41,612 bases of DNA from Patescibacteria group bacterium. GTDB lineage: Bacteria > Patescibacteriota > Minisyncoccia > Phycocordibacterales > SBAW01. The DNA is taken from positions 1 to 41,612 of the forward strand of contig JAGWIT010000003.1 in the NCBI GenBank assembly GCA_028866155.1, read 5' to 3'. The notes under the pieces were generated by a model, which did no database searches, was not told the origin of the DNA, and worked only from the letters and a program-made list of their open reading frames with translations. Every line of letters begins with the position of its first letter. The first letter of the stretch is position 1. Below, piece after piece: positions 1 through 41,612 of the stretch. Both the position numbers and the translations under genes were made by a program.

Positions 1-1
1 A

Positions 2-364
2 GCAATAATTGCAACCGCAAAGAATATTTCATATGCGCTCGGCGGCAACTCTCCTACTCGCGTATACGTTGAGGATATAGGATCGCAAGGCATCATTACT
101 GACCTACTCAAAGCACAAGGGATTCCCGCAAAACCCTTTCCCGTACGCGGTCAGACTAAGGAAGGAAAACTGCAGGCCGTCGCGCCGCTCATCGAACTTG
201 GAAACATCATGTTCCCTGAAAAAGGAGCTGAGCGTTTGATTGAGCAACTAATTGGGTTCGGCGGCGGCGATCATGACGACTTAGTAGATGCATTTACCAT
301 GGTGATTTTGCAGCTGCTTGAAACTAGCAAAAATCGCCCTAGCATCCATTGGCTCAGTTACTGA
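2..364 (+). CDS. Phage terminase large subunit-like protein, C-terminal nuclease domain (5'-truncated by window edge)
   Basis: Open frame 2, absent from the ORF track: ...RVYVEDIGSQG...KLQAVAPLIELGNIMFP...LIEQLIGFGGGDHDDLVDAFTM...SY*. The VE and HDDxVDA motifs are typical of TerL RNase H-like nuclease domains. Confidence 0.8.
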   Translation, partial: AIIATAKNISYALGGNSPTRVYVEDIGSQGIITDLLKAQGIPAKPFPVRGQTKEGKLQAVAPLIELGNIMFPEKGAERLIEQLIGFGGGDHDDLVDAFTMVILQLLETSKNRPSIHWLSY

Positions 365-888
365 GTAGTCGTCGCAGGATGTACGAATTCCATCGGCACC
401 CAACCTGATTGGCCGATAAACTTACCGTCGAGAATGCGTACTTCACGCGTTCCCAGTCCACTATCTATGACAAGAACTTTAGTGCCGTCGGGCGCAAGGA
501 ATCCTTCGCCGTCGTAGATCATTTGGGCCATACCCATGGTGTCATTGTTTACGGCAGCTTTGGTGTAATCATCGAGCCCTTGTTTGGTCCGCATAACAGA
601 GATAGATTGCCCGTCCGATATATGCAGATATCCGTTTTGACCCTGATTCACTGATGATAAGACGGGAGTGCCCGCGATTGAGGAAGAAGAGCTACTGCTT
701 CCACCGTCCGATATTGAACTGATTACTATTATTAAAACTATAAAACCGAAGAGGCCTGCAACGATCTTTCCGCCCGTGCCCAACGCCACTCGCTTGCGGC
801 AATGAGGACAAATTTTCGCGTCCTTGGGTATTTCCGACTTGCAGTACTTGCAAATCTTAGTCTGCTTAACCGGCTGTGTATTTTCCAT
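358..888 (-). CDS. Zinc-ribbon, single-TM membrane protein with Ser-rich linker and possible SH3-like C-terminal domain
   Basis: CKYC...CPHC, a hydrophobic helix, a poly-Ser run, and a C-terminal ...VRILDG...SGWVP. Confidence 0.75.
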   Translation of the reverse strand: MENTQPVKQTKICKYCKSEIPKDAKICPHCRKRVALGTGGKIVAGLFGFIVLIIVISSISDGGSSSSSSSIAGTPVLSSVNQGQNGYLHISDGQSISVMRTKQGLDDYTKAAVNNDTMGMAQMIYDGEGFLAPDGTKVLVIDSGLGTREVRILDGKFIGQSGWVPMEFVHPATTTQ

Positions 889-902
889 AGCCTATAAAAA
901 TT

Positions 903-1195
903 ACCGAATAATAATTCGGTGGAGGCTTTGGAAAACACAAAGCCCGCCACCAGGAGGCCTTGCGGCCCTACACAAGTTTCCCTGTGTAACGCGAGCAGCG
1001 CCCTGGATGACGGGTTCTCTATGCTGCTCGCGGTTGGACGACCTTGCTCAAGAAACTCTTGAGGTTAGGTCCTTTTTATTCAATTGTGGTAATACGGTTG
1101 CCCTGTATTACTCCTTCATATTAACGCGGATATAAGGGTTTGCTAAGAGCCCAAACGACCATGCGACGAAACGGCTAATCTGCATAGCTATGCAG
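903..1195. other. Cluster of back-to-back stem-loops and palindromes (possible structured ncRNA or cis-acting element)
   Basis: Stems at 903-920, 924-944, 956-967, 969-988, 990-1032, 1040-1071 and 1089-1111, plus a perfect 16-bp palindrome CTGCATAGCTATGCAG at 1180-1195. Two stems have GNRA loops (GCAA, GAAA) on the minus strand. Confidence 0.55.
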
Positions 1196-1207
1196 GGTGG
1201 TTGGGTC

Positions 1208-1267
1208 TGACACCATTAAGACGTATGAATATACAAGCAATTGGGCAGATAGGAGTGACACCATTAA
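1208..1267 (+). repeat. 12-bp direct repeat TGACACCATTAA flanking the recombinase start
   Basis: Identical copies at 1208-1219 and 1256-1267. Confidence 0.6.
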
Positions 1268-2541
1268 TACCAGTAGAAAAAATTAGGTACGTCTTATACG
1301 CAAGAAAAAGCACCGAAACTGAAGAGCGGCAAATCTTGTCGATTGATTCGCAAGTCAAAGAAATGATGGAGTTAGCCGAGAGAGACGGCCTCGATATAGT
1401 CGAAGTACGACGCGAATCGCACTCTGCAAAAGAATCGGATCAGAGGCCAGTGTTTAAAGAATTACTCGAAGATATACGGCGTGGCAGATTCAACGGCATT
1501 CTCACATGGAATCCTGACCGCCTTAGTCGTAATGCTGGAGACCTAGGCTCTGTCGTCGATCTTATGGATCAAAAGTGCCTTATCGAAATCCGCACATACG
1601 GTCAGCAATTTAGAAATTCACCCAACGAGAAGTTCCTCCTGATGATCCTTTGTAGCCAGGCGAAGCTAGAGAATGACAACAAAAGCATCAATGTAAAGCG
1701 TGGCCTTAAAACGAGAGTAGAGATGGGCCTATGGCCTGCCCCTGCTCCAACTGGATACATAAAGGAAAAACGGAGTGATAGAAAATGCGAGACACTCATT
1801 GATCCTGAACGCGGCCATGTCATCAAACAAATTTTTGAAAAAGTGGCATACGAAAAGTGGAGCGGGCGTAAAGTATATAACTGGCTCAAATTCGATCTTA
1901 ATTTTAAAACAGGTAACGGGCATAAAAATCTCACGCTCGGTAATATTTATTTACTGCTCCAAAATCACTTCTACTACGGCGTATTTGAATACCCCAAAAA
2001 GTCAGGCCGTTGGTACAAAGGCAAACATGAGCCACTTATTACCAAGGAGCTATTCGATGCCGTACAAACCCAAGTAAAAAGCCAATTTACCAGAGTTGAA
2101 AATCAGGAATTCGCTTTTACCAAACTCATGCAATGCGGCTTATGCGGATCCGGAGTCAGTGCCGATGAGAAGTTCAAAAAACAACAAAACGGCAATGTAC
2201 ACCGTTATGTTTACTATGGGTGCACCAAAGCGCGAGACAAACACTGCAAATGCGGATATATCAACGAAGATGTCTTAATTGAGCAGTTTGTAGGATTAAT
2301 GGATACGATAGATATAAACGAGATAGGTATCAGAGAAAAGATTAGAGCGGAGGTGGAACGATTTAAAAAATTCCAACAGTCGGTACTTGGGGCCAAAGCA
2401 AAAGTGGTAATAAAAGATATCGATATCCGCAACTATGCAAAGTATCTGCTACGCGAGGGTGGAGCAGTAGAAAAGCGTGAGTTGCTATCTTGTCTTAAGA
2501 GTAAAATCCTTCTCAAGGAAAAAGTAATTACACTTGGATAA
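1225..2541 (+). CDS. Large serine recombinase (resolvase + recombinase + Zn-ribbon), apparently intact
   Basis: YARKS catalytic motif, DRLSRN, APTGY, HEPLITKELF, CGLCG...YYGC. ATG at 1225 preferred over TTG at 1201. Confidence 0.93.
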   Translation: MNIQAIGQIGVTPLIPVEKIRYVLYARKSTETEERQILSIDSQVKEMMELAERDGLDIVEVRRESHSAKESDQRPVFKELLEDIRRGRFNGILTWNPDRLSRNAGDLGSVVDLMDQKCLIEIRTYGQQFRNSPNEKFLLMILCSQAKLENDNKSINVKRGLKTRVEMGLWPAPAPTGYIKEKRSDRKCETLIDPERGHVIKQIFEKVAYEKWSGRKVYNWLKFDLNFKTGNGHKNLTLGNIYLLLQNHFYYGVFEYPKKSGRWYKGKHEPLITKELFDAVQTQVKSQFTRVENQEFAFTKLMQCGLCGSGVSADEKFKKQQNGNVHRYVYYGCTKARDKHCKCGYINEDVLIEQFVGLMDTIDINEIGIREKIRAEVERFKKFQQSVLGAKAKVVIKDIDIRNYAKYLLREGGAVEKRELLSCLKSKILLKEKVITLG

Positions 2542-2555
2542 AAATAGTAAAGTTA

Positions 2556-3779
2556 CTATTCGTATCGCAATGCTTCAATGGGGTTGAGATTGGCCGCGCG
2601 GCGTGCTGGAAAATACCCAAAGACAATGCCGATGCCTGCAGAAACGCCGACCGCGAGAAGCACCGAGGACGTAGTGACTGTCGCGGTCAAAAGTCCTGTC
2701 AGCGTCACTGCATATGAAATAAGATATCCGAGCACCACTCCTATAATGCCACCCACCATAGTAAGCGCCACGGCCTCAGCAAGAAATTGCATGCTGATAT
2801 CCCGTTTTTTTGCGCCTATCGCTTTGCGTAGACCGATCTCTTTTGTTCTCTCGGTGACCGTAGTGAGCATCATATTCATGATGCCGATACCCCCCACAAT
2901 GAGAGAGATGGACGCAATGGCCGCAAGCAAATACGTAAGGATGGTTGTTATGCTTGAAAGCGTTGATGAGAGGCTGGCTTGGCTTTGAATATTGAAGTCT
3001 GCTTTTGTAGAGTCGGTTATATTGTGCCTCTTGAGCAACAGGCTCGTTATCCCATCTTGCACTGATTGCGAGACATCCGCGCTCGCAGCCTCCACGGCAA
3101 TGGAACTCACAAATTGGTTGCCGGTAATCATCTGTTGTGCGGTGGAGAGGGGAATATATGCGGCACTATCAGGATTGGTGAATCCCGAGCCTCCTTTTGC
3201 TTTGGTAACGCCTATTACCGTGAATTCAAGATTATTAAAACGGACCGTCTGCCCGATAGCTTCCGCACCTACTCCAAAAAGATCCTGACTTAAGGTCGGC
3301 CCTAGCACCACCACCCTAGAAAGACTTTGGTTATTCTTATCAGAGATAAATGACCCTTCCTGCATTTCTACATTGTGGACCGTTGCATAGACCGACTGTA
3401 CTCCATATATAGAGCTATTGGAGTTAGCGTTGGCGGCAACAATCTGTTGATTGCTGCTTACCTCCGGAGAAACATTTGCCACTCCCGACACACGATCTTG
3501 TATCGCGGTAGCATCAGCGACCGTCAAACTCTGCGCCGACCCTGCACTGCCTCTCACCTGGGTGCCTGGCCCCCTCGCTGCACCAGCCGAAACAGTCAGA
3601 AGATTCGAACCAAGACCCTGGATACTCGATTGGATTGAACTGCTCGTACCGTTGCCAACTGCAAGCATCACAATGACCGACATAATACCAATAACAATAC
3701 CAAGCACCGTGAGCCCCGAGCGTGATTTGTTGCTCAGGAGTGCAGCCGCAGTCTCTCGATATAAATTTTTGATGGTCAT
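2556..3779 (-). CDS. MacB/FtsX-family ABC transporter permease
   Basis: GIVIGIMSV, periplasmic domain, GGIGIMNMML..VTERTKEIGLRKAIGA, C-terminal PIEALRYE. Confidence 0.93.
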   Translation of the reverse strand: MTIKNLYRETAAALLSNKSRSGLTVLGIVIGIMSVIVMLAVGNGTSSSIQSSIQGLGSNLLTVSAGAARGPGTQVRGSAGSAQSLTVADATAIQDRVSGVANVSPEVSSNQQIVAANANSNSSIYGVQSVYATVHNVEMQEGSFISDKNNQSLSRVVVLGPTLSQDLFGVGAEAIGQTVRFNNLEFTVIGVTKAKGGSGFTNPDSAAYIPLSTAQQMITGNQFVSSIAVEAASADVSQSVQDGITSLLLKRHNITDSTKADFNIQSQASLSSTLSSITTILTYLLAAIASISLIVGGIGIMNMMLTTVTERTKEIGLRKAIGAKKRDISMQFLAEAVALTMVGGIIGVVLGYLISYAVTLTGLLTATVTTSSVLLAVGVSAGIGIVFGYFPARRAANLNPIEALRYE

Positions 3780-4489
3780 AGTAGTGCGTGATCGACAACT
3801 TTTTGTTTAGTGTTCTTTTTGTCCTCGATGATGAGCCCGTCTTTAATTGAAATGACTCGATCGGCGTGGTGTGCAATATCGGAATCATGAGTGATGAGTA
3901 TAATGGTGGCCCCATGCTCCTTATTGAGCTGCTGGAAGGTCCCCAGGACAATCTCTCCCGTTTTTGAATCAAGGTTTCCTGTGGGCTCGTCCGCCATGAT
4001 GACCGAGGGGTTATTGACGAGTGAGCGAGCTATTGCGACGCGCTGTATCTGTCCTCCTGAAAGCTGGTTTGATTTAAAATTCCACCGCTCCTCTGGAAGT
4101 CCGGCGGCACGCAGAGCTTGTGCAGCTCTTCCGTCATGCTCCGCATCTGGCACGCCTGAATATACGAGCGGTAGTGTTACGTTGCGCATAACAGTTGTAC
4201 GAGACAAGAGATTGAATGATTGAAATACAAACCCTATCTGATTCGATCGTACATCGGCGAGCTGGTTGTCGGAAAGTTTTGACACGTCCCGACCATCGAG
4301 AAAATAACTCCCTGAGGTTGGTGTATCGAGACAACCCAAAATATGCATCAGAGTGGATTTGCCAGAACCCGAAGGGCCGGTGATGGCAACAAATTCGCCG
4401 TCCTCAATCTTGAAGGACACACCCTTTAAAACGGTGGTTTCCTCATCGCCATTCTTGTATACTTTTGTAATATTTTTGCATTCAATCAT
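3776..4489 (-). CDS. ABC transporter ATP-binding protein (MacB/LolD-like)
   Basis: Walker A GPSGSGKS, LSGGQ signature, Walker B ADEPTGNLD, H-loop ITHD. Confidence 0.95.
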   Translation of the reverse strand: MIECKNITKVYKNGDEETTVLKGVSFKIEDGEFVAITGPSGSGKSTLMHILGCLDTPTSGSYFLDGRDVSKLSDNQLADVRSNQIGFVFQSFNLLSRTTVMRNVTLPLVYSGVPDAEHDGRAAQALRAAGLPEERWNFKSNQLSGGQIQRVAIARSLVNNPSVIMADEPTGNLDSKTGEIVLGTFQQLNKEHGATIILITHDSDIAHHADRVISIKDGLIIEDKKNTKQKVVDHALL

Positions 4490-4498
4490 GGGAGTAGA

Positions 4499-6169
4499 TT
4501 ACGCTCCGGGGCCGGAGAGTAATCCTCCCGAAGCTGCTTTAGTAGCGCCGGTCACTGTGTGCGTCACTATGAGTTCGCCTTCGGTAAGCCCTGAAGTGAT
4601 GACGGTGTTTTTATTGTCCGAGTCTCCAATCTGGACAGAGACGCTTTTGGGCGCAGTGGTGAGAGAAATCGTTGCACCATCGGCAGCGCCGGAGACACCG
4701 TCGAGCACCAGTACATTCGAGTTTGAACCCACACTTGTTACGGCTGAATTCGGCACCAATAGGACACCTACATCTTTGCCAACCGCGATCGTTACTGAAA
4801 CACTCATACCTGGCTTCACACCCTGATCACTCGCATCGAATGCAATCTTTGCATTGTAACTCACGACTCCTTGCGTCACGGTGCCAATGGTATCTATCTG
4901 GGCGACCGTGCCTGTTGCCGTTACGCCCGGCAATGCATTAAAGGTAACCTTTGCTGTTTGTCCGATCTTGACCTGAGCGGCATCAACTTCATTCAGCGAA
5001 ATCTTGGCGATTTGCTGTTTGGTGATAATACTTGCCACGACAGTATTTGTATCCACGACGGCACCCACCGAAACATTTACCGCAGCAACCACGCCGCTGA
5101 AAGGAGCTCTGATAAAACTCTGGTCGTACGTATTCTGTGCCGCCTGCAAAGCAGCCTTACTATTGTCGAGTGAGGCTTGTGCGCTTGCGATGTCCTCCGA
5201 ACGCGCTGGGGCCGTGGTCTGTGCAAGCGACGCGTTACTTTGTGCAAGAGATGACTGTGCAGTCGTAACTTGTTGCAGCGCAGATTGTACCGCACTAATA
5301 TCGGACATAATGGTTGATCGGCCAGAATTAATTGATCCTGTATAGGTTGCCGCTGAAGAGCTGTTTGTCTCGTAAGTAGTGAGGTCAGATAAAATATCAT
5401 TAAGATACTGAAGAATAGTATTGAGATTATTCGTGCTTACCGAAGAAAGTGTTGTTAAGTCGCCTGTCGCATCCGCAGTGCCGATACTGCTATTCCATTG
5501 AGGTAGCAGCGCATTTATTTGTTCTCTTTCATTAACGATATTTATAACTAATTGGCTATTGGTTGAATTCGAGTTTGAAACACCGTATTTAGGGTTTATT
5601 GTATTTGGATTGCTAAATAATGCATTGGTGTCAGTGGTTACTACTGAAGATGCGTCGTTGTATGAGGACGATATTTTGCTGAGCAATGATTGTTTTGCAT
5701 TGGTGAGAGAAGTCTGACTCGAGCTTACGGCGGATTGAGAAACTGCGATACTTTGTACGGTCGCTCCACTTACGACTTTGTCGTAGCTAGCTTGGGCGCT
5801 TTCGACGTTTGCCTGCGCCTGTTTGAGCTGAGTAAGAGCGCTTGCATTCCCTATAACCGCTATAAGTTGGTTGGTGACGACCTTATCTCCCTGCTTCACG
5901 TCTACTGCTGTAATAGTCGAAGCTGATTGAGTGGTGCCCTGCGGCTTAAGATCCACCTGATTTTCCGCTTCTACTTGGCCCGTGCCATTGACGGTAAGCA
6001 CGAGGTCCCCCTTGGTTACGGTGCCCACTACATAACTTGTTGCAGATGAGCCGCCAAATACTGTTTTATATCCAAAAAATAATACGATAATAAGAAACAC
6101 TCCCGCAAAAACTGCGGCAACTTGATGGGTCTTTATCCAAATAATAAGCTTCGTGTATATATTTTTCAT
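4499..6169 (-). CDS. MacA/HlyD-like efflux periplasmic adaptor subunit
   Basis: N-terminal TM, lipoyl-like halves (VKQGDKV; IRAPFSGVV), long helical hairpin, KPGMSV, LLVPNSAV; operonic with the ABC genes. Confidence 0.9.
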   Translation of the reverse strand: MKNIYTKLIIWIKTHQVAAVFAGVFLIIVLFFGYKTVFGGSSATSYVVGTVTKGDLVLTVNGTGQVEAENQVDLKPQGTTQSASTITAVDVKQGDKVVTNQLIAVIGNASALTQLKQAQANVESAQASYDKVVSGATVQSIAVSQSAVSSSQTSLTNAKQSLLSKISSSYNDASSVVTTDTNALFSNPNTINPKYGVSNSNSTNSQLVINIVNEREQINALLPQWNSSIGTADATGDLTTLSSVSTNNLNTILQYLNDILSDLTTYETNSSSAATYTGSINSGRSTIMSDISAVQSALQQVTTAQSSLAQSNASLAQTTAPARSEDIASAQASLDNSKAALQAAQNTYDQSFIRAPFSGVVAAVNVSVGAVVDTNTVVASIITKQQIAKISLNEVDAAQVKIGQTAKVTFNALPGVTATGTVAQIDTIGTVTQGVVSYNAKIAFDASDQGVKPGMSVSVTIAVGKDVGVLLVPNSAVTSVGSNSNVLVLDGVSGAADGATISLTTAPKSVSVQIGDSDNKNTVITSGLTEGELIVTHTVTGATKAASGGLLSGPGA

Positions 6170-6360
6170 GATTTCTTTATACGTCGCACCACTTCGTCTG
6201 ACTTTAGTATAACCACGCCACTAACATCTCGATCGCTCATGATTACCACACGGGTACCAGGTTTCCAGCCAAGGCTTATCCGGGCCTCAGATGGAATGAC
6301 CACCTGGCCCTTGGCGTTCAGCACCGCTGTTCCATAGATTTTGGATATCGAAGATGTCAT
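6166..6360 (-). CDS. AbrB/MazE/SpoVT-family DNA-binding protein
   Basis: KGQVVIPSEARISLGWKPG motif; first gene of the efflux operon. Confidence 0.85.
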   Translation of the reverse strand: MTSSISKIYGTAVLNAKGQVVIPSEARISLGWKPGTRVVIMSDRDVSGVVILKSDEVVRRIKKS

Positions 6361-6368
6361 GCAAATAC

Positions 6369-6397
6369 TAATACATACTTGTAGTACTTTTATTACA
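6369..6397 (-). promoter_or_regulatory. Putative ECF-sigma promoter TGTAATA-N15-TGTATTA (efflux operon)
   Basis: Same motif and 15-nt spacing recur at 7532-7560, 8915-8943 and 8956-8984. Confidence 0.7.
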
Positions 6398-6503
6398 TGT
6401 TGATCAAAATATACTGTATTAGAGCCCCAGTATGGGCTGGGTTGAGGATTTTAACGCGGCGAGAATTAATCCGGTTAGCAATCGCGGGGGTGTACCACCC
6501 TCC

Positions 6504-7217
6504 TCATGGAGTATAGCTCGTGCCCTGCATGCTGTTTACGAGCTTGATAGTGGCTGGACCGAATATGCCAGAACCTTGCGTAAGTCCATTAGGGGTTAGA
6601 ATATCTGCTGCGTGTGCATTCTGAAAGCGAATCAGGGCTTTCTTTGTACCGCTTCCAAAATAGGTGGTTTCATTACCGATTGAACCAGTACCGCTTGTAG
6701 CAATAATGAAGCCGTTGGAATTAAGGAAGACCTGAAGCGCTTTGACATCTGCCCCGGTCATGCCTTGTTTAAGTGTCCGCGTGAATACAGTTTGAGATGT
6801 AGTAGTTCGCGAATTTTGTTGAATCGTAGGTCGAGTGCTCGACGCGATACCTTGAGGCCTTGGTCCAATGCCGTCATGGATTGATGTTGCTGCAATATTC
6901 GTACCACTTACTGTTCCTTCAATCATAACAATGTCACCTACAGAGATGTCGGATAGGGACGCGCTGAGATTACTCTTAGTTACTGTAGCGCCAGATGCAT
7001 TAATGGTATACGTGGTCGCTGAAGTATTTTGTCCGAACGCCATGCTCTGCACCGTGAGAATCGTGCCATTTATAGACAAAACGGTCCCGACAACTCCAGG
7101 AGGCATTCCACCATTTTGTGGAAATGAGGTCTGGGCAAAAGCGATACCACCAATAAATAGAGATCCAAGGACTGCACTACCCGTAAGGAATCTTAAGAGA
7201 GTATTCCTGATATTCAT
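6504..7217 (-). CDS. Secreted DUF5666-like protein with C-terminal peptidoglycan-binding domain
   Basis: Signal peptide; GTVLSINGT..LTV...VGDIVMIEG; LKQGMTGADVKALQVFLN...YFGSGTKKALIRFQ...GIFGPAT. Confidence 0.85.
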   Translation of the reverse strand: MNIRNTLLRFLTGSAVLGSLFIGGIAFAQTSFPQNGGMPPGVVGTVLSINGTILTVQSMAFGQNTSATTYTINASGATVTKSNLSASLSDISVGDIVMIEGTVSGTNIAATSIHDGIGPRPQGIASSTRPTIQQNSRTTTSQTVFTRTLKQGMTGADVKALQVFLNSNGFIIATSGTGSIGNETTYFGSGTKKALIRFQNAHAADILTPNGLTQGSGIFGPATIKLVNSMQGTSYTP

Positions 7218-7233
7218 ATTTTAGTTAATCGCT

Positions 7234-7479
7234 TTACTGAGTAACTGGGCCTCCTGTTTGACCTTGGTTGGTAGGCGCTGGTTGAGAGCCTTGTTGCGGT
7301 ACGCCCTGACCGTGTGAGGTCGGGTTAAATCCGCCTTGACGCATAGAGCCAGGTGGCATGCCGCCGGGACCCGGTCTGCCAAAACCAGAAAAAATAACAA
7401 AAACAAGTGCGAGGAACAGCACGATCGTCGCAAAAAAGAATTTGACGCTATGCTTCTGTGAGAACTCTCTTATTGTCAT
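7234..7479 (-). CDS. Small single-TM protein with Gly/Pro/Gln-rich tail
   Basis: Hydrophobic segment, operonic position, ECF-type motif upstream. Confidence 0.65.
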   Translation of the reverse strand: MTIREFSQKHSVKFFFATIVLFLALVFVIFSGFGRPGPGGMPPGSMRQGGFNPTSHGQGVPQQGSQPAPTNQGQTGGPVTQ

Positions 7480-7531
7480 ATGTAGTTAAATAGACAGTTA
7501 TTAAATAAGGAGAAAATACCCCTTGTTTAAG

Positions 7532-7560
7532 TAATACACTTAGGGTTTTGAATTATTACA
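7532..7560 (-). promoter_or_regulatory. Putative ECF-sigma promoter TGTAATA-N15-TGTATTA
   Basis: Exact match of both boxes to the 6369-6397 copy. Confidence 0.7.
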
Positions 7561-7577
7561 TACGCCTTACGACAGTC

Positions 7578-8333
7578 TTACATTCCGCCTGGGATACTAG
7601 GTGGTGGGGGTAGATCATTAGCATTCTTAATATCTTGCGCTTGAATCTTTCCATCTATCATTTTTCCTTGAATAAAAATCCTATCTCCGACTTTTTCTTG
7701 AACTATTATCTGGCCAGAAGGCACCATGACCGTCACGGCAGTCGTAGTACTAGTATCCATCGGATTCAAGAGTGCTATAACCAGCGTGTCGCCCTCGATG
7801 CTGGTTATTGTCCCGAGAAAGATACCGTGCCCTGGCGGCGGCAACCTTCGGGCATTTTCGTACAAATTTCCAAAGGGCGGGGGTAAATGCTTTTGATCAG
7901 CTTGTCGCAAAAGCATGTCGTGCAAGGGTGTCTTGTCTATCACAAAACCCGATACCGACATTACAAAGATTACGCCTCCCAAAAGATAGAGTACAGGAAC
8001 CTTGTAACCAAATTTAAACGACCTAAGCAGGTACTGAAGAAGTATGATCAAACCAATTTCCAAGGTAGAAAGCCCCCAAGGGAATAGGAAGAGAAAGACT
8101 TGCCAACCCGCTGGACCGAAACCAATGAGAGAAGCTTGTCCGCTCGCCCGTATGGTAAAAAGAATGAAACTTGAGAGAAAAACCGATACTACAAGCACCG
8201 CAACCACAACAAGTATAAATGCGGCAAATCGCAGCCTAAAATATGTCTTTGGCGTAAGGGTCAGTTCATTCTTCCTGATCTTCTCAAGAATGTTCTGAAT
8301 CTTGTCTTGCGGTATAGGCTGTTTATTGTTCAT
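7578..8333 (-). CDS. Membrane protein (about 3 TM plus DUF5666-like domain), probable anti-sigma factor
   Basis: Overlaps the ECF sigma stop; three hydrophobic segments; C-terminal GTITSIEGDTLV...VGDRIFIQG. Confidence 0.7.
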   Translation of the reverse strand: MNNKQPIPQDKIQNILEKIRKNELTLTPKTYFRLRFAAFILVVVAVLVVSVFLSSFILFTIRASGQASLIGFGPAGWQVFLFLFPWGLSTLEIGLIILLQYLLRSFKFGYKVPVLYLLGGVIFVMSVSGFVIDKTPLHDMLLRQADQKHLPPPFGNLYENARRLPPPGHGIFLGTITSIEGDTLVIALLNPMDTSTTTAVTVMVPSGQIIVQEKVGDRIFIQGKMIDGKIQAQDIKNANDLPPPPSIPGGM

Positions 8334-8898
8334 AATCCATGTTCATTTTTTTATAAATTTTCCGTAAGGCATCCTTTCCTCGGAGTACCCGCACTGCTAC
8401 CGTACCAGTTGGAATCTGAAGAATGTCCGATATTTCTTTATAACTTAGACCTTCAAGATAGTGAAGAATTATGACTTCTCGGCACTTAGGAGTTAGCTTT
8501 TCTAACCCTTGATCTATCATTTTCTTCATTATCTCGTGATCTCGCTCCTCCACTGCCGGATCTTCGTACGTCATATGAGAGACGAAGGTATCAAGATCGA
8601 GCCCTAAGACGGCGCTGCGCTGCTGGCGCTTCAGTCCGTTGACGAACGCGTTGTGAGCAATTCGGTATATCCACGAAGAGAATTTTAATGACGTGTCAAA
8701 ATTATTTATATTTTGAAAAGCGCTAATAAAAACATCCTGCACTATATCCTCTATATTTTCTTTTTCTGACAAGAATTTTCTACCGTATCGTGAAAGTTTT
8801 TTATCATACCGAGTCATGAGAAGACCATATTTTTCCTTGTCTCCTCCTTGGATAAGCAAAACTATCTGCTCATCGGTAAGTGATGGGAGGTCGTCCAT
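8323..8898 (-). CDS. ECF-type RNA polymerase sigma-70 factor
   Basis: EDIVQDVF, FSSWIYRIAHN (region 2) and LSYKEISDILQIPTGTV (region 4). Confidence 0.95.
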   Translation of the reverse strand: MDDLPSLTDEQIVLLIQGGDKEKYGLLMTRYDKKLSRYGRKFLSEKENIEDIVQDVFISAFQNINNFDTSLKFSSWIYRIAHNAFVNGLKRQQRSAVLGLDLDTFVSHMTYEDPAVEERDHEIMKKMIDQGLEKLTPKCREVIILHYLEGLSYKEISDILQIPTGTVAVRVLRGKDALRKIYKKMNMDYEQ

Positions 8899-8914
8899 AC
8901 CTAAAGTCTACACT

Positions 8915-8943
8915 ATATACATCCCTCACTATGTATTATTACA
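8915..8943 (-). promoter_or_regulatory. Putative autoregulatory ECF promoter TGTAATA-N15-TGTATAT
   Basis: Directly upstream of the sigma gene; same spacing as the other copies. Confidence 0.68.
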
Positions 8944-8955
8944 TTTAACGACTAA

Positions 8956-8984
8956 TGAAATAATGTTGCGTGCCTGGTGTAGTA
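8956..8984 (+). promoter_or_regulatory. Putative ECF promoter TGAAATA-N15-TGTAGTA (divergent)
   Basis: Variant of the same motif upstream of 9065. Confidence 0.6.
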
Positions 8985-9064
8985 GTTACTGAGGGGCGAA
9001 GAAGGAGATGGCCACTGCACTTCAATTGCCCAGAATAAAAAATTACTACTAACAATTAAACAAC

Positions 9065-9748
9065 ATGAAAACTAGCATTAAAAGCAAACTATTCATTATC
9101 CCCATGCTCGCAGTAGCGCTTGCTGGTGGAGCGGCGGCTGGTATAAGCGGTATAGCAAGTGCTTCGACTTCTACCAATACTGCAACTCAAACTTTCACTG
9201 ATCACGGTCATAGAGGCATGGGTCCGGGTATTGTCGGCACTGTCTCGGCAGTTAACGGCGATTCTCTAACGGTGGCGGGTAAAAATGGCACCACTTATAC
9301 CGTTGATGTTACCACTGCGACAGTCATGAAAAGCAGCGGTGCAGGTAGTGCTCCCACTACTGTAGCCATTAGTGATATCGCAGTAGGCGACACTATCATG
9401 GCGCAGGGCACTGTAAGTGGTACTAGCGTAACGGCAACCAATGTCATGGATGGTCAATTCTTTGGCGGCCCGCATGGCGGCCCGGGTGGTATGGGCGGCG
9501 TAATGGGCACTGTCTCGGCAGTTAACGGTACAACTATTACCGTTACTGGTCAGAACGGCGGCACGTATACCGTTGACGCATCAAGCGCTACAGTTAATGA
9601 AAATGGAAGCACCTCCTCTCTCTCCAACGTCAAAGTCGGCGATACAGTACGTGTAGGAGGCAGTATTACCACCGCTTCGATGACTGCAACAAATATCGAC
9701 GATGGCATACCACAGGCTCCAGCACAAGCAACAGGTACTGCTCAATAA
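9065..9748 (+). CDS. Secreted protein with two tandem DUF5666-like domains
   Basis: Signal peptide; repeated GTVSAVNG..TV.G.NG.TYTVD unit; a 23-bp exact DNA repeat at 9236-9258 and 9506-9528. Confidence 0.82.
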   Translation: MKTSIKSKLFIIPMLAVALAGGAAAGISGIASASTSTNTATQTFTDHGHRGMGPGIVGTVSAVNGDSLTVAGKNGTTYTVDVTTATVMKSSGAGSAPTTVAISDIAVGDTIMAQGTVSGTSVTATNVMDGQFFGGPHGGPGGMGGVMGTVSAVNGTTITVTGQNGGTYTVDASSATVNENGSTSSLSNVKVGDTVRVGGSITTASMTATNIDDGIPQAPAQATGTAQ

Positions 9749-9762
9749 AACATAATTAGTGC

Positions 9763-9801
9763 AAAACAAAACACCGCCCATTATAGGCGGTGTTTTGTTT
9801 T
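9763..9801. terminator. Bidirectional intrinsic terminator
   Basis: AAAACAAAACACCGCC-cattata-GGCGGTGTTTTGTTTT, between convergent 9065-9748 and tRNA-Ser. Confidence 0.85.
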
Positions 9802-9848
9802 CCTTACTGGGCATTGACGCGTCTCGAGCGCGATGACCTAGCTCAGGT

Positions 9849-9936
9849 TGGCGGAGACGAGAGGATTCGAACCTCTGATGGGTTGCCCCATGCCGGTTTT
9901 CGAAACCGGTGCATTCGACCACTCTGCCACGTCTCC
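9849..9936 (-). tRNA. tRNA-Ser(CGA) with encoded CCA
   Basis: GGAGACG...CCGGT-TT-CGA-AA-ACCGG, long variable arm, GGTTCGAATCC, ...CGTCTCC-G-CCA. Confidence 0.97.
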
Positions 9937-9952
9937 TTGTTTTTACAGTGCC

Positions 9953-9978
9953 AAAAAAGCAAAGCAGTTTGCTTTTTT
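9953..9978. terminator. Hairpin in the inferred former tRNA-Glu/tRNA-Ser spacer
   Basis: AAAAAAGCAAA-gcag-TTTGCTTTTTT. Confidence 0.5.
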
Positions 9979-9984
9979 TACACC

Positions 9985-10081
9985 TGGTGACCAGTTTACT
10001 TGGCTTTCCGAACTCGGACAATACCGAGCTGCCATCGGTTTGAGCATCCAAGAGCTGCGTGGGTTAGTTCCAAATATATAA
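9985..10081 (+). repeat. att junction copy 1: tRNA-Glu 3' end fragment (TGGTGACC) plus orphan recombinase C-terminal tail (QFTWLSELGQYRAAIGLSIQELRGLVPNI*)
   Basis: TGGTGACC is the reverse complement of GGTCACCA (tRNA-Glu 3' end with CCA). Near-identical to 12958-13057 and in frame with the LSR at the GTGACC core (19512-19517). Confidence 0.85.
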
Positions 10082-10126
10082 AGAAAAAGACCGCAAGCAA
10101 AATGCCTACGGTCCCAGTTGAACATC

Positions 10127-11158
10127 CTAACGCTCCATGTGCTTGAGCACCTCAAGGTACATGTCCTCAACGATTTTCTGTTGTGCTTTGCCAGTCTTCA
10201 CGTAATGGTCAAGCCCAGGCGCGGAGTTGATTTCAAGCACCCAGTATTTTTCAGGCGACTTGGTTATATCGCCCTCAATCATGAGGTCAACTCCGCATAG
10301 CCGAAGCCCCATATCTTCCGCCGACTTGATTGCGAATTGGCGAAAGCCAGGATGCATCGTATTGGTGACATCCACAGCGTCACCGCCTGCAGAGAGGTTC
10401 GCATTATCGAGCAGGTAGACACGCTGTCCTTTTACAGGTACGGATTGAAGGGTCAGTTTCTCCCTTGCGAGTTTTGCCTTTATGCGAGGGTCCTCCATGC
10501 GGAGCCTCGTATCTCGGCTGCTGGTAGAGAAGCGGCGTTGTTTCTTTTCCAGCAATTCAGCGATGGTCGAATGTCCGTCGCCAATCACGTTAAGCGGAAT
10601 ACGTTCGTACGCCGAGATTACCTTGTCATCAAGCACTACGATGCGGTAATCCCGCCCTTTCACAGGAGTTTGCACCAGCGCCACGCGGTCAAGTTTGAAG
10701 ATGCGACGCATAGCGCTGTAGAAATCGCGCCGTGTGTGGCATAACGCGACCCCCTTACCTTGACTGCCACTATTTGGCTTGACGATGACAGGAAAGCCGA
10801 CTTCTTGAGCGTAAGCATATGCGGCATCCAAGCTGCGAGGCGACTCAAGCGCTTCTGCCCACTTTGGAGCAAAGAACGTTTTGCCTGGCACTGTGGGATA
10901 CCCCATACGCTTCATAAAGAAGTTCGCGTAGTCCTTGTCTTTGGAGATTTCCGCAGCTCCAAGCGTGTTGAGGTCGAGGCTCGAATAGCGGAAGTAGCGT
11001 TTCTTGCCACTCTTGTAGATAATCTGACCTGCAATATTCCATTCGGTCTCCATGACCACCTTAGCCCCGATTCTTGGGGCTATTTTGCGGAATATTTTGC
11101 CCACCAAAGGACCAGGGTAAGCTGGCTTTTTCATGGCTTTGTTCCTCGTTGATTGCAT
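10127..11158 (-). CDS. ATP-grasp peptide ligase (cyanophycin synthetase/GshF/RimK-like, stand-alone)
   Basis: KDKDYA, FPVIVKPNSGSQGKGV, DYRIVV, RIPLNVIGDGHSTI, NANLSAGGD, GVDLM, LEINSAPG. Confidence 0.85.
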   Translation of the reverse strand: MQSTRNKAMKKPAYPGPLVGKIFRKIAPRIGAKVVMETEWNIAGQIIYKSGKKRYFRYSSLDLNTLGAAEISKDKDYANFFMKRMGYPTVPGKTFFAPKWAEALESPRSLDAAYAYAQEVGFPVIVKPNSGSQGKGVALCHTRRDFYSAMRRIFKLDRVALVQTPVKGRDYRIVVLDDKVISAYERIPLNVIGDGHSTIAELLEKKQRRFSTSSRDTRLRMEDPRIKAKLAREKLTLQSVPVKGQRVYLLDNANLSAGGDAVDVTNTMHPGFRQFAIKSAEDMGLRLCGVDLMIEGDITKSPEKYWVLEINSAPGLDHYVKTGKAQQKIVEDMYLEVLKHMER

Positions 11159-11191
11159 CCTGCAGGATATTACAATCGAAATTGCCGAGTG

Positions 11192-11911
11192 TCAATTTCG
11201 ACGAGTTTTCTTTTGCTTAGCTAAGTTTAATTTACCAAACAGTGGGAGGTACAAATCATCGGTTACAGGGATTATAAGTTCTTTACGATTGACACGTTCG
11301 CGCAAGATTACAGGGGCGTTTTTGATAATAGCGAGCGGTTTTCGCTCATTACCTTCTCCCATCAGCAGTACGGCAGAAGTAGCAAGACTGTCCGCTATAT
11401 CTACGCGAGTCATTTTTAATTTACGACCAAATAAATCAGCAGAACCGCGATAATCTTTGATGCCGCCAAAACCAGCGTAACCCAGTGCCACACCGACTAC
11501 CCCCGCTCGCAGAGGCAACACTCTACTATCGGTTATCAGTACACCAAGCGATGAAAGTTTATAATGTTTCAATAAAGCTTTCCTCAGACGAGTAGCTGCC
11601 CTAAAGCTATCTTTTGGGAGGAGGACTAATTTACCTTGGGCATTTGACTCGTCTATGCCTGCAGCTGCCATAAACATGCCGTCTTTTATGGTCAGCCAAA
11701 CGTATTTAGTAGGTATTGCCCATTCGCTCTCTTTTTGAATTATTTTTATTTTTTCTTTAGGCTCTGCGGTACGACCTTCAGCTAAGGCAACTATTTTTGA
11801 AGTAACAACGAGAATATCACCATTGTTGAGATGTGATACGTGTTCAAAAACAAAATGCTCTAATTTTTCCTTTTCCTGAAACAGTCTCGTATGTATTGCT
11901 CGTATATTCAT
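11192..11911 (-). CDS. CofE-family gamma-glutamyl ligase (F420-0:glutamate ligase/FolC2-like)
   Basis: GDILVVTSKIVALAEG, AGIDESNA, GVLITDS..PLRAG..GVALG, DLFGR, MGEGNE.KP. Confidence 0.88.
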   Translation of the reverse strand: MNIRAIHTRLFQEKEKLEHFVFEHVSHLNNGDILVVTSKIVALAEGRTAEPKEKIKIIQKESEWAIPTKYVWLTIKDGMFMAAAGIDESNAQGKLVLLPKDSFRAATRLRKALLKHYKLSSLGVLITDSRVLPLRAGVVGVALGYAGFGGIKDYRGSADLFGRKLKMTRVDIADSLATSAVLLMGEGNERKPLAIIKNAPVILRERVNRKELIIPVTDDLYLPLFGKLNLAKQKKTRRN

Positions 11912-11915
11912 ATTT

Positions 11916-12329
11916 TCATCGCGCGTTTGTTTTATAGTGTTCGACTCCGCTTATCTTTTTTACGTAGACCCAATCAACCAATTCATCCCAAGGTTGTTTT
12001 TTGAGCGATATGGGTGAAAATTGATTTTCATAACAAAAACCAATACGTACCCATTGGGGTGGTATAGCAGAAAGAAACCTGTCATACCAACCACCGCCTC
12101 GTCCATGCCTCACTCCGAGGCTATCGAAGGCAGTACCAGGCACATAGACACATACTTTTGGGTGGTCAAAAAGTGCAATTACTTTGCTTGCCGCATCACG
12201 AGGCTGTAAAGATAAATCGGGAGGAATAACGAAACGAATTGACGGTAGGGCGGCTAAGCATTGCAGAGGGTCTGGTTCGCTGCTAAGTGGCGCATACCCA
12301 ATAGCTTCGTATGAGCGGAAGTTTTCCAT
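11916..12329 (-). CDS. 5-formyltetrahydrofolate cyclo-ligase family protein (short form)
   Basis: VPGTAFD..G.RHGRGGGWYDRFL and PWD..VD motifs; ATG at 12329 is preceded by TACAAT. Confidence 0.85.
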   Translation of the reverse strand: MENFRSYEAIGYAPLSSEPDPLQCLAALPSIRFVIPPDLSLQPRDAASKVIALFDHPKVCVYVPGTAFDSLGVRHGRGGGWYDRFLSAIPPQWVRIGFCYENQFSPISLKKQPWDELVDWVYVKKISGVEHYKTNAR

Positions 12330-12367
12330 AGATGAATTGTATTCTATTTTGTAGAGAAACTGCCGCC

Positions 12368-12799
12368 CTAAGAGCGGCAGTATAGTTGAGGTGGTATTCG
12401 ACGTACTCCAAGACATCCCCTCGCAACAAATATAGAAAACGGTTCTTCAATGACACCGTTCTTCCATTTTGTAGCGTGGATGACTGTATGCTCGTGTGTA
12501 GCTATTCCTACATGACCGAAGTCATCTTCGTTTAGTTGGTAGTCAAGCCGAGGTATAAACACGAGGTCTGCGACACCAACCTCTTCAAGGCGAATCGGGA
12601 TTACTTCGGACCAGGCGAGCTGATGGTCAGGCAAGGAAACCCCTAAAGGCTCCAAAAGCCACTGCATAAAGCGGAAACAATTAAGAACTTTTGGGGCTTC
12701 TTCAAGGGTTGCCGTTCTGCGATAAACGGAAATCCCTATGCACGCACGAGCCCGATGGATGAGCAGTCCTTGATATGAGAAACTACTCGGAAAACTCAT
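12368..12799 (-). CDS. NlpC/P60-like cysteine peptidase
   Basis: NCFRFMQW (catalytic Cys), DLVF, GHVGI, VIHA; strong SD GGAGGAGG. Confidence 0.75.
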   Translation of the reverse strand: MSFPSSFSYQGLLIHRARACIGISVYRRTATLEEAPKVLNCFRFMQWLLEPLGVSLPDHQLAWSEVIPIRLEEVGVADLVFIPRLDYQLNEDDFGHVGIATHEHTVIHATKWKNGVIEEPFSIFVARGCLGVRRIPPQLYCRS

Positions 12800-12957
12800 G
12801 GCATATCCTCCTCCATTGGTTCAAAGGGTTTATGCTTACGCCTGGCGCCAATCCTAAATATAGCTGGACCAGGTAGCGATGTAGTGATTTTGCAACATTT
12901 GCTTAGTATAGCAGATTTTATTTTATAGAAAACGTACACAACATTCACGAAGTTCAC

Positions 12958-13057
12958 TGGTGACCAGTTTACTTGGCTTTCCGAACTCGGACAATACCGA
13001 GCCGCCATCGGTTTGAGTATCCAAGAACTGCGAGCGTTGGTGCCTGTTCAGTCCTAG
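12958..13057 (+). repeat. att junction copy 2: TGGTGACC plus orphan recombinase tail (QFTWLSELGQYRAAIGLSIQELRALVPVQS*)
   Basis: 8 differences from copy 1 over the aligned codons, 7 of them synonymous third-position changes. Confidence 0.85.
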
Positions 13058-14631
13058 CTCTTGTCGCCACTGCGAGGCGGAGCGGGTGTTGGGTCGCTGC
13101 CTAGCACTATCTCGATTTTTGTGCCCGAGCGGTTCTCCTCAAACTCTTTCGCAAGTTTGATGAGGTATGCGTCGCAGTATGCCTTCATTGCGATAACTTC
13201 GGTGAGGGTGATTGGCTTGATGGTGGCGTGTTTTGCCTCAAGCTCTGCTCCCAGGTCGAGCATAGCGTCAACGTTCGCAGTCTGGTCTCCATAAAAGAGT
13301 GTGAGTTGCTCGTGCGCTGCTTTCTTGAGGTCGGACTTGCCGTCCCAGTGTCCATTCATTTGCAAGGCAGTCTTGAGCGCCTTGTAGAATTGCTCAAAGG
13401 CGTTGAGTTCCAATCGGAGATGCACGTCGTTTTTTGCCAATAAACTGATGCCACTGACGTATAGGTCAATCGCCTCGGCATGCTTCTCCATCCATAAGTG
13501 GCTGATGTACTGAAAGACAAGGCCAGTGAGCGATAGTTCCGTGCTCCCGAGCACGAGACGCATCGACTTCCAATCTAACTGAAGGCGAGGATTTAGTTCC
13601 AACCTCACACCAGCGTTGCTCTCCAAGTCCCAAATCTCATCATAAAAGCGGCTGATATCAACGGGCACGTTCCACCAGAACAGCCCGCGCGTTGCGATGT
13701 TGAGAGCCGCAACAAACATTCGGCAATAGCCATACGAGTAATCCCACAGCCCTTGCACGGGTACTTTTTTCGGAAGAGTCAGTTCGATGATGAGCGTATT
13801 TTTATCGCTCTGCTTCAGCTTCAACATACTCGACTGGGCGTTGAGTTCGTTGAGTGCCTTATTACGGATTGAATGAGATGGAGTCTTTATCTTCACGCGC
13901 ACGCGCCATTTCGGTTTCCAAGCCTCTTCATCGCTCGGCTTTTGCCGCGTCATTTCCTTTTGCAACAACTCTCGCATCGCACCCTCGTTCTGTTCGTAGA
14001 CCTCTCGAAGCCACGGTATCCACTTTTTGACATCACCGAGTTCAATCAATTTCTGCTGCGAAGCGGGACTCCATATTTCTTTTCTTTTTTGTGGGTCATC
14101 AACTGCCTTGAAAAACCACTGCAAGTTAGGGTCATCAGGCCCCGCGACCTCCTCGCTGACATCGCCTTCCGCCTGCTCCAACTTGAGTCGAGCCTCCACA
14201 AAACCGTGAATCATTTTTGCTTCACCCTCTTTCATCTTGTCGCGCCACGAGAGCATATCGTCTGGATTGGCGTAAAAGTAGTCCATCCGACGTTCGTGCA
14301 GATTCTTTGCAAGACCTCGTTGGTCATCAATTTGCTTTTGACTTATTTTCTGTTTGCCAAATGATTGCCCCCAAATCGCAAAGAAAAGCTTTTTCTCGTG
14401 GTCATCAATGTCGAGGTTCATCTCGCGGTCGCTGGGGTGCTTCGCCGCCATAAGGCGCACGCCCATAAGTTCGACCTTGCCAATCTCCTCAAGCGCAAGC
14501 ACGGAGAGGTGAAATGCTATGTGGTCGAGTTTCTTTTCAAGCATTGCCGAGGCACCATCGAGTAGCTCCTCGGCGTTCTTGAGGCAAATATGACGGAACT
14601 CATTGTGTTTTTTGATGTCTTCTGGCTTCAT
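13054..14631 (-). CDS. AbiV-family abortive infection-like protein with long C-terminal extension
   Basis: N-terminal NAEELL..A..L....HIAFHLSVLALEEIGK...HEKK...RR...FY. ATG at 14631 preferred. Confidence 0.72.
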   Translation of the reverse strand: MKPEDIKKHNEFRHICLKNAEELLDGASAMLEKKLDHIAFHLSVLALEEIGKVELMGVRLMAAKHPSDREMNLDIDDHEKKLFFAIWGQSFGKQKISQKQIDDQRGLAKNLHERRMDYFYANPDDMLSWRDKMKEGEAKMIHGFVEARLKLEQAEGDVSEEVAGPDDPNLQWFFKAVDDPQKRKEIWSPASQQKLIELGDVKKWIPWLREVYEQNEGAMRELLQKEMTRQKPSDEEAWKPKWRVRVKIKTPSHSIRNKALNELNAQSSMLKLKQSDKNTLIIELTLPKKVPVQGLWDYSYGYCRMFVAALNIATRGLFWWNVPVDISRFYDEIWDLESNAGVRLELNPRLQLDWKSMRLVLGSTELSLTGLVFQYISHLWMEKHAEAIDLYVSGISLLAKNDVHLRLELNAFEQFYKALKTALQMNGHWDGKSDLKKAAHEQLTLFYGDQTANVDAMLDLGAELEAKHATIKPITLTEVIAMKAYCDAYLIKLAKEFEENRSGTKIEIVLGSDPTPAPPRSGDKS

Positions 14632-14696
14632 TGGCGCGTTGATTGTACCGCTCTGTGCAAGGCGTCGCAAAAGTGCTGCACCCGAACCCATCAGGG

Positions 14697-15317
14697 TCAG
14701 GAGTGGCAGTTCTTATCTTTGATGTTGTTCACGACGTTCACAAGTGCAGTGAGACCATCAGGTGTAAGGTGGTTGTCAGCAAGATATTTTTGCACCTCTG
14801 CATTTTTTGCCGTGATTTGAATGTAATACGAGAATGAGTTGCACAGGTCATCCTCTGAAAGCAGTCCCTCGTTGTAGGTGGCATCAATCTCGTCGAAATT
14901 GCCGAGGTAGGTATCGAGTTGGTCGGTCGTGAACTTGCCTTTTGGTTGGAGTATCGGGTCGCCACGGTCAATCGCTCCCGCGAGTGCCTCACTGTTAGGT
15001 GTGTAGAATTGCCCATTGAGCGCGATGTTGTTCTCGGACGCCACCTGGTCGTGAGCATCCTTGATGAGCCAGCCAGTAAGAATTACGACGCCCACTGTGA
15101 GCGCAACCAACCCCCACGTCAAGAACACAAGCTTGCGCGACCATCGGTCGCTGCTGTTGCTGAACTTCACCAGGTTGGTGTTGAGCGTGCCGATGACTTG
15201 TTTCAGGTCGCGTAGCTCAATAACGGCTTTTTTGAGGCGGTCGTTACCCGTCGCAGCCAGGTCTCGGTCAACACCATTGCCCGTTTTTATCTCCTGTAAA
15301 TCATTCTCTGCGGTCAT
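14697..15317 (-). CDS. Single-TM protein with DUF4760-like C-terminal domain
   Basis: Coiled region plus TM; YLGNFDEI...YNEGLLSED.....FSYYI pattern. Confidence 0.55.
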   Translation of the reverse strand: MTAENDLQEIKTGNGVDRDLAATGNDRLKKAVIELRDLKQVIGTLNTNLVKFSNSSDRWSRKLVFLTWGLVALTVGVVILTGWLIKDAHDQVASENNIALNGQFYTPNSEALAGAIDRGDPILQPKGKFTTDQLDTYLGNFDEIDATYNEGLLSEDDLCNSFSYYIQITAKNAEVQKYLADNHLTPDGLTALVNVVNNIKDKNCHS

Positions 15318-15345
15318 AAGATTGAGTTTTTGGGAATGACACCTT

Positions 15346-16302
15346 CTAGTACGCAGTCGTTAGCGTTCGATGGTACGGCTTATCGTCAGGCCGCTTGGTC
15401 TGTCCCATGAGCCAAAGATGGTCGTTGATACCAACAGAGGAAGCAATTTTACCGCTCTTTGCCAACTCATTTTTTATGGCCTCCACAGCCCATATTGTGT
15501 TCGCTCTAATCTCCACTTCTTCCGCGCTGCCGTGCGGGATTTGCGCGAGCGAATCCACTTTATCAGCCAGTCCTGCGTCGTAAGACAGGATGCCCAATCT
15601 TCGCAATGACTGCGGCAGTTTGTAGTCGGCACATGCCGTGAACCCTTCCAAGTTATTCAATTCGCCGTACCCCTCGCCGCCGAATGTCTGGTACACGTCC
15701 TCAACCAAAAGTTGCGCTCGCTTATAGAAATAGATTGTCTTGTCGTCGTACTCCGAGGTGTCATTGAAGGACGGGAAGTTTTCTATGATGAGGTTGAGCA
15801 GTTGAAGCCCATCTTTATTGGCTGCGCGAACGATATTCGCAAAATCCGCCTCGAACTTATTTACGAGAGTTGATGCAAGCCCTGTAGTAATTTTCCACCG
15901 CTCCTCCAAGAGAGGTATCTCAACATTCCCGCGCGTCATTCGCTGGTAGTTTTCTTTGCTCATCTGCGAGCGATACTTGGCATCCAAAATCGGCATCCCC
16001 TCATCAATCGCTCTCATGATGGCCGCAATCATGCCCCATGAACCGTCGTATTGCTGCCCCTTGTACTCAATCGTCCATTTTGGGTCGCCCCAATAGCAAA
16101 AACTTGTCGAGTTGAAAACGAGCAAAAAGTTCAGTTTTTCGCTATCCGCAAGATGCGAGTATGCGATTGGTGAGCCATTCAACCAATGTGAAAGATTGCC
16201 ATGTTGGAAAGCCGCGCAAAACTCAATCACTTTATCCTGATTGATTTTGACGTGTTGAGACCTGTCAACGACGTAGCGCGTTGTTTCCAAAATCTTACTC
16301 AT
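15346..16302 (-). CDS. Queuosine-nucleotide N-glycosylase/hydrolase (Qng1/DUF2419 family)
   Basis: FCYWG, LLEER, FYKRAQLLV.D, ADYKLPQ.LR.LGIL.Y, EEVEIRA.TI.A, D.LW, HRT.T..Y. Confidence 0.9.
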   Translation of the reverse strand: MSKILETTRYVVDRSQHVKINQDKVIEFCAAFQHGNLSHWLNGSPIAYSHLADSEKLNFLLVFNSTSFCYWGDPKWTIEYKGQQYDGSWGMIAAIMRAIDEGMPILDAKYRSQMSKENYQRMTRGNVEIPLLEERWKITTGLASTLVNKFEADFANIVRAANKDGLQLLNLIIENFPSFNDTSEYDDKTIYFYKRAQLLVEDVYQTFGGEGYGELNNLEGFTACADYKLPQSLRRLGILSYDAGLADKVDSLAQIPHGSAEEVEIRANTIWAVEAIKNELAKSGKIASSVGINDHLWLMGQTKRPDDKPYHRTLTTAY

Positions 16303-16306
16303 ACGT

Positions 16307-16741
16307 TTATGCGTCCCAAAATGTGCGGCCTGTCCTGTACGCTTCTATATAACTTGGCAACGTCGCAAAAAGCGGTTGTGGCAAATCATCCATATCGCGC
16401 CATTCCCACGCCTCGACCTTGTTTGGCTCTAACACTTGTGGCTCACCACTTTTCCAATCACAGATAAGGCCGACATCAACGTAATGTTTCGGCGCGTACT
16501 GTTTGAGGTTCATTAGCCGTAAAAAACGAATGTTGGCAATCTCTATTCCTGTTTCCTCTTTGACCTCACGCTTGGCGCAGTCCTCGAACGACTCCATGTA
16601 TTCCATGTGGCCACCTGGCCATGCCCACTCGCCTTCGCCGTGCGAACCCTTGCGCCTGCCGAGAAGCACTTTGCCATCTTTGAGCACCATCACGCCCACA
16701 CCGACTTTTGGTCTCTGTTCGTCATTCATATGATTATTCAT
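16307..16741 (-). CDS. NUDIX hydrolase (MutT/NUDT15-like)
   Basis: PKVGVGV, RKGSHGEG, Nudix box GGHMEYMESFEDCAKREVKEETG, EPNKVEAWEW. Confidence 0.92.
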   Translation of the reverse strand: MNNHMNDEQRPKVGVGVMVLKDGKVLLGRRKGSHGEGEWAWPGGHMEYMESFEDCAKREVKEETGIEIANIRFLRLMNLKQYAPKHYVDVGLICDWKSGEPQVLEPNKVEAWEWRDMDDLPQPLFATLPSYIEAYRTGRTFWDA

Positions 16742-16766
16742 TCTAGTGTAAATAGCCTAATTCAGT

Positions 16767-17633
16767 TCAACCCCAACTCTCTTGCAGGTTGTCGAGCAGG
16801 AGCTGTTGCAGCCTTGTTTTTGCTATCAGTTCGACATTGTTTGCCTTCGCTAGCTCAACCGCCTCGCGCGTAAACTCACTGGTCGTGATGACCGCAGCCT
16901 TGTTGCAGTCGTAGTAGGTCTTCGCAGCGACCGCCTGTTGAACGGCATCATTACCGACGGACATATTTTGATAACACTTCGCCTGAATCAGTAGACGCTC
17001 AGGCCCTTTAGTTGCCACTAAATCGCCGCCCTGGTCGCCGACCTTGCCAGAGTGCTGCACTGCATAGCCCATCTTCTCGTAGAGACGAAGCAGTAGCGAT
17101 TCAAAAGCAGAGCCGTTCAGTTCCTTGAAACTTTTTGTGCTCGCCTGGATGCTATTGGAGGTAACGCCGAACTCACGTTCGTCAATGTAGTGTCGGAGCA
17201 AGAGGGAGAGGTCTTTGTTATCTTCGAGCTTGACGCCCTTACTGCGGAGTATGCTCTCCATTTCGTGAAAACGCTGCCAATCAACTTTGTAGTTGCGGTA
17301 CGTCCATGGGTTTTTGCTTCTATCTTGACCCATGCCGAAGCGGATGAAAAAGTTTTTTATCTGGTCTTCCATCCCTGACTGCTTCACTGCCGATGTGAGT
17401 TTTTGTAGATGGCGCTCTTTGCTAGCCGCTTTGAGCTTCACAAACGCGACAGCGATGGCGAAAATCACGACGACCGCCAGCGCTCCGTAGACTGTCCATC
17501 TCCAAAACTCCGCACGGTTCGTAAAGTACAGCAGGAGAAGATACATCGCATAGAGTCCAAAAATCGAGGCAATGACATTTACAATATCGCCATCGGAGTC
17601 TGCGCGTCTGTAGTTTCTATATCGTCGTGCCAT
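16767..17633 (-). CDS. Membrane-anchored Mrr-family restriction endonuclease
   Basis: Two N-terminal TMs; FESLL..LY..MGY, GDQGGDLV, IQAKCY, AVQQAVAA, VITTS.FT.EA.ELA. Confidence 0.88.
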   Translation of the reverse strand: MARRYRNYRRADSDGDIVNVIASIFGLYAMYLLLLYFTNRAEFWRWTVYGALAVVVIFAIAVAFVKLKAASKERHLQKLTSAVKQSGMEDQIKNFFIRFGMGQDRSKNPWTYRNYKVDWQRFHEMESILRSKGVKLEDNKDLSLLLRHYIDEREFGVTSNSIQASTKSFKELNGSAFESLLLRLYEKMGYAVQHSGKVGDQGGDLVATKGPERLLIQAKCYQNMSVGNDAVQQAVAAKTYYDCNKAAVITTSEFTREAVELAKANNVELIAKTRLQQLLLDNLQESWG

Positions 17634-17688
17634 TAGCCTCAATTCTACAGCCCCGAGCGGACAATTGAAATGGCCCTATTTAGGGCAA

Positions 17689-17907
17689 TTAGAAATCAAC
17701 GAGGTCAGAAACTCGCTTGCCAAGCGCCCGAGCGATTTTTTCCATATTGGTGAGCGTAATGTTTTTCTCCGCCCGCTCAATCATTCCGACATACGTGCGG
17801 TGCACTCTAGCAAGCTCGCCTAGCCGCTCTTGGGAGATGCCGCGCTTCAGTCGTTCCTCTCGCACGCGCTTACCAAATTGTTCCAAAATCCGTTTATTGA
17901 TGCCCAT
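17689..17907 (-). CDS. XRE-family HTH regulator (R-M controller C-protein-like)
   Basis: SQERLGELARVHRTYVGMIERAEKNITL.N..KIA.AL. Confidence 0.9.
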   Translation of the reverse strand: MGINKRILEQFGKRVREERLKRGISQERLGELARVHRTYVGMIERAEKNITLTNMEKIARALGKRVSDLVDF

Positions 17908-17926
17908 GCTCTGAAGCGTAGGCATT

Positions 17927-17959
17927 TGCTAACTTTGGGTCGACATACTATAGTTAGCA
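17927..17959. promoter_or_regulatory. Inverted repeat (candidate operator) overlapping a divergent sigma70-type promoter
   Basis: TGCTAACT-N17-AGTTAGCA overlapping TTGCTA-N17-TATAGT. Confidence 0.5.
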
Positions 17960-17963
17960 CCGT

Positions 17964-18397
17964 ATGGATAGCCCTACAGAGCCGCAAAAGCCGAAGCGGA
18001 AATGGCTCAAAGTGCTCGGTTGGACTGTGGTCGTCTTCGTTGGGGGTTCCATCCTCCTCTCCTCACTCGATAAAGCACAGCAGGACGCGGCTGCGAATCA
18101 GTCAGCACCAAACGTTCAGCAAGATGCTGCGCCAGCTCAAACCCAGCCAGCTCAAGACAATACGACTCAAACGAGCAACACCACACCGCAGGACACTGGC
18201 GACACAGGACTCGTGAGAAAGACCGTATCGGGCGTCGTCCGCACAAGCGTCATCAACTTCAACAAGGTAATGGGCATCAACCAACAGACCATCATCTTCG
18301 GCGGGGATGCGGACGCCATCAACGATGGAAGCGGCTGGTACTGTCTCGTCAATGGTGAGCAGAACTTCGCTAACACGGTCGCTGGCGACACGATACT
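17964..18397 (+). pseudogene. Single-TM exported protein (possible OB-fold), 3'-truncated by fusion to an LSR fragment
   Basis: Plausible protein up to ...NTVAGDTI, after which the frame runs out of phase over recombinase coding sequence to 18659. Confidence 0.6.
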
Positions 18398-19573
18398 CTC
18401 ACCATTCAAAACGCCCGTTCGCGTGGACTCTCCACCAATAAAGCGCCCGTTGGCTACCTCAATGAGGGCAATATGGACTGGAAGCCTAAAGACCCTGTTC
18501 GCGCTCCTATTATTTTGCAACTTGCGGAGCTTGCCGATACTGGCGAATGGAGTTTGCACGACCTCGCACGTTGGGCTATTGAGCAAGGATTTACTATGCC
18601 GCCGATGCGCCGTCGCCGAACTAAGGAGGAGATGTTGCTTGAGGAGGAAGACGATGTGAGAGTTGATATTGAAGCGATTAGCCGCCTGCCGACGTATAAC
18701 ACCATCCATAAAATCCTGACCAATCGCTACTACACGGGCAAGGTGCTTGATGAAAACCGTGAGTGGATACCAAGTACCAGCCACGAGGCAATTATTCCCG
18801 AGGAGCTTTTCAATCGTGTGCAGGAGCGGCTTGCTAAACGTAATAAAAGTGTCCATTACATAGAGGTGTTGGAGCATCCACTACGAGGATTCGCTTTCTG
18901 TGCCGTTTGTGGTCGCGTCTACACTCCGTATGTGAAGAAAGGGATTTTGTACTACGGCGCTCGTTGTTCTCGCGAGTGCACCAACTCGCTCAAGAGCTTC
19001 AACTTCGACTACCTCACAGAGAAGACTGAAGAACTGATTACCAAACTCTCGTTTACCGAGGAGGAACTTGTAGAGATTGATGCGCGGGCGAATACCGACA
19101 TCGCGCTGCTGGAGGCAAAGCGTATGAGCCAGCTCGATACGGCCGAGCGCAAGAAGAAGCAAATCCGCGAGGAGTTGGCGTATCTCAACGGCAATCGCCT
19201 CGTGCTTCTGAAAACTGGCGTGTATACGCCCGAAGGATATGTCGCAGAAGAAGCTCGGCTGACAAACGAACTCAATCAACTCAAAGATAATGAAAACGCC
19301 TCGGACGTGGCGATGCGCGAAACCATCAAAGATGTAATTTCGCTTTCCGAACTACTAAAAAACGCTGCAGTTGTTTACTCGGAGGCCGAACCCCACGAGA
19401 AAGACAGGATACTTCGTGTGATTTTTTCCGAACTCACCCTGACAGAAAATACGTTGGATTATAAGTGCAAAAAAGGATTTGCAGCGTTGCAAAGTCGTTT
19501 TGTTGCTTCTTGTGACCCCACCGGGAATCGAACCCGGATTACCGGCTTGAAAAGCCGATGTCCTAACCGTTAG
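18398..19573 (+). pseudogene. Large serine recombinase lacking the N-terminal catalytic domain; 3' end reads through the att core into antisense tRNA-Glu
   Basis: Frame extends upstream of ATG 18473 as LTIQNARSRGLSTNKAPVGYLN and is blocked by TAA at 18371. ILTNRYYTG, HEAIIPEELFNRVQ, CAVCG and a coiled coil are present; no YxRxS motif. Confidence 0.87.
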
Positions 19574-19584
19574 ACGATAGGGCC
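19513..19584 (-). tRNA. tRNA-Glu(UUC), followed by CAA rather than CCA
   Basis: GGCCCTA...TCGGC-TT-TTC-AA-GCCGG...GGTTCGATTCC...TGGGGTC-A, then CAA. Confidence 0.96.
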
Positions 19585-19763
19585 GAAGCCTCCTGTTAAC
19601 TAGGGTGGCCAATAGTTAATCGCGGGCTACGTCGCTTGTTTTATCACAAAAACGCTTAAATTAAAACCTCGTAAATAAATAATGAAGGCGTCATTCACTT
19701 TGCTTTCAGCGCACGCAAGTATGCTCTCTAGGTGAATTGGTTATTTACATAAACCTCACGAAT

Positions 19764-21179
19764 ATGAAAAAGAAATTAGTGCGCGGTGTTGGTGCGGCCA
19801 CTTTGCTTTCTTTTGCGTTTGTGTTCGCTGCGCCCATGCTGCCAGCCTTGGTGGCTGAAGCGGACGGCGGGCCGACTCTCTCCATTGGCGCGCCGGTCAA
19901 TATCCCCGGCGCAAACGTCTCCATAAGAGGCACGGGCTTTGGCGCGGGCGAGAAGGTGCTGGTGAACTTCGGCATACACGCCGCAACTGCCACCGCCGAC
20001 GGGAGCGGCAACATTTCGGGCATATCACTGCCGATACCCATTGTGCCTGCGGGCCTGCAATTTGTGAGTGCATTCGGTGAGACCACCGGACACTGGGCGC
20101 TCGGCTATGTGTGGATTGCCGGGTATGCGCCGGCGGTTTCTCCAAACGCTTGGTATGTGCTCCCGGGGCAGGCCGTCACCTTCACCGGCACGGGCTTTGC
20201 GCCGAACGAATCGATAAAAGCTGCTTACAATAATGCTGCTATCGGCAGCTCGACAACTAACGGGAGCGGCAGCTTCGTGCTCGCAGGCGTCTCGTTGCCG
20301 CTTTCGCTCCACAACACTACCGCAACCGTGACTTTCGTGGGGGAGACAAGCGACGCTTCGACATCGGCCACGCTCACTATAGGCCAACTCTACCCGTCGC
20401 TCACGCCCTCAACCTGGTACACCGCGCCGGGGAGCATCATCAGCGTCAGCGGCAGCGGCTTCGCTCCGGATGAAGCGGTGACGATTGCCGCGGGCGGAAA
20501 TGTCGCGTCGACAACCGCTGATGCAACCGGGAGCTTTACCATCGGTTCGCTCGCTCTGCCGAAGACCGCCAACACAAACGTGAGCGTGACGGCGACGGGC
20601 GCGCAAAGCGGCGCAGTCGCAACCGCATCCATAAACCTCTCAAGCCTCTCGCCGTGGCTCTCCTTCAGCACCTATTGGGCGCAAGGCGGCTCGCCGCTGA
20701 CTATCTTCGGCAACGGTTTTGCCGGCGGCGAGGCAGTGAGTATAGTATCGGGCGCACAGGCGCTCGGCACCACGACCGCGCTCGGCAACGGGAGCTTTAG
20801 TTTCGCGGGAGCGGTGCCGTTCGCGCCATCGGGGCCGGTGACTATCACCTCGACGGGCGCGAGCAGCGGAGCAGTAGGTTCGGGTACTCTCACGGTGGCG
20901 CCGGTGTACACCTCGTTTACTCTCGGCTCGTATGCGGTAACGCGCGGCACGGCGATTGAATTTATCGGCCATGGCTACTTGCCTAATGAGCCGGTCAACA
21001 TCACCACAAGCAACACGGGCAGCACCGTGGTGCTTGTGGTTACCGCCGACGGCAGCGGCAGTTTCGACAACTCAAGCTATATAATCCCCGCCGCGACAAC
21101 ACCGGGCAATATGACGGTCACGGCTACGAGCGTGCACAGCTTTGACATCAAGTCGGTGACGCTCTACGTCGGGCAATAA
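19764..21179 (+). CDS. Secreted/surface protein with five Ig-like beta repeats
   Basis: Signal peptide; five units about 87 aa apart with GxG(F/Y)xxxEx(V/I); the first, second, third and fifth also carry an (A/T)(D/N)xxG(S/N)(F/I)-like turn. Confidence 0.8.
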   Translation: MKKKLVRGVGAATLLSFAFVFAAPMLPALVAEADGGPTLSIGAPVNIPGANVSIRGTGFGAGEKVLVNFGIHAATATADGSGNISGISLPIPIVPAGLQFVSAFGETTGHWALGYVWIAGYAPAVSPNAWYVLPGQAVTFTGTGFAPNESIKAAYNNAAIGSSTTNGSGSFVLAGVSLPLSLHNTTATVTFVGETSDASTSATLTIGQLYPSLTPSTWYTAPGSIISVSGSGFAPDEAVTIAAGGNVASTTADATGSFTIGSLALPKTANTNVSVTATGAQSGAVATASINLSSLSPWLSFSTYWAQGGSPLTIFGNGFAGGEAVSIVSGAQALGTTTALGNGSFSFAGAVPFAPSGPVTITSTGASSGAVGSGTLTVAPVYTSFTLGSYAVTRGTAIEFIGHGYLPNEPVNITTSNTGSTVVLVVTADGSGSFDNSSYIIPAATTPGNMTVTATSVHSFDIKSVTLYVGQ

Positions 21180-21192
21180 GCTAATTAAAAAT

Positions 21193-22119
21193 TTATTTTG
21201 CCGCTTTGAGCCAAAAATAAATATCTTCGAGCGCTTTGACTGCGTCTCCGGCGGCTATGTTGTTTTGATGATACAGCTCGTCGGTGCAGTCTCCGGCGGC
21301 CCACACGCCGCTCATTGAGGTGTGCTGGTTTTTGGCGTCAACCTTGATGCGGTTAAATTCATCGAGCTCCACGACGCCCGTCGTGAAGCCGGTCGCGGGG
21401 AGCATGCCTATCTCGACAAAGATGCCGGCAGTGGGAACCTCGCTCACCTCGCCGGTCGTTTTGTTTTTTACCATGATGCTGCTGACAAAAGCGTCGCCTT
21501 TGACCTCAACCGGCTCGACATTTTTAAGCACTCTCATGTTGGGGTGGGCGAGCACCGCCTCGACCGTCGCGGCATCGGCGCGGTCGAAATTGTCATTGCG
21601 GTGAATAAGCGTGATGCTTTTGCAATAGGCCAAGAGTTGAGCCGCGCTTTCAAAGCCCGCGTTGCCGCCGCCGACCACCACTACGTCTTGGCCCGCAAAA
21701 AGAGGCCCGTCGCATGACGCGCAGTAGGTGAGGCCTTTATTTTCAAATGCATCGGCGCCGGGGACGGTTAATTTGCGGCGCGAGCCGCCGGTCGCGATGA
21801 GCACCGCCCGTGCCTCATATGAGCCTTTCGGCGTTTGAATCACAAAATAACCTCCCGACTTCTCGAGCTTTGTCGCGCGCTCGCCGATTTTAAGTTCGAG
21901 CACATCGCTCGCATAGGCGCGCAAATGCTTCTCGAGCGAGCGCGCGAGCTCCAAGCCCGATATCTTTTTTGTCCCTATCCAATTTTCTATCCCGGGCGAG
22001 TCGGTCGACTGTCCGCCGATGACTTCGGCGATAAAAATTGTCTTCAGCCGCTTGCGTGCGGCATACACGCCGGCGGCAACCCCCGCCGGGCCCCCGCCGA
22101 TTATCGCCAAGTCGTACAT
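21193..22119 (-). CDS. trxB: Thioredoxin reductase/AhpF-like FAD-dependent disulfide oxidoreductase
   Basis: GGGPAG, CASCDG, GGGNAG, AAGD. Confidence 0.88.
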   Translation of the reverse strand: MYDLAIIGGGPAGVAAGVYAARKRLKTIFIAEVIGGQSTDSPGIENWIGTKKISGLELARSLEKHLRAYASDVLELKIGERATKLEKSGGYFVIQTPKGSYEARAVLIATGGSRRKLTVPGADAFENKGLTYCASCDGPLFAGQDVVVVGGGNAGFESAAQLLAYCKSITLIHRNDNFDRADAATVEAVLAHPNMRVLKNVEPVEVKGDAFVSSIMVKNKTTGEVSEVPTAGIFVEIGMLPATGFTTGVVELDEFNRIKVDAKNQHTSMSGVWAAGDCTDELYHQNNIAAGDAVKALEDIYFWLKAAK

Positions 22120-22195
22120 AGGTTACAGATTACCTCGTTGCTAAGTTATTAGGAAGGGGTAGAATGGCCAAGTTCTTTAACAGGAGGCAGCTTCG

Positions 22196-22879
22196 ATGTT
22201 TTCCTCTAATCCGGTGGCACTGGTTGTAGGAGGCACCTCAGGATTAGGCGCTCAAATGGCAATACGTCTTGCCACAGCCTATGAGGTTCATATCACAGGC
22301 CGTAAGCGGCTTGTGGGGGTCAACGCCGAAAAAGTTCACTTCCATGAGTTGCGGTTAGACGATAGAGGCTCTTTGTCCGATGCGATTGGAGAGCTTGTCG
22401 AAAAATTGCCCCCCTTGAACCTTTTCGTATATGCGGCGGGTTTTTTCCAAAAGGGGGCGATTGACGATCTACATGAATCGGCCATCAGTGCGATGATCGA
22501 TGTGGGGCTCCAAGCTCCGGCTTTTTTCCTCCATCATATATTGGCGCGCCAAAGATTTCTCCAGGGATTCATTGCGATTACTTCCACTTCGCAATGGACA
22601 CCGCGTCGTGAAGAACCGATTTATACTGCAGTGAAGGCGGGACTTGGGATGCTTGCCCATTCTGTTTCACTCGATACAAGCGTCGAAAGAGTCGTGGTTG
22701 CTGCTCCTTCCGGCATGCGGACACGTTTTTGGGAACAAGATGGGCGGGATACAAGCAGCATGCTCGATCCTGATTGGGTAGCTGCTCAGATCCTCGCACA
22801 GTATAAAGGAGCATACGGGTACAAGTTCCTTAAGATCTTGCGAGATCCGCCTCGGGTCGAAGTTGCCGAAGAACGTTAA
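22196..22879 (+). CDS. Short-chain dehydrogenase/reductase
   Basis: GGTSGLG, YAAG, TSTS, YTAVK catalytic motif, PSGMRT. Confidence 0.85.
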   Translation: MFSSNPVALVVGGTSGLGAQMAIRLATAYEVHITGRKRLVGVNAEKVHFHELRLDDRGSLSDAIGELVEKLPPLNLFVYAAGFFQKGAIDDLHESAISAMIDVGLQAPAFFLHHILARQRFLQGFIAITSTSQWTPRREEPIYTAVKAGLGMLAHSVSLDTSVERVVVAAPSGMRTRFWEQDGRDTSSMLDPDWVAAQILAQYKGAYGYKFLKILRDPPRVEVAEER

Positions 22880-22881
22880 AC

Positions 22882-22920
22882 AAAAACTCGTGGATCACTC
22901 CACGGGTTTTTTCTTTTTTT
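22882..22920. terminator. Bidirectional terminator between SDR and ftsZ
   Basis: AAAAACTCGTGGA-tcac-TCCACGGGTTTTT followed by a T-run. Confidence 0.75.
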
Positions 22921-24106
22921 ACTTTATCTTCGGCCGGCGGAGAAATGACGGCACGGCGCCCCACTCGTCGTCTTCATCTTCTTTTTTGGATTTTGCAGGA
23001 GCTGGCTCTATCTCGCCGATGATAGGCGTGGGCTTCTTGATTTCTTTATCCTTAGGTTCATCCGGAGCGTTGTAGATTTTGCCGAGCGGCTTCTCATCCT
23101 CTTTGTCACGGCCAAAGGTAAACAGCGGCGTGCCGCGCGGAGCGATGCCCGCAGCAGGGAAGCCGGTTGCGATGACCGTGACGCGCACATCTCCTTTTTT
23201 GAGCTTGTCATCGCGTATCGCACCGAAGATTATCTTGGCGTTGGGGTCGACCGATTCGGTGACTATCTTCGCCGCTTCGTGGACCTCTATCATGCCGAGA
23301 TCCTCGCTGCCCGCTATAGCAAAGAGGACGCCCTTTGCACCGTTGATGGAAAGCTCAAGCAGAGGCGATGAGACAGCCGCGCGGGCCGCCGTTTGGGCGC
23401 GGTTCTCGCCCGAGGCGATGCCGATGCCCATCAGGGCCGAGCCGGCGTTCTCCATGACCGCGCGGATGTCGGCAAAGTCGACGTTGATGATGCCTGGATG
23501 GGTGATGAGGTCCGAAATGCCCTCGACCGCCTGCTTGAGGATGTCGTCGCATGCGGCAAACGCCTGTTTGAGTGTGGTTTCTTTGGCCACCGTGGCGAGG
23601 ATGCGGTCGTTGGGTATGACGATGAGCGCGTCCACCTCTTTGCGCAGCTCATCAAGCCCCTGCTCGGCGAGGCGCATGCGTTGCGCGCCCTCGAATGAAA
23701 AAGGTTTGGTGACAACAGCGACCGTGAGCGCACCCATCTCTTTGGCGGTCTTGGCGACGATTGGTGCCGCGCCGGTGCCGGTGCCGCCGCCCATGCCGCA
23801 CGCGATAAACACCATGTCGGAGCCTTTGATGGATTGCTGGACTTCTTCTTTAGTTTCTTCTGCGGCGCGCTTGCCCAATTCGGGATTCATACCGGCGCCG
23901 AGGCCGCGCGTCAGATTTTTGCCGATATGAATTTTCTTTTTGGCGAGCGAATGGTGGAGGTCCTGCGCGTCGGTGTTGATAGAGATAAAGTCGACGCCGC
24001 GGACCTTGCTCTCCATCATGTGGTTGACAGCGTTCTTGCCCGAACCGCCGACGCCGACGACGCGGATCCGTGCGAACGCTTCAATCTCCGGTTGTATTTG
24101 TGCCAT
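22919..24106 (-). CDS. ftsZ: Cell division protein FtsZ
   Basis: GVGGSG, GLGAG, GGGTGTG, INVDFAD, C-terminal VPSFLRR; ATG at 24106. Confidence 0.98.
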   Translation of the reverse strand: MAQIQPEIEAFARIRVVGVGGSGKNAVNHMMESKVRGVDFISINTDAQDLHHSLAKKKIHIGKNLTRGLGAGMNPELGKRAAEETKEEVQQSIKGSDMVFIACGMGGGTGTGAAPIVAKTAKEMGALTVAVVTKPFSFEGAQRMRLAEQGLDELRKEVDALIVIPNDRILATVAKETTLKQAFAACDDILKQAVEGISDLITHPGIINVDFADIRAVMENAGSALMGIGIASGENRAQTAARAAVSSPLLELSINGAKGVLFAIAGSEDLGMIEVHEAAKIVTESVDPNAKIIFGAIRDDKLKKGDVRVTVIATGFPAAGIAPRGTPLFTFGRDKEDEKPLGKIYNAPDEPKDKEIKKPTPIIGEIEPAPAKSKKEDEDDEWGAVPSFLRRPKIK

Positions 24107-24264
24107 AAAATAATTTAAATAGTTGCGCCTGGTAGTTGCCGAACTACTGTACCATTGGTGAAAGTCTTTGCAAACCCTTACGGGAAGCATTTTTTTGTGT
24201 CAGACTGCAAATTGGCGAACGATATAAAAATGGCTCTAACTAAGAGCCGTTTAGATTTTTGAAA

Positions 24265-25440
24265 TTACGGTAAAAACTTTTTGAACCAGCGCCAAGCTCC
24301 TTTGACCGCTTCGCTCATGCCGCTGTCGCTTGCGGGTTCGAGGTCGCTGCCTTGCAGGCCCCAAATGGTTAACCCATAGGCGACCGCCCACGAGCCGTCT
24401 TTGAGTTGCATCTTGGCGTTCTGGCTGTCGGCGAGCGATGCGACGCGCGAGGGAAGTCTGAGTATCGCCTTCGCCAAGTCGGACATCGTCTGCACCGAAG
24501 AGCCGCCGCCGGTGAGTATCACGCCGCCGGGCAAGAGCTCGTCCTTGCCTATTTTTTTTAAATGAGCTTCAACGAGCTTGAACATGTCAGACACCCGGCG
24601 CGCGATGAGGTCGTCAATTTTTTTCTTGGGGAAGGGGGCTCCCAAGACCGCGCCCTGTTTTAATTGCTCGGCCTCTTCGGGCGCTATGCGCAGGCCCAAA
24701 GCCAAGTCGTTGGTAATGTCGCTGGCGCCAACGGGGAACACCTTTACCGACACTGGCGCCATATCTTCGAACACTATGATCGACACAGTCTCCGACCCGA
24801 TGTTGCATAGGACGCACCCGACGCGCTTTTGCATTTTTGAGAGCGCGACGAAGCTTGCCGCGAGCGGCGAAGCGACGACGTCCTCAACTTCGATGCCGGC
24901 AGCCTCCACCGCCTCAACGAGGTCGCTCACGTGCCGCTCAAGGCTCGTGATAAAAAGCGTCTCGACCGCAAGCCGCATGCCCTTCATTCCGACGGGACTG
25001 CGCCCCAAGACCCGCGCGCCGTCGACATAGTAGCGCAGCGGTATCGTGTGCATCGTCCGGCGGTTGAGGAGTGAGCTGGGCGCCAGCGCCTTTTCGCTCG
25101 CGGCAATCGCTCGCGGGATGTCGCGCGCGGTAATCTCGGAGTCGCCGCGCTCAACGACCGTCTCGCCGCGGGCAAAATTCTCCTCAAGCCCGATGCCGCC
25201 GATGCCTACATAGGCTTTTTTGACCTTCACGCGAGCGGCTTTTGAGGCCTGCGACACTGCGGCCGCGACTGAGCGCGACACCTCGCCGACCGAGACAATG
25301 TAGCCCTGGCGCAGGCCGCGGGACTCGGCATAGCCCGTGCCTAAAATGCGCGGCATCTGCCGCGGGTCGTCCGGGCTTTCTGCGATTACAACTTTGACGT
25401 GATAGGTGCCGACGTCGATACCGGTGACAATTTTACTCAT
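24265..25440 (-). CDS. ftsA: Cell division protein FtsA
   Basis: GIDVGT, actin-like fold, VILTGGGS, C-terminal amphipathic WRWFKKFLP; upstream of ftsZ. Confidence 0.96.
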   Translation of the reverse strand: MSKIVTGIDVGTYHVKVVIAESPDDPRQMPRILGTGYAESRGLRQGYIVSVGEVSRSVAAAVSQASKAARVKVKKAYVGIGGIGLEENFARGETVVERGDSEITARDIPRAIAASEKALAPSSLLNRRTMHTIPLRYYVDGARVLGRSPVGMKGMRLAVETLFITSLERHVSDLVEAVEAAGIEVEDVVASPLAASFVALSKMQKRVGCVLCNIGSETVSIIVFEDMAPVSVKVFPVGASDITNDLALGLRIAPEEAEQLKQGAVLGAPFPKKKIDDLIARRVSDMFKLVEAHLKKIGKDELLPGGVILTGGGSSVQTMSDLAKAILRLPSRVASLADSQNAKMQLKDGSWAVAYGLTIWGLQGSDLEPASDSGMSEAVKGAWRWFKKFLP

Positions 25441-25759
25441 GCATGCGGAAACCGAACTTTTTTAAAAGCCGGTTTTCGATGCGTTCCATTGTAGCACCAT
25501 GTTTGCAGCCTTTTAAATGGAGGCACCCGTGGATAAACAGGTACGCGATACTAAAAGGCGGCGCCGCTTCTTTGCACAGTAAAATTTCTCCCGACGATTT
25601 TGAAAGAGGGAAGGCTAAAACGTTTGAAACTTTGCGCGTCGACGCCTTCTTATACTTCATCGCCCGCCGCATCTGCGTCGGAGACAAAAACGCGACCGAG
25701 AGGTCGTATGAGTTGCCAAGAACTTCTTTTTTAATTCTTTGAAAAGGGATGCGGCCCAT
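25433..25759 (-). CDS. ybeY: rRNA maturation RNase YbeY (short form)
   Basis: NVLAFP, GEI, HGCLHLKGCKH metal-binding motif. Confidence 0.85.
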   Translation of the reverse strand: MGRIPFQRIKKEVLGNSYDLSVAFLSPTQMRRAMKYKKASTRKVSNVLAFPLSKSSGEILLCKEAAPPFSIAYLFIHGCLHLKGCKHGATMERIENRLLKKFGFRMHE

Positions 25760-25765
25760 TGCGCG

Positions 25766-26017
25766 TTATCTTCGGCCGCGGTGTGCCGGGCGCTCCACCA
25801 TCTTGCCGAGCTTGATGAGCTCCTGCACCTCGGCGCGGCGCTTAATAACCTTGAGCGTCTGCTTGCGGCGCACTTCGCGGCTTTTGATGCGGGAGTAGTA
25901 GCGGCGATTGCGCATGCGCTGAATAAGCCCCGCGCCCTGCACGCGCTTGGAGAAGCGGCGGATGAGGTTGATGGCGTTTTCGCCGTCGTTCTTTGAGACC
26001 TCTGCGTTGGTTGCCAT
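25766..26017 (-). CDS. rpsU: 30S ribosomal protein bS21
   Basis: V.KNDGEN...LIRRFSKRV...G.....RNRRYY; highly basic. Confidence 0.8.
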   Translation of the reverse strand: MATNAEVSKNDGENAINLIRRFSKRVQGAGLIQRMRNRRYYSRIKSREVRRKQTLKVIKRRAEVQELIKLGKMVERPAHRGRR

Positions 26018-26043
26018 GCGGAGGAAATAGTAGCACGAGGGGC

Positions 26044-27198
26044 CTACATCCGCAAGGTTCTGAGATAGCGGGGGAGCTCTCTCATTTGAACAATGGTTTG
26101 GGAGGAATTGATGGTCGAGCGGACGATGATGGTGCCGTCGAGCGCCTCGCGCTGGCCCATAATGAGGAGGTACGGCACGCCCTGCTCGCGCGCAGCGAGG
26201 AGTTGCGGCGAGAGATGCGTCGCGTCAAACGACTGCAACACCCCGATGTGCGCCTCGCGCAGCATGTCGACGACGGCAAGCCCCTGTAATTTTGCACGAA
26301 GGCCGAGCTGGATAAAGTAAACCCGCGGGCCTTTTTTGCCAGGGCGCTCAAGAGAGGTGAAGCTTGAGCGAGCCGCGCCCTTTTTGTAGAAGAAGATGCT
26401 CGCCGCCACGCCCACCGCCTCCTTGCGGCCGGTTTCGCGCCGCAGATAGTCGTCAAAGCGCCCGCCGCGGGCGCTGAGCACCGTTGCGTCCTCTCCGGAG
26501 AGGTCGACGGCAAACGCGATGTGCGGGTCGCGCGCATCGCCCACCAGCAGGTCATCGAGCTCATAGGGGAGACCCAAATTTTCGAGGTGCTCCAAGACGC
26601 TTTTAAAGTGAGTGCGGCTCTTTTCGGAGAGAAAGTTCACCGGCCGCGGGCCGTCGGCCAAAATAGCGCGGCATGTTTCATGCGAGCAGGCGTAGTAGGA
26701 GAGCGGGGTGCCGAGCGATTGCTGCCGGCACGCTTGGTCGAACTGCTGCTGTTGTTTGCGCAGGTAGGAGACGAGCTCGCGCTCGAAGCGCTGTTTGGAG
26801 TCCTTGTCGCCGAGCGCGTTGATGCGCACGCGGGATATCGCCGCGCCCCACTCGCCGAAGATCGCCGCAATGGTTTTGAGCAGGACCACTTCGCCGACGC
26901 TCTCGCCCGAGCCAACGACTTGCAGCCCGAACTCCCCCACATCGCGTGCATTTAAATTTAGAGGCAGGTGCGCGGGCTGGGGCGATGCATAGAACGCGAG
27001 CGCGGGCTCGCCCGGGCGCACCGCCACGCATGCGGCGCACACCGCGGCGACCGTCTCGAACGAATGTGCGCCTTTGCGCTTAACCAAACGGTTTGCCGCG
27101 ATGCGCTCTATCTCGCGGCTCGGGTGGAAGCCATAGAACGAGGCGACCTCGGTCGCGTGTTTGAGGAAGGCTGCAGGCGACGTTCTGTTCGCGCTCAT
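26044..27198 (-). CDS. Histidyl-tRNA synthetase-like protein with degenerate catalytic motifs and an anticodon-binding domain
   Basis: A.FYGF, INALGD, GGRFDD, GV.ASI, C-terminal GVPYLLIMGQREALDGTIIVR; class II motif 2 not recognisable. Confidence 0.75.
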   Translation of the reverse strand: MSANRTSPAAFLKHATEVASFYGFHPSREIERIAANRLVKRKGAHSFETVAAVCAACVAVRPGEPALAFYASPQPAHLPLNLNARDVGEFGLQVVGSGESVGEVVLLKTIAAIFGEWGAAISRVRINALGDKDSKQRFERELVSYLRKQQQQFDQACRQQSLGTPLSYYACSHETCRAILADGPRPVNFLSEKSRTHFKSVLEHLENLGLPYELDDLLVGDARDPHIAFAVDLSGEDATVLSARGGRFDDYLRRETGRKEAVGVAASIFFYKKGAARSSFTSLERPGKKGPRVYFIQLGLRAKLQGLAVVDMLREAHIGVLQSFDATHLSPQLLAAREQGVPYLLIMGQREALDGTIIVRSTINSSQTIVQMRELPRYLRTLRM

Positions 27199-27201
27199 AT
27201 G

Positions 27202-27762
27202 TTATTGGGTGGGCTCTGTGACGCTTCCCGGCAGGATGGTGATATTTTGTATGGGCAGGAGCCTTAGGAAGGCGCGGCCGATGATATTGGCTTTGGGTAC
27301 GGTGCCCCAGTAGCGCGAGTCGGAGCTTTCGGGCCGGTTATCGCCCATCACAAAGTAGCTGTTTTGGTCGAGCACGGTCGTTTGGTCGGCGCCGTTGCCT
27401 ACGTTGACCACGTACGGCTCGGGCAGGCGGATGATCGCGCCCGCGGTTGTGGTCACATAGACCCCGCCATTTTGGATTTTGACCGTCTCGCCGGGCAGGC
27501 CGATGATTCGCTTGATAAAGAACTGCGACGGGTCCTTGGGATAGCGGAAGATGATGACATCGCCGCGCTGGGGCGCCTCAAAATGATAGGAAAGCTCGTC
27601 GACAATGAGGTATTGTCCGGTCTCAAAGGTCGGCACCATCGACGCGCCCGACACAATGAACGGCTGTGCGACAAAAAGACGCACCGGGACGACGATGATG
27701 AGCGCGATGAGGGCAAATTTGAGGAGTTCGGTGAAGAAATTATCACGCTTCTCCTCTGGCAT
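27202..27762 (-). CDS. lepB: Signal peptidase I
   Basis: GASMVPT, RGDVIIF, FIKRIIGLPGE, MGDNR..SSDSR.WG. Confidence 0.96.
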   Translation of the reverse strand: MPEEKRDNFFTELLKFALIALIIVVPVRLFVAQPFIVSGASMVPTFETGQYLIVDELSYHFEAPQRGDVIIFRYPKDPSQFFIKRIIGLPGETVKIQNGGVYVTTTAGAIIRLPEPYVVNVGNGADQTTVLDQNSYFVMGDNRPESSDSRYWGTVPKANIIGRAFLRLLPIQNITILPGSVTEPTQ

Positions 27763-27841
27763 GGCACCATTGTACGCCCGCCCGCCTACAATGCAAGCTC
27801 GATTTGCTATTTGAATCGCGATGCTCGATACTTACCCGCAT

Positions 27842-28390
27842 ATGTGGGTTATTGCGGGGCTTGGCAACCCGGGGAAGGAGTACGAAGGCACGCGGCACAA
27901 CGCGGGACGCGAGCTTTTGCTGGCGATAGAGAAGAGGGACGGCACAAAAGGAAAGTTGTTCGGCAAAAAAGCGCTCGTCGTCTATCCGGATGTGTACATG
28001 AACAACTCCGGCGGCCCCATCAAAAAGCTCATCACCTCAAAAAAAGAGCTCGAGCACTTGGCAGTGGTGCACGACGAGCTCGATTTGCCTCTGGGCAAAG
28101 TAAAAATATCCTACGGCTCGTCCGCCGGCGGGCACAAAGGTGTTGCGTCGGTGCAGAAAGCGCTCAAATCACAGGACTTCGTGCGCATCCGCGTGGGTAT
28201 CAGCGGTTCGACGCCTTCAGGCAAATTAAAAAGACCCGACCCAAAGAAAATTGTCGACTTCGTGCTGGGCAAATTCAAACCGAGCGAGCAAGAAAAGTTA
28301 AAGAAAGCAAAAAAAATAACCAGCGAGGCGCTCGAGTTGCTTGTAACAGAAGGCCGCGACCGCGCGATGAACGAAATCAACTCCCGCTAG
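27842..28390 (+). CDS. pth: Peptidyl-tRNA hydrolase
   Basis: GLGNPG, TRHNAG, YMNNSG, VHDELDL, GGHKG, RIRVGI, FVLGKF. Confidence 0.95.
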   Translation: MWVIAGLGNPGKEYEGTRHNAGRELLLAIEKRDGTKGKLFGKKALVVYPDVYMNNSGGPIKKLITSKKELEHLAVVHDELDLPLGKVKISYGSSAGGHKGVASVQKALKSQDFVRIRVGISGSTPSGKLKRPDPKKIVDFVLGKFKPSEQEKLKKAKKITSEALELLVTEGRDRAMNEINSR

Positions 28391-28504
28391 CCGCTTCATC
28401 TAAACTTTTGGACAGTTTTGGCATGATTGATGGGGGAGTTTCAGCGTACAAACACCCCGCCATATTGCCATCAACAACTGGAACACCAACAGCAGGGGGA
28501 CCTG

Positions 28505-28714
28505 ATGAAGATATTGCTGGTCGGCAGGGAAAAAGAGGCATTGCAAATATATCAGCGCTTGCTCGCAAGCTTCGGGATAGAAGCGGACGTAGGGGAGTGT
28601 TGGTCAAATGAGCACACAATTGTGATCCATCTGTGGCCCATGCATGCTTGTCAATTGCGCGAGCAATTGTGCGCCGCGTCCGGTGCTGAAGATAAACAAA
28701 AGTCCGCCGGGTAG
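28505..28714 (+). CDS. Small hypothetical protein
   Basis: SD-like GGGGGA before ATG 28505, followed by a terminator hairpin. Confidence 0.45.
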   Translation: MKILLVGREKEALQIYQRLLASFGIEADVGECWSNEHTIVIHLWPMHACQLREQLCAASGAEDKQKSAG

Positions 28715-28730
28715 ATCCCCGGCGGTTTTT
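28704..28730. terminator. Intrinsic terminator
   Basis: CCGCCGGG-tagatc-CCCGGCGG-TTTTT. Confidence 0.75.
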
Positions 28731-28759
28731 CCTTGGATTATTTTATTTCCCGCACTTTT

Positions 28760-29899
28760 TTATTGTTTGCTTCCAGCAAATGCCAAAGCCATACGCATCT
28801 CTTTGGGGTCGAAGAGCGAGATGGTGAATGGGTAGCGCTTGCCGAGCTCGAGGTTCTGGCGCAGTTTTTCCTCCGAGCCGAACTCCGAGACGTGCACAAG
28901 CCCCGCGATGCCTTCCTCAATGCTTGCGAGCGCGCCATGCTTGTTAAATTTGATAACCACGCCCTCGACGCGGTCGCCTTTGTTGTATTTGCCGGAGGCC
29001 GTCTGCCACGGATTGTCTTTAAGCTGTTTGACCGAGAGCGAAACTTTGCCGTCTTTAATATCGATTATCTTTACTTTGACGCGGTCGCCCACCTTAAAGA
29101 AGTGGCGCGGGTCGTCAACGAGGCCCCAGTCGATCTCTGAGATATGCACGAGGCCCTCGAGGCCCTCTTCGAGCTTGAGAAAGACGCCGAAGTCGACCAT
29201 GCCGGTGACCTCGCCCATGACCACGTCGCCCACTTGGTAGCTGGCGACGAGTTCCTTCTTTTCTTTATCATCCGCGCCTTTCTCGCTAAAGATAAGTTTG
29301 CCCTCCTTCGGCGCGGCGGAGATTATCGAGACCGCCAGGCGGGTGCCCACCAGCTTGCGCAGTTCGTCGAGTATCTTGTCCTTGTCGCCGTCCATGACGC
29401 GCGGGTAGTGCTCGGCTTTGAGCTGTGATGCGGGGAGGAAGCCGCCGATGCCCTGCCAGTCCAAAATGAGTCCGCCTTTGTTGGCCTCTTTGACCGTAAG
29501 TTCAAATTGTGCTTTTTGCTTGACCGCCTCTTCGGCCTCGGCCCAAATGATGGCCTGGCGCGCCTCTTTGAGCGATAGTTCGATGTAGCCGTCCTTGGTG
29601 TCGGTCGCCAGCACTTTTGCCGCGACGATATCGCCGACGTTGGTGCGCTTGATGACTTCGCGCGCGTTGAGGTATTCGCGCCCGTAGATGACGCCCGTGC
29701 CGAAGGGAGGCAGGTCGATGTAGAGTCGCGCGCGGTCGAGCGCCAGAACCTTGCCCTCGATGATATCGCCCGGCTGGGGCGGGGTGGGGGCCTGTTCGAG
29801 CATCCCTTGCATCACCGAAGAGACCGGCGCCTGTCCGTCTGCGCCGTTTTCCATATCAGTGGTATGCGCCACGTTTAAAGTGGCTGTTTTTGCAGTCAT
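28760..29899 (-). CDS. rpsA: 30S ribosomal protein S1 (four S1 domains)
   Basis: GDIIEGKV, NKGGL...GFLPASQL, DFGVF...EGLVHISEI, GLVHVSE. Confidence 0.92.
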   Translation of the reverse strand: MTAKTATLNVAHTTDMENGADGQAPVSSVMQGMLEQAPTPPQPGDIIEGKVLALDRARLYIDLPPFGTGVIYGREYLNAREVIKRTNVGDIVAAKVLATDTKDGYIELSLKEARQAIIWAEAEEAVKQKAQFELTVKEANKGGLILDWQGIGGFLPASQLKAEHYPRVMDGDKDKILDELRKLVGTRLAVSIISAAPKEGKLIFSEKGADDKEKKELVASYQVGDVVMGEVTGMVDFGVFLKLEEGLEGLVHISEIDWGLVDDPRHFFKVGDRVKVKIIDIKDGKVSLSVKQLKDNPWQTASGKYNKGDRVEGVVIKFNKHGALASIEEGIAGLVHVSEFGSEEKLRQNLELGKRYPFTISLFDPKEMRMALAFAGSKQ

Positions 29900-30027
29900 A
29901 TATTGGTTTGTTGGTCGAGTCCTCCCGAAGGAGATTATTCCCGAGCCGGTTAATAAAAAGCCCTAGCCTTTTATTGCTAGGGACTATACCGCGGCGCCTT
30001 ATTTTTTGCAACCTTATAAAATTGAAG

Positions 30028-30061
30028 ACCCCAGCCCGCGCAATGCGCTAAAGCTGGGGTC
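30028..30061. terminator. Hairpin, probable terminator of the 30125-30310 unit
   Basis: GACCCCAGC...GCTGGGGTC. Confidence 0.55.
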
Positions 30062-30124
30062 GGGGTTCCTGCGGCCTGCTGGTCAGTTCAAATAAATCCC
30101 GCAAGGCGCGGGATGGTCGGATGT

Positions 30125-30310
30125 TCACAAGAATTTCGGGTCCTCGGACCATATGCCCAGACGAGCTTCCCGCGTGTTGGAGTGGGTGACATCAATAGTT
30201 CGCGGTCCGTCAATCGGAGGTTTTTCGGGCCAATACTTCGGATCAATGCCCACATATTCGGGCGCCACGTTCTTGGCCCGACAACTCGGCTCGTTTTTGC
30301 CTGACGACAT
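30125..30310 (-). CDS. Small hypothetical protein
   Basis: SD-like AGGGAG upstream and hairpins downstream; no recognisable motif. Confidence 0.35.
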   Translation of the reverse strand: MSSGKNEPSCRAKNVAPEYVGIDPKYWPEKPPIDGPRTIDVTHSNTREARLGIWSEDPKFL

Positions 30311-30407
30311 GCGCTTTTCTCCCTAAGGTGCGTACCCCGCCATCCTACGAAGCTGGTTCTTTTTAGTCAATATGGCACTGTTAATATCGGTTCAAATATG
30401 ATAAAAT

Positions 30408-31049
30408 ATGTTCATGGTTATCAGCTATTTTGGGGGCGAGTGCTTCAAGGTGACGCAAGGCGACTTGACGCTCGCCTTTAACCCTCCCTCTAAAGACTCT
30501 TCGCTCAAGGCCTCAAAATTTGGCGCGGACATCGCGCTCGTGTCGCTCAATCATGAAGACTTCAACGGGGTGGAGAACGCGGCTTTTGGCGAGCGCGAGC
30601 CGTTTGTGATATCGGGCCCCGGCGAGTACGAGGTCAAGGGCGTGGCCGTGCGTGGCTTCGGCTCGGAGTCAAACTATGGAGGTAAAGGAATAAATACTAT
30701 ATATAGTGTGTCGCTCGAGGGGATAAACCTCTGTTTTTTGGGAGCACTCAGCTCGGCCGAGTTGCCGCAGACGGCCAAGCAGGAGCTCGACGACATCGAT
30801 ATTCTCTTTTTGCCCATCGGCCCTTCGACAGGCTCAGGGCAAGCGACCGATCTGCTTGACTATTCAGGAGCCTATGCACTTGCGGTAAAGTTGGAGCCGA
30901 AGGTCATTGTACCGATGCACTACACCTCCGAAACGCTCAAGTCGTTTCTTAAAGAGGCGGGCGAGGAGGTGGGTCCGGTCGAGAAGCTCACGGTCAAGAA
31001 AAAAGATCTCGAAGGCAAAGAGGGTGAGATAATCGTATTGCAGGCATAA
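30408..31049 (+). CDS. MBL-fold (Lactamase_B_3-like) protein, metal ligands partly degenerate
   Basis: ISYFGGECF, PGEYEVKG, DILFLPIG, EPKVIVPMHY; the true start may be 30414. Confidence 0.85.
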   Translation: MFMVISYFGGECFKVTQGDLTLAFNPPSKDSSLKASKFGADIALVSLNHEDFNGVENAAFGEREPFVISGPGEYEVKGVAVRGFGSESNYGGKGINTIYSVSLEGINLCFLGALSSAELPQTAKQELDDIDILFLPIGPSTGSGQATDLLDYSGAYALAVKLEPKVIVPMHYTSETLKSFLKEAGEEVGPVEKLTVKKKDLEGKEGEIIVLQA

Positions 31050-31080
31050 CTACGAGTTTACGAGTAAAGTATAAGAAGAT

Positions 31081-31326
31081 ATGCGCTACATCGAACACAT
31101 CAAAACCAAATCGACCCACGAGCGCCGCGCGCACGCGATACAAATGTCGTCTGCGATTTTGATAGTGGTGTTTTTGGTCTGGGTGTCGACGCTCGGATGG
31201 CGTTTTGCCTCAATCCCGCCGCAAACCGCCAGCTCGGATGTCTCGCAGACTGCGAGCGTGGTGCAGGCGAGCAATGGGAACGCAACTTTGTTAGTATCCA
31301 CGACGACCGACAGTTACGGGCAATAA
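31081..31326 (+). CDS. Small single-TM hypothetical protein
   Basis: Hydrophobic segment; tightly operonic with gyrA. Confidence 0.7.
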   Translation: MRYIEHIKTKSTHERRAHAIQMSSAILIVVFLVWVSTLGWRFASIPPQTASSDVSQTASVVQASNGNATLLVSTTTDSYGQ

Positions 31327-31329
31327 ACT

Positions 31330-33807
31330 ATGGCTAAGGAAAAAGAAGAAAACGCGCCTCAACCGGGCAGCGAACATAAAAACGTGATAGAACGCAACAT
31401 CTCAACCGAGATGCGCGAGTCATACCTCGACTACGCGATGTCGGTCATTACCAGCCGCGCTCTCCCGGACGTGCGCGACGGGCTCAAGCCCGTGCATCGC
31501 CGCATCCTCTACGCGATGCACCGCATGGGGCTCACGCCGCAAGCGCGATTTCGCAAGTCGGCGGCGGTCGTGGGCGACGTGCTCGGCAAATACCATCCGC
31601 ACGGCGATGCGTCGGTGTATGACGCGATGGTCAAGATGGCGCAGGACTTCTCGATGCGCTATCCGCTCATCATCGGGCAGGGCAACTTCGGTTCAATCGA
31701 CGGCGACTCGGCCGCGGCCATGCGCTACACCGAGGCCAAGATGTCGAGGATGGCAGAGCAGTTGCTCGGCGATTTGGAGAAAGACACCGTCAACTGGCGG
31801 CCCAACTACGACGGCACTCTTAAAGAGCCCGAGGTTTTGCCCGCGGCGGTGCCCAACATTTTGCTCAACGGCACTTTAGGCATCGCGGTCGGCATGGCCA
31901 CTTCTATCCCTCCGCACAACCTGCAGGAGCTCTCCGCGGCGCTCACGCATCTCATCGAAAACCCCTCGGCATCGGTCGAGGATTTGATGGAGTTCGTCAC
32001 CGGTCCCGACTTTCCGACGGGGGCGGTCGCGTTTAATAAAAAAGATTTGCTCCACGCCTACTCCACCGGCAAGGGCGGCGTCGTCGTGCGCGGCAATGCC
32101 GAAATTGTTGAGGGCAAAAAGGGCGATTTTCAAATTATCATCAACTCGATACCCTACCGCGTCAACAAGGCCGACCTTATCGTGCGCATAGCCGACCTGG
32201 TTCGCGACAAAAAAATCGACGGCATCCGGGGGCTCCGCGACGAGTCGACACGCGACATCCGCGTGGTCGTCGACCTCAAGCAGGGCGCGCATCCGCAAAA
32301 GATCCTCAACTATCTCTACAAGCACACGGCGCTCGAGGACACCTTCCACTTCAACATGGTGGTATTGGTCGACGGCGTGCCGCAAACGCTGTCGCTCAAA
32401 GGCATTTTGCAGGAGTTCATCAAGCATCGCAAAGAGGTGGTCAAACGCCGCACCCAATTTGATTTGACGAAGGCGCAGGAGCGAGAGCACATCCTTCTTG
32501 GCCTCAAAAAAGCGCTCGACCACATCGACGAAATAATCAAGATAATCCGCGCGTCAAAGGACGTGCCCGAGGCGCACCAGAACTTGGTTAAGCGATTTAA
32601 ATTCTCGGATCTTCAGACCGCGGCGATTTTGGAGATGAAGCTCTCGCGCCTCGCCAATCTCGAGCGCAAGAAGGTCGAGGACGAATTGAAAGAGGTGCAG
32701 GCGCTCATCGAAGAGCTCACCGCGCTTTTAAATTCTGAGAAAAAGATGCTCGGAGTTATCAAAACCGAGATAGTCGAGATTGCCAAAAAACATGGAGACG
32801 AGCGCGAGACAAAAATAGTCAAAGGCGCCGCGGGCATCATCAACATTGAGGACCTCGTGCCCGACGAAGAGCAGGTGCTCGTGCTCACGGCCGGCGGCTA
32901 TGTGAAGCGCACCAACCCCGAGGAGTTTCGCAAGCAAAAGCGCGGCGGCGTGGGCGTCATTGACCTCGACACCAAAGAGGAGGACTTTGTCACAACCTTC
33001 CTCACCACCTCGACCCACAGCGACCTGCTCTTTTTTACCGACCTCGGCAAGGCCTATCAAATAAAGTTCTATGAGCTTCCCGAGGGGAAGCGCTCAACCA
33101 AGGGCAAGGCGATTGTCAACTTCCTCTCCGTCTCTGACAAAGAAAAGGTGACGAGCGTCCTGCCGATGCGCAAGAACCAGAAGGAGGGTGAAAAGTTTCT
33201 CTATATGATAACCAAGCAGGGCGTCGCTAAAAAAGTGGATGCGACGGCGTTCCACGATGTGCGGCGCTCGGGATTGATTGCGCAAAAACTCCAAAAGGGC
33301 GACGAGCTTATCGCCGCGCTCTTGGTTGAAAAGGGCGACGAGATTGTGCTCTCGAGCGCCAAGGGGCAGGCTATTCGTTTTAAAGAAAGCGATATCCGCG
33401 CGATGGGGCGCGCCGCAGGCGGCGTGCGCGGGATGAAGTTAAAGAGCGGCGACTTCATTGTCGGCGCCGACGTGGTGAAAAAGGGAGTCAAAGACCTCGA
33501 GGTGTTGGTCGTGTCGCGCAACGGCTACGGCAAAACAACGCCCACCGCGCAGTATAAAACCCAAAAAAGAGGCGGCGGCGGCATCAAAACAATCAAAGTG
33601 ACCCCTAAAACCGGCCCGCTCATTGCCGCAAAAGTGATTTCTAAAGAAGAAGGCGTAGGCGAGGATGAAATTGTCGTCGTGTCCCAAAAAGGCCAGGTCA
33701 TCCGCACCGAGCTCAAACAAATCCCATCGCTCTCCCGCGGCACCCAAGGCGTGCGCATAATGAAACTGAGGGAAGGCGACGCGATTGCCAGCTTCGTTTG
33801 TTTATAA
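31330..33807 (+). CDS. gyrA: DNA gyrase subunit A
   Basis: [29 protein letters not shown] (catalytic Tyr), GyrA-box QKRGGVG, pinwheel repeats. Confidence 0.98.
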
Positions 33808-33813
33808 AAATTT

Positions 33814-34263
33814 ATGGTGCAGTCTAAATATTTTCCTGACGCGTTTTATCGGGTGTCGATCAAGGGCGTGCTGGTCGAAGATGACCAACTTATGTTGGTT
33901 GAGGACAGCGAGAGTCTTCCTATTGAGTGGGAGTTGCCCGGCGGGGGTTTGGACTTCGGCGAGAATTTCCGCGGGGCTCTGGCACGTGAAATTAAAGAGG
34001 AGATGGGGCTTGAGGTCACAAAAATTGCTGACAAGCCACTTTATATGTACACCCACAAACGTTTTGAGCGTCGTGAGATGGACTGGTTTTGGGTGCTCAT
34101 TATGGCCTACCCGATTAAATTAGACTACAAAAAGTTTATTCCGACTGACTCCTGTCTCTCGATTAAGTTTATGACAAAGGAGGAAATGTTTGCCGATAAA
34201 GACAATATAGCTGATCAAATTCGTCCGCTCGTCGATCTCTTCAACCCTGCAGATTTCAAGTGA
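33814..34263 (+). CDS. NUDIX hydrolase
   Basis: WELPGGGLDFGENFRGALAREIKEEMG. Confidence 0.9.
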   Translation: MVQSKYFPDAFYRVSIKGVLVEDDQLMLVEDSESLPIEWELPGGGLDFGENFRGALAREIKEEMGLEVTKIADKPLYMYTHKRFERREMDWFWVLIMAYPIKLDYKKFIPTDSCLSIKFMTKEEMFADKDNIADQIRPLVDLFNPADFK

Positions 34264-34286
34264 TCATCTACCAAAGATTTTGAGGT

Positions 34287-34817
34287 ATGAAACCGATTGC
34301 ACTAGATTTGTTACATAAAGAAAGAGTGTGTGTTTTGGCGGTGCCTATGGGGGGCGGCGAGCCGCATGCTGCGGTGGTGCACTACTCGCAGCAAACCGAC
34401 CCGGTTAAGATTTTTATACAAACATACCCGACAGTTAAAGTGCAGGCGATTAAAGACAGGGGAGGCAGGGCGCCTGCAGCGGTCGTGGTGGGGCTTGATG
34501 AGGCGGCGTTTGTGACGCTCCAAATGCACGGGCAGGTGCGTATTGTTTCCGACTCGGCCGAGCTCGAGCAAGTTTACAAAATACACTACGCCAAACACCC
34601 CGATGCCGAAAAATATAAGAGTGCGACTACCATTTTCCTAGAATTTACCCCCACTTGGTGGCGCTATTCGGATTTTAAAACAGACCCAGAGACGACGGTT
34701 GAAGGGAAATTAGGATCACTTACAAGGATTTTGAGAAGGTTGATATACGTGCGGGACGTATTATTGACGTGCAGGATTTTCCTGAGGCTCGCAAGGCCGC
34801 CTATAAACTCGAGATAG
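34287..34817 (+). CDS. Pyridoxamine 5'-phosphate oxidase-like split-barrel protein; ancestral stop probably at 34713-34715
   Basis: CVLAV...GEPHAAVV, LQMHG, FTPTWWRYSD; the last 34 aa overlap csaA out of frame. Confidence 0.75.
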   Translation: MKPIALDLLHKERVCVLAVPMGGGEPHAAVVHYSQQTDPVKIFIQTYPTVKVQAIKDRGGRAPAAVVVGLDEAAFVTLQMHGQVRIVSDSAELEQVYKIHYAKHPDAEKYKSATTIFLEFTPTWWRYSDFKTDPETTVEGKLGSLTRILRRLIYVRDVLLTCRIFLRLARPPINSR

Positions 34818-35050
34818 ATTTCGGGCCGGAGATCGGCGTCAAGCAATCGAGCGTGCAGGCGCCAGGCGCGCATACAAAAGAAGAGTTGGTGGGGAGTCTG
34901 GTGTGCTGTGTCGTGAACTTTCCGGTCAAGCGCGTCGGGCCATTTGAGTCCGAAGTGTTGACACTCGGCTTCAAGAACAACGCCGGTAATGGCTGGGTGC
35001 TCATTGAACCCAAAAAAGATTCTGTTGAAATTGGGGGTAAACTGCAATGA
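34712..35050 (+). CDS. csaA: CsaA/Trbp111 tRNA-binding protein; expected ATG reads AGG
   Basis: Frame reads (R)ITYKDFEKVDIRAGRIIDVQDFPEARKAAYKLEIDFG...VNFP...SEVLTLG. Confidence 0.85.
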   Translation, partial: RITYKDFEKVDIRAGRIIDVQDFPEARKAAYKLEIDFGPEIGVKQSSVQAPGAHTKEELVGSLVCCVVNFPVKRVGPFESEVLTLGFKNNAGNGWVLIEPKKDSVEIGGKLQ

Positions 35051-35448
35051 AAAAACTATACGTTGGCTGTAGCCTAACGCAGGCGCCTGAAGATTTTAAA
35101 CAACGGGTTGAAGACCTGAAAAATCTCCTACGAAAAGATTTTGAAATTTTAGATTTCATTGGAGTTATTGCGGGGACTCCGGCCGATGTGTATCTTTGGG
35201 ACATACACGAGTGCGTCGCCAAATGCGATGTGTTTATAGCTATTTGTGATTATCCCGCAATCGGACTGGGATATGAACTCGGTGTTGCGGTCGAGCAGCT
35301 TAAAAAACCAACGCTCGCCTTAGCGCACAAAGATGCAAAAATTTCTCGACTTCTTTTGGGTATTGAATTGCCTTATTATAAATTTGCGAGATACGAAAAT
35401 ATGGGAGAAATCCCAAAAATTTTAGCAGATTTTATTGATAAAATTTAA
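35047..35448 (+). CDS. Nucleoside 2-deoxyribosyltransferase/DNPH1-like protein
   Basis: KLYVGCSL, DI..V..CDVFIA, GLGYELG.A. Confidence 0.75.
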   Translation: MKKLYVGCSLTQAPEDFKQRVEDLKNLLRKDFEILDFIGVIAGTPADVYLWDIHECVAKCDVFIAICDYPAIGLGYELGVAVEQLKKPTLALAHKDAKISRLLLGIELPYYKFARYENMGEIPKILADFIDKI

Positions 35449-35451
35449 AGT

Positions 35452-35628
35452 ATGATTTGCCCGTTTTGCGAGCCGAAACAGCGGGTGTTGGTGGCGCATA
35501 TGTACTACCACGTCTTGCCGCGCGATTTTAAGGACCGGATGCATCAGCTCGTCGATATCCATGACCCGACGCTTTTCGAAGATCTCTCGCCAGAAGAGCA
35601 CGACCGCATCGCAAAACTGCTTGAATAA
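35452..35628 (+). pseudogene. HIT-family protein remnant with in-frame internal deletion
   Basis: MICPFCEPKQRVL joined directly to VAHMYYHVLPR...; 58 aa; absent from the ORF track. Confidence 0.7.
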
Positions 35629-35740
35629 ATCACAAAATTTGATATACTTTTACTCAGCAAACGAATCAAAAAAAGGTTGAAACTTTTTTGCCCGACGCGC
35701 GTATACATATACAGAGACAACAGAAGGGGAGACTTCTCGA

Positions 35741-35983
35741 ATGTCCAATGTTCTTTTTGCTGAAAAATCCACTAGCGTTCGATTCGCGTCGCTCGACGAG
35801 GTCGAGAAGGCTATCAAAATTTTTGCCGCCGACCCGGTCATCGATATGGTCTTGCTTGGCGATGCCGAGCTTCTGTGGGATTTGTCCGGATACGAACTAC
35901 GCGTCCCCGCCCGTGCGGATGGGCGCATCGAGCTGTTGCTCGACCGTTATGAAGTCCCGTTTGTCTTGCAGTCTGCCGACTGA
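35741..35983 (+). CDS. Small acidic hypothetical protein
   Basis: SD-like GGGGGAG upstream and a terminator hairpin downstream. Confidence 0.6.
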   Translation: MSNVLFAEKSTSVRFASLDEVEKAIKIFAADPVIDMVLLGDAELLWDLSGYELRVPARADGRIELLLDRYEVPFVLQSAD

Positions 35984-35988
35984 CGTCC

Positions 35989-36022
35989 TGCCCGCCTTGC
36001 GCACAGCGCAGGCGGGCATTTT
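35989..36022 (+). terminator. Intrinsic terminator
   Basis: TGCCCGCCT-TGCGCacaGCGC-AGGCGGGCA-TTTT. Confidence 0.7.
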
Positions 36023-36059
36023 CATGTAAGAATCACACCGCTCGTGCGTATATATAAGC

Positions 36060-36203
36060 ATGAGGGCAAAGATCTGGAACACGCGCGGCATACTCGGGCT
36101 CATCGCGCTGGCGCTTGTTGCCGTGCTTCTCTACTCGGCCGCCGGCGCGTTTATCCTGCACGCCGGCCAGAGCGCAGCTGCCGTGAGCGCCGCCTCAAGA
36201 TAA
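36060..36203 (+). CDS. 47-aa single-TM small protein
   Basis: MRAKIWNTRGILGLIALALVAVLLYSAAGAFILH...; host-like codon usage; below the ORF-track size cutoff. Confidence 0.55.
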   Translation: MRAKIWNTRGILGLIALALVAVLLYSAAGAFILHAGQSAAAVSAASR

Positions 36204-36229
36204 TTTTTTGGGTGCTATACTCAAGCCAA

Positions 36230-36769
36230 ATGGAGGAGAGTTCGTTCCTACACCCCAAGCGGGCGGTACGCGCGGCAAAAATCCACGAAGGCATGCGCGT
36301 TGCCGATTTTAACGCTGGAGCGGGATTTTTTACACGCGCGGCGGCGCGCGCAGCCGGCCCCGAGGGAGTGGTGTGGGCAGTCGACGCCAACCGCGACCTC
36401 CTGCCGCGGATAAAAAACCTCAGCGTCGGCGAAGGGCTGCACAACGTCGAGGTTATGCATGGCGATGTCTCGCGCGCAGAGGGGAGCAACCTGCCGGCAG
36501 AGTCGTTCGATTTTTGCCTTGCGGCCAATCTTTTGTTCGGCGTCGAGGACAAGGCGGCCACCTTGCGCGAGATGCGCCGCGTGCTCAAACCCCGCGGCAA
36601 GGCGCTCGTCATCGATTGGCGAGGCTCTTTTGGGGGCCTCGGGCCGCATCCAAGCCACGTGGTCACGGCGGCCGCCGCCAAAGAGCTGGCTGGGGACGAG
36701 GGCTTTACCATTTTGGAGGATATCCCGGCGGGCGAGTACCACTGGGGATTCGTCGCGCGCAAAAAATAA
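36230..36769 (+). CDS. Class I SAM-dependent methyltransferase
   Basis: VADFNAGAG, VWAVD, RVLKPRG..LVIDW; TGnTATACT directly upstream of ATG 36230. Confidence 0.9.
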   Translation: MEESSFLHPKRAVRAAKIHEGMRVADFNAGAGFFTRAAARAAGPEGVVWAVDANRDLLPRIKNLSVGEGLHNVEVMHGDVSRAEGSNLPAESFDFCLAANLLFGVEDKAATLREMRRVLKPRGKALVIDWRGSFGGLGPHPSHVVTAAAAKELAGDEGFTILEDIPAGEYHWGFVARKK

Positions 36770-36798
36770 ACTGCAGGTACAATGGATAGGGTACGCGC

Positions 36799-38100
36799 AT
36801 GAATCATCTCTCCACATTCCAGATAATAGTCTTCGGCTTGTCTATCTTTTTTCTTATCCTTGGCGTGGGTATCTTTGCCGCGTTTGGCGGGCTTCTCGGG
36901 GGCTCGAGCGTCGGGCCGGTCACGGTGTGGGGCACGATGGACGCCTCGGTCATGAGCAATTTGCTCGCGACCCTGCGCCAATCGGACAAAACATTTGAGA
37001 ACGTGCAGTATATCCAAAAAGACCCTGCGACCTACGACACCAACCTGGTGAGCGCAATGGCCGCAGGCACCGGCCCCGATCTCTTTTTGGTCTCGCAGGA
37101 CACGGTCTCGTCTTTTGCCGACAAGATAAAGGCCATTCCGTACGGCAGCTACTCGCAGGCGCAGTTTACCGGTTCGTTCATCGACGAAGGCCAGCTTTTT
37201 TTGACCAACACTGGCGCGCTGGCTTTGCCGTTTAGCATCGACCCGCTGGTGATGTACTACAACCGCGACCTTTTTGCCGCCGCGGGCCTTGCCCAGGCGC
37301 CCAAATATTGGAATGATTTCCTCACTATCGCGCCAAAAATAACCTCGCTCGATACTAACTCGAATGTTCAAAAAAGCGCCGTCGCGCTCGGGGTGTGGCC
37401 GAACATCGACCATGCCAAGGACATCCTCTCGACGCTCTTTATGCAGGCGGGAGATCCGATAATCGTGCGCGGCTCCGACGGCTCGCTGGTGCCGGTCTTC
37501 GGCCAGACGCCCGTGAACGCGCCGGCCAACCCCGCCGAGTCGGCTCTGCGCTTTTATACCGAGTTCGCCGACCCCTCAAAAACCACCTACTCGTGGAACG
37601 CCTCTTTGCCCGAGGCCTCTATAGCGTTTACCTCCGGCGATGTGGCAGTATACTTCGGTTTTGCCAGCGAATATCCGAGCTTAGCCGCACGCAACCCAAA
37701 CCTGCACTTTAGTGCGGCACTCCTCCCGCAGCTCCAAGGCAACTCCTCTCAGCTGACGTTCGGCGAGCTCACGAGCGTCGCCATATCGCGCACCGCGCAC
37801 AACCCTGCCGGCGCGCTCGCGGTGGCCGAAAAGCTGACCGGCCAGCAAGCGATTTTGCTTTTGACGCAGGCCGAAGGGTTGCCGCCGGTACGCCGCGATG
37901 TCATCGTCGACACCTCGAGCAGCGCCGCCCTGCAGGTGTTCGTGCAGTCGAGCCTGCTCTCCAAAGCGTGGCTTGACCCCGCACCCGCGCAGACAAACGC
38001 CATCTTCAAGACCATGATCGAGTCGGTCATCAGCGGAGCCGAGCAGCCCGCGGGCGCCGTGTCGCTCGGCGCGCAGTCGCTCGCGCAAATTTCGCACTAA
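36799..38100 (+). CDS. Membrane-anchored extracellular solute-binding protein (sugar SBP family)
   Basis: N-terminal TM, AAGTGPDLF, ALPFSIDPLVMYYNRDLF, F.SG.VA.YFG. Confidence 0.9.
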   Translation: MNHLSTFQIIVFGLSIFFLILGVGIFAAFGGLLGGSSVGPVTVWGTMDASVMSNLLATLRQSDKTFENVQYIQKDPATYDTNLVSAMAAGTGPDLFLVSQDTVSSFADKIKAIPYGSYSQAQFTGSFIDEGQLFLTNTGALALPFSIDPLVMYYNRDLFAAAGLAQAPKYWNDFLTIAPKITSLDTNSNVQKSAVALGVWPNIDHAKDILSTLFMQAGDPIIVRGSDGSLVPVFGQTPVNAPANPAESALRFYTEFADPSKTTYSWNASLPEASIAFTSGDVAVYFGFASEYPSLAARNPNLHFSAALLPQLQGNSSQLTFGELTSVAISRTAHNPAGALAVAEKLTGQQAILLLTQAEGLPPVRRDVIVDTSSSAALQVFVQSSLLSKAWLDPAPAQTNAIFKTMIESVISGAEQPAGAVSLGAQSLAQISH

Positions 38101-38101
38101 C

Positions 38102-38323
38102 ATGTCCCACGACCTCATCAACACGGTTATGGCGCTCCTCTTTGCGGTGGCGCTGGTGTGTGTGGGGTGGGGGATGGCGATGTATTTTTATGAGATGGGG
38201 AGCGACGAGGGCAAGAAAGAATACAAGGGCCTGCTTCTCAACAGTGTTTCGGCGCTGGTATTATTGATGATAATCTACGCCGTTTTGGAGTGGCTCAGGG
38301 GAGCCGTGGGCGGATTTTTTTAG
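38102..38323 (+). CDS. VirB2/TrbC-like pilin
   Basis: Two TMs joined by GSDEGKKEYK; first gene of the array. Confidence 0.65.
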   Translation: MSHDLINTVMALLFAVALVCVGWGMAMYFYEMGSDEGKKEYKGLLLNSVSALVLLMIIYAVLEWLRGAVGGFF

Positions 38324-38338
38324 CTATATACTAGAGAC

Positions 38339-38764
38339 ATGAAGCGAATTATTTTTGCAACCATAATTGCCGGGTCGATTATCCTTGTGCCTGTCCTCAC
38401 TTTTGCGCAAAGTAATCCCGCCACCGGTGGTGTGAGTAATCCCGTGTCCGGTGGTCAAACATCCTACACCGTTCAAAACCCGCTCGCGGCTAACAGCTTT
38501 TGCGGCCTTGTCCAAAATTTGCTGAAGGCGGCACTCGCCATCGGCATCCCCATCGCGGTGCTCTTCATAGTCTACGCAGGTTTTAAGTTTGTTCTGGCGC
38601 AGGGCAACTCCACCAAGCTTGAAGAAGCGAGAAACAATTTTATGTGGACAGTCGTCGGCATCGGGATATTCCTCGGCGCATGGCTCTTGGCGAGCGTCGT
38701 TGCCAACACCATCAATGCGCTCGGCTCCGGCGGCAACCAGCCCAACATCATCTCTTGCAATTAA
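38339..38764 (+). CDS. VirB2/TrbC-like pilin with signal peptide
   Basis: NPL, IVYAGFKFVLAQGNSTKLEEARNNFMWTVVG. Confidence 0.85.
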   Translation: MKRIIFATIIAGSIILVPVLTFAQSNPATGGVSNPVSGGQTSYTVQNPLAANSFCGLVQNLLKAALAIGIPIAVLFIVYAGFKFVLAQGNSTKLEEARNNFMWTVVGIGIFLGAWLLASVVANTINALGSGGNQPNIISCN

Positions 38765-38769
38765 TTAAT

Positions 38770-39126
38770 ATGGGACTGCTCAACTCGGGCGCGACATTTG
38801 CTTCGATAGTAGAAAGCGTCATCTTGCTCATCAACCTTCTCTTGGGGGTGCTCGCGGCGCTCGCTATTGTCGTGTTCTTTTACGGTTTGGTCCTCTATGT
38901 ATACAAATCGGGCGACGCCCACGCGCACGAAGAAGGGCGCGAGCGGATAGTGTGGAGCCTTATAGCGCTCTTTGCCCTTTTTTCTATCTGGGGGATCCTG
39001 GCGCTCCTGCAGATATCTTTTTTTGGCGGGACCGTGATGAACTCGGGCACTTATTCGCCTTCGTATGGCAATACGAGTGCCCAAAGTTCTGGCACTTTTC
39101 AATCAAGCAGCAATGCTATCTATTAA
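38770..39126 (+). CDS. VirB2/TrbC-like pilin
   Basis: FFYGLVLYVYKSGD..AHEEGRERIVWSLIALF..SIWGI. Confidence 0.8.
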   Translation: MGLLNSGATFASIVESVILLINLLLGVLAALAIVVFFYGLVLYVYKSGDAHAHEEGRERIVWSLIALFALFSIWGILALLQISFFGGTVMNSGTYSPSYGNTSAQSSGTFQSSSNAIY

Positions 39127-39202
39127 GTGCCTATCCACACGTCATCCTTGTGCGCTTTCGCCCGCCTGTTAGAGTTAGGGAGTAACCACACATCTTATAT
39201 TT

Positions 39203-39565
39203 ATGAAAAAAACAGCACTCGCCGCCGCTTTGCTCTTTGCACTCCCGTTTGTCGCCTTTGCCCAGGCGCTCCAGCCGGTCATGGTTCTCGTTTCTGCAGT
39301 GGGCAATATACTCAACATGCTCATCCCGGTCCTCATCGCGGCGGCATTGGTATTCTTTTTTTATGGTCTTATCAAATATATTCAGCATCCTGAAGGCGGC
39401 GGAGATCATGGCGGGGGCGGAGGCCGTTCAATCATGATAGCCGGCTTGGTGTCGCTCTTTATCATGGTGTCGGTTTGGGGCATTGTGAACCTCGCTCAAA
39501 ACGCGCTCGGCGTGCAGGGCAACGCGCCGGTGCAGGTGCCCCAGGTGCCGCAGGCGTCATACTAA
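39203..39565 (+). CDS. VirB2/TrbC-like pilin with signal peptide
   Basis: AFA cleavage site; FFYGLIKYI...GRSIMIAGLVSLFIMVSVWGIV. Confidence 0.82.
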   Translation: MKKTALAAALLFALPFVAFAQALQPVMVLVSAVGNILNMLIPVLIAAALVFFFYGLIKYIQHPEGGGDHGGGGGRSIMIAGLVSLFIMVSVWGIVNLAQNALGVQGNAPVQVPQVPQASY

Positions 39566-39575
39566 AGGGCTTCTC

Positions 39576-39842
39576 ATGCTCAATACCCAAACGCTCGTCA
39601 ATAACTTCACGAGAGTCATCGTCAATCCGATTATTGCGCTTCTCTTCGCGCTCGGGCTTTTGCTGTTTGCCTGGGGCATCATCGAGTTCTTGATAGGGCT
39701 CAACGCCAGCGGCGATTCGGACAAAAAAGAATCGGGCAAGCGCCACATGCTGTGGGGCATCATCGGGATGTTCATCATGATCTCGGCCTGGGCCATCATC
39801 AAATTCATCGACAGCTCGATAGGTTCCAACGCGCTCGGTTAA
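39576..39842 (+). CDS. VirB2/TrbC-like pilin
   Basis: IVNPII.LLF...FAWGIIEFL...GKRHMLWGIIGMFIM.SAW.II. Confidence 0.82.
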   Translation: MLNTQTLVNNFTRVIVNPIIALLFALGLLLFAWGIIEFLIGLNASGDSDKKESGKRHMLWGIIGMFIMISAWAIIKFIDSSIGSNALG

Positions 39843-39854
39843 TTTTTAGAAAAT

Positions 39855-39889
39855 AAAAAGCGGCAGGCTACTTAAAGCCTGCCGCGTTT
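39855..39889. terminator. Bidirectional terminator
   Basis: AAAAA-GCGGCAGGCT-acttaa-AGCCTGCCGC-GTTT. Confidence 0.8.
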
Positions 39890-39900
39890 GCTGTACAGAT

Positions 39901-40989
39901 CTATCCGCAGACATCGAGCAGATTGCCCGGTGTCCATGGTTTGCAGTGGTTGAGCACTACCACAGCGCTCGCATCCGCGCGGATGGAGACAATGCCCTCG
40001 ATAGGGGGCATTGGTCCTTCACACGTGTGCGCCAGTTGATATCCGCTGGCGTTATACCACCCGACGCATCCTCGCAGTACCTGGCCGCGCAGTTGATATG
40101 CGGGGCTGTTCACTGCAGTGAGGTTGGGGCCATAAGTCAGTGTTTGAGACTGACCAAGGACCCAACCCGAGGGGACCGAAGTGCTCCGAATATTTCCTGC
40201 GGGAGTCGATACTTGCGACAAGAGGTATAAATCCCCTCCAGCCACAATCAATACAAGGAGTACCGCCAGTATCCTCCCCTCGGTGGCGTAAATTGCAATC
40301 CCGATAAGAATCGCGACTACTACTCCGCCTAGAAGCCATACACGCGGGTCGGCACCTAACTGCATAATGGGTCTGCATTCCAGATCCACGACGCACTTGG
40401 TGACGACCTTGAGGTGTTCCTCTCCAACATGAGCAAAGCCCATGATGGAAAAGGCGGCGATTAGCATGACAAAGGCGGCAACTCGCCTCGCTCCAGTGAG
40501 CTTGCCGGTTTCGTTGAGAAGAACGATACCCACGCCGTAGAATCCGAGCATAGAGAGCCCGGCCGGTCCATCGAGCAGCGGTTGTAAGGTGGGGATGCCG
40601 TAGTAGACAGCCACACCAAGAAACAGCGCACACAAAAGTTCGAGATAGGCTTCTTTTCCTTTGCCTACCAGCCACACGATAATCCCGCCCACCACGGCAA
40701 TCGCTACGATGACCGTGATGAAGGAAGGAAACGAGTGTGGCAGCGTCGCTCCGGCGCTGGAAGGCGCCGGAGCGACAGGAGTCGTAGTTGCTGCGTGTCC
40801 ACCGAACAGCAACATGCCGAAATAGACGAGCATGAACACCACCATCGCGGCAGCAGTTGTTGCCGCTGCAATGATAATCGCCCAGTAAAAGAATTTATCA
40901 GCACTAACTCGTGGGGGCAGGCTGATCTCGGGCGGCATCCTTCTCGTCGGTTGCTTTTCAGAGGGTTTTGCTTCAGTGCTTTCCGCCAT
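39901..40989 (-). CDS. Multi-pass membrane protein of unknown function with Cys-containing C-terminal domain
   Basis: About 7 hydrophobic segments; overlaps the upstream gene end. Confidence 0.7.
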   Translation of the reverse strand: MAESTEAKPSEKQPTRRMPPEISLPPRVSADKFFYWAIIIAAATTAAAMVVFMLVYFGMLLFGGHAATTTPVAPAPSSAGATLPHSFPSFITVIVAIAVVGGIIVWLVGKGKEAYLELLCALFLGVAVYYGIPTLQPLLDGPAGLSMLGFYGVGIVLLNETGKLTGARRVAAFVMLIAAFSIMGFAHVGEEHLKVVTKCVVDLECRPIMQLGADPRVWLLGGVVVAILIGIAIYATEGRILAVLLVLIVAGGDLYLLSQVSTPAGNIRSTSVPSGWVLGQSQTLTYGPNLTAVNSPAYQLRGQVLRGCVGWYNASGYQLAHTCEGPMPPIEGIVSIRADASAVVVLNHCKPWTPGNLLDVCG

Positions 40990-41612
40990 CTTTTTCTCCT
41001 TCGGCAGTGGGGAATTTTGATGCGATGTTGTCGGCAGCCGCTATTATCCTGCCGGCATGCTCAGCTACTTGTTGGAGTCCTTTGCCGACATGAATTTCGA
41101 GAATATTCTTCTTCACATCGGCCTCTTTGTTGAGGATCAACACGTTATTCATCGCTTCACCACCTTCCATCGCAAGCTTCTTGGCCATGGTTTTGGCTTG
41201 TTTTGTCATTCGGACAACTGTTTTCTCGACGATTCGCGCCTGCTGATAATCTCCATGCAGCTTTGGCGGTCCGAGTGTGGAGATTTCGATGTTGGCACCG
41301 ACGCGTGATTCGATGGTGTTGCCAAATGCATCTCGGTGGCGTTTTTTTTCGGGTGCTCCCTCCATGGCTTTCAAGAGCTCCGCTTGGATTTCCACCGCCT
41401 TTTTCTCGGTGAGAATATCTTTTTCTTTACATCCAAGCGTCTCTTCAGAGATCGTATTTTCGACGATGTCCTTAACCGCCTCCTCAACATCTCCTTGGTC
41501 GAAACGGATGTTAAGGGGCAAGAGTGGAAGGAATGGACCCCATTGCGCGGTCCAGTTGAAGGTGAACGGAATGCCATCGACAATGAAGTCGGATGACTTC
41601 GCCACCTTCTTT
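40973..41612 (-). CDS. Possible SPFH/band-7-like protein, C-terminal part (5' end outside window)
   Basis: Frame open to the window edge; pattern resembles an SPFH domain followed by a helical region. Confidence 0.5.
   Translation of the reverse strand, partial: KKVAKSSDFIVDGIPFTFNWTAQWGPFLPLLPLNIRFDQGDVEEAVKDIVENTISEETLGCKEKDILTEKKAVEIQAELLKAMEGAPEKKRHRDAFGNTIESRVGANIEISTLGPPKLHGDYQQARIVEKTVVRMTKQAKTMAKKLAMEGGEAMNNVLILNKEADVKKNILEIHVGKGLQQVAEHAGRIIAAADNIASKFPTAEGEKDGGKH

What the first reader, a model, noticed from the sequence alone, without database searches (positions are those of the whole stretch)
9985..19584. Serine recombinase whose C-terminus would be swapped by its own integration into tRNA-Glu
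Seen: the LSR frame crosses the core TGT-GAC-C at 19511-19517 and continues as antisense tRNA (...FVASCD|PTGNRTRITGLKSRCPNR*). The same GTGACC core occurs at 9987 and 12960, each followed by an ATG-less reading frame. Joining at the core gives an in-frame ...FVASCD|QFTWLSELGQYRAAIGLSIQELR(G/A)LVP(NI/VQS)*. The two tails differ at 8 aligned positions, 7 of them synonymous (gct/gcc, agc/agt, gag/gaa, cgt/cga, tta/ttg, gtt/gtg, cca/cct; only ggg/gcg is not), which points to protein-level selection. Established: attP inside the integrase gene is known for tyrosine integrases (Myxococcus phage Mx8, SSV1), while LSRs normally need a separate directionality factor. Inference: this LSR family makes two isoforms, a circle form with a ~30-aa probably amphipathic tail and an integrated form with a tRNA-derived tail, which could act as a built-in directionality or stability switch. 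I cannot confirm novelty without a literature search.
Basis: partly seen in the sequence, partly recalled or inferred. Interest (0 to 1): 0.92.

Follow-up and report, generated by a model that had tools for sequence, protein, structure and literature searches.

The report
Serine integrase split by tRNA integration
This is the decayed remnant of a small mobile island whose serine integrase carries its recombination site inside the end of its own gene, so that insertion into a tRNA gene cuts off the enzyme's last ~30 amino acids and leaves them at the far end of the island; we found no earlier description of this for serine integrases.

Summary
A large serine recombinase (LSR) frame (18395-19573) runs across GTGACC (19512-19517) into antisense tRNA-Glu. 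The same core at 9987 and 12960 is followed by two ATG-less, in-frame 30/31-codon tails that differ by 7 synonymous changes and 1 non-synonymous change.

In 160 related loci, 96 LSR genes end in an antisense tRNA and 35 carry a contiguous "WLSEL" tail, one of them on a circular 11.8-kb contig. 29 of the 96 tRNA-fused genes have an orphan tail 4.7-11.5 kb upstream, always on the same strand, in frame and behind GTG.

The start of the tail (TGGCTTTCMGAAC) is fixed at the DNA level. It sits 5 bp further from the core than the tRNA T-loop TCGAAC, as expected for attP versus attB zinc-ribbon motifs. The distal tail is under protein-level selection (dN/dS 0.25).

The window's own copy is dead. A ~4.6-kb deletion removed LSR codons 1-179, including the catalytic domain. 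The distal junction looks like a tRNA-Val trailer, and the flanks are rearranged relative to congeners.

Whether the tail swap acts as a directionality or stability switch is untested. Eight literature searches found no description of this arrangement.

The parts
9849..9936 (-). tRNA-Ser(cga), left flank of the island array
   Evidence: ARAGORN. In 13 loci of same-genus or same-order relatives it lies on the 5' side of tRNA-Glu, not the 3' side.
9937..9986 (.). B-type arm of the distal junction (attL1), containing hairpin 9948-9983
   Evidence: Inverted repeat I15. 27 nt match at 96% the trailer of tRNA-Val(gac) in congener locus L174. It ends in TGGTG, which is an encoded CCA read on the other strand.
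9987..9992 (+). Core GTGACC of attL1
9989..10081 (+). Orphan LSR tail 1 (30 codons plus stop): P' arm plus displaced 3' end of an LSR gene
   Evidence: Tail HMM 35.9 bits. In frame with the GAC codon of the core. tblastn with the tail of P0003.
10127..12799 (-). Block X: ATP-grasp (10127-11158), F420-0:gamma-glutamyl-ligase-like (11192-11911), 5-FTHF cyclo-ligase-like (11916-12416), NlpC/P60-like (12368-12799)
   Evidence: Pfam. Whether this is cargo or captured chromosome is not settled.
12880..12959 (.). B-type arm of attL2, the native tRNA-Glu trailer
   Evidence: Shares cacgaagttcac directly next to GTGACC, plus looser similarity over ~75 nt, with the unoccupied tRNA-Glu 3' flank of congener locus L167.
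12960..12965 (+). Core GTGACC of attL2
12962..13057 (+). Orphan LSR tail 2 (31 codons plus stop)
   Evidence: Tail HMM 38.8 bits. 92% identical to tail 1 over 88 nt.
13054..17925 (-). Block Y cargo: HEPN/AbiV (13054-14691), hypothetical (14697-15317), queuosine salvage (15346-16302), NUDIX (16307-16741), Mrr-type endonuclease (16767-17642), HTH_3 regulator (17689-17925)
   Evidence: Pfam. The Mrr and HTH segments are syntenic with the island of L006.
18395..18395 (.). Deletion breakpoint that truncates the LSR
   Evidence: Window 17720-18395 matches L006 5262-5936, and window 18395-19584 matches L006 10538-11727. About 4.6 kb is therefore missing, including LSR codons 1-179.
18395..19573 (+). 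LSR remnant (recombinase domain, zinc ribbon, coiled coil, P arm) fused to 18 antisense-tRNA codons
   Evidence: Pfam Recombinase, E 1.3e-10. 84% identical to P0001 residues 180-571.
19512..19517 (+). Core GTGACC of attR. It corresponds to tRNA positions about 69-74 read on the other strand.
   Evidence: In 75 of 97 tRNA-fused genes the tRNA 3' end coincides with the first G of the core.
19512..19584 (-). tRNA-Glu(ttc), the attB B' arm. It is intact after integration.
   Evidence: ARAGORN. 95% identical to tRNA-Glu of congeners.

Best explanation
The region 9987-19584 is a fixed, decayed array of integrative-element DNA at tRNA-Glu. It was left by a family of large serine recombinase elements whose attP crossover site lies inside the recombinase gene, about 30 codons before its stop.

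In the free, circular element the gene is whole and ends in a conserved helix (consensus D-P-x-G-WLSEL...I..SI.EL...). Recombination occurs at GTG, opposite tRNA positions C72-A73-C74. It joins the gene body (P arm) to the antisense strand of the tRNA (B' arm), where the frame runs on for usually 8 or 18 codons. The last ~30 codons (P' arm) move to the far junction (attL), several kb away. The tRNA stays intact.

The first codons of the tail (TGG CTT TCM GAA C) double as the zinc-ribbon-domain binding motif of the P' half-site, imitating the tRNA T-loop sequence 5 bp further out. The rest of the tail is selected as protein.

Shown: the gene architecture, both gene forms, the junction anatomy, and the two kinds of constraint on the tail.

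Inferred: (a) the crossover dinucleotide is G-T at the start of GTGAC; (b) the full-length enzyme made from the circle is the integrating form, and only the tRNA-tailed form can be made from the integrated state, so excision must be carried out by that form.

In this window the enzyme lost its catalytic domain through a ~4.6-kb deletion, so the island can no longer move by itself.
For: 1. Two C-terminal classes. Of the 120 listed homologues, 78 end in antisense-tRNA peptide (...DPTGNRT...), 29 carry WLSE within their last 45 residues, and 13 are other.

2. Genomic context in 160 loci. 96 LSR genes overlap a minus-strand tRNA: Glu-ttc 42, Glu-ctc 39, Ala 9, Leu 3, and Val, Ser and Arg 1 each. 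35 have a contiguous tail, 20 are other and 9 are cut by a contig end.

3. Orphan tails. A tail HMM gave 81 hits of at least 15 bits, all on the LSR strand and none on the opposite strand. 29 of the 96 tRNA-fused loci have an orphan 4,726-11,462 bp upstream. Of the 39 loci with the full 10-kb flank, 15 have one. In 63 of 75 unique tails, GTG lies exactly 14 nt before the Trp codon. The 49 unique orphans are open for 27-38 codons.

4. The orphan tail and the gene body belong together. Identity of the last 150 residues of the gene body tracks the identity of the nearest orphan tail (Mantel r 0.505 over 29 loci; 0 of 2000 permutations reached it). L007 is 97% identical to the window in the gene end and 89% in the tail.

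5. Circular form. L143 is a whole 11,834-bp contig with a 127-nt terminal repeat. It has an uninterrupted 584-aa LSR, no tRNA, and Type III restriction-modification cargo.

6. DNA-level motif. At the WLSE codons, CTT is used in 67 of 75 tails, GAA in 74 of 75 and TGG in 74 of 75. GAAC lies at +23..26 from the first core G in P' but at +18..21 in the tRNA arm. This is the 5-bp shift reported for LI integrase attP versus attB (PMC3783163, passages read). GAAAGCC in the P arm is the inverted repeat of GGCTTTC in P', with the centre of symmetry at the core.

7. Protein-level selection. For codons W+5 to W+21, dN/dS is 0.25 (bootstrap 0.19-0.32) in frame, against 1.01 and 1.68 in the other two frames. 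Orphans alone give 0.23.

8. Native target. The attL2 left arm matches the unoccupied tRNA-Glu trailer of a congener.

9. Fold. AlphaFold2 models the tail as helix 570-595 (block pLDDT 72-88). The junction lies in a linker at residues 563-569, within a block of mean pLDDT 57. The tRNA-coded end is modelled as mostly coil with pLDDT below 50. The best PDB matches are serine integrases.
Against: - No recombination was observed. The window's LSR lacks its catalytic domain.
- Only one circular contig was found among the 160 loci.
- 67 of the 96 tRNA-fused loci showed no orphan tail. Most of those have too little flank, but 24 of the 39 with the full 10 kb also showed none.
- The contiguous-tail genes in reference genomes are almost all in non-CPR phyla (CPR = candidate phyla radiation, Patescibacteria). 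Many lie in long chromosomal contigs with no tRNA at the gene end. The simple model does not explain this.
- Several loci have extra tails behind hairpin arms: L025, L061, L067, L074, L104, L155, L041, L057, L089 and the window itself. Canonical attP x attB recombination alone does not produce such arrays.
- The attL1 arm resembles a tRNA-Val trailer, and the block is oriented differently from congeners. The contig's joins through the two tRNA genes could be assembly artefacts, because Logan contigs break inside both tRNAs.
- The symmetry centre of the half-site motifs falls half a base left of the first G. The window's own junctions differ at that left base (T in attR, G in both attL), so the crossover assignment is approximate.
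Confidence: 0.85

Rival explanations
1. The tail swap is a built-in switch. The WLSEL helix holds the enzyme in an integration-only or stable state. Its replacement by tRNA-coded peptide in the integrated state yields an enzyme that can excise without a separate directionality factor, or one that is destabilised and so locks the island in.
For: The isoform is coupled to the state of the element by construction (architecture). The distal tail is under purifying selection and is modelled as a confident helix directly after the zinc-ribbon domain that carries the coiled coil; the tRNA-coded end is modelled as low-confidence coil. tRNA-fused genes mostly remain full length (563-576 aa with the Resolvase domain), as expected if the integrated form is still needed. 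Two analogies exist. In phage BPs, attP lies inside the repressor gene and integration removes a C-terminal degradation tag (PMC3694055, passages read). In Mx8, integration alters the IntP C-terminus (I saw only the title, in the reference list of PMC4383910).
Against: There are no activity or stability data. The tail is not clearly amphipathic. The model output gives no contacts, so packing against the coiled coil is not shown. The islands were not searched for a directionality factor. The tRNA-coded peptide is dictated by the tRNA and cannot itself be tuned.
Confidence: 0.3
2. The overlap is a neutral by-product. attP happens to overlap the 3' end of the gene in compact elements. The tail matters for the enzyme in general, and its loss after integration has no regulatory meaning; excision is rare or needs helpers.
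For: The proximal tail is explained by its role as a DNA binding site. Many islands look decayed or fixed: the window, and L007's LSR, which matches only from residue 82. No excision product was seen in four runs, although these were contigs only.
Against: Purifying selection acts on a helix 30-80 nt beyond the core. The arrangement is kept across phyla and across seven target tRNA isoacceptor families. A second LSR family only 25% identical shows the same dual C-termini. Such persistence argues for more than an accident.
Confidence: 0.4
3. The orphan tails are not attL junctions. They are relics of older, decayed LSR genes or local duplications of the gene end.
For: Tandem copies occur: two in the window, four in L041, two each in L057 and L089.
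Against: No LSR homology precedes any orphan. tblastn with P0001 found extra LSR-like hits in only 3 loci, all on the other strand and about 25% identical. Every orphan begins at the core. Its left arm is unrelated to the gene and often holds a terminator-like hairpin. For the window, the left arms match tRNA trailers of congeners.
Confidence: 0.04
4. The arrays are integron-like. LSR-less cassettes, each consisting of a tail, cargo and a B-type hairpin arm, insert at the enzyme's own site, either by an attL-type x attR or attP reaction or by homologous exchange in the ~25-46 nt shared core. Each insertion gives the LSR a new tail and regenerates a target.
For: In L104 the LSR carries a deviant tail, and a tail like that of its close relative L019 lies 1 kb downstream behind a hairpin arm. 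LSR similarity between L019 and L104 ends about 20 nt past the core. L155, L060, L025, L061, L067 and L074 show an LSR with a contiguous tail plus a second tail 1.3-4.6 kb downstream behind a hairpin arm. L041 has four tails 0.6-1.2 kb apart. In the window, block X ends in a native tRNA-Glu trailer.
Against: Known serine integrases do not recombine such site pairs without a directionality factor (PMC3783163 abstract and passages). No free cassette circle was seen. Sequential integrations followed by deletions, or RecA-mediated exchange, could give the same maps.
Confidence: 0.2

Closest known systems
Large serine integrases of phages and integrative elements (LI/A118, Bxb1, phiC31, SPbeta)
   Same: Same domain order (Resolvase, Recombinase, zinc ribbon with inserted coiled coil) and the same fold (Foldseek probability 1.0 to 9y66, 9iu2, 9rah and 4kis). 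The att sites are short and simple, with pseudo-palindromic half-sites, and the outer motif sits 5 bp closer to the centre in attB than in attP (PMC3783163).
   Different: Here attP lies inside the integrase reading frame, and the target is the 3' end of tRNA genes. Islander's authors wrote in 2014 that serine-family integrases were not known to target tRNA genes (PMC4383910, passages read). The enzyme has an extra conserved C-terminal helix that is removed on integration. No relatives were found in IMG/VR viral contigs (0 of 86 pattern matches).
Myxococcus phage Mx8 IntP
   Same: attP lies inside the 3' part of the integrase gene, and integration changes the C-terminus of the enzyme. I saw only the title of Tojo et al. 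1996 in a reference list, and Islander's remark that Mx8 and SSV integrases extend across attP.
   Different: Mx8 IntP is a tyrosine recombinase with an unrelated fold and chemistry. Any claim about its activity after integration is recalled from memory, not read here.
SSV-type ('suicidal') integrases of archaeal viruses and plasmids
   Same: The element's recombination site lies within the integrase ORF, and integration splits the gene (PMC7253208; only the start of the abstract was seen, in the listing).
   Different: These are tyrosine recombinases. The split leaves two large, inactive parts. Here only the last ~30 codons are displaced and the catalytic body stays whole.
Integration-dependent immunity of mycobacteriophages such as BPs
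   Same: attP lies inside a coding sequence, so the free and integrated genomes express proteins with different C-termini, and this acts as a switch (PMC3694055, passages read).
   Different: The gene split there is the repressor, and the integrase is a tyrosine recombinase. The removed piece is a proteolysis tag. No such role is shown here.

Membership tests
Large serine recombinase (serine integrase) | N-terminal Resolvase catalytic domain with the nucleophilic serine | tested here: not met
   In the window's copy only Pfam Recombinase is found, and homology starts at residue 180 of P0001. The feature is met in the family: PF00239 is listed for nearly all full-length homologues, it was found in L143's LSR, and an invariant R27/S29 column pair is present. 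The window therefore holds a truncated member.
Large serine recombinase (serine integrase) | Recombinase domain (PF07508) following helix E | tested here: met
   E 1.3e-10 over residues 9-123 of the window ORF.
Large serine recombinase (serine integrase) | Zinc-ribbon domain with four cysteines and an inserted coiled coil | tested here: met
   Invariant C348, C351, C370 and C374 in alignment A1. Long helices 415-523 lie between beta-strands in the model. Foldseek hits to full-length integrase structures reach E 5e-15. Pfam Zn_ribbon_recom itself did not score on the window ORF.
Large serine recombinase (serine integrase) | Short attP/attB sites with inverted half-sites, and the outer binding motif shifted 5 bp between attP and attB | tested here: met
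   Consensus of 28 contiguous sites, 47 orphan sites and 78 tRNA-Glu junctions. The criterion comes from PMC3783163.
Large serine recombinase (serine integrase) | Catalysis of attP x attB recombination, with directionality set by a directionality factor | not testable with these tools
Logan contigs of four runs showed no excision joint.
Integrases with attP inside their own gene (Mx8 IntP, SSV type) | Tyrosine recombinase catalytic fold | tested here: not met
   Pfam and fold search both give serine recombinase. The system works like this group but is not a member.
Integrases with attP inside their own gene (Mx8 IntP, SSV type) | The crossover site lies within the integrase ORF, so integration alters or splits the protein | tested here: met
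   Two gene forms and in-frame orphan tails.

The most novel reading that the evidence does not exclude
The C-terminal helix is an exchangeable control module. Because the crossover lies between the enzyme body and this helix, the element's state (circle, integrated, or with a cassette inserted) decides which tail the recombinase carries. That would set direction or stability without a separate directionality factor. The same site would also serve as a dock where LSR-less cassettes, each with its own tail and a target-like hairpin arm, accumulate in integron-like arrays at tRNA genes.
Probability: 0.2. Interest if true: 0.9.

Novelty: new variant of a known kind. Interest (0 to 1): 0.72.

Why it matters
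Serine integrases are the main tools for one-way insertion of large DNA. Their direction is thought to depend on a separate factor acting on the coiled coil. A widespread natural family was found here: 571 database homologues, and loci from CPR (Patescibacteria), Bacteroidota, Proteobacteria, Acidobacteriota and Verrucomicrobiota. Its enzyme necessarily changes its own C-terminus on integration.

- It offers a direct, testable case of state-dependent integrase isoforms in the serine family.
- It shows that tRNA 3' ends are used as targets by serine integrases, through a binding motif that copies the T-loop.
- It gives annotators a simple rule for delimiting small islands in CPR genomes: an LSR that runs into an antisense tRNA, with an orphan WLSEL tail at the other end.
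- A second LSR family, 25% identical, shows the same two kinds of C-terminus, so the principle may be general.

Tried and rejected
**Excision products in reads.** One search found 8 runs from 2 studies. Four were laid on window 9000-20500. All are Logan contigs, which drop rare variants. No joint joined 19517 to 9987 or 12960, and none deleted the island. The only joints (9937 with 19584 or 19587, opposite strands, sides of 41-51 nt) are the usual divergent tRNA-Ser/tRNA-Glu pair, probably from co-occurring relatives. This says nothing about excision.

**Phage origin.** A scan of IMG/VR found 86 pattern matches and no relative. The elements are therefore not filed as phage.

**Empty site with the window's own flanks.** None was found among the 30 relatives searched. 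Instead, an unoccupied tRNA-Glu in L167 matched the attL2 arm, and a tRNA-Val trailer in L174 matched the attL1 arm.

**Amphipathic tail.** The hydrophobic moment is weak, so this was dropped.

**Orphan tail for the second LSR family on contig C32.** None lies in the 4.2 kb available upstream.

**Tail contacts in the model.** The tool returns no coordinates and /data holds none, so packing against the coiled coil could not be examined.

**Not attempted or unavailable.** Complex prediction, the protein-atlas search and the search of protein representatives were not used because no open question needed them. The look-up of encoding contigs was announced as closed and was not called. The supplements of papers are closed; those of PMC12884075 and the TIGER/Islander resource may list serine integrases at tRNA genes, and I could not see them.

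**Literature.** Eight searches found no paper describing attP inside a serine integrase gene or serine integrases targeting tRNA genes. Subscription journals are mostly not covered.

Full report
**What is in the window**

ARAGORN finds tRNA-Ser(cga) at 9849-9936 and tRNA-Glu(ttc) at 19512-19584, both on the minus strand. A plus-strand frame with a Pfam Recombinase domain reads ...SRFVASCD, crosses GTGACC at 19512-19517 and runs on for 18 codons through the antisense strand of the tRNA, stopping at 19573.

The same GTGACC stands at 9987 and at 12960. Each copy begins an 88-nt direct repeat that is 92% identical, with the first 46 nt identical. These are the only two copies in the 0.9-Mb genome.

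In the frame of the GAC codon, the repeats encode DQFTWLSELGQYRAAIGLSIQELRGLVPNI* and DQFTWLSELGQYRAAIGLSIQELRALVPVQS*. Of the eight aligned differences, seven are synonymous.

It aligns with its closest full-length relative only from residue 180 (window 18395). Comparison with the syntenic island of L006 shows a ~4.6-kb deletion that removed cargo and the first 179 codons, including the catalytic domain.

**Two forms of the gene exist in nature**

A protein search returned 571 homologues. Among the 120 listed, 78 end like the window's gene in antisense-tRNA peptide. The sequence after the junction varies with the tRNA. Another 29 carry WLSE within their last 45 residues, in a tail of the window's type, and 13 are other.

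I fetched 80 loci from reference genomes and 80 from metagenomes. In these 160 loci:
- 96 genes overlap a minus-strand tRNA: Glu-ttc 42, Glu-ctc 39, Ala 9, Leu 3, and Val, Ser and Arg 1 each.
- 35 have the contiguous tail.
- 20 end otherwise.
- 9 are cut by a contig end.

One contiguous-tail locus, L143, is a whole 11,834-bp contig with a 127-nt terminal repeat, the usual mark of a circular assembly. It holds an uninterrupted 584-aa LSR, Type III restriction-modification genes and no tRNA. No relative was found in IMG/VR viral contigs.

**The displaced tail lies at the other end of related islands**

I built a profile from 31 protein tails and searched all six frames of the loci and the window.
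- It gave 81 hits of at least 15 bits, all on the strand of the LSR and none on the other strand. Of these, 51 are orphans and 30 are the contiguous tails.
- 29 of the 96 tRNA-fused genes have an orphan tail 4.7-11.5 kb upstream. Among the 39 with a full 10-kb flank, 15 do.
- GTG lies exactly 14 nt before the Trp codon in 63 of 75 unique tails.
- The 49 unique orphans are open for 27-38 codons.
- No LSR homology precedes them.
- Gene body and orphan tail co-vary (Mantel r 0.505, 0 of 2000 permutations reaching it). The closest case, L007, is 97% identical to the window in the gene end and 89% in the tail.

**Anatomy of the sites**

Aligned on the first G of the core, the tRNA-Glu arm reads GTGACCCtACgGGGAaTCGAACC (78 unique junctions). 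The tail arm reads GTGacC-8 nt-TGGCTTTCMGAACT.

The WLSE codons are fixed even at third positions: CTT in 67 of 75 tails, GAA in 74 of 75, and serine only as TCN. This is a DNA-level constraint.

GAAC lies at +23..26 in the tail arm and at +18..21 in the tRNA arm. A 5-bp inward shift of the zinc-ribbon motif in attB relative to attP is what Rutherford et al. described for LI integrase (PMC3783163, passages read). The gene-side arm carries GAAAGCC, the inverted repeat of GGCTTTC, placed symmetrically about the core.

The core GTG is shared by all target tRNAs. From the tRNA-Glu acceptor-stem pairing, which I worked out by hand, it corresponds to C72-A73-C74, so the mature tRNA is kept. The window's junctions differ at the base left of the core (T versus G). 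This places the crossover within GTGACC, most likely at G-T. That assignment is inference.

**The rest of the tail is selected as protein**

For codons W+5 to W+21, which lie beyond the expected 25-bp half-site, phylogenetically independent nearest pairs give dN/dS 0.25 (bootstrap 0.19-0.32) in the LSR frame. The other two frames give 1.01 and 1.68. Orphans alone give 0.23.

AlphaFold2 models the tail of P0003 as one helix (residues 570-595, block pLDDT 72-88). The junction lies in a linker at 563-569, within a block of mean pLDDT 57. The tRNA-coded end of P0001 is modelled as mostly coil with pLDDT below 50. That alignment mixes both kinds of tail, which by itself lowers confidence in this region.

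The helix is not clearly amphipathic. The whole model matches solved serine integrases.

**How it most likely works**

The free element expresses the full-length enzyme. Recombination between the site in its own 3' end and the tRNA 3' end integrates the element. Integration fuses the enzyme body to 8 or 18 tRNA-coded residues (16 and 60 of the 96 loci) and parks the last ~30 codons at attL. Excision would restore the gene.

Only the tRNA-tailed enzyme can be made from the integrated state, and most such genes remain full length. Excision must therefore rely on that form. This follows from the architecture, but no activity was measured. Whether the two forms differ in direction or stability is open. 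I put 0.3 on a real switch and 0.4 on a neutral consequence.

**What does not fit the simple model**

1. Contiguous-tail genes in reference genomes are nearly all from non-CPR phyla (CPR = candidate phyla radiation, Patescibacteria), often in contigs of 0.1-1.3 Mb with no tRNA at the gene end. tRNA-fused genes are nearly all from CPR.

2. Several loci carry extra tails behind hairpin-containing arms. In L104 the LSR bears a deviant tail, while a tail like that of its relative L019 lies 1 kb downstream. L041 has four tails 0.6-1.2 kb apart.

3. The window has the same structure. Block X (10127-12799) sits between tail 1 and a left arm that is the native tRNA-Glu trailer. The arm of tail 1 is like a tRNA-Val trailer.

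4. Relative to 13 loci of relatives, tRNA-Ser and thioredoxin reductase (TrxR) lie on the wrong sides of tRNA-Glu. Logan contigs break inside both tRNA genes, so a true inversion and an assembly join through tRNA repeats cannot be told apart. The three junction sequences themselves are each covered by single contigs: 9901-10013, 12309-13002 and 12973-19540.

Cassette insertion at the enzyme's site, or homologous exchange within the shared core, would explain the arrays. I rate this at 0.2.

**Comparison with what is known**

attP inside the integrase gene is known for tyrosine integrases:
- Mx8 and SSV (Islander paper PMC4383910, passages read).
- Suicidal integrases of archaea (PMC7253208; only the start of the abstract was seen in the listing).

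A C-terminal swap used as a switch is known for the BPs repressor (PMC3694055, passages read).

The Islander authors stated in 2014 that serine-family integrases were not known to target tRNA genes. Eight full-text searches, plus passages of PMC12884075, turned up no description of a serine integrase with attP in its own frame or aimed at tRNA 3' ends. The library misses most subscription journals, and supplements were closed.

I therefore file the system as a new variant of a known kind. It is a true large serine recombinase family that works like the Mx8 case without belonging to that family.

**A second family**

Contig C32 of the same genome holds an intact 564-aa LSR with all three Pfam domains. 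It is 25% identical to the first. Its last 41 nt overlap antisense tRNA-Arg(cct), again starting at GTG.

Of its 120 listed homologues, 83 end in antisense-tRNA peptide read in another frame (G-[IFLV]-E-P...). Nine end in a different conserved tail (LYxxxRTYF...), and 28 end otherwise. This suggests the arrangement is more general, but I did not examine those loci.

**Verdict**

- The regulatory meaning is open.
- The window's own copy is a dead remnant.

Noticed in passing
G000 contig C32 (locus L195) 4219-5947: A second, intact LSR (564 aa; Resolvase, Recombinase and Zn ribbon domains; about 25% identical to the first family) reads 41 nt into antisense tRNA-Arg(cct), starting at GTG. Of its 120 listed homologues, 83 end in antisense-tRNA peptide, 9 in a conserved LYxxxRTYF tail and 28 otherwise. 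This suggests the same attP-in-gene design.
   Followed up: partly
window 1201-2541 (+): A third, intact large serine recombinase of another family (446 aa, all three Pfam domains). It lies next to a MacB/ABC/HlyD-type export operon (2556-6169). Its att sites were not examined.
   Followed up: no
window 9849-9986 and 19585-22119, compared with L167-L189: In relatives, tRNA-Ser(cga) lies on the 5' side of tRNA-Glu (13 loci), and thioredoxin reductase (TrxR) was found beside tRNA-Glu in 5 loci, facing its 3' end where I read the coordinates (L167, L174, L184). In the window both are on the opposite sides, as if block 9937-19584 were inverted. Logan contigs break inside both tRNA genes, and a contig with the usual divergent Ser/Glu pair exists in the same runs, so an assembly join cannot be excluded.
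   Followed up: partly
L104 2173-3290; L155 6200 and 10803; L025 11666 and 14037; L061 7873 and 9614; L067; L074; L041 3355-6207: There are arrays of tails. In some loci an LSR with a contiguous tail is followed 1-4.6 kb downstream by another tail behind a hairpin arm. In L041 there are four orphan tails 0.6-1.2 kb apart. In L104 the tail most like that of the close relative L019 is the downstream one. This looks like cassette insertion at the integrase's own site.
   Followed up: partly
L006-L085 (record titles): There is a phylum split. tRNA-fused genes are almost all in CPR/Patescibacteria genomes. Contiguous-tail genes are almost all in Bacteroidota, Proteobacteria, Verrucomicrobiota and Acidobacteriota, often in very long contigs, for example Kordiimonas aestuarii (L082) and Mucilaginibacter frigoritolerans (L084).
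   Followed up: no
L062 7183-7213 and 12900-12965; L066 11650-11803 and 20490-20558: A third kind of LSR end (EP[IS]LP..[VM]EH..) occurs, with tRNA-Glu 5.8-8.8 kb further downstream. A similar ..VEH.. coding stretch recurs about 60 nt before that tRNA. This fits another element nested between the LSR and its tRNA.
   Followed up: no
G000 contig C40 (locus L194) 73-2120: A 3.6-kb contig carries a second tRNA-Ser(cga), tRNA-Glu(ttc) and tRNA-Val(gac) cluster in the usual divergent layout. Its tRNA-Glu is only 79% identical to the window's. It may come from a second organism in the bin.
   Followed up: no
window 19339-19353: A near copy (14 of 15 nt) of the P' binding motif TTGGCTTTCCGAACT lies inside the LSR gene, 173 nt before the core, where it encodes the conserved ..LSELL.. 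of the coiled-coil region. It may be coincidence or an accessory site.
   Followed up: no
window 17964-18659 (+): A 231-aa ORF with an N-terminal hydrophobic segment and no Pfam match overlaps the start of the LSR remnant in another frame and spans the deletion breakpoint at 18395. Its 3' part is probably an artefact of the deletion.
   Followed up: no
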